A DNA stretch of 60,154 nt, from contig CALVVR010000002.1 in NCBI GenBank assembly GCA_944363915.1, positions 1 to 60,154 of the forward strand, given 5' to 3'. The translations under genes and the position numbers were made by a program. The stretch comes from an uncultured Bacilli bacterium. Lineage in GTDB: Bacteria > Bacillota_I > Bacilli_A > RF39 > UBA660. Positions 1 through 60,154 of this stretch are shown here, piece after piece. The notes below the pieces were generated by a model, which ran no database searches, was not told the DNA's origin, and saw only the letters and a program-made list of their open reading frames with translations. Every line of letters begins with the position of its first letter. Position 1 is the stretch's first letter.

Positions 1-30
1 AAACTAATCCATTTCTGAATTAGTTATTTA

Positions 31-51
31 TCAAAACTCGAAAAGTTCGAG
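31..51 (-). terminator. Intrinsic terminator downstream of tRNA-Gly
   Basis: Minus-strand RNA reads CTCGAA-CTT-TTCGAG followed by TTTTGA, just 3' of the tRNA CCA end. Confidence 0.5.
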
Positions 52-63
52 CACATTTCACTA

Positions 64-138
64 TGGAGCAAGTGAGCGGAATCGAACCGCCGTCCCAGCC
101 TTGGCAAGGCCGTATACTAACCGCTGTACTACACCTGC
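64..138 (-). tRNA. tRNA-Gly (anticodon GCC), CCA encoded
   Basis: The reverse complement folds as a cloverleaf. Acceptor GCAGGTG/CACTTGC, D arm GTAC..GTAT, anticodon stem CGGCC/GGCTG with loop TTGCCAA, T arm GGCGG-TTCGATT-CCGCT, 3' TCCA. Confidence 0.93.
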
Positions 139-187
139 AAAACTAAGTATAATTATACAATAATTATATTTAATTGTAAATAGTTTT

Positions 188-1114
188 TTAAAAAATTATC
201 AAATATGCATAATAACAAATAAACAACAATACCATAATAACGCCTTCAAGCCTAGTAATTGTTCGCTCACTTCTACTTTGAAAATAAAACATAGCAGCGG
301 CTACAATGACAGCGATTAAATCAACATAATTAAACGCAGTACTATAAACAGAACCATAAATCAAAGTGGGAAGTCCCAAAACAATACATATATTAAATAT
401 ATTAGTACCAATGATATTTCCAACCGTCATATCAAACTCACCTTTTTTTGCTGAAGTTACTGTAATCATTAGCTCTGGTAGAGACGTTCCAATAACTATT
501 ACGATCATTGATATTAACTTAGTGGCTATATTTAATTTTTCAGATAAATATAAAGTAGAATTAACAATCAAATCACTAGAAAAAATAATAACTAAAATTG
601 ATAATATAGTTAAAATGATAGATTTAATTTTACTTACTTTAGCATATTCTTCATCAACTTTTCTAAACTTTTTTATCATCTTATATAAATATACACCAAA
701 TAAAACAAATAATAAAATTAATATACCAGCATCATATCTTGATAATACACCATCAGAAAATAAAATACAAAAAACGACTGTTGTTATAACTAAAAGAGGT
801 AATTCTTTACCAACTGTTACGGTTTTGACTTTGACTGGTTTAACAATACTAGCAAGTCCAATTATAAGTAAAATATTAACTACACAACTTCCAACTACAT
901 TGGCTAAAGTCAAATCATAATTATTAGAACCGATACTATTAAAGGAAATAGCTAATTCAGGTGCACAAGTACTAAATGAAGCAATAGTTAATGCAATAAC
1001 CATTTTAGGCACTTTAAAACTAGTGGCTAAATTAGAAGCACTATCAACAAATACATTTGAAGAAACGATAATTAAGATTAAACCTAAAATTAATAAACAT
1101 ATATTTAACAACAT
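188..1114 (-). CDS. Ca2+/Na+ antiporter family (CaCA, YrbG-like) membrane protein
   Basis: Polytopic membrane protein with two alpha-repeat motifs (ANVVGSCVVNILLIIGL and GNIIGTNIFNICIVLGL). ATG at 1114 follows AGGTGA; the ORF-track start at 1123 is a GTG inside the RBS. Confidence 0.8.
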   Translation of the reverse strand: MLLNICLLILGLILIIVSSNVFVDSASNLATSFKVPKMVIALTIASFSTCAPELAISFNSIGSNNYDLTLANVVGSCVVNILLIIGLASIVKPVKVKTVTVGKELPLLVITTVVFCILFSDGVLSRYDAGILILLFVLFGVYLYKMIKKFRKVDEEYAKVSKIKSIILTILSILVIIFSSDLIVNSTLYLSEKLNIATKLISMIVIVIGTSLPELMITVTSAKKGEFDMTVGNIIGTNIFNICIVLGLPTLIYGSVYSTAFNYVDLIAVIVAAAMFYFQSRSERTITRLEGVIMVLLFICYYAYLIIF

Positions 1115-1152
1115 AGCTATCACCTATTTTTATTATACCATAAAAAAGAGGT

Positions 1153-2796
1153 TTAAATCATTTTAAATCTCTTTTCAATTTTTTCTTTTCCTAATAATTT
1201 CATAATTTCATATAAATCTGGTGTCATCGCTTTTGTTGTTAAAGCAACTCTTAAAACATTACTAATATCGGCAACATTTCCTTTATATTGTGAAGGATTT
1301 TCTTTATATTTTTTCATATCAGAAGCATAACCTAACTCATCACAAACTTCTTTAATTTTATTAAACCAAGTATCTTTATCATCATTAATGTTATATTTAT
1401 TTAAATAAATATTTAATATTTTTCTTATTTCATCTTTATCAGTAATATTTTGCCATTCATAATTTAAATTATTAAATAATTCGTCATACATATACCAAAT
1501 ATAAGATTTAATACTACTATAAGATTCAAAATCTTTTCTTGGCTTTTTCTGCTCTCTTTCAATATTTAAAATAGCAATGGTATAATCTTTATATTTTACC
1601 AATAAATTATAAAAATCTTTATCAAATTCTAAAGCCCAAGAAAGTGTAGCTTCATAAACATCGACCGCTTTTAAACGACTAATATAGTTTTTAGAAATAT
1701 TAAATAATTTATTAACATCAAATAAAGAACCACTTTTACTCATTTTAGCATAGTCGAATTTAAATTCATCAATTGATTTATCAGGATTAGCATCCATCCA
1801 ACCTTCAAAGTTCGAATTAGCAATTGTCATTAAATATAAGTTAACAGCCTCAACTGGTATACCTTTTTCATGATAATAACTGACAGCTGCTTCCGGATCT
1901 TTTCGTTTAGATAACTTTCTTCTAACTCCCTCGTCATCAATTTTCATCAACAGTCCTAAATGGCAAAATTTAGGAATTTCAAAACCAAATTTATTAAATA
2001 ATTCAATATGTAAAGGGGTTGAAGGCAACCACTCCTCGCCTCTTGAAATATGCGTTGTATGCATTAGATGATCATCAATAACATGAGCAAAATGATATAC
2101 TGGTACCCCATCACTTTTAATCAAAACATGATCGATATCATTTTCTGGATATTCAATTCTTCCTCTAACTAAATCATTAATTAATACTCTTTTATTAAAA
2201 TCTCCTGTTGATTTTAAACGAAGAACAAATTTTTCACAATTTTGAATTCTTTTGGCTTTTTCTTCATTAGAAACAAAACGATATTTAGCATACTTACCAT
2301 AATAACCAACTCTTTGTTTCTGCGCTTCTTGTAATGATCTAATTTCATCTAATTCTTCTTCACTACAAAAGCAAGGATAAGCATAATCATTTTCAACTAA
2401 CCATTTAGCAAATGTATGATATATTTCGATTCTTTTACTTTGAATGTAAGGACCATAGTTACCTATTTCTTCAGTTTCACTTAATGCACCTTCATCAATT
2501 TTAATATTAAAAGATTTCAAATCATTAATAATTCCTTCAATACCATTTTCGACTGTTCTTTTACCATCAGTATCTTCAATTCTTAAATAAAAAACTCCAT
2601 TTGTGTCTTTAGTAGCTTTTCTAGAAACAAAAGCGGCTAGTAAACTTCCCATATGAACAAATCCCGTTGGACTTGGTGCGAATCTAGTAACAATCGCTTT
2701 TTCATCTAAATCTCTTTTAGGATACATTTTTTCATAATCTTCAATTGTTTTCGAAACATCTGGATACATTATATCAGCAAGTTCTTTATTAGTCAT
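1153..2796 (-). CDS. gltX: Glutamate--tRNA ligase
   Basis: RFAPSPTGFVHMGS (HIGH-type) and KLSKRK (KMSKS-type) class I motifs. ATG at 2796 is preceded by AAGGAG. Confidence 0.9.
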   Translation of the reverse strand: MTNKELADIMYPDVSKTIEDYEKMYPKRDLDEKAIVTRFAPSPTGFVHMGSLLAAFVSRKATKDTNGVFYLRIEDTDGKRTVENGIEGIINDLKSFNIKIDEGALSETEEIGNYGPYIQSKRIEIYHTFAKWLVENDYAYPCFCSEEELDEIRSLQEAQKQRVGYYGKYAKYRFVSNEEKAKRIQNCEKFVLRLKSTGDFNKRVLINDLVRGRIEYPENDIDHVLIKSDGVPVYHFAHVIDDHLMHTTHISRGEEWLPSTPLHIELFNKFGFEIPKFCHLGLLMKIDDEGVRRKLSKRKDPEAAVSYYHEKGIPVEAVNLYLMTIANSNFEGWMDANPDKSIDEFKFDYAKMSKSGSLFDVNKLFNISKNYISRLKAVDVYEATLSWALEFDKDFYNLLVKYKDYTIAILNIEREQKKPRKDFESYSSIKSYIWYMYDELFNNLNYEWQNITDKDEIRKILNIYLNKYNINDDKDTWFNKIKEVCDELGYASDMKKYKENPSQYKGNVADISNVLRVALTTKAMTPDLYEIMKLLGKEKIEKRFKMI

Positions 2797-2848
2797 TATT
2801 ATCACTCCTTCAAGTATTATATCATAAAAAAAAGTATATTTAATACTT

Positions 2849-3058
2849 TTACATATATTTTGTCATTGATTTCATCATTTGATTAACTTGCTTTTGACTT
2901 GGTGTTCTCCCCATTTGCGTCATCATTGCTTTAATCATTTGTTCATTAATTGGTGGATTTTTCTTAATTTGTTTTTGAATTAAATGACGTGCTACAAAAA
3001 AACCAATTATTCCACCAACAACTAAACCAATTAATAAATATAATAAATTCCATAACAT
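2849..3058 (-). CDS. yneF: UPF0154 / YneF-family small membrane protein
   Basis: One N-terminal TM helix plus a conserved basic tail ([34 protein letters not shown]). Sits beside tkt-sirA as in B. subtilis. ATG at 3058 after AAGGAG. Confidence 0.75.
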
Positions 3059-3140
3059 TATTATCAACTCCTTAATATATTTTACTATTTTTTTCTTAAT
3101 TTTTCAATATTTTCTTTTAAAACTATAATTGAATATTTTA

Positions 3141-3533
3141 CTATACACAAATTAAATTCTCTTTTTTATTTAACCAAAAATAGTCATTATTGACAAAATC
3201 ACAAACAAAAAAACAGCTACTATAATTACTAAAATCATTGATAATTTTAGAATCGTATTTACATCTTATTATTATTCTTGTATGTTTTAATTCAACAAAT
3301 GATTTATCAATATAAAAAGTACGTTCGTTATCTAAATGATATTTTCTATTTAAATAATATTTTAAATTAAAAGTATTTATTCTTTCACATAACTGACTAT
3401 ATAAAGAAATTCCATAGTTAAAATTTTCTTTCATGCTATATAATTTTTTTAATATATCAAATAAAAATAAAGGATTTTTTTGATAATATTCATAATATTC
3501 TTTTTTTATAACAAAAAGATTATATTCTCGCAT
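3141..3533 (-). CDS. sirA: SirA-like protein (sporulation inhibitor of replication, YneE family)
   Basis: Lies between tkt and yneF exactly as B. subtilis sirA does. The N-terminal Y.L..IK.E..Y pattern and the C-terminal F..CDF...DYFWLN.KEN..V resemble my recollection of SirA. Not verified by search. Confidence 0.5.
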   Translation of the reverse strand: MREYNLFVIKKEYYEYYQKNPLFLFDILKKLYSMKENFNYGISLYSQLCERINTFNLKYYLNRKYHLDNERTFYIDKSFVELKHTRIIIRCKYDSKIINDFSNYSSCFFVCDFVNNDYFWLNKKENLICV

Positions 3534-3581
3534 TAGTATCACCTATTACAATTATATAATCTTTAATTTGCAAAAATTGTC

Positions 3582-5510
3582 TTATTTTAAGAGTTTGATA
3601 ATTTTTTTTAAAATTTGATCGTAACTAAATTCCATTTCATTAGCCACTTCTTCTTTAGTACCGCTATACCCAAATTTATCTAAAGTTATCAAATATTTAT
3701 CATTATAAACAAATCCTTCCCAACCTTGTTTACTACCTGCTTCAATAACAATTACTCGGTAACCTTTCGGTAAAATTTCTTCTTGGTATTCTTTACTTTG
3801 TTTTAAAAATAATTCACGATTGGGCATACTTATAACTCTAATGTCTAGTTTATACATTTCGTATAAAGTATTAGCTATTTTAATACTTAACTCTACTTCA
3901 CTACCAGTACTAATAATTATAGCGTGTAAATTATCTTCTTTTCTAACAATATATCCACCATAACTTACTGAATGACGATCTGTTTTGTCTAATAAACTAA
4001 CTTCATTTCTTGATAATACTAAACAACTTGGTTTTTTATTATTAATAATATATTCCCAACAACCAGTTATCTCTTTAGCATCAGCAGGTCTAAACACAGC
4101 TAAGTTAGGAATACTTCTTAGAGAAGCTAATTGCTCAATTGGTTGATGAGTTGGGCCATCTTGACCAATATTAATTGAATCATGAGTAAAAATATAAATA
4201 ACTGGTAAATTCATTAATGCACTCATTCTAATTGCTGGTTTTAAATAATCAGAAAAAACTAAGAAAGTTGAACCAAAAGCATAAAAATTATTCAAAGCTA
4301 AACCATTTAAAATTGCTCCCATTGCATGTTCGCGAACACCAAAATTAATATTATTTCCTACAAATTTATTTAAAGTATTAGGTAAAACAGCTTTGGTTGA
4401 AGATCCTAAATCTGCACTTCCACCGATAAAATTAGGAATTATTTTGGCTATTTCTTGCATTATTTTACCATTACTTACTCTTAATGATTCTTTTAAACTA
4501 TAATCAAAAAGCAAATTTCCTAAATCGATTCGAATATCTTCTTTTTGATAATTAAATTCATTAACTTGTTTATTAAATGGTTCATATTTTTTTAAACTTC
4601 TTTCAGAAATTTGTTTAATAAAATTTTTTCTAGCTTCTTCATTAACATAAAATTCCTCTGGTTCAATCTTTAATTTTAGTTTTAATTTTGTAATATCGTC
4701 TTTATCTAAAGGTGAGCCATGAACTTTATTAGTATTCTCATAAATAGAACCTTCACCAATAATGGTTTTTATTTGAATAAGTGTTGGTTTATTACTTTTT
4801 TTAGCTTCTTCAATAGCCTTATCAATACTAGATATAATCGTTCCATCTTTTACTTGAATTGTATTCCAATTTAAAGCTTCAAAACGTTCAATAATATTAT
4901 CATCAAAAACGCCATCAGTTCTGCCATCTAAACTGACATTATTGGAATCGTATAAAACGATTAAATTATTAAGTTTTAAACTACCTGCTAAAGAGGTGGC
5001 CTCATAACTAATTCCTTCCATTAAATCGCCATCGCCACATAAAACATAAACATTATAATCAAATAAACTCTGTTCTTTTCCTAACTTACTTTTTTTAGGA
5101 ATTTCGTACTGTTTGTTTAGTATTTTACCAGCTAAAGCCATTCCTACTGCTGAAGCAATACCTTGTCCCAAAGGCCCTGTCGACATATCAACACCATCAG
5201 TAACACCATATTCAGGATGTCCAGGTGTTTTAGAATGAATATGCCTAAATTGCTTTAAATCCTCAATAGTCAAATTAAATCCAGCCATATACAAAGTAGC
5301 ATATAATAAAGCCGAACCATGCCCAGCCGACAAAACAAAACGGTCTCTATTTTCCCATAACGGATCATTAGGATTTACGTTCATATGTTTAGCATAAAGC
5401 GTATATATAATTGAAGCAGCACCTAAAACAATGCCCGGATGGCCACTTCCCGCTTTATCGATCATATCAATTCCTAAACTTTTAATATTATTAACTATTT
5501 CTCGGTCCAT
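3582..5510 (-). CDS. tkt: Transketolase
   Basis: GSGHPG, GDGDLMEG (TPP-binding) and THDSI..G.DGPTHQP motifs. ATG at 5510 is preceded by GAGGTG; the ORF-track extension to 5570 has no RBS. Confidence 0.95.
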   Translation of the reverse strand: MDREIVNNIKSLGIDMIDKAGSGHPGIVLGAASIIYTLYAKHMNVNPNDPLWENRDRFVLSAGHGSALLYATLYMAGFNLTIEDLKQFRHIHSKTPGHPEYGVTDGVDMSTGPLGQGIASAVGMALAGKILNKQYEIPKKSKLGKEQSLFDYNVYVLCGDGDLMEGISYEATSLAGSLKLNNLIVLYDSNNVSLDGRTDGVFDDNIIERFEALNWNTIQVKDGTIISSIDKAIEEAKKSNKPTLIQIKTIIGEGSIYENTNKVHGSPLDKDDITKLKLKLKIEPEEFYVNEEARKNFIKQISERSLKKYEPFNKQVNEFNYQKEDIRIDLGNLLFDYSLKESLRVSNGKIMQEIAKIIPNFIGGSADLGSSTKAVLPNTLNKFVGNNINFGVREHAMGAILNGLALNNFYAFGSTFLVFSDYLKPAIRMSALMNLPVIYIFTHDSINIGQDGPTHQPIEQLASLRSIPNLAVFRPADAKEITGCWEYIINNKKPSCLVLSRNEVSLLDKTDRHSVSYGGYIVRKEDNLHAIIISTGSEVELSIKIANTLYEMYKLDIRVISMPNRELFLKQSKEYQEEILPKGYRVIVIEAGSKQGWEGFVYNDKYLITLDKFGYSGTKEEVANEMEFSYDQILKKIIKLLK

Positions 5511-5554
5511 TATTATCACCTCTTTTATTTTTTTCATTATATCATATTTTATAC

Positions 5555-5738
5555 AAAAAAAAAAGTCCAAGAATACGGGGCCCTTAACGATAAAACCTAG
5601 TCTCTACCAGGTGGGCATCACATCATCAACTTTAGGATTCTCAAAATTAATTGAGCGTTCAACACCATCGATGAATTAGATTCCCAATATTCGTTAATTA
5701 GTCGGTTTTTCTAAACGAGCTTATCGCTATTCTTAGAC
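5555..5738 (-). ncRNA. Stand-alone ~175-nt rod-shaped RNA, 6S RNA-like
   Basis: Extended -10 TGATATAAT at 5753-5745 places +1 at G5738. The 5' GUCUAAGAAUA pairs with the 3' UAUUCUUGGAC, followed by a U10 tract (5564-5555). Internal helices are UCAUCGAU/GUUGAUGA, GGG/CCC and an apical hairpin CUCAA-UUAAUU-UUGAG. A large asymmetric internal bubble lies between the closing and apical stems. No coding potential. Confidence 0.6.
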
Positions 5739-5836
5739 ATTTATATTATATCATATTTTTAAATAAATATACTGTTTATAATTAATATTTTCACACTTTC
5801 CCAAAATGTTAATTATTTGTTTTATAAACATAATTG

Positions 5837-6649
5837 TTAATAATTTGTTGGTTTATTAAGCCAAAACAATAGTTTACATAATGTTTTTCCTCTAGTTTCA
5901 TTATGTTTTTTTACTTTTTCTAATCCAGAAGAGCATAAATGACTATCTTTAGATAACGAAGGAGTTACTTTAATCACGCCACTAAATTTATCTTTTACTT
6001 CTTTATAAATTTTAATAAATTCTAACATTTCTTCTTCTGTTAACATTAATTCTTTATCTTTTTCCTGAGGTACAAAGTTCAAAACACTAATGTTTTTAAC
6101 GCCACACATTTCTGATATTTCAACTATTTCTTTAAATTTTTTATAATTAGTTTTTAAAGGAACAAAATGAACATCAATATCTAATCCAAATAAGCTAGCT
6201 TTTAACATTGAATCAGCCACACAATTAAATTGATTTTTAAACTCTTCTGAATAATTATCAACTTCAAATTCTTGAAGTTTAAAAACAATTTTATCTAATC
6301 CCACTTCTTTTAACAAAAGCAAATCCTTTTTATCAATTCCCGAAAATGTATAATTATCATATGTTTCATCAATATCATTTTTTTTAATTACCACACTAGT
6401 GAATAAAATTACTTTAATATTTCTTTCTTTACAATAACTTATCATTTCAAAAATATTAGGATGTAATAGTGGTTCGCCACCAGATAAAGATATTTCTTTT
6501 ATTTTACCATCGGATAACAAATGGTCAATCGTTTTTTTAAACAGATTCAAATCAACCATTTTAGTTTTATCATTTGAAGAATATGGCAAGGAAAAAACAC
6601 AATCATTAGAAAAAGAATTTATTATTTCAAAGCATAAATCTTTAATCAT
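5837..6649 (-). CDS. Radical-SAM-like protein lacking the CX3CX2C cluster motif
   Basis: Retains SLSGGEPLLH (GGE SAM motif) and TIM-barrel-like periodicity. The EITN.C...C..C position reads EIINSFSNDCVFS, so only one of three Cys is kept. ATGA overlap with the upstream PP-loop gene. Confidence 0.6.
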   Translation of the reverse strand: MIKDLCFEIINSFSNDCVFSLPYSSNDKTKMVDLNLFKKTIDHLLSDGKIKEISLSGGEPLLHPNIFEMISYCKERNIKVILFTSVVIKKNDIDETYDNYTFSGIDKKDLLLLKEVGLDKIVFKLQEFEVDNYSEEFKNQFNCVADSMLKASLFGLDIDVHFVPLKTNYKKFKEIVEISEMCGVKNISVLNFVPQEKDKELMLTEEEMLEFIKIYKEVKDKFSGVIKVTPSLSKDSHLCSSGLEKVKKHNETRGKTLCKLLFWLNKPTNY

Positions 6650-7416
6650 TTTTTACACCCCAAAATTGTATTTAAATTAACATTTTTTGTACTTGTCATA
6701 ATATTGACGTCAGCTTTACTATATATTTGGTTGAGCTCTTTAATTAAATTTTTAATAATTATCCTTTGACCACTATTTTTTTTAGTAACTTTACAAGCAC
6801 AATCTAAAAATTCTAATTCATTAGCTTTACTCCATTTAATAATATCTTCTTCTTTAACATAGTAAAGTGGTCTAATTAAAGTCATACCTTCAAAATTAGT
6901 ACTTTTTACCTTTGGAACCATACTACTAAAGTTACCATTAAAAATCATATTTAATAAAACTGTTTCGATTACATCGTTAAAATGGTGGCCTAGCGCTATT
7001 TTGTTACAGCCAATACCTTTCGCATAACTATACAAATAACCTCTGCGCATTTTCGCACACATATAACAAGGGTTATCGGTTTTATCAGCTATGTCAAAAA
7101 TAGGTGTTTCAAATATATGAGCTTGAATATTTAAATGATTTAAATTTTCTTTTATCTTATTAATATTTTCTTCACTATATCCTGGATTCATTACAATAAA
7201 TTCTAAATCAAAATTAAACTTACCATGTTTTTTTATTTCTTGCATACATTTAGCCAATAAAAACGAATCCTTTCCACCACTAATACAAACGGCAATTTTA
7301 TCATTTTCTTCAATTAAATTGAATTCTTTAATTGCTTTAACAAAAGGAACAAAGATTTTTTTTCGATATTTTTTAATAATGCTTCTTTCAATTTCTTTTA
7401 ATTCCATAAACATCAC
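6646..7416 (-). CDS. ttcA: PP-loop ATPase, TtcA-like tRNA thiolation family
   Basis: SGGKDS PP-loop and CYMCAKMRRG (C..C...RRG) motifs typical of TtcA. Start is ambiguous (GTG 7416, ATG 7413 or 7407) with a weak RBS. Confidence 0.7.
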   Translation of the reverse strand: MMFMELKEIERSIIKKYRKKIFVPFVKAIKEFNLIEENDKIAVCISGGKDSFLLAKCMQEIKKHGKFNFDLEFIVMNPGYSEENINKIKENLNHLNIQAHIFETPIFDIADKTDNPCYMCAKMRRGYLYSYAKGIGCNKIALGHHFNDVIETVLLNMIFNGNFSSMVPKVKSTNFEGMTLIRPLYYVKEEDIIKWSKANELEFLDCACKVTKKNSGQRIIIKNLIKELNQIYSKADVNIMTSTKNVNLNTILGCKK

Positions 7417-7440
7417 GCTATTTATTATACATTAAATTTT

Positions 7441-7479
7441 AAAAAATACAAAATAAAATCGATAAATTAATATCGATTT
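7441..7479 (-). terminator. Intrinsic terminator after the SLT-domain gene
   Basis: AAATCGATA-loop-TATCGATTT hairpin overlapping the stop codon, then a U-rich run on the minus strand. Confidence 0.6.
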
Positions 7480-8831
7480 CATAAAATATGATCATTATTA
7501 TCAAGACTAGAAAGAGAAACCTTAATAACATCATTATTGATTAAATTAGTTTGAACAATATTCCCATTTACAATATTGCTACTATAAATACCCAAATAAT
7601 AACCATAGAGATTTTTCAAATAATCACTTGTACCATAATTACCATATTGCCAATTTTTTAAATATTTAATAGTTGCATTATAGTTACTATATTTATTTAG
7701 ATCTAGTGAATTAGCAAAGCCAATTGGATCATTACTAACTTGGCTAACATATTTTAACCAGCCAGTATCTTCATAATTATTAACAACATCATCAAAGGAA
7801 ATTCCTTTTTCATCGGCATATATTTGAATGATTAAATCGACTAATCCATGACCAAAATTATATGATTGAAGAGCTAATTTTTCGTTACCATGATATCGTT
7901 CCAACATATTTTGATAACGCATTACGCCAATTTTTATATTAGTTCTTTTATCTAAGGCATTTTCCATTGTTTCATAAATTGTTTCATATTGATTAGTATT
8001 ATAATTAAACGCTGTCACTTCTTGACCACTAGGTGTTTCTAGCTGACAAATGCCAACACCAAAACCATTATAATTCTCACCACCAGGAATAGTACTTTCA
8101 TGATTTAAACTTGATTCATTCATCATTAAACATAGAAAAGTATAAGGATCTATTCCGAAATCAGAAGAAATCTGAAAAAAATACTTTCCATCATCAGATT
8201 TAATAAAATTTACGATCTTATTTATGGTATATTCATTCATTTTAGTTGATATTGGAATATCTGAATTGTTAGAAATTTGATTATTTACTAATTGATAAGT
8301 CTGATTAATTCTTTGTTCTAATTCAAAATTATCTTCACTAACTAATTGAGGAGTTTCAATAATTTCAAATTCAACTTTGCTTTCTGGTAAATCAGTTTTA
8401 GCATAGTTGCTAGTTTCAACGCCTTTAATATATTCAGTGCCCAAACTTTGATTATCAAAAGAAGTTGTCATACCAATAATTGATGAAGCTAAGATAACGG
8501 TGGTCAAAGCCAAGGTTGCTAATTTCTTATTATTTTTTTTAACTTTTCTAATAATTGGTGTGTTTTCATCAATATTATCTAAAACTTTTCTATATAATAC
8601 TGTGTCAATATTTTGTCTATATCCTTTTAAAATTAAAATATTATTTTTGGAATAAACTATTTTTATGTCATTATTGTTAACTTCGATAAAGCATGGATTA
8701 CTTGATAAACTATCAAGTCCACTTTCAATTCGCATCATACTATTTGTTCTTCTTATTCTCTTTTGACCATTAGTACGATAAGTAGTGGTTTGACGAAAAC
8801 AATTATCAACCTTTTCAATTATGACTTCCAT
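7479..8831 (-). CDS. Membrane-anchored lytic transglycosylase (SLT domain) protein
   Basis: About 100-aa cytoplasmic N-terminus, one TM helix (LATLALTTVILASSIIGM), and a C-terminal SLT-like region (MMNESSLN, GVGICQL, YNFGHG). GAGGTGA RBS before the ATG at 8831. Confidence 0.7.
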   Translation of the reverse strand: MEVIIEKVDNCFRQTTTYRTNGQKRIRRTNSMMRIESGLDSLSSNPCFIEVNNNDIKIVYSKNNILILKGYRQNIDTVLYRKVLDNIDENTPIIRKVKKNNKKLATLALTTVILASSIIGMTTSFDNQSLGTEYIKGVETSNYAKTDLPESKVEFEIIETPQLVSEDNFELEQRINQTYQLVNNQISNNSDIPISTKMNEYTINKIVNFIKSDDGKYFFQISSDFGIDPYTFLCLMMNESSLNHESTIPGGENYNGFGVGICQLETPSGQEVTAFNYNTNQYETIYETMENALDKRTNIKIGVMRYQNMLERYHGNEKLALQSYNFGHGLVDLIIQIYADEKGISFDDVVNNYEDTGWLKYVSQVSNDPIGFANSLDLNKYSNYNATIKYLKNWQYGNYGTSDYLKNLYGYYLGIYSSNIVNGNIVQTNLINNDVIKVSLSSLDNNDHIL

Positions 8832-8837
8832 TAGTAA

Positions 8838-9407
8838 TCACCTCTTTATACTAATACTTATTCCATCTCCAATATCATAAAATGTTGTTATATATTTATC
8901 ATTATTTTTTAAAAAATCGATGTAATCAGATATCTTTCTAACTAGTTGCTTTAAATTACGGCTCATTTTTTCATCACTACCAACTAAACCATGAAATTTA
9001 ATATTATCGGTAATGATATATTTATTATAATTTAAATTTCTTTCAAATTTGTTAAAAAATTTAATACTTTGAGCTTTAGCAGCATCGATAAAAATTAAAT
9101 CAAATTTTTCATCTAATTCAACATTAAAAGCATCTTGATTAATTAATTTAATTCTGTTTTCTAAATTAAGTAATTTAATATTTTTAACAGCTTCTTTATA
9201 TCTTTCATAATCACGTTCAATCGATACAATTTCAACATCTTCATTAACTAAAGCCATTTTAATAGCAGAATAGCCAATCGCTGTTCCGATTTCTAAGATT
9301 TTTTTTATATTATTTTTTTTAATAAAATCAGTTAGAAATTCAATCCCTTCTTTTTGCATAATTGGAATATTATATTCTTTAGCGTATTTTTCAATATTTT
9401 CTAACAT
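8838..9407 (-). CDS. trmR: SAM-dependent O-methyltransferase, YrrM/TrmR family
   Basis: Class I methyltransferase motif ILEIGTAIGYS and the FIDA.K motif. Lies downstream of mltG as B. subtilis yrrM does. An alternative ATG at 9431 has no RBS. Confidence 0.75.
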   Translation of the reverse strand: MLENIEKYAKEYNIPIMQKEGIEFLTDFIKKNNIKKILEIGTAIGYSAIKMALVNEDVEIVSIERDYERYKEAVKNIKLLNLENRIKLINQDAFNVELDEKFDLIFIDAAKAQSIKFFNKFERNLNYNKYIITDNIKFHGLVGSDEKMSRNLKQLVRKISDYIDFLKNNDKYITTFYDIGDGISISIKR

Positions 9408-10453
9408 GCGTATCCTAAATATAGTAAACATTTTTGTTGATGTTCAGGATATGTTTCAGAGTAGTAAGTTTTAGTTGAACTACTATCATAAACATTAGCT
9501 AAAAAGTATAAATAATTATTTGGCTCGGGATATAAAACAGCTTTAATACTTGCTTCACCAGGAGAATTGCCAGGCCCTACTGGTAATCCATAATAAACAT
9601 AAGTATTATAAGGAGAATCAACAGCTAAATCGGCATTGGTATATGTTAATTTCCACTCGTCAATTGCATATCCAATAGTCGCACAACTTTGTAATTTCAT
9701 ACCTTGATTTAAACGGTTATAGAAAACTTGAGCTATCATTGGACGATCCTCATCTAAAATTGCCTCATTTTCAACAATTGAAGCTAAAGTTAATAATTCA
9801 TGAACCGTATAATCACTATTTTCAATTTCTGTTTTATATTTAGATAAAACTTCATCCATCTTATCTAACATTTTATAAGTAATTTCTTCCATACTACTAT
9901 CTTTAAATATTTCATAAGTTGCTGGGAAAAAATAACCTTCTAAATTGTATCTCAAATTATCATTTTTAACTTCATCAGTAATAAACCAATATTTATTGAT
10001 TAATGTATCTAATAATTCTTCACTTTGCCAATAATTTAATAATTCTTCACTACTATAATCAGTTACTTCACTAATGTAAGTAGCAACATCAGTAATATGT
10101 CTTCCTTCAGGAATAACAAAGGATATTGTTTCTGCTTCAGTACCTTGTTCTAAAGTGTTGATGATTTCTTTGACTCCCATATTGCGGTTTAAAGTATAAG
10201 TACCTTTTTCTAAATTACTAGGGTTGAATATTTTAACATATATTTTATAAAATGTTTCTGAGCGAATTAAATTATTTTCTTTTAAAATTGGAGCTATTGA
10301 TAAATATGTACTGTTTTCTTTTACTTCAAAAATTACTTCTTGACTTTCTTTACTAACTGGACTAATTCCAAAATTATAAGATATACAACCAACAACAATA
10401 ATAATTGCTAAAATAACAATAACAAAAATATAAATATTAACGTACTTCTTCAT
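9401..10453 (-). CDS. mltG: Endolytic murein transglycosylase MltG (YceG family)
   Basis: N-terminal TM anchor plus conserved YceG motifs (ASIVENEA, NRL...M.LQS, SPYNTY...GLP.GPI-like). Confidence 0.9.
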   Translation of the reverse strand: MKKYVNIYIFVIVILAIIIVVGCISYNFGISPVSKESQEVIFEVKENSTYLSIAPILKENNLIRSETFYKIYVKIFNPSNLEKGTYTLNRNMGVKEIINTLEQGTEAETISFVIPEGRHITDVATYISEVTDYSSEELLNYWQSEELLDTLINKYWFITDEVKNDNLRYNLEGYFFPATYEIFKDSSMEEITYKMLDKMDEVLSKYKTEIENSDYTVHELLTLASIVENEAILDEDRPMIAQVFYNRLNQGMKLQSCATIGYAIDEWKLTYTNADLAVDSPYNTYVYYGLPVGPGNSPGEASIKAVLYPEPNNYLYFLANVYDSSSTKTYYSETYPEHQQKCLLYLGYAC

Positions 10454-10461
10454 AATATAAA

Positions 10462-10479
10462 GCGAGTAATTTTACTCGC
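10462..10479 (-). terminator. Hairpin between yrzB and mltG (possible attenuator or weak terminator)
   Basis: GCGAGUAA-AA-UUACUCGC encloses the yrzB stop codon and is followed by UUUAUAUU before the mltG ATG. Confidence 0.4.
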
Positions 10480-10762
10480 CATCCTCCATATTAGATTTAA
10501 CTTCTTCTTGTAATTCATTTAAAATTGTCTCTATTATCTTCCATTCTTTTTCGGTTTCAATAGCGGTTAAGTTTAAATTTTCTTCGTTTGGTGTATATAT
10601 TGAAGCATACACTTTAGTATTTCCTTGTTCATCAGTAGTATTATCAGTATATACAATATAATTTTTACCAGTTTCATCTGATTCAAAAGTAAATAAAACT
10701 TCACACTCTATTTCTTTTCCTTTATCATCAATTACTTTAAATTTCATTTGTTCTTCTTTCAT
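10472..10762 (-). CDS. yrzB: DUF1292 / UPF0473 protein (YrzB family)
   Basis: Acidic ~95-aa protein with the characteristic YIVYTD... pattern. Conserved position after ruvX. Confidence 0.8.
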   Translation of the reverse strand: MKEEQMKFKVIDDKGKEIECEVLFTFESDETGKNYIVYTDNTTDEQGNTKVYASIYTPNEENLNLTAIETEKEWKIIETILNELQEEVKSNMEDGE

Positions 10763-10766
10763 ATTA

Positions 10767-11171
10767 TTATTTTCCTTTCTGATCTAAATATGCCTGTAAT
10801 ATAATAGTGGCAGCTAAACTATCGACTTTTTCTTTTCTTTTTTTACGGGATAAATCAGCTTCAATCATATAATTATGGGCCGCTACAGTTGAAAGTCTTT
10901 CATCTTGTAAAACAACCTGATAGTTTAATTTTTCTAACATTTCTTTAAATTCAATTGCTGCTTCAGCTCTTGGACCAATCGTGTTGTTCATATTTTTAGG
11001 TAATCCTAAAACAAGTAAATCAATTTTTTCTTCGGCAATAACTTTTTCTAATTCTTTTACCAATTGACTTAAATTATCGTAACGAATCGTTTTTAAAGAT
11101 GTTGCAATCATGCCGTTAGAAATAGCTAACCCTAATGTTTTTGTTCCTAAATCTAAACCTAAATATTTCAT
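10767..11171 (-). CDS. ruvX: Putative pre-16S rRNA nuclease / Holliday junction resolvase-like YqgF (RuvX)
   Basis: LGLDLGTKTLGLA N-terminus and DERLST/A motif. ATGA overlap with ireB. Confidence 0.9.
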   Translation of the reverse strand: MKYLGLDLGTKTLGLAISNGMIATSLKTIRYDNLSQLVKELEKVIAEEKIDLLVLGLPKNMNNTIGPRAEAAIEFKEMLEKLNYQVVLQDERLSTVAAHNYMIEADLSRKKRKEKVDSLAATIILQAYLDQKGK

Positions 11172-11407
11172 TTAATAAAATTGTCCACTAAAACTTCTAA
11201 AACTCTTGTTCTTTCAAATTTAGTTATCTTATTTCTCGCTTCTTTATGAGAAGAAATATAACCAGGATCACCACTCATTAGATAGCCAACTAACTGATTT
11301 TTAGCATTATATCCTCTTTCTTCTAATATTTCAGCTACTTCTTTAATTGTTTCAGTAATTAATTCAGCTTCTAATTCATCCGTTGTAAAGATTTTTGTCT
11401 CTTCCAC
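11168..11407 (-). CDS. ireB: IreB/YrzL family (UPF0297) regulatory phosphoprotein
   Basis: GYN..NQLVGYLMSGDPGYISSHKEARN core. GTG start at 11407 after AAGGTGGTG. Confidence 0.85.
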   Translation of the reverse strand: MEETKIFTTDELEAELITETIKEVAEILEERGYNAKNQLVGYLMSGDPGYISSHKEARNKITKFERTRVLEVLVDNFIK

Positions 11408-11527
11408 AATAACACCACCTTATTACATTTTAATTTTATCAAAAATTTAAATATTTTACAATATCTAAAACAACAAACATTATTAAACAGTTGTAAACAA
11501 CTTAATAAAAAAAGGACTAAAAACCCA

Positions 11528-12046
11528 ATGTTATTAACTTAAGAGTCAGAAGGACGAGAAACATACAATTCTTGTCTTATTCTATTTGATTAGATAAATT
11601 ATTACGAGTTAAAACTATAAAAATTGTATATTTGTATTAGAAAATTTTCTTATAATTAAAATGACTTTTAGTTATGGAATATTTATTTTTTTTACTGTGA
11701 TTATGTATTTTAGAATCTTCTTCATCAATAATTCAAACATCTCGTCTTGATTATTTCTATCTTCTTCAATGATAATTAAGATAAGTGTTTTTTAACAAAT
11801 CCTACTGCCATATTCATATTTATTTTCATTTCGTTTTTGTATCTAGTTTGATCTATTTCTTTTTGAACATCATTAGCAAAAGCTCTTATTATGTTAAATG
11901 CTAACATTTGTGAATTGGACTTATGTCAAGTTTTTATCCTTGTTACAAAATACTTACTATTACTACCACCTTTTTATTTACCTTAATCGTATCAAAAAAG
12001 ACAGATTTTTTTTAAATCCATCTTTTATTTCTTAAGTTAATAACAT
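11528..12046. mobile_element. Degenerate element bounded by 17-bp perfect inverted repeats (IS/MITE-like remnant)
   Basis: ATGTTATTAACTTAAGA at 11528-11544 is the exact reverse complement of 12030-12046. The ~485-bp interior has only broken minus-strand frames (for example MLAFNIIRAFANDVQKEIDQTRYKNEMK.., then a shifted LILIIIEEDRNNQDEMFELLMKKIL..). No intact transposase and no obvious target-site duplication. Confidence 0.35.
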
Positions 12047-12240
12047 CGCTTTCTTAACTTGTTCTTTTCATACATTTTTTTATTAAAACTATTTTCAAAG
12101 ATCATTTTTTCTACCTTTTTTGATAGATTTTATATCAAAATTTTCATCTTATTATCGGTTTTGTCTCATGTAACTAGTTTTCCATAAAACTTTTACACTA
12201 TCTTAATACATATTATAATTTCTTATTATTTAGCAAATTA

Positions 12241-12741
12241 TTACAAATCAAATTTGTAAATATTTTCTATAATGTTCAATCCACCAACATTCCCATCTTC
12301 ACTGTCGATTATTTTTCCACCTAATGCCGTGTAAAAATTTTCAGATGGATTTCCTTTTAAACATCTAACTATTATATTTTTATATCCCATATTTTTTAAC
12401 AAATCAAAACATTCTGTAATTAATTCTTTACCAATACCTTTTCTTTGATTTTCTTTTTCTATATATATTGAATAAACTTCACCCATATCTACATAATCAT
12501 TTCCACGTCCTTTACCATAGCAAGCAAATCCCAATATGTTATTGTCTTCTTCATAAACAATATAATGATATTCATTATCTTTTTCTATAGCTTCTTTTAT
12601 ATTATTATTTCTTTGTTCAAAATTTTTTTCTTGATTTATAAATATTTTTTCAGGAAAAAACTCACTATAGGTTGTCTTCCATGAATTTATATGTATTCTA
12701 GTTATTTTTTTTGAATCATTAACTTTTGCTTTTCTAATCAT
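12241..12741 (-). CDS. GNAT family N-acetyltransferase
   Basis: Motif A QRKGIGKELI and typical GNAT length. AGGAGG RBS overlaps the stop codon of the upstream amidohydrolase gene. Confidence 0.85.
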   Translation of the reverse strand: MIRKAKVNDSKKITRIHINSWKTTYSEFFPEKIFINQEKNFEQRNNNIKEAIEKDNEYHYIVYEEDNNILGFACYGKGRGNDYVDMGEVYSIYIEKENQRKGIGKELITECFDLLKNMGYKNIIVRCLKGNPSENFYTALGGKIIDSEDGNVGGLNIIENIYKFDL

Positions 12742-12749
12742 TTTTCCTC

Positions 12750-13727
12750 CTATTTTCCAAACAAATAATCTATATTATTATCTGTTGTTATTTTTTTATA
12801 TACGTTTATAGGTAATCTTTGAAATACCTTTACATTTTCTCCATAAATATTACTTAATTCTTTATCTATATTTGATTCAAGATATCCACAATAACTCCAT
12901 GGATAATCTGTACCAAATAATACTTTATTTGAAAAATTATTGCAGAAGAACATCACAAATTCATGAATATTATTTATACTATTTTTTATAAAATAATCAT
13001 CATTTTGTTTTTTTAATAGTTCGTATAGTTTAATTATAGGAGATAAATCAAACCATGTATTTTTTAAATCATTAATTTCTGTTAAAAAACTTTCATCTAA
13101 TCTAGCAACGTGTGCAATACAAAATCTAACATTTTTTAATTCTTTTACTAACGAAAGACATGATTTACCAGAACTATATTTATCACTTGCCGAATGAATC
13201 ATTATTGGTAAATTTTCCTTTTCTAAAAAAGATTTTAATTTATCATCATACAATATTGTACTAATATTTTTTCTATCAGTAGTAGGGTTTATCTTAAAGC
13301 CATAAATATTATATTTTTCTTTCAGTTTTAAATATGTTTCAATTTGTTCATCAATTTTAGAGTATAAACTAAGCATTATAAATGGCAATATTTGGCCATT
13401 ACCAAATATAAGAGTTTCATTTAATAATCTTTGATTTTCAAAAAAATATGGATGTTTTTCATATGATTCAATAACTTTCCTAATATCTTTATCTATATTA
13501 GGGCTACTATGTGTATCTATATTAGTAGGAACGGGAAATGTAACTGAATAATCTATGTTATTTTTTTGCATATTTGTTACTAAATCACTTATATTATTGC
13601 AATATGGAAATGCTCCAAGATAATAATTAGTGAAATTAATTCCTACCGCATGAGTATGTATATCTATACATTTATCACTTAGAATTTCTCTACTTATTTT
13701 GCTTTTCGTAATCAATACAACAATCAT
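12750..13727 (-). CDS. Amidohydrolase_2-type metal-dependent TIM-barrel hydrolase/decarboxylase family protein
   Basis: N-terminal DIHTH (HxH metal motif), internal HSA/AHV histidines and C-terminal GTDYPW, as in PF04909-like proteins. Start is uncertain; the ORF overlaps the upstream gene by 38 nt. Confidence 0.75.
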   Translation of the reverse strand: MIVVLITKSKISREILSDKCIDIHTHAVGINFTNYYLGAFPYCNNISDLVTNMQKNNIDYSVTFPVPTNIDTHSSPNIDKDIRKVIESYEKHPYFFENQRLLNETLIFGNGQILPFIMLSLYSKIDEQIETYLKLKEKYNIYGFKINPTTDRKNISTILYDDKLKSFLEKENLPIMIHSASDKYSSGKSCLSLVKELKNVRFCIAHVARLDESFLTEINDLKNTWFDLSPIIKLYELLKKQNDDYFIKNSINNIHEFVMFFCNNFSNKVLFGTDYPWSYCGYLESNIDKELSNIYGENVKVFQRLPINVYKKITTDNNIDYLFGK

Positions 13728-14649
13728 CCCCTTCTAAATAATTACTAGTTGCACTATATGCTCTAGCTCTGCAACCACCACATATATATTTTTTTTTACA
13801 CTCACCACATTTGCCCATTAGATTATCACGATTATTTAAAGCTATTATAATTTTATTTGTTAAAATTTCTTCTAAACTTTTTTCCTGCAAATTTCCAAGT
13901 AGAATTCTCATTCTAACACAAGGATAAACATTAAAATTTGAATCTATACAAATTGCTTTTGTTCCTGCACTACAACCCGTTATTAAATTATTATTAAAAT
14001 ATTTCAACTCATTATTACAAAAACTTATAGGATCACTACAATCTATATGTTCTTGAATTATATAACTCTTTAATCTACACATTTGTTCAGGCGTTATCAT
14101 CGATAAGTCTTTACCACGTCCACATGGAGTGACAATTTCCAAAGCAAATTTTACATTTAATTCTTTTGCAAGAGAATTAACTTCTTCTATTTCATCGTAA
14201 TTTATTGTACTAACTGCCATCATTATAGAAAAATTGCTATTTACTTTTTGTATTCTTTTTATAAATTTTAAACTTTTTTCATAAGTATTTAATCCTCTTA
14301 TTTTTTCATGTGTTTCTTTTTTTCCATCTATACTTACTTGAATTAAATCAAACATTTTAAAAATATCAACATCTTTTACATTATCTAATGTACCATTAGT
14401 TGTTAAAGCTATAAAAGGAATATTATATTTTTTTAATATAGAAACATATTGTTTTATTTTATCTCCTATCATCAAAGGTTCTCCACCTGAAATCACTATT
14501 TTTGTGCAACCTTGATTATATAATTCTTCAACTACCTTTTCAAATTTATTTAAGTTCATTGTTATCTTTTCTTTAAAAAGTCCATAACAATGTTTACACT
14601 TCAAATTACAAAAGTTTGTTATTTCTAAAATCGCTAATTCTATTCTCAT
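13690..14649 (-). CDS. Radical SAM/SPASM domain peptide-modifying enzyme (rSAM-3)
   Basis: EITNFCNLKCKHC (CX3CX2C), ISGGEPL, and a C-terminal SPASM region CSAG..C...YPC and CGECKKKYICGGC. ATGA overlap with the PqqD gene. Confidence 0.9.
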   Translation of the reverse strand: MRIELAILEITNFCNLKCKHCYGLFKEKITMNLNKFEKVVEELYNQGCTKIVISGGEPLMIGDKIKQYVSILKKYNIPFIALTTNGTLDNVKDVDIFKMFDLIQVSIDGKKETHEKIRGLNTYEKSLKFIKRIQKVNSNFSIMMAVSTINYDEIEEVNSLAKELNVKFALEIVTPCGRGKDLSMITPEQMCRLKSYIIQEHIDCSDPISFCNNELKYFNNNLITGCSAGTKAICIDSNFNVYPCVRMRILLGNLQEKSLEEILTNKIIIALNNRDNLMGKCGECKKKYICGGCRARAYSATSNYLEGDDCCIDYEKQNK

Positions 14650-14915
14650 ATTAGCTCAATAATTTCTTGCGATAACATTTCATTTATAAATGCTACTACA
14701 ACTTTCTCAATATCTTCTCTAGCATTTTGGCAATAATCTTCTAATGCTAAAATTGAATCAATGATCTCATTAACTGTATTATCACCAGTACACTTTTCCC
14801 ATAAAAATGTTTCCATTTCTTCAAGAACAATTATGCAATGTTCACCTTGTATTATAGTGTTAACATCTTCTTTTCTTTGAATTAATTTTACGTTGGGAAA
14901 TCTATGATAACTCAT
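14646..14915 (-). CDS. PqqD-family peptide chaperone (RiPP recognition element)
   Basis: About 89 aa with a PqqD-like pattern (..LEEMETFLWEKCTG.NTVNEIIDSI...Y......ED.....FI.E.L...I). ATGA overlaps at both ends. An alternative ATG at 14954 lies inside the upstream gene. Confidence 0.8.
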   Translation of the reverse strand: MSYHRFPNVKLIQRKEDVNTIIQGEHCIIVLEEMETFLWEKCTGDNTVNEIIDSILALEDYCQNAREDIEKVVVAFINEMLSQEIIELI

Positions 14916-15898
14916 TTGCTTTGGCTTTTTATCCAACAATACGGATCTTTGCATAAATAATCTCCTTTCAATGTGTACGAAAGACCTCTACACCCTCCAG
15001 CACAATCCTTCTTATATTTACATATTTTACATTCTTCTTTGAGTTTATTTACATCATTAATTTCATCAAAAAATTTATTTTGCCATATTTCTTCTATTGT
15101 TTCATTATAAATATTTCCAACTGTTTTATTTAATAAAGCGCAAGGAATTGCATCACCATTAGCTTTAATTACTAAACATAATTTGCCAACCAAACATGGA
15201 CATACGGCTTTTTCTGATATAGCCATTAATGGTGAATCAATCGCTATTTCAACGCCAGTCTCTTCACTGATTTTTTTGTGATTTTCTATCAAATATTTCC
15301 ATTCGTCAACAGATAACATTTCTAAATTTGACTGTTTTCCTCTTCCTATTTTTACATAAGGCATCAACCTTAGTTTGTTTACCCTAAATGACTTGGCATC
15401 ATTTATTATTTGGTCTAAATATTTAATATTTTTTTTGTGTAATACAGTAACTAAATTTGTAATAATCCCTCTATTTACTGCTTTTATGATATTATTTTTT
15501 ACTATATCATATTTATTAGTTCCTCTTATAAGAGAATAAATATCTTCATTTGGTCCGTCATAACTAATCCTTAAAGTTGCCTCATTTTCTTTTAATAACT
15601 CTAATATTCTTTCATTCAGTAAATAACCATTTGAAGCAACACTAATGTTCATATTACTTTCATAAGCATATTTTATAATATCTTCAAAATCTTTATGTAA
15701 TAAAGGTTCTCCTCCACTAAAATCTAAACATACAATCCCCTTACTTTGCATATAATCAATTATTTCTTTTATTTTTGTATATGGCATTTCTGTCATATTT
15801 TTAAGTTCTGATTCATTTATGCAATGTACACATGCGAAATTACATTTGTTAGTAATTTCTACACTTATTTGTGATGGATATTTGAATCTATAAATCAT
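14912..15898 (-). CDS. Radical SAM/SPASM domain peptide-modifying enzyme (rSAM-2)
   Basis: EITNKCNFACVHC, FSGGEPLLH, and SPASM motifs CPCLVGKLCLVIKANGDAIPC and CKICKYKKDCAGGC. ATG at 15898. Confidence 0.9.
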   Translation of the reverse strand: MIYRFKYPSQISVEITNKCNFACVHCINESELKNMTEMPYTKIKEIIDYMQSKGIVCLDFSGGEPLLHKDFEDIIKYAYESNMNISVASNGYLLNERILELLKENEATLRISYDGPNEDIYSLIRGTNKYDIVKNNIIKAVNRGIITNLVTVLHKKNIKYLDQIINDAKSFRVNKLRLMPYVKIGRGKQSNLEMLSVDEWKYLIENHKKISEETGVEIAIDSPLMAISEKAVCPCLVGKLCLVIKANGDAIPCALLNKTVGNIYNETIEEIWQNKFFDEINDVNKLKEECKICKYKKDCAGGCRGLSYTLKGDYLCKDPYCWIKSQSK

Positions 15899-16852
15899 TA
15901 AAACACCCACTTTCCACTTCTTTATAACTGCCTTTTTGTAAATAAGATTTCCCTCTACAACCACCATTGCATTTTTCCCTTTTGCTGCATAATTTACATT
16001 GCGAATTAAATACTCTAGGTTCGTGAAATTCTTTTAATATTGTAGAGTTATTCCATATATCATACAATGTGTTATATTTTACATTTCCACACTTTACTTT
16101 GTTCTCACCTAAAAACATAACACAGGGGTAAACACCATAGTCAGCACCAATTACACAGGAGGTTATACCAGCCATACAATTAACATTTTCTACTTTTTCA
16201 TTTTGCTCTCCAATTATTAATTTATTTCCTAATTTTTTGGTCATATATGATAGTGTTTCTTTGTATTTTATATCATCTATATATAAATTTTGATTTTGCA
16301 AAGAATTACCAAGAGGTTTTACTTTCATCAATTTAGCTTTTAAGTCGTTTTCAATTATAAAATCTATAAATTCATCTACACATTTTAAATTTAATGGCGT
16401 TAACAAATAACCGACGTAAACATCAATATTTAAGCTTTTGCATAGTTTTATGCAGTTGATAGTTTTAGAAAATGTTTTCTTACTATTTTTATGATAACTA
16501 TCAATTTCATCATTCATGCCTGTTAATGTAATAAAAATGCAATTTATATTATTTTTTTTAACTTTTTAGCAATTTTTTCATCTATTAATGAACCATTGGT
16601 AGTTAAATTCCATGTTATATTATTTTCTGCGAGTGATTTTATTATTGAACTAAAGTCTTTATGTAATAACGGTTCTCCACCAGAAATATTAACACTAAAT
16701 ATATTATTTGTCCTTAATTCATTAATTAAAGATTCAATTACATTTATACTTAGTTCATCACGTTCTTTAATTAATCCGTTTCTACAATATAAACAATTAT
16801 AATTACATTTGTACGTCAAATCTATTTCTATATTTAATGGAAATTTAAACAT
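15888..16852 (-). pseudogene. Radical SAM/SPASM enzyme (rSAM-1) split by a 1-nt frameshift in an A8 tract
   Basis: The N-terminal fragment (16852-16544) has YKCNYNCLYC and SGGEPLLH. The C-terminal fragment (16517-15888) has SPASM motifs CMAGITSCVIGADYGVYPC and CKLCSKREKCNGGC. One extra A in the A8 run (16552-16559) fuses them in frame (..KKLKKNNINCIFITLTGMNDEID..). AGGAGG RBS at 16859-16864. Confidence 0.8.
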
Positions 16853-16897
16853 ATCTTGCCTCCTCAAAACTTGAATCTACTAAGTGATGAAGGAATC

Positions 16898-16972
16898 CTA
16901 CCCTCCACCGTTAACATTCATTGAACATGCTGCATAAGTAATAACTTTTAAATTCAATTTTAGTTTTTTCAT
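16898..16972 (-). CDS. Candidate 24-aa precursor peptide MKKLKLNLKVITYAACSMNVNGGG
   Basis: Unannotated small ORF in the only gap of the operon. Its ATG overlaps the TGA of the upstream SPASM-only gene (ATGA), with GGAGGTG 4 nt upstream. Basic amphipathic N-terminal half and a Gly-rich C-terminus. TAG stop at 16898. Confidence 0.6.
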   Translation of the reverse strand: MKKLKLNLKVITYAACSMNVNGGG

Positions 16973-17823
16973 GTTACACCTCCTTTCATACCACAATATT
17001 TATTGCAATTTTTTGTTCTATGTATAGGACAACCACCAAAACACATATCAAATTTTTCACAAAAATTTTTTGGCATATAATCTTTATATAAATTATTAAA
17101 AATATCGTTTAGATTGTAATCTTTAATATTATATTTATAATTTGTTTTTTCTTTATAACAGAGTTTTCCATACCCTTCAACATCTATGCATAACAAACAT
17201 ATAAATCCCGGACAGATTCCTTGTAAATTTTCATATCTAATTGCTGCACATGGCATATCATATAACACCTTTAATGGAAAATTATTTTTTAACAAACTTA
17301 AGTTATTTGCTAATTCCCAATAATCTTTTACAATTATATTATTTTTTATATTTATATTAAAAATATAAGGCATTCTCTCGATTAATGGTTTTAACTTATA
17401 CTTAAAATCATCAATATTACTTATTTCATTAATAAAAATAATATCGTTACAATCTGTTTTAAAATTTTCATATAAACTATTAATATATTCTTCTTCTATT
17501 TTATTTATAACAAATCTGAATTGATTTATTTTATCTTTCATACTAAGTAAATTATTATTTTTACTCATTCCTTTTATTGTTAAAGAAATGCTTTTATTCA
17601 TTTTTTTTAATATAGTAACTACTTGATCTAACAAATCCACATTTATATTTTTACTATTTATAACAATAGATATCATTTTTGTTTCAGCATCTATTTTATT
17701 AGTTATTTCAAATATTGTTTTCTTTGAAACGTGTTTTGTTTTATTATTAAACTCGATTTCCAGCATATATAGTTTCCTATACTTCAAAACAAGAAATTTA
17801 TCTTGTAAACAAATATCTGACAA
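16969..17823 (-). CDS. SPASM-domain protein lacking the radical SAM cluster and GGE motifs (rSAM pseudoenzyme)
   Basis: The N-terminus aligns to the rSAM paralogs but reads EITNKIDAETKMI where they have EITN.C...C..C. The C-terminus is Cys-rich (PCAA..GICPGFICLLC..GKLC, then FCEKFDMCFGGCPIH..NCNKYCG). TTG start at 17823 lies 6 nt after AGGTGA; an alternative ATG is 19 codons downstream. Confidence 0.75.
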   Translation of the reverse strand: MSDICLQDKFLVLKYRKLYMLEIEFNNKTKHVSKKTIFEITNKIDAETKMISIVINSKNINVDLLDQVVTILKKMNKSISLTIKGMSKNNNLLSMKDKINQFRFVINKIEEEYINSLYENFKTDCNDIIFINEISNIDDFKYKLKPLIERMPYIFNINIKNNIIVKDYWELANNLSLLKNNFPLKVLYDMPCAAIRYENLQGICPGFICLLCIDVEGYGKLCYKEKTNYKYNIKDYNLNDIFNNLYKDYMPKNFCEKFDMCFGGCPIHRTKNCNKYCGMKGGVT

Positions 17824-18214
17824 TTTTGATCACCTACTTTTTTGTTATTAAATCAATTTCTAATATTTCCTACTAAATTCTTTTATCTTTCTTTTAATTC
17901 AACTGGACTTTATCTATCTCTTGGTCCATATGACAAATCATCAGTAACATTCTAATTCTATATTTATTTTGTAATACATAATCTACTGGGACATATTCAT
18001 CAAAACACCTTCAATTATTATCATATTTATTATTTAGGGCAGAATAGAAACATAATAATATTTGTAAAGTATTGATTTCTAGCATTTGTTTTTTTACATG
18101 GTTAATAATTAATTCACCAATTAGTTTTATCATACTAAAAAATTTAAACAATATTTTACTACTTAACAAAAATGTCAATAGCTTCATAATTAAAAATTAA
18201 TATCTAAAATACAT

Positions 18215-20155
18215 CTAAGGCTGATTATTTAGATCAATTCTTTGGCAATCTTTTACTGTGTATTCTTCATTAGTTCTTGAATCGTATACATATGTTACCA
18301 TTTGTGATTTATTTATTTCCTCTTCTTTTTTAGTAAATATCTTTTCTATCTTTTCTTTTACCTGTTCTTTGTTAAATGGCTTTGATATGTAATCGACAAA
18401 TCCTTCTTTTATATATTTTTCTCTTGCCCCTGATACCGCATCAGCTGTTAAAGCTATTACTGGCGTTTTAAATTCTGGATTTTCTTTTAATTTTGCTAAA
18501 GCACTTTCGCCACTCATAACAGGCATCATAATATCCATCAATATTAAATCATATTCTTTTTCTTTTACTTTTTCTAAACACTCTAACCCATCATGACATT
18601 CTTCTATTGCAAAATTAAAATCTTGTAATGCTTTGATTGCTACTTTGATGTTTAATTTATTATCATCGACTATCAAGATCTTTTTGCCTGATAAATCTTT
18701 TTGGTTTTCAATCGGTAACGCATTTATATCTATCTTCTCACTTTGATGCTTACTTATTTTTTGTGGTAAATAAACGATGAATATAGATCCTTTGCCAAAC
18801 TGACTTTGAACGTTTATCTTACCGCCCATCATCTCTACTAATGATTTAGTAATAGCTAGTCCCAATCCTGTTCCTTCAGTCGTGGAATTCATCTCAACAT
18901 CTAATCTTTCAAATTTAGTAAATAATTTATTTATATTTTCTGCTTTTATCCCTCTTCCTGTATCTTGAACGCTTATAATTAATTTACATATATCTTTTTC
19001 ATTAATACACTTTACACTTAATGTTATATTCCCTTGCTCAGTATATTTAATAGCGTTTGACAGTAAATTGTTTACTACTTGTTTTATATGGATTTTATCT
19101 CCTATTAATTCTTCTGGTATATCTGGTGCTATATCAAGTTTAAACTCAATTGGTTTATCTTTTATTCTAGTTGTTGTTACCTTACAAAGCGATATTATTT
19201 CTTCTTTTAAGTTATATGGTTTAGTTATGATTTCCATCTTTTCTGATTCGATCTTATTTATATCTAAAATATTACCCACTATTTCCAATAATGTCTGTGA
19301 AGCATTTAGAATGTCAGTTATATCTAAAGCAACTTCGTTTGGCACTTGATCTTTATAACTCGCAATATCTTCGCTTAAACCAACGATAGCATTTAATGGC
19401 GTTCTGATCTCATGAGACATACTACTTAAAAAATCACTTTTGGCTCGATTTGCTTTTTCTGCCATATCTTTAGCTAATGTCATCTGTTGTAACATCTTAA
19501 CATCTGGGTTTTCGATTGTAAAATACATTATCAATACTGCAATAGCATGTGACGGAATTAACAATAACAAATCATGATATTTAATTTGAACAATAACACT
19601 TATAATTGCAAGAAATATTCCGATAAAAATTGGTAACGATTTTTTAGTCTTTAGCGTTTTAAATCTGAGTATACTAAGAATTGCCACAAATAAAATTCCA
19701 ATTCCACCAATAAAATACGAAAAATTTGTCGCTGGCCCAACTGGATATAAGAAATTATCTGAATTTGAATAATTAAATGGTAAAAACGAGATAATTATTG
19801 CAAAAACAAAATAAATTATCGTTTCAACAATTACAAAATTTTTAAAAATTTTACTTTCATTTTTTAATGCAAAACAGGCAGCAAAAACATACATTATGAA
19901 AAAGTACATAAAAACAACATAATATAAAAATATTACTCTCCCTAACACATATATTATCGAAGAATCAATACTTTGACCATTTAAAACCAAATAATATGTA
20001 AAAAACTCTAATAATAATCCTATCATCGATGAAAAGGACAAAAACTTAAAGCAACGATTATCAATATTATCTATTCTTTCCTTAGTGTTAAAGTCTATTA
20101 TTAATATCAGAATTACCACGATAAAACAGACACTTGCCGTAAGGTTTATATACAT
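18215..20155 (-). CDS. Hybrid sensor histidine kinase / response regulator with a multi-TM N-terminal sensor
   Basis: About 6-7 predicted TM helices, HisKA SHEIRTPLNAI, HATPase (N-box NAIKYT, GTGLGLAI) and a C-terminal receiver (ILIVDDN...LILMDIMMP...K). ATG at 20155 after GGAGAG; the ORF-track start at 20170 has no RBS. Confidence 0.9.
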   Translation of the reverse strand: MYINLTASVCFIVVILILIIDFNTKERIDNIDNRCFKFLSFSSMIGLLLEFFTYYLVLNGQSIDSSIIYVLGRVIFLYYVVFMYFFIMYVFAACFALKNESKIFKNFVIVETIIYFVFAIIISFLPFNYSNSDNFLYPVGPATNFSYFIGGIGILFVAILSILRFKTLKTKKSLPIFIGIFLAIISVIVQIKYHDLLLLIPSHAIAVLIMYFTIENPDVKMLQQMTLAKDMAEKANRAKSDFLSSMSHEIRTPLNAIVGLSEDIASYKDQVPNEVALDITDILNASQTLLEIVGNILDINKIESEKMEIITKPYNLKEEIISLCKVTTTRIKDKPIEFKLDIAPDIPEELIGDKIHIKQVVNNLLSNAIKYTEQGNITLSVKCINEKDICKLIISVQDTGRGIKAENINKLFTKFERLDVEMNSTTEGTGLGLAITKSLVEMMGGKINVQSQFGKGSIFIVYLPQKISKHQSEKIDINALPIENQKDLSGKKILIVDDNKLNIKVAIKALQDFNFAIEECHDGLECLEKVKEKEYDLILMDIMMPVMSGESALAKLKENPEFKTPVIALTADAVSGAREKYIKEGFVDYISKPFNKEQVKEKIEKIFTKKEEEINKSQMVTYVYDSRTNEEYTVKDCQRIDLNNQP

Positions 20156-20228
20156 CAAACCACTCTCCATATTTTTTATTAATGTATACTATGTAATCTA
20201 CTAACAATGATAAGTATCAATTAAACTA

Positions 20229-22115
20229 TCATCTCACCAATTTTTTTGTCTTTGTTTTTATTTCGTTAATATTAACGATTCCACTCGACGTTTTCCCAGA
20301 TTTAGAATATTTCTTCTTAACAAATGTAAAGTTGTCATTTGGAAAATAATATGAATCATAATCATTTTTTAATAATTGATAATCTCTTTTACCTGTCACT
20401 TCACTCACTTCAAAACTGTCATATATTTTAATTCCATCTAAATTATACTTTTCGCACAAATATTTTATTACTTCATCTTCTTTACCAATGAATTCGTTTT
20501 TTAAAACGACTTGTCCTACTACATCGTATTTACCATAATCAGTTTTAAAAGCAGTAATTTCCCATTCGATAATTGGATCTTCTAATGATAAAGAATATTC
20601 TATATCAAATAAATATTTTGTTTGGCCGTTTTCATCAACATAAGAATCTGACGAACGTCCTAACATGCTATATGAATCGTCTTCATTTTGAATCGCAATA
20701 TCTCCTAAATCGGCCCATCTAATACCGTTTTCATCATAATAATAGTAATTATCGGTGGCCTTTTTGTTATTTAAATATCTGTTAGCTGAAGCGGCACTGC
20801 TTATATGAATAATTCCTCTTTCTCCCTTTTTGACCTCTTTTCCAGTAATAGGATCTACAATTTTTACAAACACTCCTGGTATAGGATATCCTGTTTCGTT
20901 TGTCTTGGTTTCGGGGTTTAATTCATAACTTGTCAAAGCACTTGAACCAACCTCGCCAGATCCTCCACCGATTGCAATCTTTTCTTTACAACCAGCTCTT
21001 TTTAACCAGTCGTTTATTAAATAAACATTACTTTTAGTTATTGGTTCACCGCCTGAACATGGTCTTGATAATGATGAAAGTTCACCAGGCTTAATGTTGT
21101 TTTGTGCAACGGCTTCTAAATAAAAACTGGCCGCTGACAATGTATGATTTATATTAAAATCTCTTAAATCTGTCGCAAATGTTCTCTTATCGTATATTGG
21201 TTGTAAAACCAACGTTTTTCCCTTTGCCATCTGAAGAAATATAGCATAAAACATTCCAGTTGCGTGTGAAGGTGGTATTACAACTAACGAACGTTCACCA
21301 ACAAAATCCCTCAAATTTAATCCTTTATGCATTTCTATAATAGCATTAGGTGATTGCTCACTAAAAACTATACATTTTGGTGCGCCTGTCGTCCCACTAG
21401 TATAAGAATAAATCGAATCTTTTTCAATATCAACTTTGGGATAAATAACTTCATTTCTATTATCTTTACCAGCCTTTATAATTTCACTCATTTTTATAAA
21501 ATTAACATTTTTTAAATTTCGTATTTCTTTGATACAAGCAGAAAGCTGATCTTTGTCTTTTAGCACTTCCCTTATTTTTGATGGTAATTTTGATAAATCA
21601 TTAAAGTATGTTTTCTGTTCTTCTGGTAAATAATCATTTAAAGATGTTAAAATAACATTTTTTATATTAGCGTTTCTTATCTTATCTACTATCAATGGTA
21701 AATAAACGTCTAAAATTATTAATGTATGTGAATTTTTTTTAAGAGTATATCTAGCTAGGTCATTTCTTAAAAACAAAAAGTTAACATTGTTACTAATTAC
21801 TCCTAAGTTACAAGTCGCAAATAAAGATAAAATGTATTCATTACTAACTGGCATACTCATAGTTACTACTGAATCTTTTTTTATTCCAAGACTATCAAAT
21901 CCTTTAGCATACTCAGCAACTACTTTGGGTAATTGACCATAAGTTATTTTATTGCCAAAATATTCTAATGCAGTCGTATTTAAATTATGTTGGTTCCATG
22001 ACATAATATTTTGAAAGGTATTGATGTTATACAAATCGATACCATTAATTGTTTTTACTTTTTTTGAGTTACTTGGTAATTCTCTTGTTAATTTATATGT
22101 CGGTATTTTTTCCAT
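20229..22115 (-). CDS. AMP-dependent synthetase/ligase (ANL superfamily) with a ~100-aa C-terminal extension
   Basis: YSYTSGTTGAPK AMP-binding motif, GGGSGE.G and downstream ANL core features. GGGGGA RBS. Own extended -10 promoter (TGTTATAAT) in 22116-22322. Confidence 0.85.
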   Translation of the reverse strand: MEKIPTYKLTRELPSNSKKVKTINGIDLYNINTFQNIMSWNQHNLNTTALEYFGNKITYGQLPKVVAEYAKGFDSLGIKKDSVVTMSMPVSNEYILSLFATCNLGVISNNVNFLFLRNDLARYTLKKNSHTLIILDVYLPLIVDKIRNANIKNVILTSLNDYLPEEQKTYFNDLSKLPSKIREVLKDKDQLSACIKEIRNLKNVNFIKMSEIIKAGKDNRNEVIYPKVDIEKDSIYSYTSGTTGAPKCIVFSEQSPNAIIEMHKGLNLRDFVGERSLVVIPPSHATGMFYAIFLQMAKGKTLVLQPIYDKRTFATDLRDFNINHTLSAASFYLEAVAQNNIKPGELSSLSRPCSGGEPITKSNVYLINDWLKRAGCKEKIAIGGGSGEVGSSALTSYELNPETKTNETGYPIPGVFVKIVDPITGKEVKKGERGIIHISSAASANRYLNNKKATDNYYYYDENGIRWADLGDIAIQNEDDSYSMLGRSSDSYVDENGQTKYLFDIEYSLSLEDPIIEWEITAFKTDYGKYDVVGQVVLKNEFIGKEDEVIKYLCEKYNLDGIKIYDSFEVSEVTGKRDYQLLKNDYDSYYFPNDNFTFVKKKYSKSGKTSSGIVNINEIKTKTKKLVR

Positions 22116-22322
22116 AAAAATCGTCCCCCTAAACTTTTTTCAATGAAAGTTACACAGAGTAATTATAACATAGAAACTTTTTTACTCTATTTTTGTGTTT
22201 TAAACATCAAATTGAACGCTTTAATTATAAAATATTTGTATGAAACATAGATTTTTATGTCTGTTTTGATATGATTCTTACCCTTTATATAGAATATTAT
22301 AAAATCAGACATCAAAAAAAGA

Positions 22323-24074
22323 CTATTCTAAAATAGCCTTTATTCTTCTAACCCCTGCACTACTAGCTTCTTCTTTAATGATTTTAAATTTACCTAATTC
22401 TTTAGTATTTTTAACATGTGGACCACCACATAATTCTTTAGAAATATCGCCAATACTATAAACAGTTACAATATCAGGATATTTTTCAATGAACATACAT
22501 TCAGCTCCAGATTTTAATGCTTCTTCCTTACTCATTTCAGTTACTGTTACGTCTAGTCCTTCATTAATCCATTTATTAACTAGATCCTCTGTTTTTTGCT
22601 TTTCTTCATCAGTTAATTTATGATCACATGAAAAGTCAAAACGCATTCTTTCGCTAGTAATATTACTTCCTTTTTGATGGACATTTTTATCAACTACAAT
22701 TTTTAAAGCTGCGTTTAACAAATGCGTAGCAGTGTGGTATTTTATTTCTTTTTCAGAGTCACCAGCTAAGCCACCTTTAAATTTACCACTAGAAGACGTT
22801 CTTGATAATTCTTGATGAGCTTTAAACTTTTCTTTAAAACCTTCAACATCGACGTTAATTCCTTGTTCACTAGCTAATTCAACAGTTAACTCAATTGGGA
22901 AACCATATGTATCATATAATTTGAAAGCTAAATCTTTATTTAATGTTTTAGTATCTAAATGACTAGTTATTTTTTCAAATTCTTTTAAACCTTTAGCTAA
23001 TGTTTTATTAAACTTAATTTTTTCATTAGTTAATCCTTCTAAAATAGCTTCTTTATTTTTAGTTAATTCTGGATAATATTTTGCATATTCTTCAATTATC
23101 ATATTAGCAATAATGACTTCCCAATTACTATTTTCATCAATCTCTAATTTTTTAGCATGTCTAATTGCTCTTCTAATTAATCTTCTTAAAATATATCCTT
23201 GATCAGTATTAGATGGTTTAATACCTGCTTCATCACCTAAGATAAATACAGCTGTTCTGATATGATCAGCAATAATACGCATACTAGTTGGATTTTCTTC
23301 ATAACTATATTTAGATAATTCTTCTATTTTTTTAATAATATTGATCCATACACTTGATAAATAATTATCATCAACGCCTTCTAAAACAGCAACTACTCTT
23401 TCATATCCCATACCTGTATCAACGTTTTTTTGAGGAAGTTCTGTTATATTTCCATTACTATCTTTATAAAATTCCATAAAAACATTGTTCCATATTTCAA
23501 CCCATCTATCATCTTTGGGATCAAATTTTTGAGGTATTTCGTCATTACTCCTAAAATAAAATATTTCTGTATCTGGACCACATGGACCAGTTTCCCCAGC
23601 AATCCAAAAATTATCTTCTTTTCCTAAATAAGCGATTCTATCTTCACTTATTCCTAAACTTTTCCAAGTTTTGGCTGAAACATCATCACGAGGTATTTTC
23701 CCTTCACCAGCAAAAACAGTTACAGCTAATCTTTCTAAAGGAATATTTAATACTTTGGTTAAAAATTCAAAACTATAACCAATACTTTCTTTTTTAAAAT
23801 AATCACCTAATGACCAATTACCTAACATTTCAAAAAAAGTATGATGTGTTTTATCGCCAATACTATCTAAATCATTAGTTCTAATACATTTTTGATAATC
23901 GACCAATCTTTTTCCATAAGGATGAGGTTGCCCCATTAAATATGGAATCAAAGGTTGCATACCAGCAGTATTAAATAAAACGGAAGGATCATTTTCCGGT
24001 ACAACTGGCGCTGACGGAATTTGCTTATGTCCTTTACTTACAAAAAAATCTATATATAAATCTTTAAGATTCAT
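22323..24074 (-). CDS. alaS: Alanine--tRNA ligase, short form ending after the editing domain
   Basis: N-terminal class II AlaRS motifs (F..KGH...PS..VVP.NDP..LF.NAGM) and editing-domain HTATHLL and CGGPHV. Terminates at ..GVRRIKAILE with no C-Ala domain. ATG at 24074 after GAGGGTGA. Confidence 0.9.
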   Translation of the reverse strand: MNLKDLYIDFFVSKGHKQIPSAPVVPENDPSVLFNTAGMQPLIPYLMGQPHPYGKRLVDYQKCIRTNDLDSIGDKTHHTFFEMLGNWSLGDYFKKESIGYSFEFLTKVLNIPLERLAVTVFAGEGKIPRDDVSAKTWKSLGISEDRIAYLGKEDNFWIAGETGPCGPDTEIFYFRSNDEIPQKFDPKDDRWVEIWNNVFMEFYKDSNGNITELPQKNVDTGMGYERVVAVLEGVDDNYLSSVWINIIKKIEELSKYSYEENPTSMRIIADHIRTAVFILGDEAGIKPSNTDQGYILRRLIRRAIRHAKKLEIDENSNWEVIIANMIIEEYAKYYPELTKNKEAILEGLTNEKIKFNKTLAKGLKEFEKITSHLDTKTLNKDLAFKLYDTYGFPIELTVELASEQGINVDVEGFKEKFKAHQELSRTSSSGKFKGGLAGDSEKEIKYHTATHLLNAALKIVVDKNVHQKGSNITSERMRFDFSCDHKLTDEEKQKTEDLVNKWINEGLDVTVTEMSKEEALKSGAECMFIEKYPDIVTVYSIGDISKELCGGPHVKNTKELGKFKIIKEEASSAGVRRIKAILE

Positions 24075-24726
24075 TCTTATCACCCTCTATTACTTCAATA
24101 AATTTATCAACAACTTCATCAATTGTCATATTAGTTGAATCGATATAAACTTGTTCATCAGTTCTTTTTAAAGCTCCAACTTCTTTATGCATATCGTTAT
24201 AATCACGAGATTTGATATTTTCATAAACTTCATCATAAGTCATATCAATACCTTTTTCTTTATTTTGTTTAATTCTTCTTGCAACTCTTTCTTCTAATGA
24301 AGCGTCCAAATAAAATTTGTATTTAGCATTGGGAAAAACAACAGTTGTTATATCTCTACCTTCCATGACAACATCATAATCACTAGCCATTTTTCTTTGT
24401 AAATCAACCATATTTTCTCTTACTTCGACAATGCTAGAAATTGGTGAAACAATATTAGTTACTTCTTTACTTCTAATTTCATCAGTAACATCTTCACCGT
24501 TTAAATAAACTTTATTATCTAAATCAATTTTAATATTAATTTCACTAGATAATTTTATTATTTCTTCTTTATCATCTAAAGATAAATTGTTACGTAAACA
24601 AGCTAAAGCCACACAACGATATGTTGCTCCTGTATCAATATTTACTAAATTACATTTTTTCGATAATATACTAGCGATAGTTCCTTTACCACTACCAGCT
24701 GGCCCATCAATAGCTACTACTCTCAT
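24064..24726 (-). CDS. cmk: Cytidylate kinase
   Basis: IAIDGPAGSGKGT P-loop and ..IDTGA.YR motif. Confidence 0.92.
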   Translation of the reverse strand: MRVVAIDGPAGSGKGTIASILSKKCNLVNIDTGATYRCVALACLRNNLSLDDKEEIIKLSSEINIKIDLDNKVYLNGEDVTDEIRSKEVTNIVSPISSIVEVRENMVDLQRKMASDYDVVMEGRDITTVVFPNAKYKFYLDASLEERVARRIKQNKEKGIDMTYDEVYENIKSRDYNDMHKEVGALKRTDEQVYIDSTNMTIDEVVDKFIEVIEGDKNES

Positions 24727-25260
24727 TTAAGATACCTCCTTTAAAATATTTATAATTTGTTTTTTTAAATCTTCTATATCTTTGTTTTCAACTACATAAT
24801 CAAAGTTTTGATAATCATCTAAATTAGTTTCAGTAATATGTTTTCTTTGTTCTTCAGTTAAATTATTACTATCTTTATTAATTCTGATTGTTATACAGTT
24901 AAATATTTTTTTAGGTTCTTCGATTTCTTCAATTAATCTTGCATCAGTTACAATAATAACATCATAAAAATAACTGTAAACTTTAATATCTTCGATTACT
25001 CTTCTAATTAATAAATTTTGATCTATTTTTTTTAATAAGTCTATTCCTAATGATTGCAATAAATCGCGTGGTTTATTTTCTTCACTACCATCCCAATTAG
25101 TTATTTTTTTTACATATTGTTTTAAATAGTAAGCATAGGACAATTGAATACATTTTTTGTCGCTATAATATTTTTCAATAATATCGGCTATCAAATTTTT
25201 ACCGCTTTTAGCTTTACCTGATAAAATAAATATTTTTGGATTTTTATTATTATATTGCAC
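24727..25260 (-). CDS. P-loop kinase-like protein (dNMP kinase-like)
   Basis: Walker A GKAKSGKN near the N-terminus, ~177 aa. Abuts cmk with no gap. GTG start after GGTGAT. Function is inferred only from the P-loop and size. Confidence 0.5.
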   Translation of the reverse strand: MQYNNKNPKIFILSGKAKSGKNLIADIIEKYYSDKKCIQLSYAYYLKQYVKKITNWDGSEENKPRDLLQSLGIDLLKKIDQNLLIRRVIEDIKVYSYFYDVIIVTDARLIEEIEEPKKIFNCITIRINKDSNNLTEEQRKHITETNLDDYQNFDYVVENKDIEDLKKQIINILKEVS

Positions 25261-25304
25261 GACTAATCACCATAAATAGTATACCATAAATTAAAGAAAA
25301 AAGA

Positions 25305-26462
25305 CTAGCTTTCGCTCTTCTTTTCAAAATTTAAAAAATCATATTTTTCATCAAAGAAATTAATTAATTCTTTAATCGCACCAATAATTGGCGTTGATAA
25401 AATCATACCTATTATACCAAAGAAATAACCAAATACTAACAAACCTAAAATAATAGTTACTGGATTTAATTTTGTTGTTTTACTCATAATATATGGTTGT
25501 AATAAATTGCCTTCAACTGCTTGAACAACAACAATGAATATTAAAACAGCAATTCCAACTGTTGGCGATTGAGTAAGACCTACTAAAACAGCAGGAGCTC
25601 CACCAATATATGGACCGGCATAAGGAATAACATTAGTTATGGCACAAAAAACAGCAAATAATAGCGGAGCTTTTAAACCGATAATAGAAAAACCAATAGC
25701 CGTTACTACAAAAATAACACTACAATCAATTAAAGCACCATTGACAAATCTTTTTAAAGGCTTATTAACAGCATATAAACATTTTTTTGTTTCATCCCGA
25801 TATTTTTTAGGAATTAAGCTAAATAGTGTATCAGTACCTTTATCAAAATCTAATAATAAATAAAAACCGATAATTAAACCAATAGCGAAAGCACCAATTC
25901 CTGAGAATAACGATGTAATTATATTAACTAATAAATCAGGTAAAGAACTAGTTAAATTAGTAGCAATTAATTCTAATTTACTAAATATTTCGTCTTTCAT
26001 AGCTAAGGCATCAAAGTTTTCAATATTACTTAAACTATTAAAGAAATTGTCGATAAAATCTCTAGCTTTTGTAAATAAGGTAGGAATAGTCGTCGTTACA
26101 AAATCATTGACTTGTTCTGATAACAATGGAATTAAAGCTGTTAAAATTAAAACAATTATTCCTAAAAATAAAACATAACTAATAGCAGCACCTAATCCCC
26201 TTCTTATTCCTTTTTTATTTAAATATGTAACAAAAGGATCAAACAACCAAGCTACTATAATACCAATAAATAAAGGTGATAAAAGACTTAAGATTGTTAA
26301 AACAAATGGTAAAATTTGAACTTCTTTAATTAATCTAATTAAAAAATAAGCACCAATGATAATTAATAAAATAAATAATATTTTTAAAACATTATGTGAT
26401 AAAGAAACTAGATCGTTTATTTTGGTATAGTTTAATTCTTTATCTTGTTTTTTACGAAACAT
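25305..26462 (-). CDS. AI-2E family transporter (PerM/UPF0118)
   Basis: Eight-TM-type profile with the conserved C-terminal ..N.IPY.GP.IG..P......Q.....L.P.I.. pattern. AGGAGG RBS. Confidence 0.85.
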   Translation of the reverse strand: MFRKKQDKELNYTKINDLVSLSHNVLKILFILLIIIGAYFLIRLIKEVQILPFVLTILSLLSPLFIGIIVAWLFDPFVTYLNKKGIRRGLGAAISYVLFLGIIVLILTALIPLLSEQVNDFVTTTIPTLFTKARDFIDNFFNSLSNIENFDALAMKDEIFSKLELIATNLTSSLPDLLVNIITSLFSGIGAFAIGLIIGFYLLLDFDKGTDTLFSLIPKKYRDETKKCLYAVNKPLKRFVNGALIDCSVIFVVTAIGFSIIGLKAPLLFAVFCAITNVIPYAGPYIGGAPAVLVGLTQSPTVGIAVLIFIVVVQAVEGNLLQPYIMSKTTKLNPVTIILGLLVFGYFFGIIGMILSTPIIGAIKELINFFDEKYDFLNFEKKSES

Positions 26463-26474
26463 AAATATTTCCTC

Positions 26475-27017
26475 CTATACACTCAATAATTCTTTTTCTT
26501 TAACTTCTAATTTTTCATCTACTATTTTATTATATTTATTGATTAATTCTTGAATTTCATTTGTACAATATTTAATATCATCTTCTGGAATTTCTAACTT
26601 TTTAGCATCGTTATTAGCATCTTGTCTTATATTTCTCAAAGCAATTCTTATTTCTTCAGCAACAGATTTTGCTTGTTTAACATATTCTTTTCTTGTTTCT
26701 TCAGTTAAAGCTGGAATATTTAAAATAATAATTTCTCCGTTATTATTAGGCGTTAAACCGATATTAGCTTCATAAATTCCCTTTTCGATAGCTCCTAAAG
26801 AACTCTTATCAAAAGGTTTAATTGCTAATTGTCTTGCTTCAGGTATCGAAATAGTAGCTAATTGCTTTAACGGTGTAGGTGTACCATAATAATTAACTAA
26901 TACACCATCTAAAATATTAGGATTAGCTCTTCCAGCTCTAATATTTATAAATTTTTTATCCAATGATTCAATTGCACTTTCCATTCTACTTTCAGCTTCT
27001 AATAAAATATCATCCAT
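26475..27017 (-). CDS. frr: Ribosome recycling factor
   Basis: IRAGRANPNILDGV.V.YYG..TPL.Q.A.I..PE.R signature. Confidence 0.95.
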   Translation of the reverse strand: MDDILLEAESRMESAIESLDKKFINIRAGRANPNILDGVLVNYYGTPTPLKQLATISIPEARQLAIKPFDKSSLGAIEKGIYEANIGLTPNNNGEIIILNIPALTEETRKEYVKQAKSVAEEIRIALRNIRQDANNDAKKLEIPEDDIKYCTNEIQELINKYNKIVDEKLEVKEKELLSV

Positions 27018-27636
27018 AAATTTTCTCCTTTATACTTTTTATTTTTTCTTCATAATTACCACTAGTAATATAACTGCCAATAACAGCAATATCAACATCT
27101 TTTACTAAATTAATCGTTTGATCATTAATACCACCATCAACTTCAATTAAATAGTCACCTTTTAATTCTTTTAATTTTTTTATTTTATCAACACTATTTA
27201 CTATAAACTGTTGACCACCAAGCCCAGGTTCTACACTCATAACTAATACTAAATCAAGATATGGTAAATAAGGTATTATCTCTTCAATTTTAGTATTTGG
27301 TTTAATTGATAGTCCGACCTTAATATTAAATTTTTTTATATAATTAATAATATCCATAATATCTAGATTAACTTCATAATGAAATGTTATAAACTCTGGA
27401 TTAAGATTTCTATATTCATCAATGTATTTATAAACATCATAAACCATCAAATGAACATCTAATGGTTTATTATAATTAATTAAGTCTTTAATTTCTGAAA
27501 TATTCCATGTCTTATTATTAACAAACAAACCATCCATAATATCTAAGTGAAGATAATCAATATCACATTTAGTTAATAAATTAATATTTTCTTTTAAATT
27601 ATCTTTTATCGATAAAAATGAAGCTGATATTTTCAT
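27010..27636 (-). CDS. rpe: Ribulose-phosphate 3-epimerase
   Basis: HLDIMDG.F, DVHLM, MSV.PG.GGQ.F and VDGGI motifs. Confidence 0.92.
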   Translation of the reverse strand: MKISASFLSIKDNLKENINLLTKCDIDYLHLDIMDGLFVNNKTWNISEIKDLINYNKPLDVHLMVYDVYKYIDEYRNLNPEFITFHYEVNLDIMDIINYIKKFNIKVGLSIKPNTKIEEIIPYLPYLDLVLVMSVEPGLGGQQFIVNSVDKIKKLKELKGDYLIEVDGGINDQTINLVKDVDIAVIGSYITSGNYEEKIKSIKEKIYG

Positions 27637-28460
27637 ACTCTTTCCTTTCTTAAAAACTTAATATAATTTTCATAGCGACTGTTTAGAATATCTTTTCCTA
27701 ATCTTCTTTTTATCTCACAGTCATCTTCTTTATCATGCATACAATCTTTATAAGCACATTTATCACGATATAAATTAAACTCAACAAAATTATCTCTAAT
27801 ATCACTATGACTCATTCCATTTAAACTTAAACTAGAAAAGCCTGGTGTGTCAGCACACCAACCACCTAAAATAGGTAATAAACTTACATGTCTTGTTGTA
27901 TGTTTACCACGACCTAAAGCAATAGATATATCATTAGTTTGCAAGTTTAAAGAACTGTCTAAAATGTTTAATAAAGTTGATTTGCCAGCACCAGATTGGC
28001 CAGCAAAAACAGTAACTTTATTTTTAAATATTTTTTTGATATTTTCATCTCTATTTTCATAAACCGCATAACCTATTTTACGATAGTAATCTTCAATATT
28101 TTTAATTTTATTTAAATCGTCTAATAAATCTAACTTGGTAAAACAAATAACTGGTTTTATATTGTTAAATTCAATAAGACATAATAATTTATCTAATAAA
28201 TATAAATCCAAATTAGGTTCTTTAACACTAACGACAATTAAAGCTTGATCTACATTGGCAATAGGTGGTCTAATTAAACTATTTTTTCGGCTTGCAATTT
28301 GCAAAATTATTTTTTTACCTTCATCAAAAGTAACTTCGTCTCCAACCAAAGGAGTAATTTTTAAATTTCTAAATTTACCTCTTGCTCCACAAATATATTC
28401 CTTGTCAGCTAAAACAGTAAAATTATTACTTATAATTTTAATTATTTTGCCTTGCATCAT
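27633..28460 (-). CDS. rsgA: Ribosome small-subunit-dependent GTPase A
   Basis: N-terminal OB fold, circularly permuted GTPase (TKLDL, GQSGAGKSTL) and a C-terminal zinc-binding Cys/His cluster. Confidence 0.9.
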   Translation of the reverse strand: MMQGKIIKIISNNFTVLADKEYICGARGKFRNLKITPLVGDEVTFDEGKKIILQIASRKNSLIRPPIANVDQALIVVSVKEPNLDLYLLDKLLCLIEFNNIKPVICFTKLDLLDDLNKIKNIEDYYRKIGYAVYENRDENIKKIFKNKVTVFAGQSGAGKSTLLNILDSSLNLQTNDISIALGRGKHTTRHVSLLPILGGWCADTPGFSSLSLNGMSHSDIRDNFVEFNLYRDKCAYKDCMHDKEDDCEIKRRLGKDILNSRYENYIKFLRKERV

Positions 28461-30190
28461 TCAACCGTTTCTGGAACTTCTGGAGTTGTTGGTTGTTCTG
28501 AAGGTGTTTTTTGAGTTACAGTAATAGTTAAAGTAGAACCAGCGATAACTTCACCAGTACGATTTTGACTAATTATTGTTCCTTCAGGATATTCATCACT
28601 AATTTGATAATCAATTTCTAAATTTACATCATTTTCTTCGCAGAATTCCCGAACAGCTTCAAGCGTGTAGTTTTCAGCAAAAAAGTCTGGATATTCAACA
28701 GTAAATACAGCATAGTATAAAATAATTGTATCACCTGGATCTAAAGATGTTCCCTCTTTAGCACTTTGTTCGATAATATCAAATTCATCATATTGATAAT
28801 TATCTTGATCATCTTTAGATATTTTTCTTGGTTCAACAATAACATTTAATCCAGCATTTTTTAAATTAGCTTCGACAGTTTTATAAGTCATTCCTACATA
28901 ATTTTCTAAAGTTACTTTGCCACTTTCTTTAGCGACAATGATTGTTACTTCCGTTCCTTCTTTAACAGTTCTACCAACTTGTGGATTAGTACCAACCACT
29001 TTACCAGGTTCGATTTCATCATTTTCTTTTTCTTCAACATCGCTGGCTACCAATAAGCCAGCTGCTTTCAATTGTGCTTCTGCTTCAGGAACTGTTAAAT
29101 TACTAACATCAGGAATAGTTACATCAGGTACAGCCACTAATTTAGGATAGATTATTAAAAACAAGCAGATTAAAGCTACTAAAACTGCACAAATGCCACC
29201 AGTTATCCACAAGACTTTATCCTTGATACTTTTTTTCTTTTTAACTTTTGGCACTTCTTCTTCCTCCTTCTGATTCTTTTCCAAACGACTTAAATTAGGC
29301 ATAACTTTAGTTTCTTCTAAGTCATGTTCTGGATATTTATAAACTAATTTTTTCTGATTCATTTCATCTTCATTTAAGGCTTTTACAACATCTTCATACA
29401 TTTCTTTAACTGAATCATAACGATTTTTAGGATTTTTTGCGCAAGCTTTTAAAATAATATTCTCAATTGATTGTGGTATATCAGGATTTTGTTTACAAAC
29501 AGATGGAATTGGTTCTTTCATTTGTTTGATCGCAATTTCTACAGCACTATCTCCTTTAAATGGTACTTTACCAGTTAATAATTCATACATCAAAATACCT
29601 AGAGAATAAATATCTGATTTAATAGTTGAACCACTGCCATTAGCTTGCTCCGGCGGTAGATAATGGACTGATCCCATAACAGAATTAGTTTGCGTTAATT
29701 CATTACTATTTAAAGCCATGGCAATTCCGAAATCCATTATTTTAACTTTGCCATCTTCTAAAATCATGACATTTTGTGGTTTGATATCACGGTGGATAAT
29801 ATAACTATCATGAGCGCACATAACAGCACTTAATAATTGCGTCATAATATCAATAACTTCAGGCAAAGTTAAAGCACCACGTTTTTTAACTAAACTTTTT
29901 AGTGTTTTACCATTAACATATTCCATAACAATATAATATTGACCATTATCTTCACCAACATCATATACTTCAACAATATTAGGGTGATTTAATTTACTAG
30001 CCGATAAAGCTTCTCTTTGGAAACGTCTAACAAATTTCTCATCATCAGCTAAATCACCTCTTAATATTTTAACAGCTACATATCTATTTAAAATCGTATC
30101 TTGCGCTAAATAAACATTAGCCATTCCTCCTTCACCAATCGTTTTTATAATCTGATATCGACCATTTATTTTATCCCCTTTTGTAATCAT
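28457..30190 (-). CDS. prkC: Ser/Thr protein kinase with PASTA repeats (PrkC/PknB type)
   Basis: Hanks kinase motifs (GEGGMA.VY, VAVK, HRDIKPQN, DFG), one TM helix, and repeated extracellular PASTA-like segments. Confidence 0.9.
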   Translation of the reverse strand: MITKGDKINGRYQIIKTIGEGGMANVYLAQDTILNRYVAVKILRGDLADDEKFVRRFQREALSASKLNHPNIVEVYDVGEDNGQYYIVMEYVNGKTLKSLVKKRGALTLPEVIDIMTQLLSAVMCAHDSYIIHRDIKPQNVMILEDGKVKIMDFGIAMALNSNELTQTNSVMGSVHYLPPEQANGSGSTIKSDIYSLGILMYELLTGKVPFKGDSAVEIAIKQMKEPIPSVCKQNPDIPQSIENIILKACAKNPKNRYDSVKEMYEDVVKALNEDEMNQKKLVYKYPEHDLEETKVMPNLSRLEKNQKEEEEVPKVKKKKSIKDKVLWITGGICAVLVALICLFLIIYPKLVAVPDVTIPDVSNLTVPEAEAQLKAAGLLVASDVEEKENDEIEPGKVVGTNPQVGRTVKEGTEVTIIVAKESGKVTLENYVGMTYKTVEANLKNAGLNVIVEPRKISKDDQDNYQYDEFDIIEQSAKEGTSLDPGDTIILYYAVFTVEYPDFFAENYTLEAVREFCEENDVNLEIDYQISDEYPEGTIISQNRTGEVIAGSTLTITVTQKTPSEQPTTPEVPETVE

Positions 30191-30927
30191 CTTTTTACAC
30201 CATCCTTTAAATAAGCAATAGAAATATTATCAGTTCCCCCACGATTATTACATTTGACAATTAATTTTTTTAATCTATCTTCAACACTAATATCTTCATC
30301 AACTAATACTTTAGCAATTTGTTCATCATCTAACATATTAGTAAGGCCATCACTACATAGTAAAATACCATCGACCTCTCTTTCAACATCGAATATATCC
30401 ATCTCGACAGTATTAGTTGCCCCTAAAGCACGCATTAAAACATTTTTTCTCGGATGATCCTTTGCCTCTTCTTCTGTCAACTCGCCAGATCTAACTAATA
30501 AACTAACTAAAGTATGATCGGTAGTTATTTTATGAAGTTTATTTTTTCTTAAAACATAACCTGAAGAATCACCAATATTACCAAATAATAAGAATTCATC
30601 AGTCACTAAAGCTAGTACTATCGTAGTTCCCATACCAGAGCTTTCTTTATGTTCACTTGTATATTTATATAATAAAACATTAGCTTCACTAACTATTTCT
30701 TTAATGAAACTGATCGCATCTTCTTTAGTTCCAACTGAACTGGTTTTCCTAAATCTATCACCAATGTGAGAAATAGCAATGCTAGAAGCAATTTCACCGC
30801 CAGTATGTCCTCCCATCCCATCAGCAACAGCTAATAAAACTTCACCAATCTCGTTTTTAACAATAATGACACTATCTTCGTTGTGATCTCTTACTTTACC
30901 TGGATCTGTCAAATATGCATATTCCAT
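30187..30927 (-). CDS. prpC: PP2C-family Ser/Thr phosphatase
   Basis: R..NED, DGMGGH, LLCSDGL and DN motifs. Overlaps prkC. Confidence 0.9.
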   Translation of the reverse strand: MEYAYLTDPGKVRDHNEDSVIIVKNEIGEVLLAVADGMGGHTGGEIASSIAISHIGDRFRKTSSVGTKEDAISFIKEIVSEANVLLYKYTSEHKESSGMGTTIVLALVTDEFLLFGNIGDSSGYVLRKNKLHKITTDHTLVSLLVRSGELTEEEAKDHPRKNVLMRALGATNTVEMDIFDVEREVDGILLCSDGLTNMLDDEQIAKVLVDEDISVEDRLKKLIVKCNNRGGTDNISIAYLKDGVKR

Positions 30928-31949
30928 TATAATTCCTCCTTGTAATTAGCTCTTAGTTGACCACAAGCAGCACTTACTTTTTTACCAAATTCACGTCTAA
31001 TTGTCACTCCTATATTGTTTTTCTTCAAAATATCATAAAAATCTAAAATTGTTTCTTGATTACTTTTTTTAAATTCAATATGGCTAGTTTCATTATAAGG
31101 AATTAAATTAACGTAACAATTCATTCCTTTTAAAAGTTTAGCTAATTCTAGAGCATTTTCTTTTTTATCATTAATGCCTTTCAATAAAATATATTCAAAT
31201 GTTACTCTTCTATTAGTTTCTTTGATATATTCTTTGATAACGCTGATTAAATCATCTAATTTATATACTTTATTAATAGGCATTAGTTTATTTCTTAATT
31301 TGTCATTTGAAGCATGAAGACTAATAGCTAAATTAACTTGTTTTCCATCTTTAATAAATTCTTTAATTTTGGGTATTATTCCACAAGTAGAAACAGTAAT
31401 ATGGCGACTACCTAAAGATATACCTTTAGGATTATTAATTATATCGATAAATTTGATAACATTGTCATAATTATCAAATGGTTCACCAATTCCCATTAAA
31501 ACCAAATGGGAAATACGGATATTTAATTCTTGTTCAATTTTTAATAGTTGCAAAACCATCTCGCCTGTTTCTAAATTACGAATTTTTTTTAGTTTTCCAC
31601 TTTCGCAAAATTTGCACCCCATATTGCAACCGACTTGACTAGAAACACATAAACTATTACCGTAGTCATGTTTCATCAAAACAGCTTCAATCCTATTGCC
31701 ATCTTTTAGTTCAAATAAAAATTTACAAACATCAATATCTTCCTGTTTGGTTAAAAGTTTTAGATCTTCAAACTTAAAATCTTGTTTTAAGTAATTAATT
31801 ACTTCCTTTTTGATATTAGTCATTTCATCAAAAGACGTAATTCTTTTTTGATATAACCATTCAAAGACCTGAGTTGCTTTAAATTTTTTTTCATTTTTAT
31901 TTAGAAAATAATCTTCTAATTGTTTTATTGTATAGTTATATATATTCAT
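30927..31949 (-). CDS. rlmN: 23S rRNA/tRNA (adenine-C2) methyltransferase RlmN (radical SAM)
   Basis: CVSSQVGCNMGCKFC, MGIGEP and C-terminal ..AACGQL motifs. ATG at 31949. Confidence 0.92.
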   Translation of the reverse strand: MNIYNYTIKQLEDYFLNKNEKKFKATQVFEWLYQKRITSFDEMTNIKKEVINYLKQDFKFEDLKLLTKQEDIDVCKFLFELKDGNRIEAVLMKHDYGNSLCVSSQVGCNMGCKFCESGKLKKIRNLETGEMVLQLLKIEQELNIRISHLVLMGIGEPFDNYDNVIKFIDIINNPKGISLGSRHITVSTCGIIPKIKEFIKDGKQVNLAISLHASNDKLRNKLMPINKVYKLDDLISVIKEYIKETNRRVTFEYILLKGINDKKENALELAKLLKGMNCYVNLIPYNETSHIEFKKSNQETILDFYDILKKNNIGVTIRREFGKKVSAACGQLRANYKEEL

Positions 31950-32098
31950 ACTTACACCTATAACCATTATATCATAAGTATTAATAAATTTAACTAATTT
32001 TTATTGTTATTATAATTGCTAGAAAAAAAACTACCGTAAAGTAGTTGTTAAATTAAATTGTTTGGTTGTTAAAATGATAAATATTTAATTTAATATAA

Positions 32099-32317
32099 TT
32101 ATTCAGAAGCTTTTAGCTCTTCTAAAAATATTTTATCAGGTTTTGTTTTTAAAATTTTAGCAATTTGAAAAGCCATTTTGTAAGTTAAACTTCTTTGCTT
32201 ATTTTCAATCTGCCAATAATAACATTTACTAATATGTAATTTATCGGCCATTTTTTGATAAGTATATCCATGCTCAACTCTTAGCTCTTGTAACTTTTTA
32301 AAATAATCTTTTTCCAT
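32099..32317 (-). CDS. XRE-family HTH transcriptional regulator (Cro/CI-like, 72 aa)
   Basis: HTH_3 pattern (G.T...MA..L.IS...Y..IEN..R). Paralog of the 69-aa protein at 51191-51400. Confidence 0.8.
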   Translation of the reverse strand: MEKDYFKKLQELRVEHGYTYQKMADKLHISKCYYWQIENKQRSLTYKMAFQIAKILKTKPDKIFLEELKASE

Positions 32318-32427
32318 AAATTGTTTCCCTTTCTTTATATCATTTTAACATATTTTTGCCATAAAGTACATACATTAAATGTAGTTGTTCTCTATTTGTT
32401 TATGAGAAGATTTAATTAGGTGAAGTT

Positions 32428-32670
32428 ATGAGAATAAATAAAGATGACAACAAATACATATATGTAATTGTCGGTCGTAATATTAGAAGAATTAGAAAAT
32501 TGAAAAATCTTACACAAGTACAATTAGCTGATCTAGTCCAATATAGTGAAGGAACGATTGCTAATATTGAAAATAGTAGCTATCAAACTTTTAGTTTAGA
32601 GTTTGTTTATATTCTATCTAAAAAGTTAAATGTCCCAATTGTGGAATTTTTTAAAGACATTGATGAATAA
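32428..32670 (+). CDS. XRE-family HTH transcriptional regulator (80 aa)
   Basis: IRRIRKLKNLTQVQLADLV..S.GTIANIEN HTH_3 pattern. Divergent from 32099-32317. Confidence 0.8.
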   Translation: MRINKDDNKYIYVIVGRNIRRIRKLKNLTQVQLADLVQYSEGTIANIENSSYQTFSLEFVYILSKKLNVPIVEFFKDIDE

Positions 32671-32679
32671 TGTCTTTTT

Positions 32680-34218
32680 TTACATCAATGGGGCAAATAA
32701 GCGAAGAACTGCCCTTTTTAAACTTCTAAAAAAACTAACTTTTGTATCACTAATTAAAATTGGTTTTGAAATATTAATTGTTTCTTCTATATCTTTTTTG
32801 ATATCTTTAACACAATCAGTTTTATACATTAATACGCCACATTCGAAATGTAAATATAAACTACGATAGTCTAAATTAATAGTTCCAATTGTGGCTATTT
32901 TATCATCAACTAAAAATGTTTTAGCGTGAATAAAGCCTTTAGAATATTCATAAATTTTAACACCATTTTCTAATAAATTATTATAATATGCTTTAGTAAC
33001 TTCATTAATTATTTTTTTATCAGGAACTCCTGGAGTAATAATTCTTACATCAATACCGCTTTTAGCAGCGACACATAAAGCATTTTCTAATTCATCATCA
33101 ATAATTAAATATGGAGTCGTAATATATATATATTTTTCAGCTTTATTTATTAAATTTAAATAAACAGTTTGACCAACTCTTTCATCATCTAATGGATTAT
33201 CATCATAAGGTTGAACAAATCCTTTTGATTTTATTTTTTCTATTTTAGGCTTAAAATAATCAAAGTTTTCATACTTTTTGTGAATATAATCCCATAAAGA
33301 TAAGAAAATAACTGTAAAATTCCAAACTGCATCGCCTTTAATTAAAACTCCATTATCTTTCCAATGTCCAAATCGTTTGATTGAATTAATATATTCATCA
33401 GCTAAATTAATTCCACCAGTAAAGGCAACTTTGCCATCAATAACTGTGATTTTTCGGTGATCACGATTATTTAGTTTTGCGGTTAAGACAGGAATGAATT
33501 TATTAAAAGAACAAGCTTTAATCCCATATTTATTTAATTTTTCATAATATTTATTAGGTAATGTCACAATACATCCCATATCGTCATAAACAACTCTAAC
33601 ATCAACGCCATCTTTAGCTTTTTGTTTTAAGATTTCTAATATTTCATTCCAAAATTTACCTTCATGAATAATAAAATATTGCATAAAAATATATTTTTGT
33701 GCTTTTTTTAATTCTTCAATCAAACGTTGATAATAAACCTCACCAATTTTTAAATATTCGGTATAAGTATTTTCATAAATTGGATAATAAGCATTCCGAT
33801 ATATATAGTTAGCTTGATTATAAAAATTAATATCGCATTTTTTTATTTTATTTAATATTTTTTTATCTTGCTTTAAATTATTTTTTATATTTTCTTTGTT
33901 TTTTACTAATTTTTTATCTTTATTATTTAATTTATTTCCAAAGATTAAATACATTAAAGTTCCAAAGATAGGAATAGTTAAAACAGGAATAATCCAAGCA
34001 ATTTTATAATTAGGATTAGCGTTACCATTAATTATTTTTATTAAAACTAATATTCCTAAAACAAAGAATAAAATATAACAATATAACCCATAATCTTCAA
34101 ATTTATTAATAGCTAAAACTAAAATGACTAACTGAAAAGCTAATAACACACCTACAATAAAAATCCGGTGTGTTATAAAATTAAGGATTTTTTTTAACAT
34201 ACTACTCACCATAAACAT
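32680..34218 (-). CDS. cls: Cardiolipin synthase
   Basis: Two N-terminal TM helices and two HKD motifs (HRKITVIDG, HAKTFLVDD). The start may be the ATG at 34200 (GGTGAG upstream). Confidence 0.9.
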   Translation of the reverse strand: MFMVSSMLKKILNFITHRIFIVGVLLAFQLVILVLAINKFEDYGLYCYILFFVLGILVLIKIINGNANPNYKIAWIIPVLTIPIFGTLMYLIFGNKLNNKDKKLVKNKENIKNNLKQDKKILNKIKKCDINFYNQANYIYRNAYYPIYENTYTEYLKIGEVYYQRLIEELKKAQKYIFMQYFIIHEGKFWNEILEILKQKAKDGVDVRVVYDDMGCIVTLPNKYYEKLNKYGIKACSFNKFIPVLTAKLNNRDHRKITVIDGKVAFTGGINLADEYINSIKRFGHWKDNGVLIKGDAVWNFTVIFLSLWDYIHKKYENFDYFKPKIEKIKSKGFVQPYDDNPLDDERVGQTVYLNLINKAEKYIYITTPYLIIDDELENALCVAAKSGIDVRIITPGVPDKKIINEVTKAYYNNLLENGVKIYEYSKGFIHAKTFLVDDKIATIGTINLDYRSLYLHFECGVLMYKTDCVKDIKKDIEETINISKPILISDTKVSFFRSLKRAVLRLFAPLM

Positions 34219-34243
34219 TTTATCATATATTAACTATAAAATG

Positions 34244-34270
34244 AAGAAAAAAGAGTTCGATTTCGAACTC
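34244..34270 (-). terminator. Intrinsic terminator after secG
   Basis: GAGTTCGA-AA-TCGAACTC hairpin followed by TTTTTT on the minus strand. Confidence 0.6.
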
Positions 34271-34485
34271 TAAAATCCAATAACTAAACAGATGATAAAG
34301 AACAATAAACCTAATACCATTGTTAATCTGGTAATAAATAATTCTCCACCACGTTCTTTTCTATTAGCAAATAAAGCATCGCTGCCACCAGTTATTACAT
34401 TAGAAGCACTTTCGGCTTTACCTGCTTGTAATAAAACTATAGAAATTAATAAAATCGAAACGATTATTAATAAAATTTGCAACAT
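34270..34485 (-). CDS. secG: Preprotein translocase subunit SecG
   Basis: Two TM helices flanking LLQ.GK......I.GG......... ATG at 34485 after GAGGAGG. Confidence 0.85.
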   Translation of the reverse strand: MLQILLIIVSILLISIVLLQAGKAESASNVITGGSDALFANRKERGGELFITRLTMVLGLLFFIICLVIGF

Positions 34486-34639
34486 TTTTAAACTTTCCTC
34501 CTCGAACGAGTTATATTGTATCATAAATTTATAAATAATGCAAATCGTAAAAAATCCCTTTATTTATATCGATTTATGACTTATTATAGTATATTCAACT
34601 AACTAAAAAATGATTATTTAAGTATCTATTCAAAAATAG

Positions 34640-34668
34640 TTGCCTATTTTTAATAAACGTGTTATAAT
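34640..34668 (+). promoter_or_regulatory. Sigma-A-type promoter for tRNA-Lys
   Basis: TTGCCT, 17-nt spacer, TATAAT with an upstream TGn extension. Lies about 8 nt before the tRNA 5' end. Confidence 0.6.
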
Positions 34669-34676
34669 TTAGTTAC

Positions 34677-34752
34677 GTCTCGTTAGCTCAGTTGGTAGAG
34701 CAACAGACTCTTAATCTGTGGGTCTAGGGTTCGAGCCCCTAACGGGACACCA
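34677..34752 (+). tRNA. tRNA-Lys (anticodon CUU), CCA encoded
   Basis: Acceptor GTCTCGT/ACGGGAC, D arm GCTCAGTTGGTAGAGC, anticodon loop CTCTTAA, T arm GGGTTCGAGCCCC, then ACCA. Confidence 0.93.
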
Positions 34753-34764
34753 TTTATAGCAATA

Positions 34765-34790
34765 AAATCCTTTAATAATAAGGATTTTTT
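34765..34790. terminator. Bidirectional terminator (tRNA-Lys / nagZ)
   Basis: AAATCCTT-loop-AAGGATTT hairpin flanked by A- and T-runs. Confidence 0.6.
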
Positions 34791-36043
34791 TATTCCTCTA
34801 TTGGTATTCTATTTATAATTTCTTGATGTTCTTTACTATTTAAATACGATTCATCTAATTCATTATCTTTTAAATAAGTATATTTAAAAAGTAATATTTT
34901 TTTAACCGATTCATCAATTCTTTCGACAAATATGTTTTTTTTAATAGTGTCAATTGCTCCTTTAGCGTCATTTGGCATTAATAATATATCAACGCCTGCT
35001 TGAACAGCTTTAACATATATTTCTTCATTACTATAATTATTTGTTAATGCTCCCATATTCAAAGCATCTGTTATAACTAATCCATCGTAACCTAACTTAT
35101 TTTTTAATAAATCTGTTACTATTTCTTTAGATAAACTAGATGGAGTATCGTTATTAGTTAAGTTAGGAAAAGCAATATGACCAATCATGATGATTTTAGC
35201 ATCGTTTTCAATTGCATTTTTAAACGGTATCAATTCATTATTTAATAATTCTTCATAAGTCTTATCAATTATTGGTAAAGATGTATGAGAATCAGTTGTA
35301 GTATCACCATGACCAGGGAAATGTTTATAAGTAGCTATTATTCCATTATCTTCTAATCCTTTACCTAAACTAACGCACATATTAGCCACTAAATTAGGAT
35401 CACTTCCGAAACTGCGATTGCCAATAACTTCATTATATGGATTAGAAAACACATCACATACTGGAGCATAAACAACATTTATTCCTAAAGTACGCATATC
35501 TTCAGCCAACACTTTACCTACTTCGTAAGCTAAGTTTAAATCATTAGTCTTGCCTAAATCTAACATACTAGGAACGTAAGTAGCTTTTTTATCTTCTAAG
35601 TTTTGTAATCTTTGAACTTTTCCACCTTCTTGATCAATTGAAATGATTAAAGGTATTTCACTATTTATTTTTAAATCTTCGATATATTTTTTTGTTTTAG
35701 CAAAAGTTGTGATATTACTTTGATTAATTATAAAACCGCCTGGCTTAATATCATTTATAAATTGTTTTAATTCATCATCTACGTTTTCATGAGTATCATA
35801 AATAATTAACATTTGACCGATTTTTTCTTCAATTGTCATTTTACTCATTATTTCATTTACCTTATCTTCAATAGTCGGTTCAGACTCAGGTTTTGATTCT
35901 GGTTGATTTTGATTAATAATTTCATCATTAATAGAGTTATCTTTTAATGAACTATCATTTTTATTAAATAAAAGAAATAAAGTAAACAGAAAAACAATAC
36001 TGATTATTAATATAAATACTATTACTTTTGTTTTTTTCTTCAT
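34790..36043 (-). CDS. nagZ: Glycoside hydrolase family 3 beta-N-acetylhexosaminidase (NagZ-like), membrane anchored
   Basis: N-terminal TM anchor, IDQEGG.V.R and KHFPGHG.T..DSH motifs. Confidence 0.85.
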   Translation of the reverse strand: MKKKTKVIVFILIISIVFLFTLFLLFNKNDSSLKDNSINDEIINQNQPESKPESEPTIEDKVNEIMSKMTIEEKIGQMLIIYDTHENVDDELKQFINDIKPGGFIINQSNITTFAKTKKYIEDLKINSEIPLIISIDQEGGKVQRLQNLEDKKATYVPSMLDLGKTNDLNLAYEVGKVLAEDMRTLGINVVYAPVCDVFSNPYNEVIGNRSFGSDPNLVANMCVSLGKGLEDNGIIATYKHFPGHGDTTTDSHTSLPIIDKTYEELLNNELIPFKNAIENDAKIIMIGHIAFPNLTNNDTPSSLSKEIVTDLLKNKLGYDGLVITDALNMGALTNNYSNEEIYVKAVQAGVDILLMPNDAKGAIDTIKKNIFVERIDESVKKILLFKYTYLKDNELDESYLNSKEHQEIINRIPIEE

Positions 36044-36241
36044 TTTATCATCCTCTATCTATAAACTATTATATCACTAATAATCAAAATTATTTTAAAA
36101 AATCAAATTTAATTTTTCAACTTTTATTAATCTTTTTAAATTAAAAATTCTTAATCTATTCAATATATTAATCTCAACTAAAATAGACACTTCATTTTCG
36201 ATCGATATGTAATCATCTTCTATTACCATTATAGTAAATAA

Positions 36242-36934
36242 TTAATTTTTGTTTTGCATTTTAAATTCCTTAAATATTTTAGTTAATGCCCTTTTTTCTA
36301 TTCTTGAAACATAACTCCGAGATATTCCTAATTCTTTTGCTATTTCTTTTTGGGTAATTTCATCTTGATCATTTAAACCATATCTTTTAACAATTATTTC
36401 TTTTTCTCTTTCGGTTAAAACATTAAAATACTTTTTTAATAAAGCTATATTGTCTTTTTTTTGAATATCTAATTCAAATTCGGGTTTTGGAGTTTTTAAA
36501 ACTTCTAAAAAGGTTATTTCATTACCTTCTTTATCAAAACCAATAGATTCATTTAAACTGATATTTTTATTATGTTTTTTATCAGAACGATAATACATTA
36601 AAATTTCATTTTCAATACATTTAGCTACATAAGTAGTTAATCTAGTACCATGTTTATAGCTAAAACTATCAACACCTTTAATCAAGCCGATGGTTCCAAT
36701 ACTGATTAAGTCATCAACATCATCTTTTTTATGATCATATTTTTTAACTATATGAGCCACTAATCTAAGATTGTGTTCGATCAGTTTATTTCTTGCTTCA
36801 TTATCACCTAATTTCATTTTCTCGACACAAATTTCTTCTTCTTCTTTTGGTAATGGATCGGGAAATACATTATTAGAATAAGCAGCAGTAAAAATAAAAA
36901 AGTCTTTAAATAGTTTTCTTAAAAAATTTAACAT
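36242..36934 (-). CDS. sigK: Sporulation sigma factor, pro-SigK type
   Basis: A ~20-aa hydrophobic pro-sequence, then YSNNVFPDPLPKEEE...KLGDNEARNKLIEHNLRLVAHIVKKY, very close to the B. subtilis pro-SigK junction. Region 4 HTH ISRSYVSRIEKRAL. Uninterrupted (no skin-like element). Confidence 0.8.
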   Translation of the reverse strand: MLNFLRKLFKDFFIFTAAYSNNVFPDPLPKEEEEICVEKMKLGDNEARNKLIEHNLRLVAHIVKKYDHKKDDVDDLISIGTIGLIKGVDSFSYKHGTRLTTYVAKCIENEILMYYRSDKKHNKNISLNESIGFDKEGNEITFLEVLKTPKPEFELDIQKKDNIALLKKYFNVLTEREKEIIVKRYGLNDQDEITQKEIAKELGISRSYVSRIEKRALTKIFKEFKMQNKN

Positions 36935-37051
36935 AATTCACCTCATTAAATTTTATGTGATATTTAAATTAAAATTAATTACATTTTATCTTTTTAAATG
37001 TTATAATGGTATTAAATAATTAATTTCACACATACTAGAAAGGGTGATTTT

Positions 37052-38314
37052 ATGTATAACAACTATTCAACAAAAGCTTATAACTTACACATTATCAATA
37101 CTGATAAATTTAAAACAATTACGATTAAAATTAATTTTAAAAAATTATTAAAAAAAGAAGATGTAACTTATCGTAATTTATTAGGTAAAGTATTATTAAA
37201 TTCAACTAAAGAATATTCAACCAAACAAGAGTTAGATAAACAAATAGAAGAATTATATGGATTAGGTTTAGGTTATTCTAGTAGTTTGAGTGGTAATTAT
37301 ATTATTAGTTCTTTTAATTGTAATTTTTTAAATGAAAAATACACAGAAAAAGATATGATTAAAAAATCGATTGAATTTTTGTTTAGTGTCATTTTTAATC
37401 CTAATGTTGAAGATAATAAATTTAAATATTTTGACTTATCTAAAAGATTAGTTAATGATGAAATTGAATCTTTAAAAGATAATACAAAAAGATATTCTTT
37501 ACAAAGATTATTTGAAATACTAGGAAAAAATACAACTTTAGAATATAATTCTGTTGGTTATAAAGAAGATTTAGAAAAAATAACTAATGAAGATTTATAT
37601 GATTATTATAAGAAAATGCTTAAAAGTGACTTGATTGATATTTTTGTTATTGGTAATGTTAAAGATCAAGAAATTGTCGAAATATTTAATAATAAATTTA
37701 ATATCAATACCGTTAAAAAACCAGGAATTGCTCACTTCTTAGAACATTCTAAAATAAATAAAAAAGTAAATAAAGTAATAGAAGTTATGCCAATTGAACA
37801 AACTAATTTAAATATTGGTTTCAAATTAAAAGACTTAACTGACTTTGAAAGACAATATGTTTTATACGCCTACTGTTTTATTCTAGGTGGGGGACCTAAT
37901 TCTAAATTGTTTAGAACAGTTCGTGAAAAAAATAGTTTATGTTATACCATAAGTGCTACTCATAAAGCTATTTATAATATTTTATATATTAGTGTGGGAA
38001 CTAATAAAAGTGATGTAAAAAAATGTATTAGTTTAATCAAAAAAGAAATTAATAAAATGGCTAAAGGTGATTTCGAAGATAATGATTTAGAAGCGGCTAA
38101 GATAACTTACATTAATAGTTTAAAAGATATTGAAGACTACCAAGGAAGTATTTTAAGAATGTATGAAAGTAATATTTACTTTAACTATGATTTAGTTGAT
38201 GAAAGATGCGAAAAAATAAAAAATGTTACAAAAGATGATATTATTAACTTAAGCAAAAAAATATTTATGGATAGTATTTTTATCCTAGAAGGAGAAAGTA
38301 ATGAAGAAAATTAA
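37052..38314 (+). CDS. M16B-family peptidase subunit lacking the N-terminal HxxEH motif
   Basis: Size and pattern of the YmfF/AlbE-like inactive partner. Overlaps the next gene by 14 nt. Extended -10 TGTTATAAT lies upstream. Confidence 0.8.
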   Translation: MYNNYSTKAYNLHIINTDKFKTITIKINFKKLLKKEDVTYRNLLGKVLLNSTKEYSTKQELDKQIEELYGLGLGYSSSLSGNYIISSFNCNFLNEKYTEKDMIKKSIEFLFSVIFNPNVEDNKFKYFDLSKRLVNDEIESLKDNTKRYSLQRLFEILGKNTTLEYNSVGYKEDLEKITNEDLYDYYKKMLKSDLIDIFVIGNVKDQEIVEIFNNKFNINTVKKPGIAHFLEHSKINKKVNKVIEVMPIEQTNLNIGFKLKDLTDFERQYVLYAYCFILGGGPNSKLFRTVREKNSLCYTISATHKAIYNILYISVGTNKSDVKKCISLIKKEINKMAKGDFEDNDLEAAKITYINSLKDIEDYQGSILRMYESNIYFNYDLVDERCEKIKNVTKDDIINLSKKIFMDSIFILEGESNEEN

Positions 38315-39569
38315 TTACAAAAATCTTGACTTAGATTTATTTTATGAAAAATTAGATAATGGTTTAGAAATATATGTTCTTCCTAAAAATAACGTTAATA
38401 ATATCTATGTTACCTTTTCCGCTAAATATGGTTCAAACATTATTGAATTTAAAGAAAATGATAAAAAATCCACTAAAGTACCTTTAGGAATCGCCCATTT
38501 TTTGGAACATAAAATGTTTGAACAAGAAGATGGAACTGATATTTTCAGCTTTTATAGTGAGCGTGGTGCTGATTGCAATGCCAATACCAATAATACTAAA
38601 ACAACTTATCTTTTTTCAGGCCCTAGTTTTTTAGATGAAAATTTAAATCTTTTATTAGATTATGTTCAAAGTCCATATTTTACTGATGAAAACGTTGAAA
38701 AAGAAAAAGGAATTATTACTCAAGAAATTAAAATGTATCAAGATATGCCCAGTAATGTTATGTACGATAAGATATTAGAAAATTGTTTTCAAATTCATCC
38801 AATGAAATATCCAATTATTGGAACAATCGATAGTGTTAGTTCAATTACAAAAGAAGATTTATACACTTGTTACAATGCATTTTATCATCCATCTAATATG
38901 TTTGTCGTAGTTACAGGTAATGTTGATGCTGATGAAGTTATAAATATCATTAAAGAAAATCAAATGAAAAAACAATTTAAAAAAGAAAGTAAAATTAAGG
39001 TTAAAAAATATGACGAACCAAAAGAAGTTAAAAAGAAAGAAGATAAAGTTAATTTAAATGTCAGTATTCCAAGATGCGCAATTGCTTATAAAATAAAATT
39101 AGAAAAAAACATTAAAAATTTATTTTATTTATTAACTTTATTTGATTGTAAATTTTCATCAACCAGTGACTTTGTCAATAATTTAATCAATGAAGAAATA
39201 ATTAACGATTCATTAGTTATTGATTTTGATAACAGTTCTGATTATTTAGTTGTTTTTGTAATTGGTGAATCAACCAAACCAAATATTTTGTTAGAAAAAA
39301 TAAAAGAAGAAATGACTAATTTAGAAATCGATGAAAAAGATTTTTTAAGAAAGAAAAAAACTTTATTAAGTTCAATTATTTATATGACTGAAAATATTTT
39401 TAGTCTAAATCACAATATTATAAATGACATTATCAGATATGGTAAATTTAACGATAATAAATATAATGATATTAAAGATTTAAACTATAAAGACTTTTGT
39501 AAATTGATTAAAAACATCGATTTTGATAATTGTACAACTTTAATTATCGAACCAAAAAAACAATCTTAA
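38301..39569 (+). CDS. M16B-family zinc peptidase subunit (HxxEH present)
   Basis: GIAHFLEHKMFE zinc-binding motif about 65 aa from the N-terminus, followed by NA.T....T.Y. Confidence 0.85.
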   Translation: MKKINYKNLDLDLFYEKLDNGLEIYVLPKNNVNNIYVTFSAKYGSNIIEFKENDKKSTKVPLGIAHFLEHKMFEQEDGTDIFSFYSERGADCNANTNNTKTTYLFSGPSFLDENLNLLLDYVQSPYFTDENVEKEKGIITQEIKMYQDMPSNVMYDKILENCFQIHPMKYPIIGTIDSVSSITKEDLYTCYNAFYHPSNMFVVVTGNVDADEVINIIKENQMKKQFKKESKIKVKKYDEPKEVKKKEDKVNLNVSIPRCAIAYKIKLEKNIKNLFYLLTLFDCKFSSTSDFVNNLINEEIINDSLVIDFDNSSDYLVVFVIGESTKPNILLEKIKEEMTNLEIDEKDFLRKKKTLLSSIIYMTENIFSLNHNIINDIIRYGKFNDNKYNDIKDLNYKDFCKLIKNIDFDNCTTLIIEPKKQS

Positions 39570-39579
39570 ACGATTGTTT

Positions 39580-40239
39580 TTATTTGTCATTAGTTATATT
39601 TCCATCTCCAGTAACGGGTATTGTTTCACCAACATAAGTAGAAGAGGGCTTAAAAATAACCTTAACTAAATCTTTATCACGAGCTAATATTTCTCTTACT
39701 TCCCTTTTAAATTGTCCTGGATAATCTCTTAGATTCGCACTAACACCATAAGCCTCAATTTCTAATTCTTTAGCAATATATAAAGCGCGATATAAATGAT
39801 ATTCTTGTGTAACAATAACAACTTTGTCAACTTCAAAAATCTCTTTTAATCTATAAATACTATCATAAGTTGAAAAACCGGCATGGTCCATAAATATATC
39901 ACTAGAATTAATTCCTTCATCGATAGCATAACTTTTCATAACATTAACTTCGTCATAATCTTCTTGACCATGATCACCACTCATAATGATTTTTTTAGCA
40001 ACACCATTATTATATAATTCTATTCCGGTTAAAATACGATCTTCTAACATCGGACGAGGTTTATTTCCATAAACACCAGCACCAAGTACTAAAATACAAT
40101 CGACATCAGTTAAATCTTTTGCTTCATCAATTGAAATTATTCTACTTTTAGTGCTTAAAACAACATAAAAATTAACTGTCAATATTCCGACAATCGATAA
40201 TAAAATTAATGACAATATAATAATTATTATTTTTTTCAT
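39580..40239 (-). CDS. SanA/YdcF (DUF218) family protein
   Basis: N-terminal TM helix, ILVLGAGVYG, and the DUF218 core with a V.TQ.YH..RA motif. Confidence 0.8.
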   Translation of the reverse strand: MKKIIIIILSLILLSIVGILTVNFYVVLSTKSRIISIDEAKDLTDVDCILVLGAGVYGNKPRPMLEDRILTGIELYNNGVAKKIIMSGDHGQEDYDEVNVMKSYAIDEGINSSDIFMDHAGFSTYDSIYRLKEIFEVDKVVIVTQEYHLYRALYIAKELEIEAYGVSANLRDYPGQFKREVREILARDKDLVKVIFKPSSTYVGETIPVTGDGNITNDK

Positions 40240-40293
40240 AATGAAACACCTATTAATATTTTATCACATAATCTATTTTTCATAAAATGATAA

Positions 40294-41145
40294 CTATTTA
40301 TTTTCAATCAAGTTACTATCTTTATATTGATAATTTAAATAATTATTATTAGATATAATAGTTTCGCCTAATTGTTTTTCCAATTCATCACGGGCTACTT
40401 TAGCTACATTACCACCTATTTTAGCTACTTTTATATTACTATCTAAACCTTGTGGTTTTTGTTTAGCTGCTAATCTTTTTGTTGCTTCTTCGCCTAAATC
40501 CGCCAAAGTAACTTCGATACTATCCATATTATCTCTTAAAGATTCTTTTCTTAATCCTTTAAATTGCTTATATTCTTTCGCTGTCATACCTGACCAACTT
40601 TTATATATTTCATTTGTTAGAATACTATATTCATAACTTTCAGTAACACCATTTTCTTTCCATACATCGGTAAGGCTTTTTCTTTGTTGAATTCCTTTGA
40701 TTCTTTTGGATATCCATGCTTCATCATATCCTTTAGAACGATATAAATCTATTAATCGTTGAATACCAATAGACGGGTCAAATACTTCATCTATTCGTTC
40801 GCTTCCTAATTTAGCAAGCCATTGCTTTATCGGTTCAGCATTTTTACTAGGAATTGATTCAATAATTCTAAACATACCTTCAATATCAACAACATCTGTT
40901 AGACGATACTTACCATCTCGCGCCTTTAATTTCAACTGGTGACAATTTGTCACCGTTTCATTTCCCTCTTCTTTAATCCTTTGTTTTAGCTTATTCCAAT
41001 ATTTTCTACCATCCTTGCTTTCAGATAATATTCCAACAACATCAACAACACTAATATAATATTTTTCGCTTTCTTTATCCCAAACAGTTCTAATATTTTC
41101 ATTATTAAATATTTTGTTTATTAAATAAGTTTTATCTTGTTTCAT
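40294..41145 (-). CDS. BRO-N domain / DinD-like DNA-damage-inducible protein family
   Basis: N-terminal Bro-N-like segment (IRTVWD.E..KYYISVVDVVGILS.S...RKYWNKLK) with a long helical C-terminus. ATG at 41145 after AAGGAGAG. Assignment is from recollection only. Confidence 0.6.
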   Translation of the reverse strand: MKQDKTYLINKIFNNENIRTVWDKESEKYYISVVDVVGILSESKDGRKYWNKLKQRIKEEGNETVTNCHQLKLKARDGKYRLTDVVDIEGMFRIIESIPSKNAEPIKQWLAKLGSERIDEVFDPSIGIQRLIDLYRSKGYDEAWISKRIKGIQQRKSLTDVWKENGVTESYEYSILTNEIYKSWSGMTAKEYKQFKGLRKESLRDNMDSIEVTLADLGEEATKRLAAKQKPQGLDSNIKVAKIGGNVAKVARDELEKQLGETIISNNNYLNYQYKDSNLIENK

Positions 41146-41237
41146 ATCTCTCCTTTCTACTCCTACGATCAAATTATATCATACGAACATATATTTGTAA
41201 ATAAGTTTTTTAAAAAAAAGAACAAAATTAATTGTTC

Positions 41238-44200
41238 TTAAATTTTTTCCACTTTAATAGCTACTTTTTCATCATTTAATTCATCATCAAACATTAATGA
41301 ATCATCGTTAATTAGTTCATCGCCTAATACTTCACCCATTACATAGTCATAATACTTTTCTAACATCTGTTTAATTTTATCAGTTCCATTATAAATGACT
41401 TTAATATGGTCAGTAATAACAAAATCAGCTTCTTTTCTAAGGCTTTGAACTTTACGAACAAATTCACGAGCTAAACCTTCTAAAATTAATTCTTCAGTTA
41501 ATTCAGTATTTAAAACAACACAAGTACGACTATTACTACTTGAAGCATATCCTTCTTTTTGTTTTAAAGATATTAAAACCATCTCATTAGTAAGCTCAAA
41601 ATCCTCACCATCTAATTTTACCTTTAAACTACCTTTTTCAAGTTGCGAAATTTCTTTAGTAGTTAAATTATTTAATACTTCTTGTAGTTCTTTTATCTTT
41701 GGTCCTAAAGTTTTACCTAAAATTTTAAAATTAGGTTTAACAATATAATCCAAATATTCACCCATATCTTCTTTGAAAATAATCTCTTTTACATTTAATT
41801 CTTCTTGAATAATTGAAATTAAATTTCCAATTACTTTTTCATCTTTCTTTGGTAAAATTAAATGAGAAATTGGTTGACGAACTTTGATATTAACTTCTTC
41901 ACGAGCAAATCTTCCTAATGAGCAAATATCTCTTACTAAATCCATTTGTTCTTCAATTTTTTCATTAATTAATTTTTCATTATATTTAGGAAAATCAGCC
42001 AAATGAATAGATTCATCACCTGTTAATTTTTGATAAATTTCTTCTGTTAAAAATGGAGTTATTGGTGCACATAATTTACATAATGCCACTAATACTTCAT
42101 AAGTTGTTAAATAGACAGCTTTTTTAGATTCTGTTAATTCACTATCCCAAAAACGGCGACGGTTACTGCGAATATACCAATTAGACAAATCGTCGTTTAA
42201 AAATGGGACAATCAATCTCGTCACTTTATTTAAATCATATTCTTCATAAGCTGAAGTGACATTTTTAATTAATTTATTTAATTTAGATAACAACCATTTA
42301 TCGATAAGTTCTCTTTTACTAACAGGTACATCATAAGTTCTTGGATCAATATTATCAGCATTAGCATACATTTCAAAGAATGAATAAGCATTTTTAAAGG
42401 TTGAAATATATTTTGAATAAATTTCTTTTAGTCCTGTTTCATCAAATTTTAAAGGTGTCCAAACAGGAGATGCATATAACATATAATATCTTACTGTATC
42501 AGCTCCATATTTAGTCATAATGTCAGTAGGATCAATAATATTACCAGTTGATTTACTCATTTTTTTACCATGGGCATCCAACATCATATCATTAACCACA
42601 ACGTTTTTAAAACTAGATTCACCAGATATAATAGTCGATATAACTAGTAATACATAGAACCAACCTCTTGTTTGATCAACTCCTTCAGCAATAAAATCGG
42701 CTGGAAATTGTGATTCAAACAATTCTTTATTTTCAAATGGATAATGGAATTGGGCATAAGGCATGGCTCCTGAGTCAAACCAAACATCCATTACATCTTT
42801 TACTCTTTCCATAGTTTTGCCACATTTACTACATTTAATATGTAATTCATCGATATATGGACGATGTAATTCTATTTTTCTAACATCTTTATCTTCAATT
42901 ATTTTTTCTTGTAGTTCATCTAAAGAACCAATTACTTCTTTATGTCCACATTCGCAAGTCCAAATAGGCATTGGACATCCCCAATATCTATTTCTTGATA
43001 TTCCCCAATCGACCATATTATCTAGCCAATTAGCAAATCTTTTTTCACCAATATAGTCAGGATACCAATTAACTTTTTTATTGGCTGCAATTATTTTATC
43101 TTTATAAGCGGTAGTTTCAACATACCAAGCTGGTTTAGCATAATAAATTAAAGGACTTTTACATCTCCAACAATGCGGATAATCATGAACTAATTTTATT
43201 TTTTTAAATAATTTATCACTTTCTTTTAAATGTTTAATTATATCTATTTCTAATTCAGGATCAGTAACTAATCTACCTTTCCATGGTCCTTCAGTATAAC
43301 AACCATCTTTTCCAACGACATTAATAAAAGTAATACCATTTTCTTGGCAAATACGATTATCGTCGACACCATAAGCTGGAGCCACATGAACAATTCCAGT
43401 ACCGTCAGAATCAGTTACATAGCTATCAGCAATAACTTCAAAAGCTTTACCTTCAACTTCGACAAACGGTAATAATTGTTCATATTTCACTCCTTGCAAA
43501 TCTTTTCCTTGATATTTTTCTAAAACTTTATAACCTTCACCTAAAACTTTTTCAGCTAAAGATTCAGCTAAAATAAATTTATATCCTTGACTTTCAACTT
43601 TTAGATAAATTAAATCTGGATTAACACATAATGCAACATTAGCTAGTAATGTCCAAGGTGTAGTTGTCCAAACTAAGAAATAAACATCTTCATTCTTAAT
43701 TTTAAAAGGAACAATAACTGTATTAACAGGATCTTGTTGATATCCTTGAGCTACTTCATTACTAGATAATTCAGTACCACATCTTGGACAGTAAGGTAAT
43801 ACCTTATTTCCGTGGTAAATCAAACCTTTCTTATCTATTTCTTTAATAATCCACCATTCAGACTCGATATATTCATTGTCACATGTTACATATGGATGTT
43901 CACAATCGATAAATTGTCCCATCATGTCAGTTATTTTTTTTACTTCATCAATATTTGTAGCTGTTTCTTTATTACATTCTTTACAAAAATTTTCGATACC
44001 AAATTTTTCAATATCAGATTTATTTTTAAATCCTAATTTTTTTTCAACATTAACTTCAATAGGAAGTCCGTGAGTATCAAGACCGATTTTTCTCAAAACT
44101 CGATAGCCTTGCATGGTTTTATATTTAGTAAAAGCATCTTTTATTGTTTTAGCGAAGACATGATGAATACCTGGTTTAGCATTAGCATAAATTGGTCCAT

Positions 44201-44333
44201 CATAAAAAACGTAATTTTTATTATTTTCGCGATTACTAATTGATTTTTCAAATATATCATTTTTTTTCCAAAAAGATAAAACTTCTGATTCAGCTTCATT
44301 GATTTGTTTTTTATTTAATTCTTTAAATTTCAT
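41238..44333 (-). CDS. ileS: Isoleucine--tRNA ligase, type 2 (long form)
   Basis: PGIHHVFAKTIKD (HIGH region of the IleRS2 type), KMSKSTGN, 1031 aa. Confidence 0.95.
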   Translation of the reverse strand: MKFKELNKKQINEAESEVLSFWKKNDIFEKSISNRENNKNYVFYDGPIYANAKPGIHHVFAKTIKDAFTKYKTMQGYRVLRKIGLDTHGLPIEVNVEKKLGFKNKSDIEKFGIENFCKECNKETATNIDEVKKITDMMGQFIDCEHPYVTCDNEYIESEWWIIKEIDKKGLIYHGNKVLPYCPRCGTELSSNEVAQGYQQDPVNTVIVPFKIKNEDVYFLVWTTTPWTLLANVALCVNPDLIYLKVESQGYKFILAESLAEKVLGEGYKVLEKYQGKDLQGVKYEQLLPFVEVEGKAFEVIADSYVTDSDGTGIVHVAPAYGVDDNRICQENGITFINVVGKDGCYTEGPWKGRLVTDPELEIDIIKHLKESDKLFKKIKLVHDYPHCWRCKSPLIYYAKPAWYVETTAYKDKIIAANKKVNWYPDYIGEKRFANWLDNMVDWGISRNRYWGCPMPIWTCECGHKEVIGSLDELQEKIIEDKDVRKIELHRPYIDELHIKCSKCGKTMERVKDVMDVWFDSGAMPYAQFHYPFENKELFESQFPADFIAEGVDQTRGWFYVLLVISTIISGESSFKNVVVNDMMLDAHGKKMSKSTGNIIDPTDIMTKYGADTVRYYMLYASPVWTPLKFDETGLKEIYSKYISTFKNAYSFFEMYANADNIDPRTYDVPVSKRELIDKWLLSKLNKLIKNVTSAYEEYDLNKVTRLIVPFLNDDLSNWYIRSNRRRFWDSELTESKKAVYLTTYEVLVALCKLCAPITPFLTEEIYQKLTGDESIHLADFPKYNEKLINEKIEEQMDLVRDICSLGRFAREEVNIKVRQPISHLILPKKDEKVIGNLISIIQEELNVKEIIFKEDMGEYLDYIVKPNFKILGKTLGPKIKELQEVLNNLTTKEISQLEKGSLKVKLDGEDFELTNEMVLISLKQKEGYASSSNSRTCVVLNTELTEELILEGLAREFVRKVQSLRKEADFVITDHIKVIYNGTDKIKQMLEKYYDYVMGEVLGDELINDDSLMFDDELNDEKVAIKVEKI

Positions 44334-44339
44334 AATTAC

Positions 44340-44535
44340 CTCCTGTAATATACAAAAAAGATGATACCTAAAGGGCGAAATGTATCCGCGGTACCACCTT
44401 TCTTTTTACTTATTTAACTATAACGCGTTACCGTTTTTATCTTATCCATAAAAAGCATCCAAAGTGATCTATATATTAATTCTTTATTAGTTTCCACCAA
44501 CCACTAACTCTCTATTAAAGATATTTAATATACCG
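44340..44535 (-). promoter_or_regulatory. T-box leader (Ile) upstream of ileS
   Basis: AGAGAG box, distal GGUUGGUGGAAA loop, and candidate AUC specifier (44468-44466) followed by A. Antiterminator AAAGG-[UGGUACC]-GCG..CGC-CCUUU (T-box core at 44386-44398), then a U-tract. Confidence 0.8.
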
Positions 44536-44548
44536 TCTTTTTCATCTG

Positions 44549-45007
44549 CTATATATCTATTTTTTCAATATCATCAACTAATTCGAGTTGTGTTTCTAAA
44601 GTTCCTTTTAACCTTTTTTTAAATACAATCATGTTTCTTCTTAAGTTATCAGTTTCCTTTTCGATTTCTTCAGCTTTAAGTAATGCTTCGTTGACAATTC
44701 GATTAGCGTTTTTCTTTGCATCGCTAACTATTATATCTCTTTCTTGATAAGCTGTCAACTTAATTTGTTCACTAGTTTTTTCGGCCATTAAAATTGCTCT
44801 TTTTAAATTTTCTTCCATTCTTGAAAATTGCGCAACTTTATCATTTAATTTTTTATTTTCTTCTTCTAGAGATTTGTAACTAGCTATTTGTTTGTCTTTA
44901 TCATCAATTTCTTTAACCATCGCTTCTACTTTAGCAATTACTTTGTCTAGAAAACTATTTACTTCATCTGGATCATAGCCTCTTAAGACACGGCTGAATT
45001 TTTCCAT
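44549..45007 (-). CDS. divIVA: Cell-division/septum-site protein DivIVA
   Basis: F....RGYD..EV..FLD N-terminal DivIVA motif plus coiled coil. ATG at 45007 after GAGGTG. Confidence 0.85.
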   Translation of the reverse strand: MEKFSRVLRGYDPDEVNSFLDKVIAKVEAMVKEIDDKDKQIASYKSLEEENKKLNDKVAQFSRMEENLKRAILMAEKTSEQIKLTAYQERDIIVSDAKKNANRIVNEALLKAEEIEKETDNLRRNMIVFKKRLKGTLETQLELVDDIEKIDI

Positions 45008-45027
45008 AAGATTCACCTCAATTTAGT

Positions 45028-45432
45028 TTACCATTCAATATTTATATCTTTATTATCGTGAATATCTTTACCTTCTGTTTCATCAGTTATTTTACCATTT
45101 ACTTTAACATTATTCGGTGTGCATAAAAATATTCCACCACCAACTTTTTGTAAGTCCCCTCCGATAGCATATATCGTACCACTTAAGAAGTCGACAATTC
45201 TTTTAGCTTGTTCGCTTGTTACTCTTTTTAGATTAACTACAACTGTGTTACGATTTTTTAATTGATCAGCAATTTGTTGTGTTTCTGAAAAAGCACGTGG
45301 TTCTAATAAAACTAATTTAGTACTTCCATCTTCTTCAACTGCCTCACTAGCCTTTAAATTATAATATTGGTCATTTAAGCCATCACTTAATATATCCGTT
45401 TCTTCACTTGTAAACCATTTTTTTATATTCAT
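45028..45432 (-). CDS. sepF: Cell division protein SepF
   Basis: Conserved C-terminal core (VVVNL......AKRI.DFLSG..YA..G....V....FL..P..V). ATG at 45432 after AAGGAGG. Confidence 0.85.
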
Positions 45433-45541
45433 ACCCTTTTCCTCCTTGTTGTATAGACATCTATCCACACTACTACCATAATTCTACCACAAATTAAATA
45501 AATTGTGAACTATATTTTAAATTTTTTTCACATTTTACAAA

Positions 45542-45580
45542 ATAAAAAACGATTTTGAATATTTCTATCAAATCGTTTTT
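45542..45580 (-). terminator. Intrinsic terminator after glyQS
   Basis: AACGATTT..loop..AAATCGTT hairpin followed by a U-run on the minus strand. Confidence 0.6.
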
Positions 45581-45588
45581 AATAAATA

Positions 45589-46959
45589 CTAAAATTCTAT
45601 TCTTTTATTTATATAATCAACAACTTCATCAAGACTTAAAGTTATTTGTTCCATTGTATCTCTATCTCTTAAAGTTACAGTATTATTGTTTAGTGTATTA
45701 TCGTCAACAGTTATACAAAAAGGTGTTCCCATAATATCGTTTCGACGATATCTTTTACCAATGTTACCAGCTTCGTCATAGTTAACCATAAAATGTTTAG
45801 CTAAATTGTTATAAATTTTTTGAGCCTTTTCAGCATGCATTTTTTTAATTAGTGGCAAAACAGCCACTTTATAAGGTGCTAAGAAAGGGTGAAATTTCAT
45901 TATTTCTCTTTCAGTGTTATCTTCTAAAGTTTCTTTGCAATATGAATTAAATAAAATAGCTAAAACTGTTCGATCTAATCCGTAAGTTGATTCAATTATG
46001 TAAGGAATATACTTTTCATTTGTATCAGGATCTAAATATTCTTGCGATTTACCGCTATATTCTTGATGACGAGATAAATCAAAATCAGTTCTATTATGCG
46101 TACCATTTATTTCTCCCCAACCAAAAGGAAATTTATATTCGATATCACAAGCAGCTTTGGCATAATGTGCTAATTTTTCATGATCGTGAAATCTTAATTT
46201 ATCTGCTGGAATTCCTAAATCCATAAAGAATTTTTTACCATATTCTTTAAAATATTCATACAATTCTTCGTCTTCACCTTTTTTGCAGAATGTTTGATAT
46301 TCCATTTGTTCAAATTCAATTGTTCTAAAAGTAAAGTTTCCTGGTGTAATTTCATTTCTAAAAGCTTTACCAATTTGACCAATGCTAAAAGGTAATTTAG
46401 CACGCATACTTCTTTGAACATTTAAAAAGTTAACATATTCTCCCTGTGCATTTTCTGGTCTTAAATAAACAACACTCTTTGAATCTTGCGTTACACCACG
46501 ATAAGTTTCAAACATTAATTTAAATTGTCTAATATCTGTAAAATTAGTTTTACCACAATTTGGACATGGTACTTTATGCTCGTTAATATAACTCATCATT
46601 TCCTCGTTAGTCATAGCATCACCAATTGAACTATGACTATAATCATTAATTAAATTATCAGCACGATGTCTTGTTTTACATTCACGACAATCAATCAGTG
46701 GATCAGCAAATGACTCAACATGTCCAGATGCTTCCCAAACTCTTGGGTGCATTAAAATATCTGCATCAACTTCATAGGCATTTTTTCTTTGTTGAATAAA
46801 TCTTTTACGCCATGCATCTTTGATGTTGTTTTTTAATCTTGAACCCAATGGTCCATAATCCCAAGTGTTAGCTAATCCACCATATATTTCACTCCCTTGA
46901 AATATAAATCCATATTGTTTGCATAAATTAACTAGTTTCTCCATTGTTAATTCTTCCAT
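45589..46959 (-). CDS. glyQS: Glycine--tRNA ligase (alpha2 GlyQS type)
   Basis: GFIFQGSEIYGG, class II motifs, about 456 aa. AGGAGG RBS. The ATG lies 1 nt after the upstream ORF's stop. Confidence 0.93.
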   Translation of the reverse strand: MEELTMEKLVNLCKQYGFIFQGSEIYGGLANTWDYGPLGSRLKNNIKDAWRKRFIQQRKNAYEVDADILMHPRVWEASGHVESFADPLIDCRECKTRHRADNLINDYSHSSIGDAMTNEEMMSYINEHKVPCPNCGKTNFTDIRQFKLMFETYRGVTQDSKSVVYLRPENAQGEYVNFLNVQRSMRAKLPFSIGQIGKAFRNEITPGNFTFRTIEFEQMEYQTFCKKGEDEELYEYFKEYGKKFFMDLGIPADKLRFHDHEKLAHYAKAACDIEYKFPFGWGEINGTHNRTDFDLSRHQEYSGKSQEYLDPDTNEKYIPYIIESTYGLDRTVLAILFNSYCKETLEDNTEREIMKFHPFLAPYKVAVLPLIKKMHAEKAQKIYNNLAKHFMVNYDEAGNIGKRYRRNDIMGTPFCITVDDNTLNNNTVTLRDRDTMEQITLSLDEVVDYINKRIEF

Positions 46960-46960
46960 T

Positions 46961-47845
46961 TTAATTTCCTCCTATTTTTCTATAATTTTTTATAACTAAT
47001 TGTTTAATAATATCACCTGATGAATAATATATAAATTCAGATTCTAAGCCTTTAAAAGCTTCTTCAATCAACTCTAATTGAATTAGTGCTCTATTATCTT
47101 GGTAAAATTTAAATGTAACATTACCTATTTTCAATTCACATATAGAATTGCAATTCCTATTTGTGTCTAAAAATTCTTTTTTCTTATCACTTATTTTCAT
47201 TGCTTCTTCTTCAAAGAAACATTCGTCAGTAACTCCATACATTCTTAATATTTCTTGAATATATCTAATAACAAAAGACCTTTCATACTTAGGAATAATT
47301 ATTTCACTATTTTTAAGTAAAGATAAAATGTTGTAATTACAATAACCTACTCCTGTTTTAATATCTTTATTGTTTCTATTTAATCCAAGAAATAATTGTT
47401 TTCCTAACTTTTTCTTTTTTTCCATATCTTGGTGCGATAAATCTTTTAAAATTCCTTCTCTTTTAGCAAATTCTATTCTTTTAACAAAATCAGGAAAAAT
47501 ATCTTTAATATTACAATTACCTAAAGCGATGGTAAAAACACCTTCTGTCGTTATAATATCAAAGCAGGTTTTATCAGGCTGATATTGATTATAAGTAAAA
47601 TACTTTATACCAATCACAGTATGATTGGCTAAAAAATTATCTAACATATAGTTACATACATTTAAAGGTTCTTTTCTTATCTTTTTTAAATCTTCACTAT
47701 AAACTCCAATAAAAGATCCATTTAACTTGCTTTTTTCCTTTAAAGTCAACCTTGGAATTAATTCACCATCTTTTTCTCTTATCGATAAAATTGCATTTCT
47801 AAAATCATTTGATAAAAATCTTCTTAATTTCTGTATATCCATCAT
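46961..47845 (-). CDS. Hypothetical 294-aa protein, first gene of the T-box-glyQS transcription unit
   Basis: Long ORF with AAGGTGA RBS. No motif I recognise, and not RecO-like (no OB or zinc-finger pattern). Confidence 0.6.
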   Translation of the reverse strand: MMDIQKLRRFLSNDFRNAILSIREKDGELIPRLTLKEKSKLNGSFIGVYSEDLKKIRKEPLNVCNYMLDNFLANHTVIGIKYFTYNQYQPDKTCFDIITTEGVFTIALGNCNIKDIFPDFVKRIEFAKREGILKDLSHQDMEKKKKLGKQLFLGLNRNNKDIKTGVGYCNYNILSLLKNSEIIIPKYERSFVIRYIQEILRMYGVTDECFFEEEAMKISDKKKEFLDTNRNCNSICELKIGNVTFKFYQDNRALIQLELIEEAFKGLESEFIYYSSGDIIKQLVIKNYRKIGGN

Positions 47846-47980
47846 AAAACATCACCTTAAAATAAAAATCTATTAGAAACTATAAGGACGGCATAACCGT
47901 GGTTCCACCTTATTTATTCTAATAGAATCACTCTTTAAATATATTGCTCGGAAGTTGCCAACCTTCGTCATCGCATTGAT
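47846..47980 (-). promoter_or_regulatory. Compact glycine T-box leader (~135 nt)
   Basis: Promoter TTGACT (48015-48010), 17-nt spacer, TAAAAT (47992-47987). GCGAUGA..CGAGCA K-turn-like base. GAAG-[GUUGGCAA]-CUUC hairpin carrying GGC (47959-47957). Antiterminator AUAAGG-[UGGAACC]-ACGG..CCGU-CCUUAU (core 47897-47909), then a U-rich tract. Confidence 0.75.
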
Positions 47981-48039
47981 ATTTATATTTTATTACATTT
48001 ATTTTGTTTAGTCAATAAAAAAGTAGTAAAAACTACTTT

Positions 48040-48285
48040 TTATCTAAACATACCGCAGCCACCACAATCATCATTGATGATTTGAGTTTCTTCTGTACAA
48101 GTATATTTTGGAGTATAACTATGAACATAATGAACGCGATTAATTGTATGAGTGTTTATAGGACAAATATGTGGTACTTCACAATAAAAATCTTTTTCCA
48201 CACAATTATTAATCATAGGTTCATAAATAGGTTCCATCATTTGTTGCATTCCTTTATTGCAGCAACAAGCTCTTTTGTTAAACAT
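48040..48285 (-). CDS. Cys/His-rich CotD-like spore coat protein
   Basis: 81 aa with the pattern ..VPHICPINTHTINRVHYVHSY.P.. reminiscent of the CotD family. A possible SigK-type -10 (CATATTATA, 48315-48307) lies upstream and GGGGGA is the RBS. Confidence 0.55.
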   Translation of the reverse strand: MFNKRACCCNKGMQQMMEPIYEPMINNCVEKDFYCEVPHICPINTHTINRVHYVHSYTPKYTCTEETQIINDDCGGCGMFR

Positions 48286-48426
48286 TTTAATCCCCCTTAC
48301 CTATTTTATAATATGATTAATAAAAATAGTGGTATATGTGTTTGTACCAAAAACATGAGTTTATTTTCTCATGTCTAGATTATATTAATATCAAATAGCA
48401 TAATTAATTTTACAACTTGATATTTA

Positions 48427-48966
48427 TTAAATTGTAACTGTTTTATCTATGTAATCTAATATATCATCAATATCAGAAGATACATAATAACTATCTTTAA
48501 TATATTCCATCGTAAATGACTCATTATATACTTTATCTAAAAATAATAATAATTCATCATAAAATCCACAAGAATTATAAATAACAATTGGTTTATCAAA
48601 TTCATGGCTTCTTTTACTTTCTATAGCTAAAAACAATTCATTAATTGTTCCGATTCCACCAGGTAAAAATAAACAAATATCGCTTTCCAAAATTAATTTG
48701 TCGATTCTTTCACTGACATTTTTAGTTATTATTTCTTTAGAACATTTTAAATCATTAAAATCGTCTTTATAACTATCTGGACATATTCCAATTATTTCTC
48801 TTTTATTTTTTAAAGCTTGGTGATAAGCTATTCCCATCAATCCTGAATCGTAGGCTCCAAAAATCAAATCATTATCGATAAGTATTTTTTCTAAAAGTTT
48901 TTCACAATCTTTTTTATATTTATCTGGTATCTCGTTTTTTGAAGAGCATCCAACAAAAATTTTCAA
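48427..48966 (-). CDS. LOG family (TIGR00730-type) Rossmann-fold nucleotide-binding protein
   Basis: PGGIGTINEL (PGGxGTxxE) motif, 179 aa. Confidence 0.8.
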   Translation of the reverse strand: MKIFVGCSSKNEIPDKYKKDCEKLLEKILIDNDLIFGAYDSGLMGIAYHQALKNKREIIGICPDSYKDDFNDLKCSKEIITKNVSERIDKLILESDICLFLPGGIGTINELFLAIESKRSHEFDKPIVIYNSCGFYDELLLFLDKVYNESFTMEYIKDSYYVSSDIDDILDYIDKTVTI

Positions 48967-48972
48967 ATTATA

Positions 48973-49875
48973 TCATCCCTCTTTATTATTGCGCATATTT
49001 TTGCTAATCATTTCTTTTTCGATTGTTAAATATTTTATTCGTTCAATAATTCTTTTGGCTTTTACTAATTCAACACCATCTTTAGTTTGAGCTAAATGTT
49101 GTTCTAAATTGTCAATTGATAAATTAGATGTAATAAAAGTTGGTAAATCATTATCCATACGATTTTGTAAAATAGAACATAATATTTCATCTCTTGACCA
49201 AGAAGATACTGCTTCAGCTCCTAAATCATCAATTAATAATAATGGTACATTTTTAACATATTCAAATTTTTCATCATAATCACTATCGAAAGAAGATTTT
49301 AAATCTCTTAAAAATTCTGGCCAGAATATAATGGCACTTTTAATATTTTTTTTAGCTAATTCATTAAAAGTAGCGACAATTAAATAAGTTTTACCACAGC
49401 CAAAGTTACCTGTCAAATATAGTCCTTTACCAATTGGATTATTAATAAAATTATTTAGCCATAAAATAGTATCTTTACGACTAGCTAATCTTTTATCGAC
49501 TTTATCCCAACTTGCTTCCATATAACTTTTTGGTAAATTATAGTATTTAACATTTTTTAAATAATTATATTTTTTATCTTGATTTAATTTGTATTTACAA
49601 GGTTTATAATGAAACTGCATTATTTTATTAGCCATTTTAGGTAGATAAACATACCCCAACATTTTATTTTTACATTCACTTAATCCAGGGCAGTTAAGAC
49701 AATTGTGATATTCCTCTGAACATTCTTCTAATGTTGACGTATATTTCATTAATATGTCATCACTAATCTTTAATTTAGAAATAAATTCTTTAAAATTCTT
49801 ATTTTTTAATGCTTCATTATAAGATTCTTTTAAGTCTTTTTGATCATATTCTATTATATCACCTATTTTAATCAT
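48973..49875 (-). CDS. dnaI: Primosomal helicase loader DnaI
   Basis: N-terminal Cys cluster (CLNCPGLSEC), Walker A GNFGCGKTYL, Walker B LLLIDDLG. Overlaps the upstream dnaB-like gene. Confidence 0.85.
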   Translation of the reverse strand: MIKIGDIIEYDQKDLKESYNEALKNKNFKEFISKLKISDDILMKYTSTLEECSEEYHNCLNCPGLSECKNKMLGYVYLPKMANKIMQFHYKPCKYKLNQDKKYNYLKNVKYYNLPKSYMEASWDKVDKRLASRKDTILWLNNFINNPIGKGLYLTGNFGCGKTYLIVATFNELAKKNIKSAIIFWPEFLRDLKSSFDSDYDEKFEYVKNVPLLLIDDLGAEAVSSWSRDEILCSILQNRMDNDLPTFITSNLSIDNLEQHLAQTKDGVELVKAKRIIERIKYLTIEKEMISKNMRNNKEG

Positions 49876-51134
49876 CTTTCTAACTCCTTTTCAAAAGCTT
49901 TCAATTCTTCATCTGATAACATATCACTTTCAATATTTTGATTAAACCAGCTAGGAATTGCTTCAACTTTTTTGTTAATTTTAGTTTTATTGTTCTTTTT
50001 ATCATATTCCGAACGTGCGAAATCAATGGCATCACTAACAGTTTCAATTTTACTTCTTTTCCACTGAACGGCAATTTGTTCAACAAACTTACGAACTAAT
50101 TTATTGTTATTAATTTTCAAAACATAATCAAGCAAAACATTGACAACCCCCGGATTTAATTTTTGCTCAATTACTAGATATTCAATTATCTCCATATCTT
50201 TTTCTGTTGGCTTAGAATCTTGTTTTAAGGTTAAAAATTCATAAGGACTAATTGTTTCAAATTGATTGATTAATTTTGATCTTTTAGTGTTATTAACTTG
50301 ATTCTGCCTTAAATATAATGGCTGATTCTGATAAACTATTTTGGGTATTTTACCTTTATGTTCAAACTTATAAAAACTGCGACAATTTTCTTTTAATAAA
50401 TCGATATCAACCTTTCGATCAACTAAACTATTTTTAATAATTTCACTAATTTCATCATTTCCTAAATCGTAGATAAAAGCTAATTCGTAAATTAATTCTT
50501 TAGTATCTTTAGAAATACTTCTAATATTTAATAGTTCTTCGGGAATTAAGCTCAAAACTTCGTTAAAATTAATACTCGGTTCAAACGATAATTCTAAATG
50601 CTTAGCAGATTTAATATTACTATTTTCTATTTTATCAGTACAGACAAAATTATAAACATCTTTAAAAGAACATGAAATATCTTGATAACCCTTTAAATCA
50701 ACTTTAGGTAACGAGAAAGAGTCAACGATCCTTTTATACTCTTTTTTGCTTAAATTATTATATAGGGCTGTATCTAAAATAGGATTGTTAAAAAATTCAT
50801 ATGCTGATAAAGGCCCATATAATTCATAAATATAATTATTAACTTCACCTTTTTTCAAATAAGTTTTAATCAATCCGATCGCTTCTAATTTGTCTTTAGC
50901 TTCTTTAATATCATCTAGTTTTAATTGCATACTGATAGCTAAATCATTATGAGTATTCCCTGAAGAATTAAATTTATTACGATCCAAAAAGCTCCATAAA
51001 GTCAAATATAAACTAATGGCAATACTACCAACAATTGGCTGGTATAAAAGAGTTAGAGTCAAACGATCTTGACTATTCAAAATAGTTTTGTTAATAACAA
51101 CAAAAGTATCTAAAGGAAGTAATGAATTAACCAA
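49872..51134 (-). CDS. dnaB: Replication initiation and membrane attachment protein (Bacillus DnaB / DnaD-domain family)
   Basis: Sits immediately upstream of dnaI, is about 420 aa, and has an N-terminal L.P.D...V pattern. TTG start at 51134 after GGTGGTGG. Confidence 0.7.
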   Translation of the reverse strand: MVNSLLPLDTFVVINKTILNSQDRLTLTLLYQPIVGSIAISLYLTLWSFLDRNKFNSSGNTHNDLAISMQLKLDDIKEAKDKLEAIGLIKTYLKKGEVNNYIYELYGPLSAYEFFNNPILDTALYNNLSKKEYKRIVDSFSLPKVDLKGYQDISCSFKDVYNFVCTDKIENSNIKSAKHLELSFEPSINFNEVLSLIPEELLNIRSISKDTKELIYELAFIYDLGNDEISEIIKNSLVDRKVDIDLLKENCRSFYKFEHKGKIPKIVYQNQPLYLRQNQVNNTKRSKLINQFETISPYEFLTLKQDSKPTEKDMEIIEYLVIEQKLNPGVVNVLLDYVLKINNNKLVRKFVEQIAVQWKRSKIETVSDAIDFARSEYDKKNNKTKINKKVEAIPSWFNQNIESDMLSDEELKAFEKELER

Positions 51135-51190
51135 ATTACCACCACCATTTCATAATATATGATAGCACATTTATTAAACAAAAAAAAGAA

Positions 51191-51400
51191 CTATTTTATT
51201 CTTTCTTTAAAATAGTCATAAAACAAATTATCTGGTTTAGTTTTTAAAACATCAGCTATTTTAATCGCCATTTTATATGATAAAGTTCTTTTGGCGTTTT
51301 CTAGTTGTGAATAAAAAGGTTTGCTTATACCTAACTCTTGTGCCATATAAGTAGTGGTATACCCTTTTTTTTGCCGTGCTTGTTTTAGTTTTAAATTCAT
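51191..51400 (-). CDS. XRE-family HTH regulator (69 aa)
   Basis: HTH_3 pattern. Its C-terminal SYKMAIKIADVLKTKPDNLF parallels TYKMAFQIAKILKTKPDKIF of the 32099-32317 protein. Confidence 0.8.
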   Translation of the reverse strand: MNLKLKQARQKKGYTTTYMAQELGISKPFYSQLENAKRTLSYKMAIKIADVLKTKPDNLFYDYFKERIK

Positions 51401-51509
51401 ACTACAACTCCTTGTATTAATTATATCACAAAGTGCACCATTAGTGTACTGTAAATTGTTTTAAATTATGAGAAAATATAATTGGTAATTTTTACCAAGA
51501 GGTGATTTC

Positions 51510-51752
51510 ATGGATGTATCAAATGATTACACAACTTTAATTAGAAATATAAAATACTATCGAATCAAGGCAAATTTGACACAAGAACAATTGGCAGAAA
51601 AAGCTGATTTGAGTACTTCATATATAAAGCAAATCGAATCAGGTAAAGAATTTAAAAACATTACATTCGTTACCTTTAGTAAAATTGCCAAAGCATTGGA
51701 TATTAATGTTAATCAACTGTTTATGAGAAGAGAAGAAGAAGTTTTAAATTAA
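51510..51752 (+). CDS. XRE-family HTH regulator (80 aa)
   Basis: IKANLTQEQLAEKADLSTSYIKQIESGK HTH_3 pattern. Divergent from 51191-51400. Its 3' end overlaps the ylxM stop region by 9 nt. Confidence 0.8.
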   Translation: MDVSNDYTTLIRNIKYYRIKANLTQEQLAEKADLSTSYIKQIESGKEFKNITFVTFSKIAKALDINVNQLFMRREEEVLN

Positions 51753-52034
51753 TTCTATTAACTTATTTTTTAAATCATCATCTAAATTAACGATGATTTT
51801 TTTTATTTTGATATTTTTTTCATATAATTTTAATTTTTCTTCATAATACAATAATTTTTCTTCAATTTCTTTTAAAGATTTATGAATTGCATTACGACTA
51901 ATATTATAATTTTCGCTAATTTCGCTTAAAGTTAAATTATCAAAGTAATAATCTTTAAAATATTTTTTTTGCTTATCAGTTAATAATTCGCCATAATAAT
52001 CATATAGAATGCATAATAAAACTTGATTATTCAT
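51744..52034 (-). CDS. ylxM: YlxM/UPF0122 putative HTH protein
   Basis: L.D.Y..LLT.KQ...F..YY..DLSL.EI.E...ISR.A....K pattern. Confidence 0.8.
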   Translation of the reverse strand: MNNQVLLCILYDYYGELLTDKQKKYFKDYYFDNLTLSEISENYNISRNAIHKSLKEIEEKLLYYEEKLKLYEKNIKIKKIIVNLDDDLKNKLIELI

Positions 52035-52035
52035 T

Positions 52036-52332
52036 TTATGTAAATAAAGCTGAACAAATTATTACGATTCCTAACCCTAAATAAATAGGAGTCATATATT
52101 TTCTTTTATAAATTTTATGATTATTAAATCCGATAACAAACATTAATATCCCAATTAAAATTTGACTAATTATAAATAACTCTCTTTCAAAAAGACTAGC
52201 TACACCAAAAGCAACTAAAAAAATTGCTAAAGAAATTTGTAATAACATTGTAATTTGTTCAACTGTATCAACATCTAATTTATTTTTCATAATTCCCTCC
52301 AAATAATCCATAAATATATTTTTCAATATCAA
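52036..52332 (-). CDS. Small membrane protein (2-3 TM helices), hypothetical
   Basis: Hydrophobic ORF wedged between ftsY and ylxM. The start is uncertain (ATG 52332, 52311 or 52290) and the 5' part overlaps the ftsY 3' end. Confidence 0.4.
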   Translation of the reverse strand: MILKNIFMDYLEGIMKNKLDVDTVEQITMLLQISLAIFLVAFGVASLFERELFIISQILIGILMFVIGFNNHKIYKRKYMTPIYLGLGIVIICSALFT

Positions 52333-53257
52333 AAACTCTTAAATCTTCTTCTTTTTCTCCTAAACCAATAAATTTAACAGGTATTCCAACTTTTTCTTTA
52401 ATAGCTAAGACAATCCCTCCTTTAGCTGTACCATCTAATTTTGTTAAAACAATGCCAGTAATATCAGTTATCTCTTTAAAACTTTTTGCTTGACTGATAC
52501 CATTTTGACCAGTTGTCGCATCAATTACTAATAATGTTTCGTGAGGAGCATTTGGTACTAATTTACCAATTACTTTATTTATTTTATCTAATTCATTCAT
52601 TAAATTAACTTTATTTTGTAAGCGTCCAGCTGTGTCAATTAAAACAACATCATAATTTTCATTTTTAGCTTTAGTTAATCCATCATATATAACGCTAGAG
52701 GCATCTTGGGTTTCCTTTGATACAACATCACAACCAACTTTATTTCCCCATTCGTTTATTTGTTCAACTGCTCCTGCTCTAAATGTATCTCCAGCAACCA
52801 ATAAAACTTTTTTACCTTGATTTTTTAAACGATAAGCAATTTTACCGATACTAGTTGTTTTACCAACACCATTTACTCCAACAAATAAAATAACAGTTGG
52901 ATTAGTTTCTGCATAATTTATCTTATTGACAATTATATCATTATTGACATAAATAATAAACATTTCGTCTATAATAATATCCATCAAATCTTTTGAATCA
53001 ACTATATTTTCTGATTTAACTCTTCTTTTTAATTTGTCAATAAATTTCATAACTGTATCAACACCAATATCAGCCATTATAAATATTTCTTCTAATTCTT
53101 CAAAATATTCATTACTAACCTTTTTATATTTATTGTTTAAAACATTTATCTTGTTGACAAACTCTTTACTGGTCTTTTGCAAACCTTTTTCATAAGCATC
53201 TAGCTCTTTTTTATTTGAATTGCTAAATATTTGTTTAAACTTATCAAATAATCCCAT
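52280..53257 (-). CDS. ftsY: Signal recognition particle receptor FtsY
   Basis: NG domain with GVNGVGKTT, DTAGR and TKLDG motifs. Confidence 0.92.
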   Translation of the reverse strand: MGLFDKFKQIFSNSNKKELDAYEKGLQKTSKEFVNKINVLNNKYKKVSNEYFEELEEIFIMADIGVDTVMKFIDKLKRRVKSENIVDSKDLMDIIIDEMFIIYVNNDIIVNKINYAETNPTVILFVGVNGVGKTTSIGKIAYRLKNQGKKVLLVAGDTFRAGAVEQINEWGNKVGCDVVSKETQDASSVIYDGLTKAKNENYDVVLIDTAGRLQNKVNLMNELDKINKVIGKLVPNAPHETLLVIDATTGQNGISQAKSFKEITDITGIVLTKLDGTAKGGIVLAIKEKVGIPVKFIGLGEKEEDLRVFDIEKYIYGLFGGNYEK

Positions 53258-53386
53258 ATTTTTTCACCTTTAATAATTATAACAAAAAAAATTACTTATG
53301 TCTAACAATAAATAATTACTTTGACAAATAAATATAAACAATGTATAATTATATCGTCATAATTCTAAAAAAGAAAGGAGGTAAAA

Positions 53387-55033
53387 ATGTTTAAAGAAAA
53401 TGTTACTAAAGTTTTTGCTTTAGGTGGCCTAGGCGAAGTTGGAAAAAATATGTATTGTATTATGCACGAAAATGAAATAGTTATTATCGATGCTGGGGTT
53501 ATTTTTCCTGATGATATGATGGGTGTTGATTATATTATTCCTGATTTTACTTTTTTAAAAAGAAATGAGCGAAAAATTAAAGCTTTGTTTATAACTCATG
53601 GTCATGAAGATCATATTGGTGCAATTCCATTTTTATTACAGAACGTAGAGATCCCAGCAATTTATGCTCCTAATCAAGCTGTTGGTCTAATTAAAGGAAA
53701 ATTAGAAGAAAGAAACATCCAATATAAAAACTTATTTGTTTATAATGAACAAACCAAAGTTAAATTTAAACATATGATGGTTGAGTTTTTTATGACAACT
53801 CACTCTATTCCTGATAGTCATGGTATTTGCGTCCACACACCTAATGGAACAATTGTAACTACTGGAGACTTTAAATTTGACTTAACACCAATTGGTCCTA
53901 TGGCGAATTTGCATAAAATGGCAGAAATCGGCAAAAAAGGAGTTACCTTATTATTAAGCGATAGTACTAATGCTTTAAATGAAGGTTTTTCAGCTAGTGA
54001 ATCTAAAGTAGATGAAGCATTGTCAGATATTTTTAGAAAGCATCACGGTAGAATTATTATTGCAACATTTGCTTCTAACATTTATCGATTGAAACATATT
54101 GTCGATACATGCAAAAGAAATAACCGTAAAATTGCTATTTTTGGTCGTAGTATGACTACTAATATCGAAATATCAATTGAAGGTGGTTATATTAAAAACA
54201 AAGGTATATTTATTAGTCCTGAAGAAGCAAACAGTATGCCAGATAATAAAGTATGTTTATTGTGTACTGGTAGTCAAGGCGAACCATTAGCAGCTTTAAG
54301 TCGAATTGCTAATGGTAGTCATAAACAAATTAAATTAAAAAGTGATGATACTGTTGTTTTCTCTTCTTCAGCTATTCCTGGTAATGCCATTAGTATTTCA
54401 AGAACAATTAACAAACTTTATTTAAAAGGGGTTAAAGTATATACTAATACATCACTTAGTGATATTCACACTTCAGGCCATGCCAACCAAGAAGAATTAA
54501 AATTAATGATTAGACTAATTAAACCTAAATATTTTATGCCAATCCATGGAGAATATCGAATGCTTAAAGAACACGCTGATTTAGGTGTTATGTGTGATAT
54601 CCCTAAAGAAAACACTTTTGTTTTAAGTAATGGTGATGTTTTAAATATTAAAAATAGACATGTTACTAAAGGTGAAACTGTTATAGCTGGTGACTCTTAT
54701 GTTGACGGTAATAAAATTGGTGATGTGGATAATATTGTTATTAAAGAACGTAAATCAATGAGTCAAGATGGAATTGTTATTATCACTTTGGCAATTAAAA
54801 ATAATAAATTACTATCTAATCCAACAATTACTACTCGTGGTTTTGTGTTAGTTAATGATAACATGGAATTATTACATGATTTAGAAAATAAAACTAAATT
54901 AGTTGTTGAAAATAAGATTAAAAACATTAGTGAATTAAAATCATTAATTATTTCAGAATTAGTAAATTATATTTATGACAAAACTGGTCGTAAACCAACA
55001 ATATTGCCAGTTATTATGGAGATAAAGAATTAA
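53387..55033 (+). CDS. rnj: Ribonuclease J
   Basis: Metallo-beta-lactamase HGHEDHIG, beta-CASP region and C-terminal domain, 548 aa. AAGGAGG RBS. Confidence 0.93.
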   Translation: MFKENVTKVFALGGLGEVGKNMYCIMHENEIVIIDAGVIFPDDMMGVDYIIPDFTFLKRNERKIKALFITHGHEDHIGAIPFLLQNVEIPAIYAPNQAVGLIKGKLEERNIQYKNLFVYNEQTKVKFKHMMVEFFMTTHSIPDSHGICVHTPNGTIVTTGDFKFDLTPIGPMANLHKMAEIGKKGVTLLLSDSTNALNEGFSASESKVDEALSDIFRKHHGRIIIATFASNIYRLKHIVDTCKRNNRKIAIFGRSMTTNIEISIEGGYIKNKGIFISPEEANSMPDNKVCLLCTGSQGEPLAALSRIANGSHKQIKLKSDDTVVFSSSAIPGNAISISRTINKLYLKGVKVYTNTSLSDIHTSGHANQEELKLMIRLIKPKYFMPIHGEYRMLKEHADLGVMCDIPKENTFVLSNGDVLNIKNRHVTKGETVIAGDSYVDGNKIGDVDNIVIKERKSMSQDGIVIITLAIKNNKLLSNPTITTRGFVLVNDNMELLHDLENKTKLVVENKIKNISELKSLIISELVNYIYDKTGRKPTILPVIMEIKN

Positions 55034-55110
55034 TCTTTATCTTGACTAATTTTTTGAAAACATCAATATCTTAAGTTTTCTGAAAATGGAAAACAATAGT
55101 GAAAAAATGA

Positions 55111-55150
55111 GCGTTTTTAGATATTAAAACTCTAAAAATGCTTTTTTTAT
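55111..55150 (+). terminator. Intrinsic terminator after rnj
   Basis: AGCGTTTTTAGA..TCTAAAAATGCT hairpin (one G-U pair) followed by TTTTTTT. Confidence 0.65.
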
Positions 55151-55163
55151 GGTTAAAATGGTA

Positions 55164-55219
55164 AATAAAAATGGCCAATTAACAAAGCCGGTTTGAAAAA
55201 ACGACTTTGTCAACGGCCT
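55164..55219 (-). terminator. Intrinsic terminator after mutM
   Basis: Minus-strand GGCC..GACAAAG-loop-CTTTGT..GGCC hairpin followed by ATTTTTATTT. Confidence 0.5.
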
Positions 55220-55241
55220 GAAATTGTATTTTTAAGTAAAA

Positions 55242-56054
55242 TTACTTTTGACATTTTTCACAATAATAAGTTCCTCTGCCATTGATTTTAACTTTAGTTA
55301 CCTTAGTATGACAAAATGGACATACATCTTTAGTATGAACTAATAGTTCGTTTTGAAATTTACCATGCACTCCTTCACTTGAAGTATAACTTTTAATAGT
55401 TGTCCCACCTAATTGAATGGCTTTTTCTAAAACTAATTTGGTATTTTTGATAATATCATTTAATTCTTCATCAGTTAAAGCATTAGCTTTTTTATAAGGG
55501 TTTATTTTACTTAAATATAATATTTCATCAGCATAAATATTACCGATTCCAACAATAATTGATTGATCTAATAAAACCGACTTGATTGGTAATTTTTTAT
55601 TTTTATATTTATCTTTTAAATAATTACTATTTAAATTAGGTTCCCATGGTTCATATCCTAATTCATTTAATGGTTTTACATTATATGCATCTTTCTTATC
55701 TAATAAATACATCCTTCCAAACTTACGAGTATCATTATATCTTAATTCAAAATCTTTAAACTTAAAAATAACGTGTTGGTGACGAGTTATTTCATCATTA
55801 AAGTTTTTAATATAGTATTTACCTTCCATTCTTAAATGTGATAATAAATAATAATCATTTAGTTCAAATAACAACCATTTTCCTCTTCTTTTTATATCAA
55901 TGATTGTTTGATTTCTTATTTTTTTTATAAATTCTTCAACACTTGGTTTTTCAATAATATTAGGATAATTAACTACTACATCTAATATTTTTTGATTTAA
56001 TATTTGTTTTTTTAATGTTTCTTTTACTGTTTCTACTTCTGGTAATTCAGGCAT
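55242..56054 (-). CDS. mutM: Formamidopyrimidine-DNA glycosylase
   Basis: MPELPEVE N-terminus and C-terminal zinc finger CPFC...C.KCQ. ATG at 56054 after GGAGGA. Confidence 0.9.
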   Translation of the reverse strand: MPELPEVETVKETLKKQILNQKILDVVVNYPNIIEKPSVEEFIKKIRNQTIIDIKRRGKWLLFELNDYYLLSHLRMEGKYYIKNFNDEITRHQHVIFKFKDFELRYNDTRKFGRMYLLDKKDAYNVKPLNELGYEPWEPNLNSNYLKDKYKNKKLPIKSVLLDQSIIVGIGNIYADEILYLSKINPYKKANALTDEELNDIIKNTKLVLEKAIQLGGTTIKSYTSSEGVHGKFQNELLVHTKDVCPFCHTKVTKVKINGRGTYYCEKCQK

Positions 56055-56755
56055 AATTCCTCCAACTGGTAATCGCATTTAATTATTTTATCAATATTAA
56101 TAATTAGATCATGATTAATTTTACTAAAATATAATCTTACTTTTAATTCTTTATTATTTTCTAAATTTAATTTTTTGCACAAAATTTTTCCCATATTGAT
56201 TGTTTTATAATTTAATTTATTCAAATAATCTTCAAAAAAAGGATAATGAGTGCAACCTAAAACAATCACATCAACTTTTGGTAATTTTTTCAAGTATTCA
56301 TCTAATATGGTTTGGTAATCTAAGTTGTTTTCAATCAAATTAACTAATTTAGGACAAGGTACTTGGTATATTTCTTTATTTATCTTATTAAATATATTAC
56401 TTTTAATTGTCATCTCAGTAGCTAAAACACCTACTGCTTTATAATCACTATTATTTAAATATTCGATAGTTGGACTAATAATATCATAAATTGGCAAGTT
56501 ATATTTTTCTTTTAATTCCAAATAAATATTTGAACTTATCGTACCACAAGCGATAACAATTATATCAACTTCTTTAGTAATTAAAAAATCGATGATTTTG
56601 CTTGATAATATTTTTAACTCATATTTTGATTTAGTACCATATGGAATATTAATATTATCACCAAAATAATAATAAGTGTTGTTAGGATATTTGTTTATTA
56701 GTTCTTTTAAAACAAATAAACCACCTATTCCTGAATCAAAAACACCAATTCGCAT
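56033..56755 (-). CDS. murI: Glutamate racemase
   Basis: IGVFDSGIGGL, IACGT and LGCTHYPF motifs. ATG at 56755 after AAGGAAGGA. Confidence 0.85.
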   Translation of the reverse strand: MRIGVFDSGIGGLFVLKELINKYPNNTYYYFGDNINIPYGTKSKYELKILSSKIIDFLITKEVDIIVIACGTISSNIYLELKEKYNLPIYDIISPTIEYLNNSDYKAVGVLATEMTIKSNIFNKINKEIYQVPCPKLVNLIENNLDYQTILDEYLKKLPKVDVIVLGCTHYPFFEDYLNKLNYKTINMGKILCKKLNLENNKELKVRLYFSKINHDLIINIDKIIKCDYQLEELCLNYQK

Positions 56756-56776
56756 TATTATCCTTCCTTTCAATAT

Positions 56777-57700
56777 TTACTTATTTTTTATAATTTTTAT
56801 TATTAATATAACAATTAAACAAGCAATAAAACCAATTATTATATAAACTGTTGTAGAATTTGATTGGGATTTTTCAGTTGTCTCAACAATTTCTTTCTTA
56901 TTTTGAACTGCTTCTTTTCTTATAATAATTAGGTTATATTCTTTTTTAGATTCATCTTCTGCTGTTACTGTTATTGTATATTTATTTTCTCCTACTTTTA
57001 AAGCTTTTTGCCCAGTTCCAGTAACTTGAGCTTTCTCGTCTTCTGGTTTCGCACTAATAGTTATAATTTGAATATCATTATCCACTTCTAATGTATATTC
57101 AGTAATATTTTTATCAAAGTTAAAATTTTCAACATCAACAATTAATTCACTTAAATAATTATTATTTGATTTTTCTTCTTTTATATTCGTATCATCATCT
57201 ATATTGGTTTGAGTATTGGAATTTGTATTACTAAAACTGGTATTATTAGAATTAACAGGTGTCTTAGAAGCATCATCCAAATAGATAAAACCAATTAAAT
57301 TACCACTAGTTACAGATCTTTTGATACCTTCTATTATTCCTTCGTTTTCTTCAGTAACCATTCCACCCTCATTCGTTATCATATAATCGCCATCTACCGA
57401 AACAACATACCCTACATGACCATATCCATCAATTGAAGACCATACTGCTATTGAATTTGGTTTAGCTTCCCTTCCAACTGAATAACCAGCTTGTTTCGCA
57501 CTATTATACCAAGTTTGGGCATTATCCCATCCTGGTAAAGCAACGCCGGTATTTTCATAAGCTTGTTGCCAAGCATACCAAGTACATCTTACTGTTTTAA
57601 TATTGTAAAGTTCTTGATATTTACCATAAGGATTAGTAGCAGCATAAACATTTGGAATGAATAATGAAATAAGAAGCAAAAACAATAATAATTTCTTCAT
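56777..57700 (-). CDS. Secreted CHAP-domain amidase with a cadherin-like beta-sandwich domain and C-terminal TM anchor
   Basis: Signal peptide, CHAP catalytic Cys (CTWYAWQQA) and His (GHVGYV), Asn/Thr-rich linker, YLSEL..V segment, and a C-terminal hydrophobic anchor. Confidence 0.8.
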   Translation of the reverse strand: MKKLLLFLLLISLFIPNVYAATNPYGKYQELYNIKTVRCTWYAWQQAYENTGVALPGWDNAQTWYNSAKQAGYSVGREAKPNSIAVWSSIDGYGHVGYVVSVDGDYMITNEGGMVTEENEGIIEGIKRSVTSGNLIGFIYLDDASKTPVNSNNTSFSNTNSNTQTNIDDDTNIKEEKSNNNYLSELIVDVENFNFDKNITEYTLEVDNDIQIITISAKPEDEKAQVTGTGQKALKVGENKYTITVTAEDESKKEYNLIIIRKEAVQNKKEIVETTEKSQSNSTTVYIIIGFIACLIVILIIKIIKNK

Positions 57701-57721
57701 AATTGTTATCCTTTCTATATG

Positions 57722-58735
57722 CTACCATCTATCACATTTTAAATTATATTCATCACATAATTCTTCAGTTAAAAAAGCATTTTTATAAGAATCATAACTA
57801 CCACAAGGGCCTTTAAACAAAGTTGAACCAGATAATATTTCTTGAATTTCTTTATTAGCTGTCATACCATCGGATTTTATATCAAGTCCATTAAAGAATA
57901 TATAGTCATAAGAAAAACTGATGCGATGATTATCAATACTATAAGTAATATTACTAATTCCACTATATTTACTATTCTTATATTTTTCAAAAGCATTTTT
58001 TAATTGATTTTCTTTAGTTATATTAAATTTTATTGAATTAATATTGTTAATAATGCCTTCGTTAGAAATTTCTGTTTTAAGAGCATAAATATCTTCACCA
58101 GGAAAATAAGATGCTGTTGAAATTCCATTATTATTTTTTGTGATTTTGGCATTTAGAAAAATATCGTTTAAATTTGTTGCAAACATATAGAAAAAGCAAG
58201 TAGAATCTCCCGTATCAAGATGATACAAAGTAACGCTAATATCATCATTTAGATTAATAACATCTGATTTGTTGGTATTTGTACTACTTATAGATTGATT
58301 GTTAGAAGATTGATATAAAGACTGATTAGTAGTTTGATTATCTCCCTCATTATTCGTTTGATTAGTTTCATCTTTTTGCCATTTAGCTTTTAATGTTATT
58401 TCAGAAGTTACTTTTGTATTAAAGTCATATTGTTTGCCATCTAGTTCCCAATATTCAAAAGTATACCCTTCTTTTTCAGGAATAGATGTTTCGATAATAA
58501 CTTCATTTTCTTTAACAACAACACTATCAATACTAGTGCCACCATTTGAATCAAAAGTTACGGTATAATATATTTCTTTTGGTACTGTTTCAGCATTAGA
58601 ATTGATTGGAGCTAATTCATTATTTTCATCTTTTAAAGCTATAAATAAAATTATAGCAATTAACAAAACAAAGCCTAATATTAATAAAGCTATTAAATAA
58701 AATTTATTTTTTAATATATTTTTTAGCTTAGTCAA
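57722..58735 (-). CDS. Membrane-anchored surface protein with a Listeria-Bacteroides (InlB B-type) repeat
   Basis: N-terminal TM helix. YTVTFDSNGGTSI....GYTFEYW.LDG..Y......V....TL.AKW repeat. C-terminal ~190 aa are unrecognised. TTG start. Confidence 0.6.
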   Translation of the reverse strand: MTKLKNILKNKFYLIALLILGFVLLIAIILFIALKDENNELAPINSNAETVPKEIYYTVTFDSNGGTSIDSVVVKENEVIIETSIPEKEGYTFEYWELDGKQYDFNTKVTSEITLKAKWQKDETNQTNNEGDNQTTNQSLYQSSNNQSISSTNTNKSDVINLNDDISVTLYHLDTGDSTCFFYMFATNLNDIFLNAKITKNNNGISTASYFPGEDIYALKTEISNEGIINNINSIKFNITKENQLKNAFEKYKNSKYSGISNITYSIDNHRISFSYDYIFFNGLDIKSDGMTANKEIQEILSGSTLFKGPCGSYDSYKNAFLTEELCDEYNLKCDRW

Positions 58736-58788
58736 TCTTCTACACTTCCTTTATAAATGTATTTCAATTGTATTATTTTACAACTATA

Positions 58789-60072
58789 TTATTTAGCCTT
58801 AATAACTTCTAAACCTCCCATATAAGGTTGTAAAGCTTTAGGTATTTTGATACTGCCATCTTTTTGATAATTATTTTCTAAAAAAGCAATTAGTCCACGA
58901 GGAGTAGCTAAAACAGTATTATTTAAAGTGTGTAAATAATAGTTTTCTTTATCATTTTTAACTCTTATTCCTAATCTTCTTGCTTGAGCATCACCTAAAG
59001 TTGAACAAGATCCTACTTCAAAATATTTTTGTTGTCTTGGGCTCCATGCTTCAACATCACATGATTTAACTTTTAAATCAGCTAAATCACCACTACAACA
59101 TTCAAGCGTTCTAACGGGAACATCCAAACTTCTAAAAAACTCTACCGTAAATTGCCACATTTTATTATACCAATCCATTGAATCTTCTGGTTTACATAAA
59201 ACAACCATTTCTTGTTTTTCAAATTGATGAACACGATAAACGCCACGCTCTTCAATTCCGTGAGCTCCAACTTCTTTTCTAAAACATGGAGAATAACTTG
59301 TTAAAGTAATTGGTAAACTTTCTTCTTTTATAATTTGATTTTTAAATTTGCCAATCATAGAGTGTTCGCTAGTTCCAATTAAGTATAAATCTTCATTTTC
59401 AATTTTATACATCATATTATTCATTTCTTCAAATGACATAACTCCACTTACAACATCGCTTCTAATCATAAAAGGTGGTATACAATATGTAAAACCTTTG
59501 TTAATCATAAAATCTCTTGCGTAAGATAACATAGCAGAATGAAGTCTAGCTATGTCGCCCATTAAATAATAAAAACCATTACCACTAGTTCTTCCTGCAC
59601 TTTCTTTATCAATACCATTAAATTCTTCCATAATATCAGCATGATATGGTATTTCATAATCAGGGACAATTGGATCACCAAATTTTTCAATTTCAACATT
59701 TTCACTATCATCTTTGCCAATAGGTACAGATGCATCAATTATATTTGGAATAACCATCATCTTTTCTTTGATTTGTTGTTCTAAAATAATTTCTTTTTCT
59801 TCTAATGTTTTAATTTCTTCGGCATACTTACTAACTTCTTCTTTAATTTTATTAGCTTCATCTTTTTTACCTTGTTGCATAAGTATACCTATTTCACTGC
59901 TCTTTTTATTTTTTAAAGCTCGTAAATTATCACCTTTTAGTTTACTTTCACGATATTCCTTATCTAAAGTAATAATTTCATCAACTAAAGATAGTTTTTT
60001 GTTTTGAAATTTCTTTCTAATATTTCCTTTTACTAATTCACTATTTTCTCTTATTAATTTAATATCAATCAT
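58789..60072 (-). CDS. serS: Serine--tRNA ligase
   Basis: N-terminal coiled-coil arm (MIDIKLIREN) and class II motifs (FRKE.G..G...RG..RVHQF.K.E). ATG at 60072. Its leader runs off the window. Confidence 0.93.
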   Translation of the reverse strand: MIDIKLIRENSELVKGNIRKKFQNKKLSLVDEIITLDKEYRESKLKGDNLRALKNKKSSEIGILMQQGKKDEANKIKEEVSKYAEEIKTLEEKEIILEQQIKEKMMVIPNIIDASVPIGKDDSENVEIEKFGDPIVPDYEIPYHADIMEEFNGIDKESAGRTSGNGFYYLMGDIARLHSAMLSYARDFMINKGFTYCIPPFMIRSDVVSGVMSFEEMNNMMYKIENEDLYLIGTSEHSMIGKFKNQIIKEESLPITLTSYSPCFRKEVGAHGIEERGVYRVHQFEKQEMVVLCKPEDSMDWYNKMWQFTVEFFRSLDVPVRTLECCSGDLADLKVKSCDVEAWSPRQQKYFEVGSCSTLGDAQARRLGIRVKNDKENYYLHTLNNTVLATPRGLIAFLENNYQKDGSIKIPKALQPYMGGLEVIKAK

Positions 60073-60154
60073 TATAAATCTTCCTCTCATAATAAAGTCA
60101 AGTATTTTCTATACAAAACTTTATAATTTTTTATTTTTTTATTTATTTCAGTTA

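Follow-up and report, generated by a model that had tools for sequence, protein, structure and literature searches.

Within the window, the whole stretch of 60,154 nucleotides that was analysed, the genes at 12241-17823 very probably constitute a self-contained peptide-maturation (RiPP-type) operon of an unnamed family, in which the most likely substrate is a highly conserved peptide of 24 residues and the machinery comprises three iron-sulfur radical SAM (rSAM) enzymes, a presumably dead copy of such an enzyme and a peptide-binding helper. The operon is rare, has so far received no name and comes from uncultured gut bacteria; it is best described as an unclassified rSAM/SPASM-PqqD peptide-maturation system whose chemistry we infer. 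When the window was re-read, every feature described in the first-pass annotation was found where it had been placed, on the minus strand. The features of the locus are:

16969-17823, minus strand: SPASM-only protein, 284 aa, putative degenerate rSAM/SPASM paralogue; TTG start with an AGGTGA ribosome-binding site
16898-16972, minus strand: gene of the putative precursor peptide, 24 aa, MKKLKLNLKVITYAACSMNVNGGG; start codon and upstream gene's stop codon overlapping as ATGA
16886-16909, minus strand: possible stem-loop across the precursor stop codon (RNAfold)
15888-16852, minus strand: rSAM/SPASM-1, frameshifted in the window (ORFs 16544-16867 and 15888-16517); PF04055, PF13186
16552-16559, minus strand: A8 homopolymer breaking rSAM/SPASM-1; the A9 allele is in frame
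14912-15898, minus strand: rSAM/SPASM-2, 328 aa; PF04055, PF13353, PF13186
14646-14954, minus strand: PqqD-family protein (alternative start 14915, with ATGA overlap); PF05402
13690-14649, minus strand: rSAM/SPASM-3, 319 aa; PF04055, PF13186, PF13353
12750-13727, minus strand: amidohydrolase-superfamily enzyme (Amidohydro_2), 325 aa; PF04909
12241-12741, minus strand: GNAT N-acetyltransferase, 166 aa; PF00583
17917-17986, minus strand: decayed 3'-end fragment of a relA/spoT-like gene (blastn and translated alignment)

The ATGA junctions at 16969-16972, 14912-14915 and 14646-14649 and the 11-nt overlap at 15888-15898 (ATGATTTATAG) can be read directly, as can the ribosome-binding site inside a stop codon, where TAGGAGG provides both elements just 5' of the GNAT ATG. 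Pfam searches confirmed the domain assignments: PF04055 and PF13186 in the rSAM enzymes, and PF05402, PF04909 and PF00583, each exceeded its gathering score. The arrangement is not due to chance, since the gene order is repeated in about 10 independent lineages, among which the gene set is kept at identities of 41-84% for the SPASM-only protein and 44-90% for rSAM-2.

Is the 24-residue reading frame a gene in its own right? It occupies the same position in 10 lineages of 24-41% GC, carried by low-GC Bacillota-like contigs, a MAG labelled Tenericutes and Bacteroidales MAGs, and a GGAGG ribosome-binding site lies 6-9 nt 5' of it in all lineages. Eleven residues are invariant (K2, K3, L4, L6, I11, Y13, A14, A15, C16, N19 and G23), and 10 of these 11 are encoded by two to four synonymous codons each, which indicates selection on the peptide itself. 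Conservation of the peptide is at least that of the best-conserved enzyme: between the window and L027 it is identical at 23 of 24 positions, compared with 75% identity for rSAM-2 and 64% for the amidohydrolase. The peptide pattern occurs once in the window versus zero occurrences expected by chance. On this comparative evidence the reading frame is a real gene under protein-level selection, and the prospect that homologous clusters might lack a conserved small ORF, raised in the first-pass annotation, was not borne out, as the ORF is kept in every lineage examined. The stem-loop across its stop codon is tentative: RNAfold predicts 9 bp (z = -2.0) in the window and comparable or stronger hairpins 3' of the gene in L012, L027, L013 (with a T-run) and L016, and the same comparison gave none in L009 or L006.

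All three rSAM enzymes keep the CX3CX2C motif and the SPASM cysteines (invariant across lineages in rSAM-1), and all three start directly at the radical-SAM core, so that recognition has to come from another protein. That role presumably falls to the discrete PqqD-family protein as RiPP recognition element (PF05402, 30.2 bits versus a gathering score of 23.4), which is strongly conserved in nine lineages. The best NCBIfam scores of the rSAM enzymes are 131-158 bits versus curated cutoffs of 400-650. For rSAM-2, of which about 22 orthologue clusters at >= 44% identity were found, all in metagenomes or MAGs, the best match is GeoRSP_rSAM (157.7 bits, cutoff 400); for rSAM-3 the best are AhbD (135.8, cutoff 500) and TIGR04053 (135.3, cutoff 395). 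Assignment to the WgkB (131 bits, cutoff 650), PqqE (106-109, cutoff 381) or MftC (76-120, cutoff 265) families was rejected, as was membership in the PQQ, mycofactocin, GeoRSP, SCM, sacti/ranthipeptide maturase and heme AhbD/NirJ groups. Across the cluster proteins as a whole, every NCBIfam score stays under its cutoff, and the models that pass are all generic Pfam domain models. The description of the system as unclassified has stood: no curated family model, PADLOC model or plasmid or phage record describes it, and a literature search found no paper that does.

By sequence, the nearest solved structures include the peptide maturases SuiB, PqqE, CteB and SkfB (E 1e-9 to 1e-14); SkfB and CteB are closest to rSAM-3, for which PqqE reaches only 2.5e-5. 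Two non-peptide rSAMs, an archaeal lipid synthase and an anaerobic sulfatase maturase, score similarly to the peptide maturases against rSAM-2. Could the enzymes then have a substrate other than a peptide, such as a tetrapyrrole (AhbD, NirJ), with the small ORF incidental or lipoprotein-like? The top NCBIfam matches of rSAM-3, AhbD and NirJ2, are heme enzymes, a point against the preferred reading where that enzyme is concerned, and the MKK N-terminus and A-A-C (or A-G-C) of the peptide superficially resemble a lipoprotein signal and lipobox. However, the heme-enzyme matches amount to 116-136 bits versus cutoffs of 500, peptide maturases score similarly, and tetrapyrrole genes are absent nearby. 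Moreover, no copy lacks the conserved PqqD-family peptide chaperone, and in all lineages the small ORF and the enzymes co-vary. A lipobox, under PROSITE PS51257, may have no D, E, R or K among the six residues before it; the peptide breaks the lipobox rule on two counts, as every homologue has a conserved basic residue (K/R/H at position 7 or 9) where the hydrophobic stretch would lie, and Tyr at -3. A non-peptide substrate is scarcely credible on these grounds, and the first-pass annotation's own caveat, that the rSAMs might fall inside a characterised non-peptide family, finds no support in NCBIfam scores that all lie below cutoff.

The SPASM-only protein gave no Pfam or NCBIfam match, even at E<=10 in NCBIfam. 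Its profile nevertheless aligns end to end with those of rSAM-1 and rSAM-3 (hhalign, probability 95-97%), with a deletion of ~15 residues exactly at the radical-SAM cluster loop. The CX3CX2C loop and the GGE motif are missing, the Cys-rich C-terminal domain is kept, and 10 cysteines are invariant in the family; in the AlphaFold model the N-terminal domain is of beta/alpha type, at pLDDT 80-94. Homologues share an N-terminal 'LKYRKL' motif, which supports the long, TTG-start form. A distant family member (P0015) aligns over its full length, weakly, with the GeoRSP SPASM-domain model (E 0.0013). The earlier label of pseudo-rSAM is borne out by the profile-profile alignment and the ten invariant cysteines, and the protein is, judged by its alignments, a degenerate and catalytically dead rSAM/SPASM paralogue.

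The first-pass annotation was right about the locus and domains of rSAM/SPASM-1 but not about a single reading frame, since the A8 run at 16552-16559 shifts the frame and leaves two ORFs in the window, with PF04055 on the first and PF13186 on the second (Pfam search). Insertion of one A restores a protein of 321 aa identical to the intact L002/L005 allele. The A8 allele is present in the window, L001, L003 and L004, and the A9 allele with the intact protein in L002 and L005, that is, in 2 of 5 other same-species assemblies checked; the gene is unbroken in all other lineages. Because of this frameshift allele, the operon is probably OFF or crippled in the window.

The amidohydrolase (PF04909, 27.5 bits versus a gathering score of 26.4) has invariant putative metal-ligand motifs, which we take to be the HxH / H / H / D set of the superfamily, and its Foldseek matches are LigI-like hydrolases, ACMSD, IDCase, TatD and dihydroorotase. 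This fold class includes decarboxylases and lactonases besides amide hydrolases. Seven orthologues of 59-96% identity were found, all metagenomic, and where context was checked (L027/L028 via P0034, L012) they lie in the same cluster; the next relative (31% identity) lies in an unrelated sugar-utilisation locus. The GNAT (PF00583, 56 bits) has as its nearest named relatives ArsN1 (ArsN1a/b), phosphinothricin acetyltransferase and YncA, whose substrates are small amino-acid-like compounds, some of them toxins. The two genes go together: the window, L006, L012 and L027 have both, and L009, L013 and L017 have neither. The pair is thus present as first described but lacks core status: it is an accessory module, in which the amidohydrolase is a candidate tailoring or release enzyme.

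This module bears on an alternative that overlaps the preferred reading and differs only in its end product. The rSAM enzymes could build a modified residue or short cross-linked unit in the Y-A-A-C core, the amidohydrolase excise it from the scaffold peptide, and the GNAT acetylate the free amine as a last biosynthetic step or as self-resistance, like MccE, PAT and ArsN1, yielding a peptide-derived small molecule (antimetabolite or signal). The toxin-acetylating relatives of the GNAT and the joint presence and absence of the two genes would fit, a diffusible product would need no exporter or protease, and an invariant core is expected if a defined molecule is made. However, the core persists in L009, L013 and L017, which have neither enzyme, and its product must therefore be of use by itself; a HAD-like gene, not a GNAT, follows the amidohydrolase in L016; and the GNAT similarities are 38-40 bits versus family cutoffs of 170-210. 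We consider this outcome possible but unlikely.

How is the operon distributed? Cluster matches number 3 in 185,579 species genomes, and a set of 1.84 billion representative proteins contains only 22 relatives of the SPASM-only protein. Several copies adjoin mobile-element or defence genes. L012 is flanked by an integrase, a Mob protein and a Rep-like protein, and L027 by a serine recombinase; the L013 copy, described below, lies among restriction genes. Upstream of the window cluster, the relA relic matches L006-L008 (77% identity over 71 nt, E 6e-9, blastn), and its translated pieces, interrupted by a frameshift, match the L022 RelA/SpoT homologue at residues 430-458. A different lineage has the relA/spoT-like gene intact beside its cluster, which makes the fragment a relic left by horizontal transfer. 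On this reading the operon is cargo that moves horizontally, not a housekeeping function.

The first-pass annotation saw no leader peptidase, ABC exporter or immunity gene in this cluster, and across the copies, too, no dedicated protease, exporter or obvious immunity gene lies within or beside the operon. Their absence would be unusual if the product were a secreted bioactive RiPP and counts against the preferred reading, as does the near-invariance of the whole peptide across phyla, commoner in cofactor precursors (PqqA, MftA) than in antimicrobial RiPPs. Both features would suit a new PQQ/mycofactocin-like redox cofactor made from the Tyr/Cys core for intracellular use, as would the PqqA-sized precursor, the discrete PqqD with RRE-less enzymes and the presence of a hydrolase. 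Yet no candidate cofactor-dependent dehydrogenase co-occurs in any of roughly 10 contexts, PqqE, PqqD and MftC scores fall far below cutoffs, PqqB, PqqC, MftD and MftE homologues are absent, and the extreme rarity and patchy, mobile-element-linked spread are unlike a cofactor dependent on host partner enzymes. We regard such a cofactor as improbable. The first-pass reading of an unclassified peptide-modifying system is supported; as to its 'RiPP or peptide-cofactor' options, the patchy occurrence and the association with mobile elements speak somewhat against a housekeeping cofactor.

The absent exporter and the integrative elements would also fit an anti-phage or other conflict system whose modified peptide, or a molecule derived from it, acts inside the cell. 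The L013 copy is embedded in an island of type I R-M and GmrSD genes, with an HSDR_N fragment on one side and hsdM-hsdS-GmrSD-hsdR on the other, and an unrelated multi-rSAM and PqqD cluster adjoins TIR and SIR2 genes on an Indioceanicola plasmid. A defence island is present in only one of about 10 contexts, however; PADLOC yields only generic radical-SAM-core similarity to viperins, the viral contigs searched gave no hits, and a mobile-element location fits a bacteriocin-like function equally, which makes a conflict role very improbable.

How would a peptide-maturation operon of this kind work? The modified residues and the responsible enzymes are proposed here from conservation. The 24-aa product of 16898-16972, encoded by a conserved, translated gene tied to the enzymes, would be the substrate. 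Its Lys-rich N-terminal half (MKKLxLxVKVI, alternating basic and hydrophobic) may be bound as a beta-strand by the discrete PqqD, which would present the invariant core T-Y-A-A-C-x-x-N-x-x-x-G in turn to the three RRE-less rSAM/SPASM enzymes, each most likely making one radical-mediated modification. For a thioether (Cys-S to Asn C-beta or C-alpha) the leading candidates are the invariant pair Cys16 and Asn19, at i and i+3, and the invariant Tyr13 is a candidate for a C-C or C-O cross-link or an oxidative modification. The dead paralogue is probably a scaffold, or an Fe-S or electron-transfer partner. Where present, as in the window, the metal-dependent amidohydrolase may trim or release part of the modified peptide, such as the variable C-terminal tail, or alternatively catalyse decarboxylation or ring opening, and the GNAT may N-acetylate the freed amine as a finishing step or self-protection.

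There is precedent for radical Cys-to-Asn beta-thioether formation (PMC9389541), for an amidohydrolase, PurAH, that removes a follower peptide, and for a hydrolase, MftE, whose step strictly follows the rSAM modification (PMC10885120). The proposed Cys thioether would resemble the chemistry of NxxcB, PapB and the sactisynthases. The pairing of a discrete recognition protein with RRE-less rSAM/SPASM enzymes is like that of PqqD-PqqE and MftB-MftC, and the dead paralogue may be likened to the SPASM-only protein of the GeoRSP cassette.

The eight genes of the cluster are read from the minus strand of a window whose G+C content stays near 26% along its entire length, and they are arranged as follows.

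Genes of the cluster in the window, in gene order (from the ORF listing and direct reading, apart from the row for rSAM/SPASM-1)
16969–17823, minus strand: SPASM-only protein, 284-aa ORF with a TTG start
16898–16972, minus strand: precursor, 24-aa ORF, MKKLKLNLKVITYAACSMNVNGGG
15888–16852, minus strand: rSAM/SPASM-1, split by a frameshift in the window
14912–15898, minus strand: rSAM/SPASM-2
14646–14954 (alternative start 14915), minus strand: PqqD
13690–14649, minus strand: rSAM/SPASM-3
12750–13727, minus strand: Amidohydro_2 protein
12241–12741, minus strand: GNAT

Direct reading locates the three ATGA junctions, the 11-nt overlap and the TAGGAGG that combines a stop codon with a ribosome-binding site where the first-pass annotation had placed them, and the domain models it named (PF04055, PF13186, PF05402, PF04909 and PF00583) each score above the Pfam gathering score in the cluster proteins, including PF05402 in the window's PqqD (30.2 bits against a gathering score of 23.4). 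The annotated eight-gene layout stands in its coordinates and junctions but not in its presentation of rSAM-1 as one ORF, since an A8 frameshift splits the window copy. This gene is present as two ORFs (16544–16867 and 15888–16517, minus strand), on which PF04055 and PF13186 fall separately, because of an A8 run at 16552–16559 (minus strand); addition of one A to the run restores a 321-aa rSAM-1 protein. Comparison with five other assemblies of essentially the same organism revealed the A8 allele of the window in three (L001, L003 and L004) and an A9 allele with an intact gene in two (L002 and L005, from different samples), and the homopolymer is absent from the corresponding rSAM-1 site in other lineages. 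The A8/A9 polymorphism could represent slipped-strand on/off switching, strain-level pseudogenisation or an assembly artefact, and the A8 allele might be partly rescued by transcriptional slippage. The window copy of the cluster is probably inactive.

All three rSAM enzymes retain CX3CX2C and the SPASM cysteines, motifs that are invariant over 8–9 lineages, and share a mutual identity of only 27–32%. Each starts right at the radical-SAM core and is therefore without a fused recognition domain; PqqD, the presumed RiPP recognition element, is present and conserved in every homologous cluster. Which known enzymes do these proteins resemble? A scan of all cluster proteins found no NCBIfam model that reached its curated cutoff, and Pfam and PADLOC returned generic domains only. 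The best NCBIfam match to rSAM-2 is GeoRSP_rSAM, aligned over the full length at 157.7 bits against a cutoff of 400, while rSAM-3 scores 135.8 against 500 for AhbD and 135.3 against 395 for TIGR04053, and rSAM-1 scores 131 against 650 for WgkB, 119.5 against 265 for MftC and 106 against 381 for PqqE. By sequence, SuiB, PqqE, CteB and SkfB are among the closest solved structures (E values of 1e-9 to 1e-14), with the PqqE structure matching rSAM-3 at only 2.5e-5. In the same search, non-peptide rSAM enzymes match rSAM-2 about as well as peptide maturases do. A non-peptide substrate is the only reading that excludes peptide maturation; set beside a small precursor gene that is conserved together with the enzymes, it is scarcely credible.

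The description of the first gene product as a SPASM-only pseudo-rSAM is supported by its family profile, which can be aligned over its whole length with those of rSAM-1 and rSAM-3 (hhalign probability 95–97%), by a deletion of ~15 residues in place of the CX3CX2C loop, by loss of the GGE motif and by ten invariant C-terminal cysteines. No Pfam or NCBIfam model matched the window protein, including the GeoRSP SPASM model at E ≤ 10; its distant relative P0015 aligns weakly, over the full length, with the GeoRSP SPASM-domain model, and P0019, a more distant member of the family, has an intact CX3CX2C. The N-terminal 170 residues of the structural model are confidently predicted as alternating beta and alpha elements and the Cys-rich domain is poorly modelled, and a fold search with this model returned generic TIM barrels, including SuiB, biotin synthase and TsrM, none of them significant. 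The locus that encodes P0015 (L019, JGI 3300043569, 908–6012) is a different cluster composed of PqqD, rSAM/SPASM, the SPASM-only P0015, a C39-like peptidase, a B12-rSAM and ThiF. Given this locus, the pairing of an active with a dead SPASM protein may be a wider theme.

The invariant motifs of the amidohydrolase read as the HxH / H / H / D metal-ligand set of its superfamily, and a fold search with its model finds similarity to LigI-like hydrolases, ACMSD, IDCase, TatD and dihydroorotase, placing the protein only to the level of the amidohydrolase superfamily and PF04909. A PDB sequence search gave no match and no PurAH-like protein. Its seven orthologues (59–96% identity) are all metagenomic, those whose contexts were checked (L027/L028 and L012) lie in clusters of this type, and the next relative, at 31% identity, belongs to an unrelated sugar-utilisation locus. 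The nearest named relatives of the GNAT are ArsN1, PAT and YncA, acetylators of small amino-acid-like molecules.

Is the 24-aa ORF a gene? The first-pass annotation had named absence of a conserved small ORF from homologous clusters as one of two observations that would count against its interpretation of the cluster, and the ORF was found in ~10 lineages. At the equivalent position in every lineage lies one of MKKLKLHLKVITYAACSLNVNAGG; MKKLKLKVKVINYAACSMNVNAGN; (MN)VKKLTLKVKVITYAACSLNVSSGS; MKKLTLKVKVITYAACTINSNAGA; MKKLILKVQVITYAACAVNVNAGS with a tandem second copy, MKQLILNVQIIKYAACAINVNSGDDDEPPGG; MKKLVLKLHVITYAACAINTMSGN; MKKLVLRVQIITYAACAINTINGFDDD; MKKLKLNLKVITYAACSMNVNSGG; or a longer variant, ...LNLKVNKFKYAGCTMNVNSGN. 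Among the ten sequences of the 24-mer type, K2, K3, L4, L6, I11, Y13, A14, A15, C16, N19 and G23 are invariant, and ten of these eleven residues use two to four different codons each, the exception being Tyr13. A GGAGG-type ribosome-binding site precedes the ORF by 6–9 nt in every case, and the peptide is conserved at least as well as the best-conserved enzyme. Judged from its sequence, the precursor ORF is a real, conserved gene under protein-level selection. Five of the seven lineages tested have a stem-loop that either spans the precursor's stop codon or comes after it; those of L013 and L016 are strong, that of the window weak.

The window precursor has one Cys only, no Glu and a C-terminal NGGG. 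Past the conserved core the C-terminal tail is variable and sometimes extended (DDDEPPGG, FDDD): L014 (1276–1601) carries a tandem pair of precursor genes, the second encoding 31 aa with an acidic, proline-rich C-terminal extension (…NSGDDDEPPGG), and the precursor of L023 terminates in …NGFDDD. These extensions suggest a removable follower segment. With its MKK N-terminus followed by …A-A-C, the precursor looks superficially like a lipoprotein signal peptide. The lipobox rule (PROSITE PS51257) calls for an uncharged hydrophobic region and then [LVI][ASTVI][GAS]C; in the precursor, K5, N7 and K9 occupy the would-be hydrophobic region, Tyr stands at position -3, and all homologues keep a basic residue at position 7 or 9. 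The resemblance is probably coincidental, and a lipoprotein identity for the peptide was rejected. One match to the peptide pattern in a marine metagenome (L024) was set aside as chance, its DNA being devoid of long ORFs and of rSAM genes.

The cluster is rare. The SPASM-only protein forms six 90%-identity clusters among 5.8 billion proteins, an exhaustive profile search recovered 22 relatives among 1.84 billion representatives, and rSAM-2 has about 22 orthologues. Fetching the relatives' contigs and scanning three collections with the back-translated peptide pattern yielded ~10 independent lineages of 24–41% G+C, including low-GC contigs that look Bacillota-like, a MAG from human gut that is labelled ‘uncultured Tenericutes UMGS610’ (L022) and a yak-caecum Bacteroidales MAG (L023). 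A 33% GC contig from a MAG labelled Hyphomicrobiales (L013/L021) has a Bacteroidota-like look, with a Por_Secre_tail gene; this contig (NCBI JBGRPZ010000046.1) is probably mis-binned, or the MAG mislabelled. All carriers found so far are uncultured, with no isolate among them, and where a source is recorded it is an animal or human gut. The SPASM-only protein, precursor, rSAM-1, rSAM-2, PqqD and rSAM-3 constitute a core present in all lineages with contig coverage, the rSAM-1 gene of L017 being interrupted by masked bases. In the window, L012, L006 and L027 this core is followed by both the amidohydrolase and the GNAT. Only the amidohydrolase is seen in L014, whose contig stops there, and in L016, which has a HAD-like gene in the next position; L009, L013 and L017 have neither. 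No conserved protease, transporter or regulator adjoins the cluster among the contexts compared. Two neighbours in the window were considered as members and rejected: the AMP-binding ligase, which is only 24% identical to the ligase of L009 and differently positioned, and the hybrid histidine kinase, which is not conserved beside other copies.

The neighbouring genes suggest that the cluster is horizontally mobile. In L012 its flanks carry an integrase, Mob_Pre and an AAA_25 protein, and in L027 a large serine recombinase accompanied by APH, GNAT and Fic cargo genes. In L013 (9586–20897, the same as L021) the six-gene core sits between an HSDR_N fragment and hsdM-hsdS-GmrSD-hsdR, that is, within a type I R-M/GmrSD defence island. 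Upstream of the window cluster, at 17917–17986 (minus strand), stands a decayed, frameshifted piece of the 3' (C-terminal) end of a relA/spoT-like gene. In L022 and L006 this gene is intact and sits next to the cluster on its upstream side, which marks the window fragment as a transfer scar. The hybrid histidine kinase stands on one side of the window cluster and ireB-ruvX-DUF1292-mltG on the other. In Firmicutes, alaS normally directly precedes this four-gene block; in the window it lies upstream, past the AMP-binding ligase and the kinase. The 833 bp between the GNAT and ireB (11408–12240) contain no ORF longer than ~45 aa and match no other locus, and may be the degraded remains of the element that delivered the cluster. 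The alaS gene encodes a short-form alanine-tRNA ligase (22323–24083, minus strand; 586 aa, PRK01584 at 815 bits), and the window also holds a 6S RNA gene (5560–5742, minus strand; Rfam RF00013, 77 bits).

These contexts bear on two possible functions. Residence in a defence island would suit a defence role, and PADLOC-DB v2 gave no specific model match, only generic radical-SAM-core matches to pVip models, with the SPASM-only protein, PqqD, amidohydrolase and GNAT matching nothing; we consider a defence function very improbable. With rSAM-2 as query, tblastn against plasmids and phages gave no match exceeding 29% identity, and the best plasmid match belongs to a different multi-rSAM cluster. 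This is an unrelated cassette on an Indioceanicola profundi plasmid (L029, NZ_CP030128.1, 2244–10509) in the order NTF2, rSAM, PqqD, rSAM, rSAM, with a small hypothetical ORF upstream, and it directly adjoins two TIR genes and a SIR2 gene. A peptide-derived cofactor would be in keeping with the short, conserved precursor, a feature also of PQQ and mycofactocin; the rarity, the patchy cross-phylum distribution and the mobile-element contexts of the cluster argue against a housekeeping cofactor, and a cofactor as end product is improbable.

The simplest reading of the cluster is a RiPP-type pathway, and we regard peptide maturation as highly probable. We infer all of its chemical steps as follows. 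PqqD would bind the N-terminal half of the precursor, in which basic and hydrophobic residues alternate, and hand the invariant core to the three rSAM/SPASM enzymes. One of the modifications may be a radical thioether between Cys16 and Asn19 (i and i+3), proposed because the spacing of these residues is invariant (C-x-x-N) and NxxcB offers a precedent, and at the invariant Tyr13 another cross-link, or else an oxidative modification, may be introduced. The dead paralogue could serve as scaffold or as Fe-S partner. The amidohydrolase would remove the variable C-terminal tail or excise the modified unit, as PurAH and MftE do in their pathways, or might serve as a decarboxylase or lactonase, and the GNAT would then acetylate the freed amine.

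What, then, would be the product? A typical secreted bacteriocin is disfavoured by a peptide that hardly varies and by the absence of both exporter and protease. An excised small molecule is possible but unlikely. In a fuller version of that idea, which we also consider unlikely, three successive radical steps would turn the Tyr-Ala-Ala-Cys...Asn core into a small molecule that the amidohydrolase excises and the GNAT N-acetylates, for maturation or self-protection, within a mobile, A8/A9-switched cassette that moves between Bacillota-like and Bacteroidota gut bacteria. Such a product could be a cofactor, signal or antimetabolite in the style of PQQ, mycofactocin or 3-thiaglutamate, and the A8/A9 slippage tract may switch the pathway on and off in the window's species. 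The small-molecule, cofactor and defence readings are special cases of peptide maturation and so fall within the confidence placed in it.

Radical-SAM peptide maturases rank among the main sources of novel enzyme chemistry, peptide-derived cofactors and antibiotics. The cluster offers a compact, well-delimited system in which a new precursor family with an invariant Y-A-A-C-x-x-N is paired with three distinct rSAM/SPASM enzymes that share one discrete recognition protein, with an rSAM/SPASM paralogue that is naturally dead, and with an unusual tailoring pair, a PF04909 amidohydrolase and a GNAT. Whether the dead paralogue is a scaffold or an electron relay is a question common to the uncharacterised GeoRSP cassette. 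Because no isolate carries the cluster, its product can be reached only by heterologous reconstitution, and the near-invariant peptide makes this straightforward. If the product were an excised small molecule or cofactor, it would join a very short list. The cluster is a solid lead for rSAM/RiPP enzymology, ready for experiment, and is no surprise of kind in itself.

The cluster has the generic features of rSAM/SPASM RiPP-type maturation, namely rSAM and SPASM motifs, a PqqD-family recognition element and a co-conserved small precursor gene, and by analogy it would work like the PqqD-dependent rSAM/SPASM systems for PQQ, mycofactocin, GeoRSP, SCM and the ‘trio’ cassettes. The uncharacterised GeoRSP system (NCBIfam TIGR04302/TIGR04303/TIGR04304) likewise has a discrete PqqD, an rSAM/SPASM enzyme and a SPASM-domain-only partner without the radical-SAM cluster. 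However, TIGR04303 reached 157.7 of 400 bits, TIGR04304 gave nothing for the window and TIGR04302 was not among the PqqD matches; moreover, GeoRSP has one active rSAM, whereas the cluster has three, together with a defined 24-aa precursor and the amidohydrolase/GNAT module. PQQ (PqqA/PqqD/PqqE) resembles it in a highly conserved ~24-aa precursor with an essential Tyr and a stand-alone PqqD serving an RRE-less rSAM/SPASM enzyme, but PqqE scored 106–109 bits against 381.35 and PqqD 20.9 against 46, and the cluster differs in lacking PqqB/PqqC and a Glu-X3-Tyr in the peptide, in having three rSAMs and in being rare and mobile. Mycofactocin (MftA/MftB/MftC/MftE) shares the short conserved precursor, PqqD-type chaperone, rSAM/SPASM enzyme and a hydrolase outside the protease families, MftE, that cleaves only once the rSAM modification is done (PMC10885120). 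Against this likeness, MftC scored at most 119.5 bits (rSAM-1) against 265, the peptide has no C-terminal Gly-Val-Tyr, and the cluster lacks MftD/MftE/MftF homologues and associated dehydrogenases.

The sactipeptide, ranthipeptide and NxxC families (AlbA, SkfB, CteB, PapB and NxxcB) have rSAM/SPASM enzymes in common with the cluster, whose peptide pairs its invariant Cys with an equally invariant Asn at a distance of three residues; the thioether maturases SkfB and CteB are among the nearest solved structures, and NxxcB forms a Cys-Asn beta-thioether within an N-x-x-C motif (PMC9389541). Their maturase models scored well below cutoff (AlbA 82/850, SkfB 68/300, StsB 99.6/625, PapB 81.5/340, SCIFF 28.6/425), and unlike these families the cluster has one Cys only, the reversed motif C-x-x-N and a discrete rather than fused recognition element, its thioether being putative. 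For the heme and heme d1 enzymes (AhbC/AhbD/NirJ), AhbD scored 135.8–137.4 and NirJ2 116–133, each against 500, and tetrapyrrole genes were found in none of the cluster contexts compared. The amidohydrolase invites comparison with bottromycin PurAH/BotAH, a metal-dependent amidohydrolase-superfamily enzyme in a RiPP cluster that removes a follower peptide (PurAH; PMC10885120), and the precursors here have a variable C-terminal tail; its fold, in contrast, matches PF04909 enzymes of the LigI, ACMSD and IDCase type, and the bottromycin machinery is YcaO, not rSAM. The rad_SAM_trio/GDL-motif system (TIGR03913) and SynChlorMet (ScmD/ScmE/ScmF), annotated but uncharacterised, also have several tandem rSAM/SPASM paralogues whose presumed shared substrate is one small peptide, and SynChlorMet shares a PqqD relative with the cluster, yet the precursor motif differs from theirs and the scores fall below cutoffs (TIGR03913 67.6 against 591.75, ScmE/ScmF 74–83 against 400, ScmD 19.9 against 100). 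The failure of the PQQ, mycofactocin, GeoRSP, thioether-maturase, heme and PADLOC models to claim the cluster agrees with the first-pass annotation, which could place it in no named class, and the generic features support its interpretation as an unclassified peptide-modifying rSAM/SPASM-PqqD system. No description of it was found in curated family libraries, PADLOC, plasmid and phage records or the searchable literature, and by comparison with the known systems the cluster combines a new family of precursors with an unusual set of enzymes.

Follow-up and report, generated by a model that had tools for sequence, protein, structure and literature searches.

A previously unannotated small open reading frame (ORF) in DNA from uncultured gut Bacilli is very probably a real translated gene, whose product would be the precursor of an undescribed rSAM/SPASM-PqqD pathway. 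The window, that is, the whole stretch of 60,154 nucleotides that was analysed, carries it within a cluster made up of a pseudo-rSAM gene, the peptide gene, three RRE-less rSAM/SPASM paralogues and a PqqD gene, usually together with amidohydrolase and GNAT genes. It would add a precursor to a rare radical-SAM pathway known only from uncultured gut bacteria. The features are as follows.

16969..17823, minus strand: pseudo-rSAM gene, 284 aa, rSAM/SPASM-like predicted fold, without CxxxCxxC and GGE
16977..16983, minus strand: Shine-Dalgarno sequence GGAGGTG, 4 nt before the ATG of the small ORF
16898..16972, minus strand: candidate precursor gene, 24 codons plus TAG stop, product MKKLKLNLKVITYAACSMNVNGGG
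16937..16972, minus strand: putative leader, codons 1-12
16904..16936, minus strand: constrained core, Tyr13-Gly23
16886..16909, minus strand: weak stem-loop, 9 pairs (3 G-U), z = -1.65
15888..16852, minus strand: rSAM/SPASM enzyme 1, interrupted by a 1-nt deletion to give 102 + 209 aa
14912..15898, minus strand: rSAM/SPASM enzyme 2, 328 aa with the start position of its relatives, Radical_SAM and SPASM
14646..14954, minus strand: discrete PqqD-family protein, 102 aa, presumed leader-binding RRE/chaperone, PF05402
13690..14649, minus strand: rSAM/SPASM enzyme 3, 319 aa, Radical_SAM and SPASM
12750..13727, minus strand: Amidohydrolase_2-type metallo-hydrolase, 325 aa, PF04909, 27.5 bits
12241..12741, minus strand: GNAT acetyltransferase, 166 aa, PF00583, E 5.5e-15

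Inspection of the minus strand, which reads ...AAAGGAGGTGTAACATGAAAAAACTAAAATTGAATTTAAAAGTTATTACTTATGCAGCATGTTCAATGAATGTTAACGGTGGAGGGTAG from 5' to 3' through the small ORF, located its ATG at 16972..16970 and its TAG stop at 16900..16898, and the 24-codon frame was read as the initial annotation had described it. The 284-aa gene upstream ends in GGT GTA ACA TGA, and its TGA (16971..16969) forms an ATGA overlap with the start of the small ORF. Both this overlap and the GGAGGTG placed 4 nt ahead of the ATG (16983..16977), as proposed earlier, were confirmed from the sequence. The Shine-Dalgarno sequence lies within the K-G-G-V codons at the end of the 284-aa gene, and the upstream pseudo-rSAM proteins retain a C-terminal KGG(V/D). 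Nine of the ten further lineages examined carry GGAGGTG before the small ORF, with weaker variants (GGAGAT, GGAGGTA) in L005 and L106. The small ORF was also said to sit in the only gap of the operon; this was borne out: 117 nt separate the 284-aa gene from the rSAM gene that follows, and no other gap is sizeable, all other junctions being overlaps of 4-43 nt or 8 nt spacing. This arrangement shows a small ORF with a strong predicted ribosome-binding site, coupled to, or tightly behind, the pseudo-rSAM gene. Its size by itself is uninformative, because 14 kb of window DNA (26% GC) contains 126 ORFs of at least 20 aa; it is lifted above chance by its conservation.

Conservation beside homologous genes, including that of YAACSMNVNGGG, was the test set beforehand for the small ORF, and the same small ORF was found in the same place in all ten further lineages retrieved with this gene order. 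The close lineages carrying it are L001, L002, L004 and L005, and the distant ones are L095, L098, L099, L101, L102, L103 and L106, with two tandem, non-identical copies in L098. The flanking pseudo-rSAM of the distant lineages is only 23-48% identical, and the small ORF is still kept. It is nearly always 24 codons long; start, stop and length are retained in 10 of the 13 distinct peptide sequences. Tyr13, Ala14, Cys16, Asn19 and Gly23 are invariant in the alignment, which defines the constrained core Y-A-(A/G)-C-x-(M/L/I/V)-N-x-x-x-G. In the leader half, K2, L4 and L6 are invariant and positions 10-11 hold I or V. The C-terminus is variable (G-G-G, S-G-x or an acidic extension), and the Gly3 tail, which had been singled out as a feature of the peptide, is confined to the window peptide and one relative, Gly23 being its only invariant residue. 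These comparisons show that the putative gene is strictly co-located with the enzyme set across lineages. An adjacent, co-oriented and conserved small ORF is present in all 11 lineages, as expected of a generic RiPP-type precursor gene.

The distribution of substitutions was examined by codon position. In frame 0 the pN/pS ratio was 0-0.3, and no such bias was seen in the other two frames. Variable sites at codon positions 1, 2 and 3 numbered 10, 6 and 22 (P=3e-6), and the minimum changes numbered 15, 9 and 39, respectively. Ala14 and Ala15 are encoded by 3-4 codons, and Cys16 and Asn19 by both of theirs. These statistics, drawn from about 11 lineages with 12 distinct ORF sequences, are indicative rather than exact because the sample is small and the lineages are related. 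No frame-breaking indel occurred among the lineages compared. Such synonymous bias and an unbroken frame were what the initial annotation had expected of a genuine precursor gene. The results show strong purifying selection on the predicted peptide sequence, and mark the small ORF as one that evolves as protein-coding sequence. Conservation and synonymous bias together support the proposal that it encodes a candidate precursor for the neighbouring rSAM/PqqD genes. Alternatively, the region might be conserved as RNA or DNA (a ribosome-binding site, hairpin or riboswitch), with the frame being incidental. The Shine-Dalgarno sequence and the hairpin are indeed conserved in the interval. However, 22 of the 23 third positions vary while the amino acids are fixed, a codon-position pattern that effectively refutes this explanation. 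The retention of start, stop and length, the lack of synonymous bias in the other two frames, the absence of any Rfam match across the small-ORF region, and the free divergence of the spacer 3' of the stop among close lineages also speak against it, and we regard it as exceedingly improbable.

The weak stem-loop in the window covers the final three codons and the stop and reaches into the start of the spacer. At the same position, seven other lineages have stem-loops with z between -2.6 and -4.6, and that of L101 is a canonical terminator (13-bp stem plus T8). This shows that a predicted stem-loop usually follows the small ORF. A promoter/terminator scan returned 47 sites against 56 expected and zero terminators, and is uninformative in such AT-rich DNA. 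A short ORF located directly before a stem-loop or terminator and upstream of enzyme genes could be a regulatory leader peptide (uORF), which would attenuate the downstream rSAM genes via the stem-loop. In attenuator leader peptides, conservation falls largely on a few regulatory codons. In the present peptide, by contrast, an 11-residue core is fixed across lineages whose enzymes share just 42-54% identity, and in most lineages no other product is as well conserved (the peptide ranks first among the cluster products in six of nine lineage comparisons). An alternative anti-terminator pairing is not evident, and L005 and L106 keep the peptide with no stem-loop after it. A role in attenuation is therefore very unlikely.

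We also asked how specific the motif is to this cluster. Each cluster has it a single time, and 426 kb read in six frames contain no further occurrence. A peptide-only DNA pattern scan of metagenomes recovered one locus, directly 3' of a pseudo-rSAM gene. A peptide-profile search of 5.8e9 proteins, seeded by a 45-aa in-frame extension with the extra columns treated as insert states, recovered only four called proteins, all with a YAAC-type core. Only 30-36-aa variants of the peptide are ever called, and gene callers miss the key gene of the cluster. The pseudo-rSAM/cluster family is itself very rare, with 16 representatives among 1.8 billion proteins; distant relatives came from an exhaustive profile search, and a word-indexed search with wide alignment added one short contig. 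Scanning GTDB species-representative genomes with the pseudo-rSAM profile yielded zero relatives, and scanning viral contigs for the peptide pattern yielded 0 matches. No NCBIfam model matched the peptides at E<=10, no curated family or PDB entry matched the cluster, and nothing relevant was found in the searchable literature. The Y-A-A-C-x-x-N core likewise has no match in the precursor and maturase models searched or among motifs in the searchable literature. Two further loci, L104 and L105, were weighed as possible members of the family but excluded, since their gene set differs and the YAAC peptide is absent.

The 284-aa gene upstream had been taken for a SPASM-only gene. AF2 modelling and Foldseek instead point to a protein that is rSAM/SPASM-like over its full length but lacks the rSAM cluster motif. 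Its beta1 loop (..LEIEFNNKTKHV..) has no Cys and the GGE motif is absent, and its Cys-rich C-terminus contains 10 Cys invariant in close relatives and 6 family-wide. The AF2 model has a pLDDT of 84 and a pTM of 0.84, with low confidence in the C-terminal 35 residues, and Foldseek ranks SuiB and PqqE highest against it (E 6e-6 and 1e-5; TM 0.57-0.62 over about 300 columns). A PDB sequence search with the pseudo-rSAM profile gave zero matches, and the SPASM model TIGR04085 matched 6 of the 16 family members. As modelled, the protein qualifies as a pseudo-rSAM/SPASM-domain protein. The pseudo-rSAMs of TIGR04150 (GG-Bacteroidales) and TIGR04347 (Haloplasma) similarly keep the SPASM region, lack the canonical SAM-cluster Cys and are encoded beside true rSAM enzymes. 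TIGR04150 matched 1 of the 16 family members weakly (E 3e-4), and the window pseudo-rSAM matches neither model; the matches to TIGR04347 here are true rSAM enzymes, at 46-85 bits versus a cut-off of 525.

Enzymes 1-3 match the Radical_SAM and SPASM Pfam models above the gathering score and have intact CxxxCxxC, GGEP and Cx2Cx5Cx3C motifs. The hallmarks of rSAM/SPASM peptide maturases (CxxxCxxC, GGE and a seven-Cys SPASM region) are thus present in all three. The enzymes have no RRE, since the proteins start directly at the cluster motif. They share 26-30% pairwise identity (30% between enzymes 2 and 1, 26-29% between enzyme 3 and the other two), and for enzyme 1 in its intact form the nearest relatives of solved structure in the PDB are SuiB, CteB and PqqE. 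The PqqD protein, which matches PF05402 at 30.2 bits against a gathering score of 23.4, is present in every lineage and highly conserved. The amidohydrolase, found in 7 of 11 lineages, has invariant D-x-H-x-H, H178, H206 and D274 in the alignment, and a PDB sequence search with its profile gave zero relatives. The GNAT gene closes the cluster in the window and in L001, L004, L095 and L099. Both genes are missing in L005, L101 and L106 and are therefore not obligatory. An AMP-binding enzyme and a hybrid kinase encoded beside the cluster were rejected as core parts. Both are absent from most lineages, and the AMP-binding genes of different lineages share only 24-33% identity. No protease, exporter or immunity gene is conserved across the clusters of these lineages.

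We propose that the leader, MKKLxLKVxVIT with its alternating basic and hydrophobic residues, would be bound and presented by PqqD, by analogy with PqqA/PqqD/PqqE and MftA/MftB/MftC; PqqD presents precursor peptides to rSAM/SPASM enzymes (PMC10114670). Docking of the predicted leader on PqqD is consistent with the high conservation of PqqD itself and, in the leader, with K2, L4 and L6, which never change, and with the I or V seen at positions 10-11. As the three rSAM/SPASM paralogues have no RRE of their own, each would depend on PqqD, and each would install one radical modification in the core Y13-A-A-C16-x-x-N19-x-x-x-G23. Tyr13, Cys16 and Asn19, which are invariant and lie at i, i+3 and i+6, are the likely reaction sites. 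A thioether from Cys to a side-chain or backbone carbon is plausible and would be limited to one link because there is a single Cys; a C-C or C-O cross-link to the Tyr ring is plausible as well. Cyclophane-forming rSAM-SPASM enzymes attach to Tyr C3 (PMC10114670). The pseudo-rSAM would be unable to cleave SAM and would most likely serve as a scaffold or partner subunit for holding either the peptide or an Fe-S cluster, its synthesis being coupled to that of the peptide. The amidohydrolase and GNAT, where present, may trim and acetylate the product. With no conserved protease, exporter or immunity gene, the product may equally be an intracellular peptide-derived small molecule or a secreted peptide. 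About eleven residues would be served by three paralogous rSAM/SPASM enzymes, and the precursor is small enough for synthesis, which makes it attractive for new enzyme chemistry. The apparent co-translation of a catalytically dead rSAM paralogue with the substrate could reveal what pseudo-rSAM proteins do.

The peptide might instead be an accessory subunit or cofactor-binding partner of the rSAM or pseudo-rSAM proteins, for example one that offers its Cys to an Fe-S cluster, and not a substrate. The tight translational coupling to the pseudo-rSAM gene, suggesting 1:1 synthesis, the single invariant Cys and the lack of a conserved protease or exporter would suit such a role. However, a discrete PqqD, the known presenter of precursor peptides to rSAM/SPASM enzymes, is always present. 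Tandem non-identical copies in one lineage and C-terminal acidic extensions are typical of precursor genes rather than of structural subunits, and the stem-loop or terminator after the small ORF implies that the peptide is made in excess over the enzymes. We consider the subunit role improbable and retain the precursor reading.

Among known systems, the PQQ pathway resembles the cluster in its very short precursor (about 24 aa) with an invariant Tyr, its discrete PqqD, an rSAM/SPASM enzyme (about 320-380 aa) that lacks an RRE, a stem-loop that follows the precursor, and the absence of an exporter and immunity gene; PqqE also ranks among the top structural and sequence matches. In PqqA, a Glu and a Tyr are cross-linked by PqqE (PMC10114670). 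Here, in contrast, Glu-x3-Tyr is absent, the 24-aa peptides have no Glu and the core is Y-A-A-C. The cluster has no PqqB, PqqC or PqqF, and has three rSAM paralogues plus a pseudo-rSAM in place of one enzyme. The PQQ equivalog scores are not reached, with 109 and 62 bits for PqqE versus 381 and 20.4 bits for PqqD versus 46. Mycofactocin shares the short precursor, the discrete PqqD-like chaperone, the RRE-less rSAM/SPASM enzyme, the lack of an exporter and, potentially, a peptide-derived small molecule released by a hydrolase. The MftC substrate site is the C-terminal Val-Tyr of MftA (PMC10114670), whereas the small-ORF peptide has its Tyr at an internal position and a C-terminus that varies and can be extended (G-G-G, S-G-x or an acidic tail). 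MftC scores 113 bits versus a cut-off of 265, and MftD, MftE and MftF are absent.

The discrete PqqD, the RRE-less rSAM enzymes and the lack of a protease or exporter make it plausible, by analogy, that the peptide is closer to PqqA and MftA than to bacteriocins. A bolder proposal is that these strictly anaerobic uncultured gut Bacilli make a peptide-derived small molecule or cofactor from Tyr13, Cys16 and Asn19 through three rSAM steps on the pseudo-rSAM scaffold, followed by excision by the amidohydrolase and acetylation by GNAT. We hold this specific route to be rather unlikely. If true, it would bring new cross-link chemistry, such as a radical-installed Tyr-Cys or Cys-Asn link, and give a pseudo-rSAM protein a functional role for the first time. 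With protease, exporter and immunity genes all lacking, there is room for a third peptide-derived cofactor-like molecule beside PQQ and mycofactocin.

The GeoRSP cassette consists of a TIGR04303 rSAM/SPASM protein, a TIGR04304 SPASM-domain protein and a PqqD protein. By this description it resembles the cluster, which likewise combines rSAM/SPASM enzymes, a SPASM-type protein of roughly 290 aa without the rSAM motif, and PqqD. GeoRSP_rSAM is the best NCBIfam match of enzyme 2 over its full length, at 157.7 bits under the 400-bit cut-off of TIGR04303. Two to three pseudo-rSAM family members match GeoRSP models weakly; TIGR04304 (cut-off 300 bits) is matched by 2 of 16 pseudo-rSAM relatives at E about 1e-3, and the window pseudo-rSAM is unmatched. 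The cluster differs from GeoRSP in its three rSAM paralogues, its defined candidate precursor and its hosts.

Streptococcal rSAM-RiPP precursors are as short as the small-ORF peptide. The streptide (SuiB/StrB), tryglysin (WgkB) and NxxC (NxxcB) systems, which are streptococcal and microbiome rSAM-RiPPs, have 20-30-aa precursors with a short invariant core motif, and their rSAM/SPASM enzymes make side-chain cross-links. Both enzyme 1 and the pseudo-rSAM fold find their best PDB match in SuiB, and WgkB is among the top NCBIfam matches, at 57-114 bits versus a cut-off of 650. Those systems use a single enzyme to which an RRE is fused at the N-terminus, and exporters or proteases and shp/rgg regulators are encoded in their clusters, whereas no fused RRE, exporter/protease or shp/rgg is conserved here. 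Sactipeptide and ranthipeptide systems share rSAM/SPASM enzymes with two auxiliary clusters and an invariant core Cys, and the C-x-x-N spacing is reminiscent of short thioether motifs. They differ in having several Cys rather than one; the AlbA, StsB, PapB and SCIFF maturase models all score far below cut-off, and the cluster shows no bacteriocin-type leader, protease or ABC transporter.

Finally, the enzyme 1 gene of the window strain carries a 1-nt deletion in an A8 run (16552..16559), whereas the gene is intact, at 321 aa, in every other lineage. Three independent assemblies (L009, L010 and L011) share this lesion. The small ORF could therefore be real and a former precursor, but a relic in this strain, the deletion having inactivated the pathway. 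We regard this as a serious possibility, though not the favoured one; it covers the window copy only and is compatible with the conclusion on the family. The pathway in this strain may be attenuated or partly defective, and continued selection on the split enzyme 1 cannot be shown because the contigs of this strain are all identical. Against a relic, the deletion is the sole lesion, both halves remain open, and all other genes and the peptide are intact. A_AAA_AAA is a classic -1 slippery heptamer, and the deletion lies on just such a sequence. Production of full-length enzyme 1 here would need a -1 slip on A_AAA_AAA; either such a slip or transcriptional slippage from A8 to A9 would restore the exact ancestral frame. 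The strain has, moreover, been recovered from several samples.

We re-read the minus strand around the candidate precursor gene (AAAGGAGGTGTAACATGAAAAAACTA...GGTGGAGGGTAG, 5' to 3'). The initial annotation had placed a 24-codon ORF in the single gap of the operon, with an ATG/TGA overlap and GGAGGTG 4 nt upstream, and this description is accurate:

16983..16977, minus strand: GGAGGTG, 4 nt 5' of the small-ORF ATG
16972 (ATG) to 16900..16898 (TAG), minus strand: small ORF, 24 sense codons, MKKLKLNLKVITYAACSMNVNGGG
16971..16969, minus strand: TGA of the 284-aa upstream gene, forming an ATGA overlap with the small-ORF start

The mechanical ORF list prolonged this ORF to a TTG at 16996. The interval between the 284-aa gene and the next gene is the sole real gap in an otherwise overlapping operon of eight genes:

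Gene 1, 16969..17823, minus strand: 284-aa protein (hereafter pseudo-rSAM), no Pfam or NCBIfam match
Gene 2, 16898..16972, minus strand: small ORF
Gene 3, 15888..16852, minus strand: radical SAM (rSAM)/SPASM enzyme 1, split into 102 + 209 aa
Gene 4, 14912..15898, minus strand: second rSAM/SPASM enzyme, 328 aa counted from the relatives' start
Gene 5, 14646..14954, minus strand: PqqD-family protein, 102 aa (PF05402, 30.2 bits vs gathering score 23.4)
Gene 6, 13690..14649, minus strand: third rSAM/SPASM enzyme, 319 aa
Gene 7, minus strand: Amidohydro_2 protein, 325 aa
Gene 8, minus strand: GNAT acetyltransferase, 166 aa

Across 14 kb at 26% GC, this region has 126 ORFs of 20 aa or longer, and the small ORF alone, judged without conservation, means little. 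Contigs were therefore compared from close relatives, in which the pseudo-rSAM is 84, 74, 70 and 64% identical, and from distant ones (48, 41, 32, 31, 28 and 23%). All fetched relatives but one share the gene order pseudo-rSAM, gap, rSAM, rSAM, PqqD, rSAM, and in every relative with that order the same small ORF occupies the gap, as expected of a frame conserved beside homologous rSAM/PqqD genes.

Peptides encoded in the gap (L001, L002, L004 and L005, close-lineage contigs; the others, contigs of further lineages)
Window and L002: MKKLKLNLKVITYAACSMNVNGGG
L001 and L095: ...NVNSGG
L004: MKKLKLHLKVITYAACSLNVNAGG
L005: MKKLKLKVKVINYAACSMNVNAGN
L098, copy 1: MKKLILKVQVITYAACAVNVNAGS
L098, copy 2: MKQLILNVQIIKYAACAINVNSGDDDEPPGG
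L099, L100 and L103: VKKLVLKV(N/K)VITYAACSLNVSSGS
L101: MKKLTLKVKVITYAACTINSNAGA
L102: MKKLVLKLHVITYAACAINTMSGN
L106: MNKVNQTNKNNINKILNLKVNKFKYAGCTMNVNSGN

Residues K2, L4, L6, Y13, A14, C16, N19 and G23 are invariant over the lineages. When 426 kb were searched in six frames with Y[AG][AG]C.[MLIVF]N, only these ORFs matched, with one match per cluster, or two in the case of L098, which carries two tandem, non-identical precursor genes (1273..1347 and 1377..1469). A back-translated, peptide-only pattern found a single locus in a metagenome collection, directly 3' of a pseudo-rSAM gene, and no match in a viral collection. A peptide-profile search of a 5.8-billion protein set retrieved four called proteins, all with the core, and two new proteins among them have the acidic end ...NVNAGDGDEPGD. 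An acidic C-terminal extension past the core (GDDDEPPGG / GDGDEPGD) was seen in L098 copy 2 and in the database proteins P0022 and P0024.

Such a frame could be open by accident, or the region could be kept as RNA. Substitutions proved to be biased to synonymous sites: pN/pS was 0-0.3 in the small-ORF frame (Nei-Gojobori, five close lineages), with no bias in the other two frames. Among 12 different nucleotide sequences of the 24-codon ORF, variable sites at codon positions 1/2/3 numbered 10/6/22, with minimum changes of 15/9/39 (binomial P=3e-6), and conserved residues used several codons (Ala14 three, Ala15 four, Cys16 two, Asn19 two, Gly23 three). The spacer 3' of the stop diverges freely between lineages. 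With L004 as reference, the peptide is the most conserved cluster product in 6 of 9 lineages and the pseudo-rSAM the least; in L095 the identities are 88% for the peptide, 69-76% for the rSAMs and 48% for the pseudo-rSAM. Taken together, the codon-position pattern, synonymous bias, diverging spacer and product conservation exclude both an incidental open frame and RNA-level conservation; Rfam also gave no match at the small ORF. Conservation and coding signal beside the enzymes thus support the earlier proposal that the peptide is a putative precursor for the neighbouring rSAM/PqqD enzymes.

Translation and transcript signals accompany the frame. The ATGA overlap is present in seven lineages; in the remaining ones the ORF lies 17-68 nt past the upstream stop or overlaps it. 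The ribosome-binding site is GGAGGTG except for weaker variants in L005 and L106. The C-terminal K-G-G-V/D of the pseudo-rSAM is encoded by the peptide's Shine-Dalgarno sequence AAAGGAGGTG (window 16969..16985, minus strand; also L095, L098 and L101), so that this C-terminus is conserved because its codons are the translation signal for the next gene. In seven lineages a stem-loop (z between -2.6 and -4.6) starts at or just past the small-ORF stop; it is a textbook terminator in L101, and the same stem is weaker in the window (z -1.65). In many RiPP and pqq operons a stem-loop 3' of the precursor gene yields surplus precursor transcript.

The upstream gene had been called SPASM-only, a label that needs a small correction. 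An AF2 model based on 16 relatives is confident at residues 10-250 (pLDDT 84, pTM 0.84), and its best PDB matches, SuiB and PqqE (E 6e-6 and 1e-5; TM 0.57-0.62), align with it across some 300 columns, which indicates a whole rSAM/SPASM-like protein. The loop expected to hold CxxxCxxC (LEIEFNNKTKHV) contains no cysteine, and the GGE motif is also missing. C204, C222, C255, C261, C265 and C277 are retained family-wide, and 6 of the 16 relatives match the SPASM model. The protein is thus a pseudo-rSAM, predicted to be unable to cleave SAM, that probably still binds an auxiliary cluster. A remote relative, P0013, lies in a different RiPP-like cluster (L104 908..6012; L105) with PqqD, rSAM/SPASM, pseudo-rSAM, a C39-peptidase-like protein, a B12-binding rSAM and ThiF; no YAAC peptide was found there.

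The three rSAM enzymes are paralogues (26-30% identical) that retain GGEP and Cx2Cx5Cx3C. They carry no RRE of their own, since each begins right at CxxxCxxC. SuiB, CteB, PqqE, anSME and SkfB are the proteins of solved structure closest to enzyme 1. In the window, the enzyme 1 gene lacks one nucleotide in an A8 run (16552..16559, minus strand); the identical lesion occurs in independent assemblies and is fixed in every contig of the strain, all of which are identical across the 5.6-kb cluster. The zero frame at the deletion, TTA AAA AAA ATA, contains A_AAA_AAA, a classic -1 slippery heptamer. The exact ancestral 321-aa frame is regained if the ribosome slips by -1 or if transcriptional slippage turns A8 into A9, so enzyme 1 may be rescued by slippage, or the pathway may have become defective recently in this strain.

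The amidohydrolase, with all classic metal ligands retained, comes next in 7 of 11 lineages and is followed by the GNAT in 5 of those 7; both are dispensable, being absent from three lineages. No conserved protease, exporter, immunity gene or partner oxidoreductase was found across the close and distant lineage contigs.

The PqqA/PqqD/PqqE and MftA/MftB/MftC systems each combine a short peptide with a free-standing PqqD chaperone and with an rSAM/SPASM enzyme that has no RRE; among the reactions known for rSAM-SPASM enzymes are the formation of Cys thioethers and of C-C bonds to Tyr C3 (PMC10114670). By analogy, PqqD would bind the amphipathic N-terminal dozen residues of the peptide, and each of the three paralogues would modify the core, where Tyr13, Cys16 and Asn19, at three-residue spacing, would be the obvious sites. 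The amidohydrolase together with the GNAT might then trim and acetylate the product, which may be secreted or may be an intracellular small molecule.

The cluster would work like PQQ/mycofactocin-type maturation and, like the GeoRSP cassette, it includes a SPASM-type pseudo-enzyme. No operon product reached the cut-off of a curated NCBIfam family, the top match being GeoRSP_rSAM (157.7 bits vs cut-off 400), followed by AhbD/NirJ-like, MftC, PqqE and WgkB. The cluster failed every family-specific test run (motifs, curated scores, accessory genes), and the peptide motif has no NCBIfam model and no match in the searchable literature. It is therefore classed as a putative rSAM-RiPP-type family, previously undescribed, whose set of enzymes is unusual.

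At 90% identity the 284-aa protein forms only five clusters among 5.8 billion proteins, and an exhaustive profile search gave only 16 representatives among 1.84 billion; no relative was found in GTDB species-representative genomes. The location of the cluster differs between genomes and recombinases adjoin it in two lineages; it behaves as a mobile accessory island. Its neighbours include a serine recombinase (L095 6264..7925), a tyrosine integrase with a Mob relaxase (L004 7535..10125) and a type I restriction system (L101 12267..16147). In the window it is flanked by a hybrid histidine kinase (18215..20170, minus strand) and an AMP-binding enzyme (20229..22115, minus strand). In L005, a kinase homologue that is split (38-51% identity) and an AMP-binding enzyme (24% identity) lie on the opposite side of the cluster (6054..10658), and both are missing from the other lineages; a regulatory link to the cluster is possible but not supported. 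Within the 390-nt kinase/pseudo-rSAM interval, a 58-aa ORF (MKLLTFLLSSKILFKFF..., 18011..18187, minus strand) is annotated as a gene in a single related assembly (L011) and was not seen in other lineages.

The window itself is ordinary chromosome of an uncultured gut bacterium of the Bacilli; it encodes aminoacyl-tRNA ligases, a PASTA kinase and a 6S RNA (5560..5742, minus strand, 77 bits). Its GlyRS shares 92% identity with that of one MAG and 80-86% with those of MAGs from rabbit, ruminant and human gut, among them 'Acholeplasma sp. CAG:878' and Ca. Faecisoma. The alanine-tRNA ligase (22323..24083, minus strand) is a short, 586-aa protein of the PRK01584 type, without the usual C-terminal extension.
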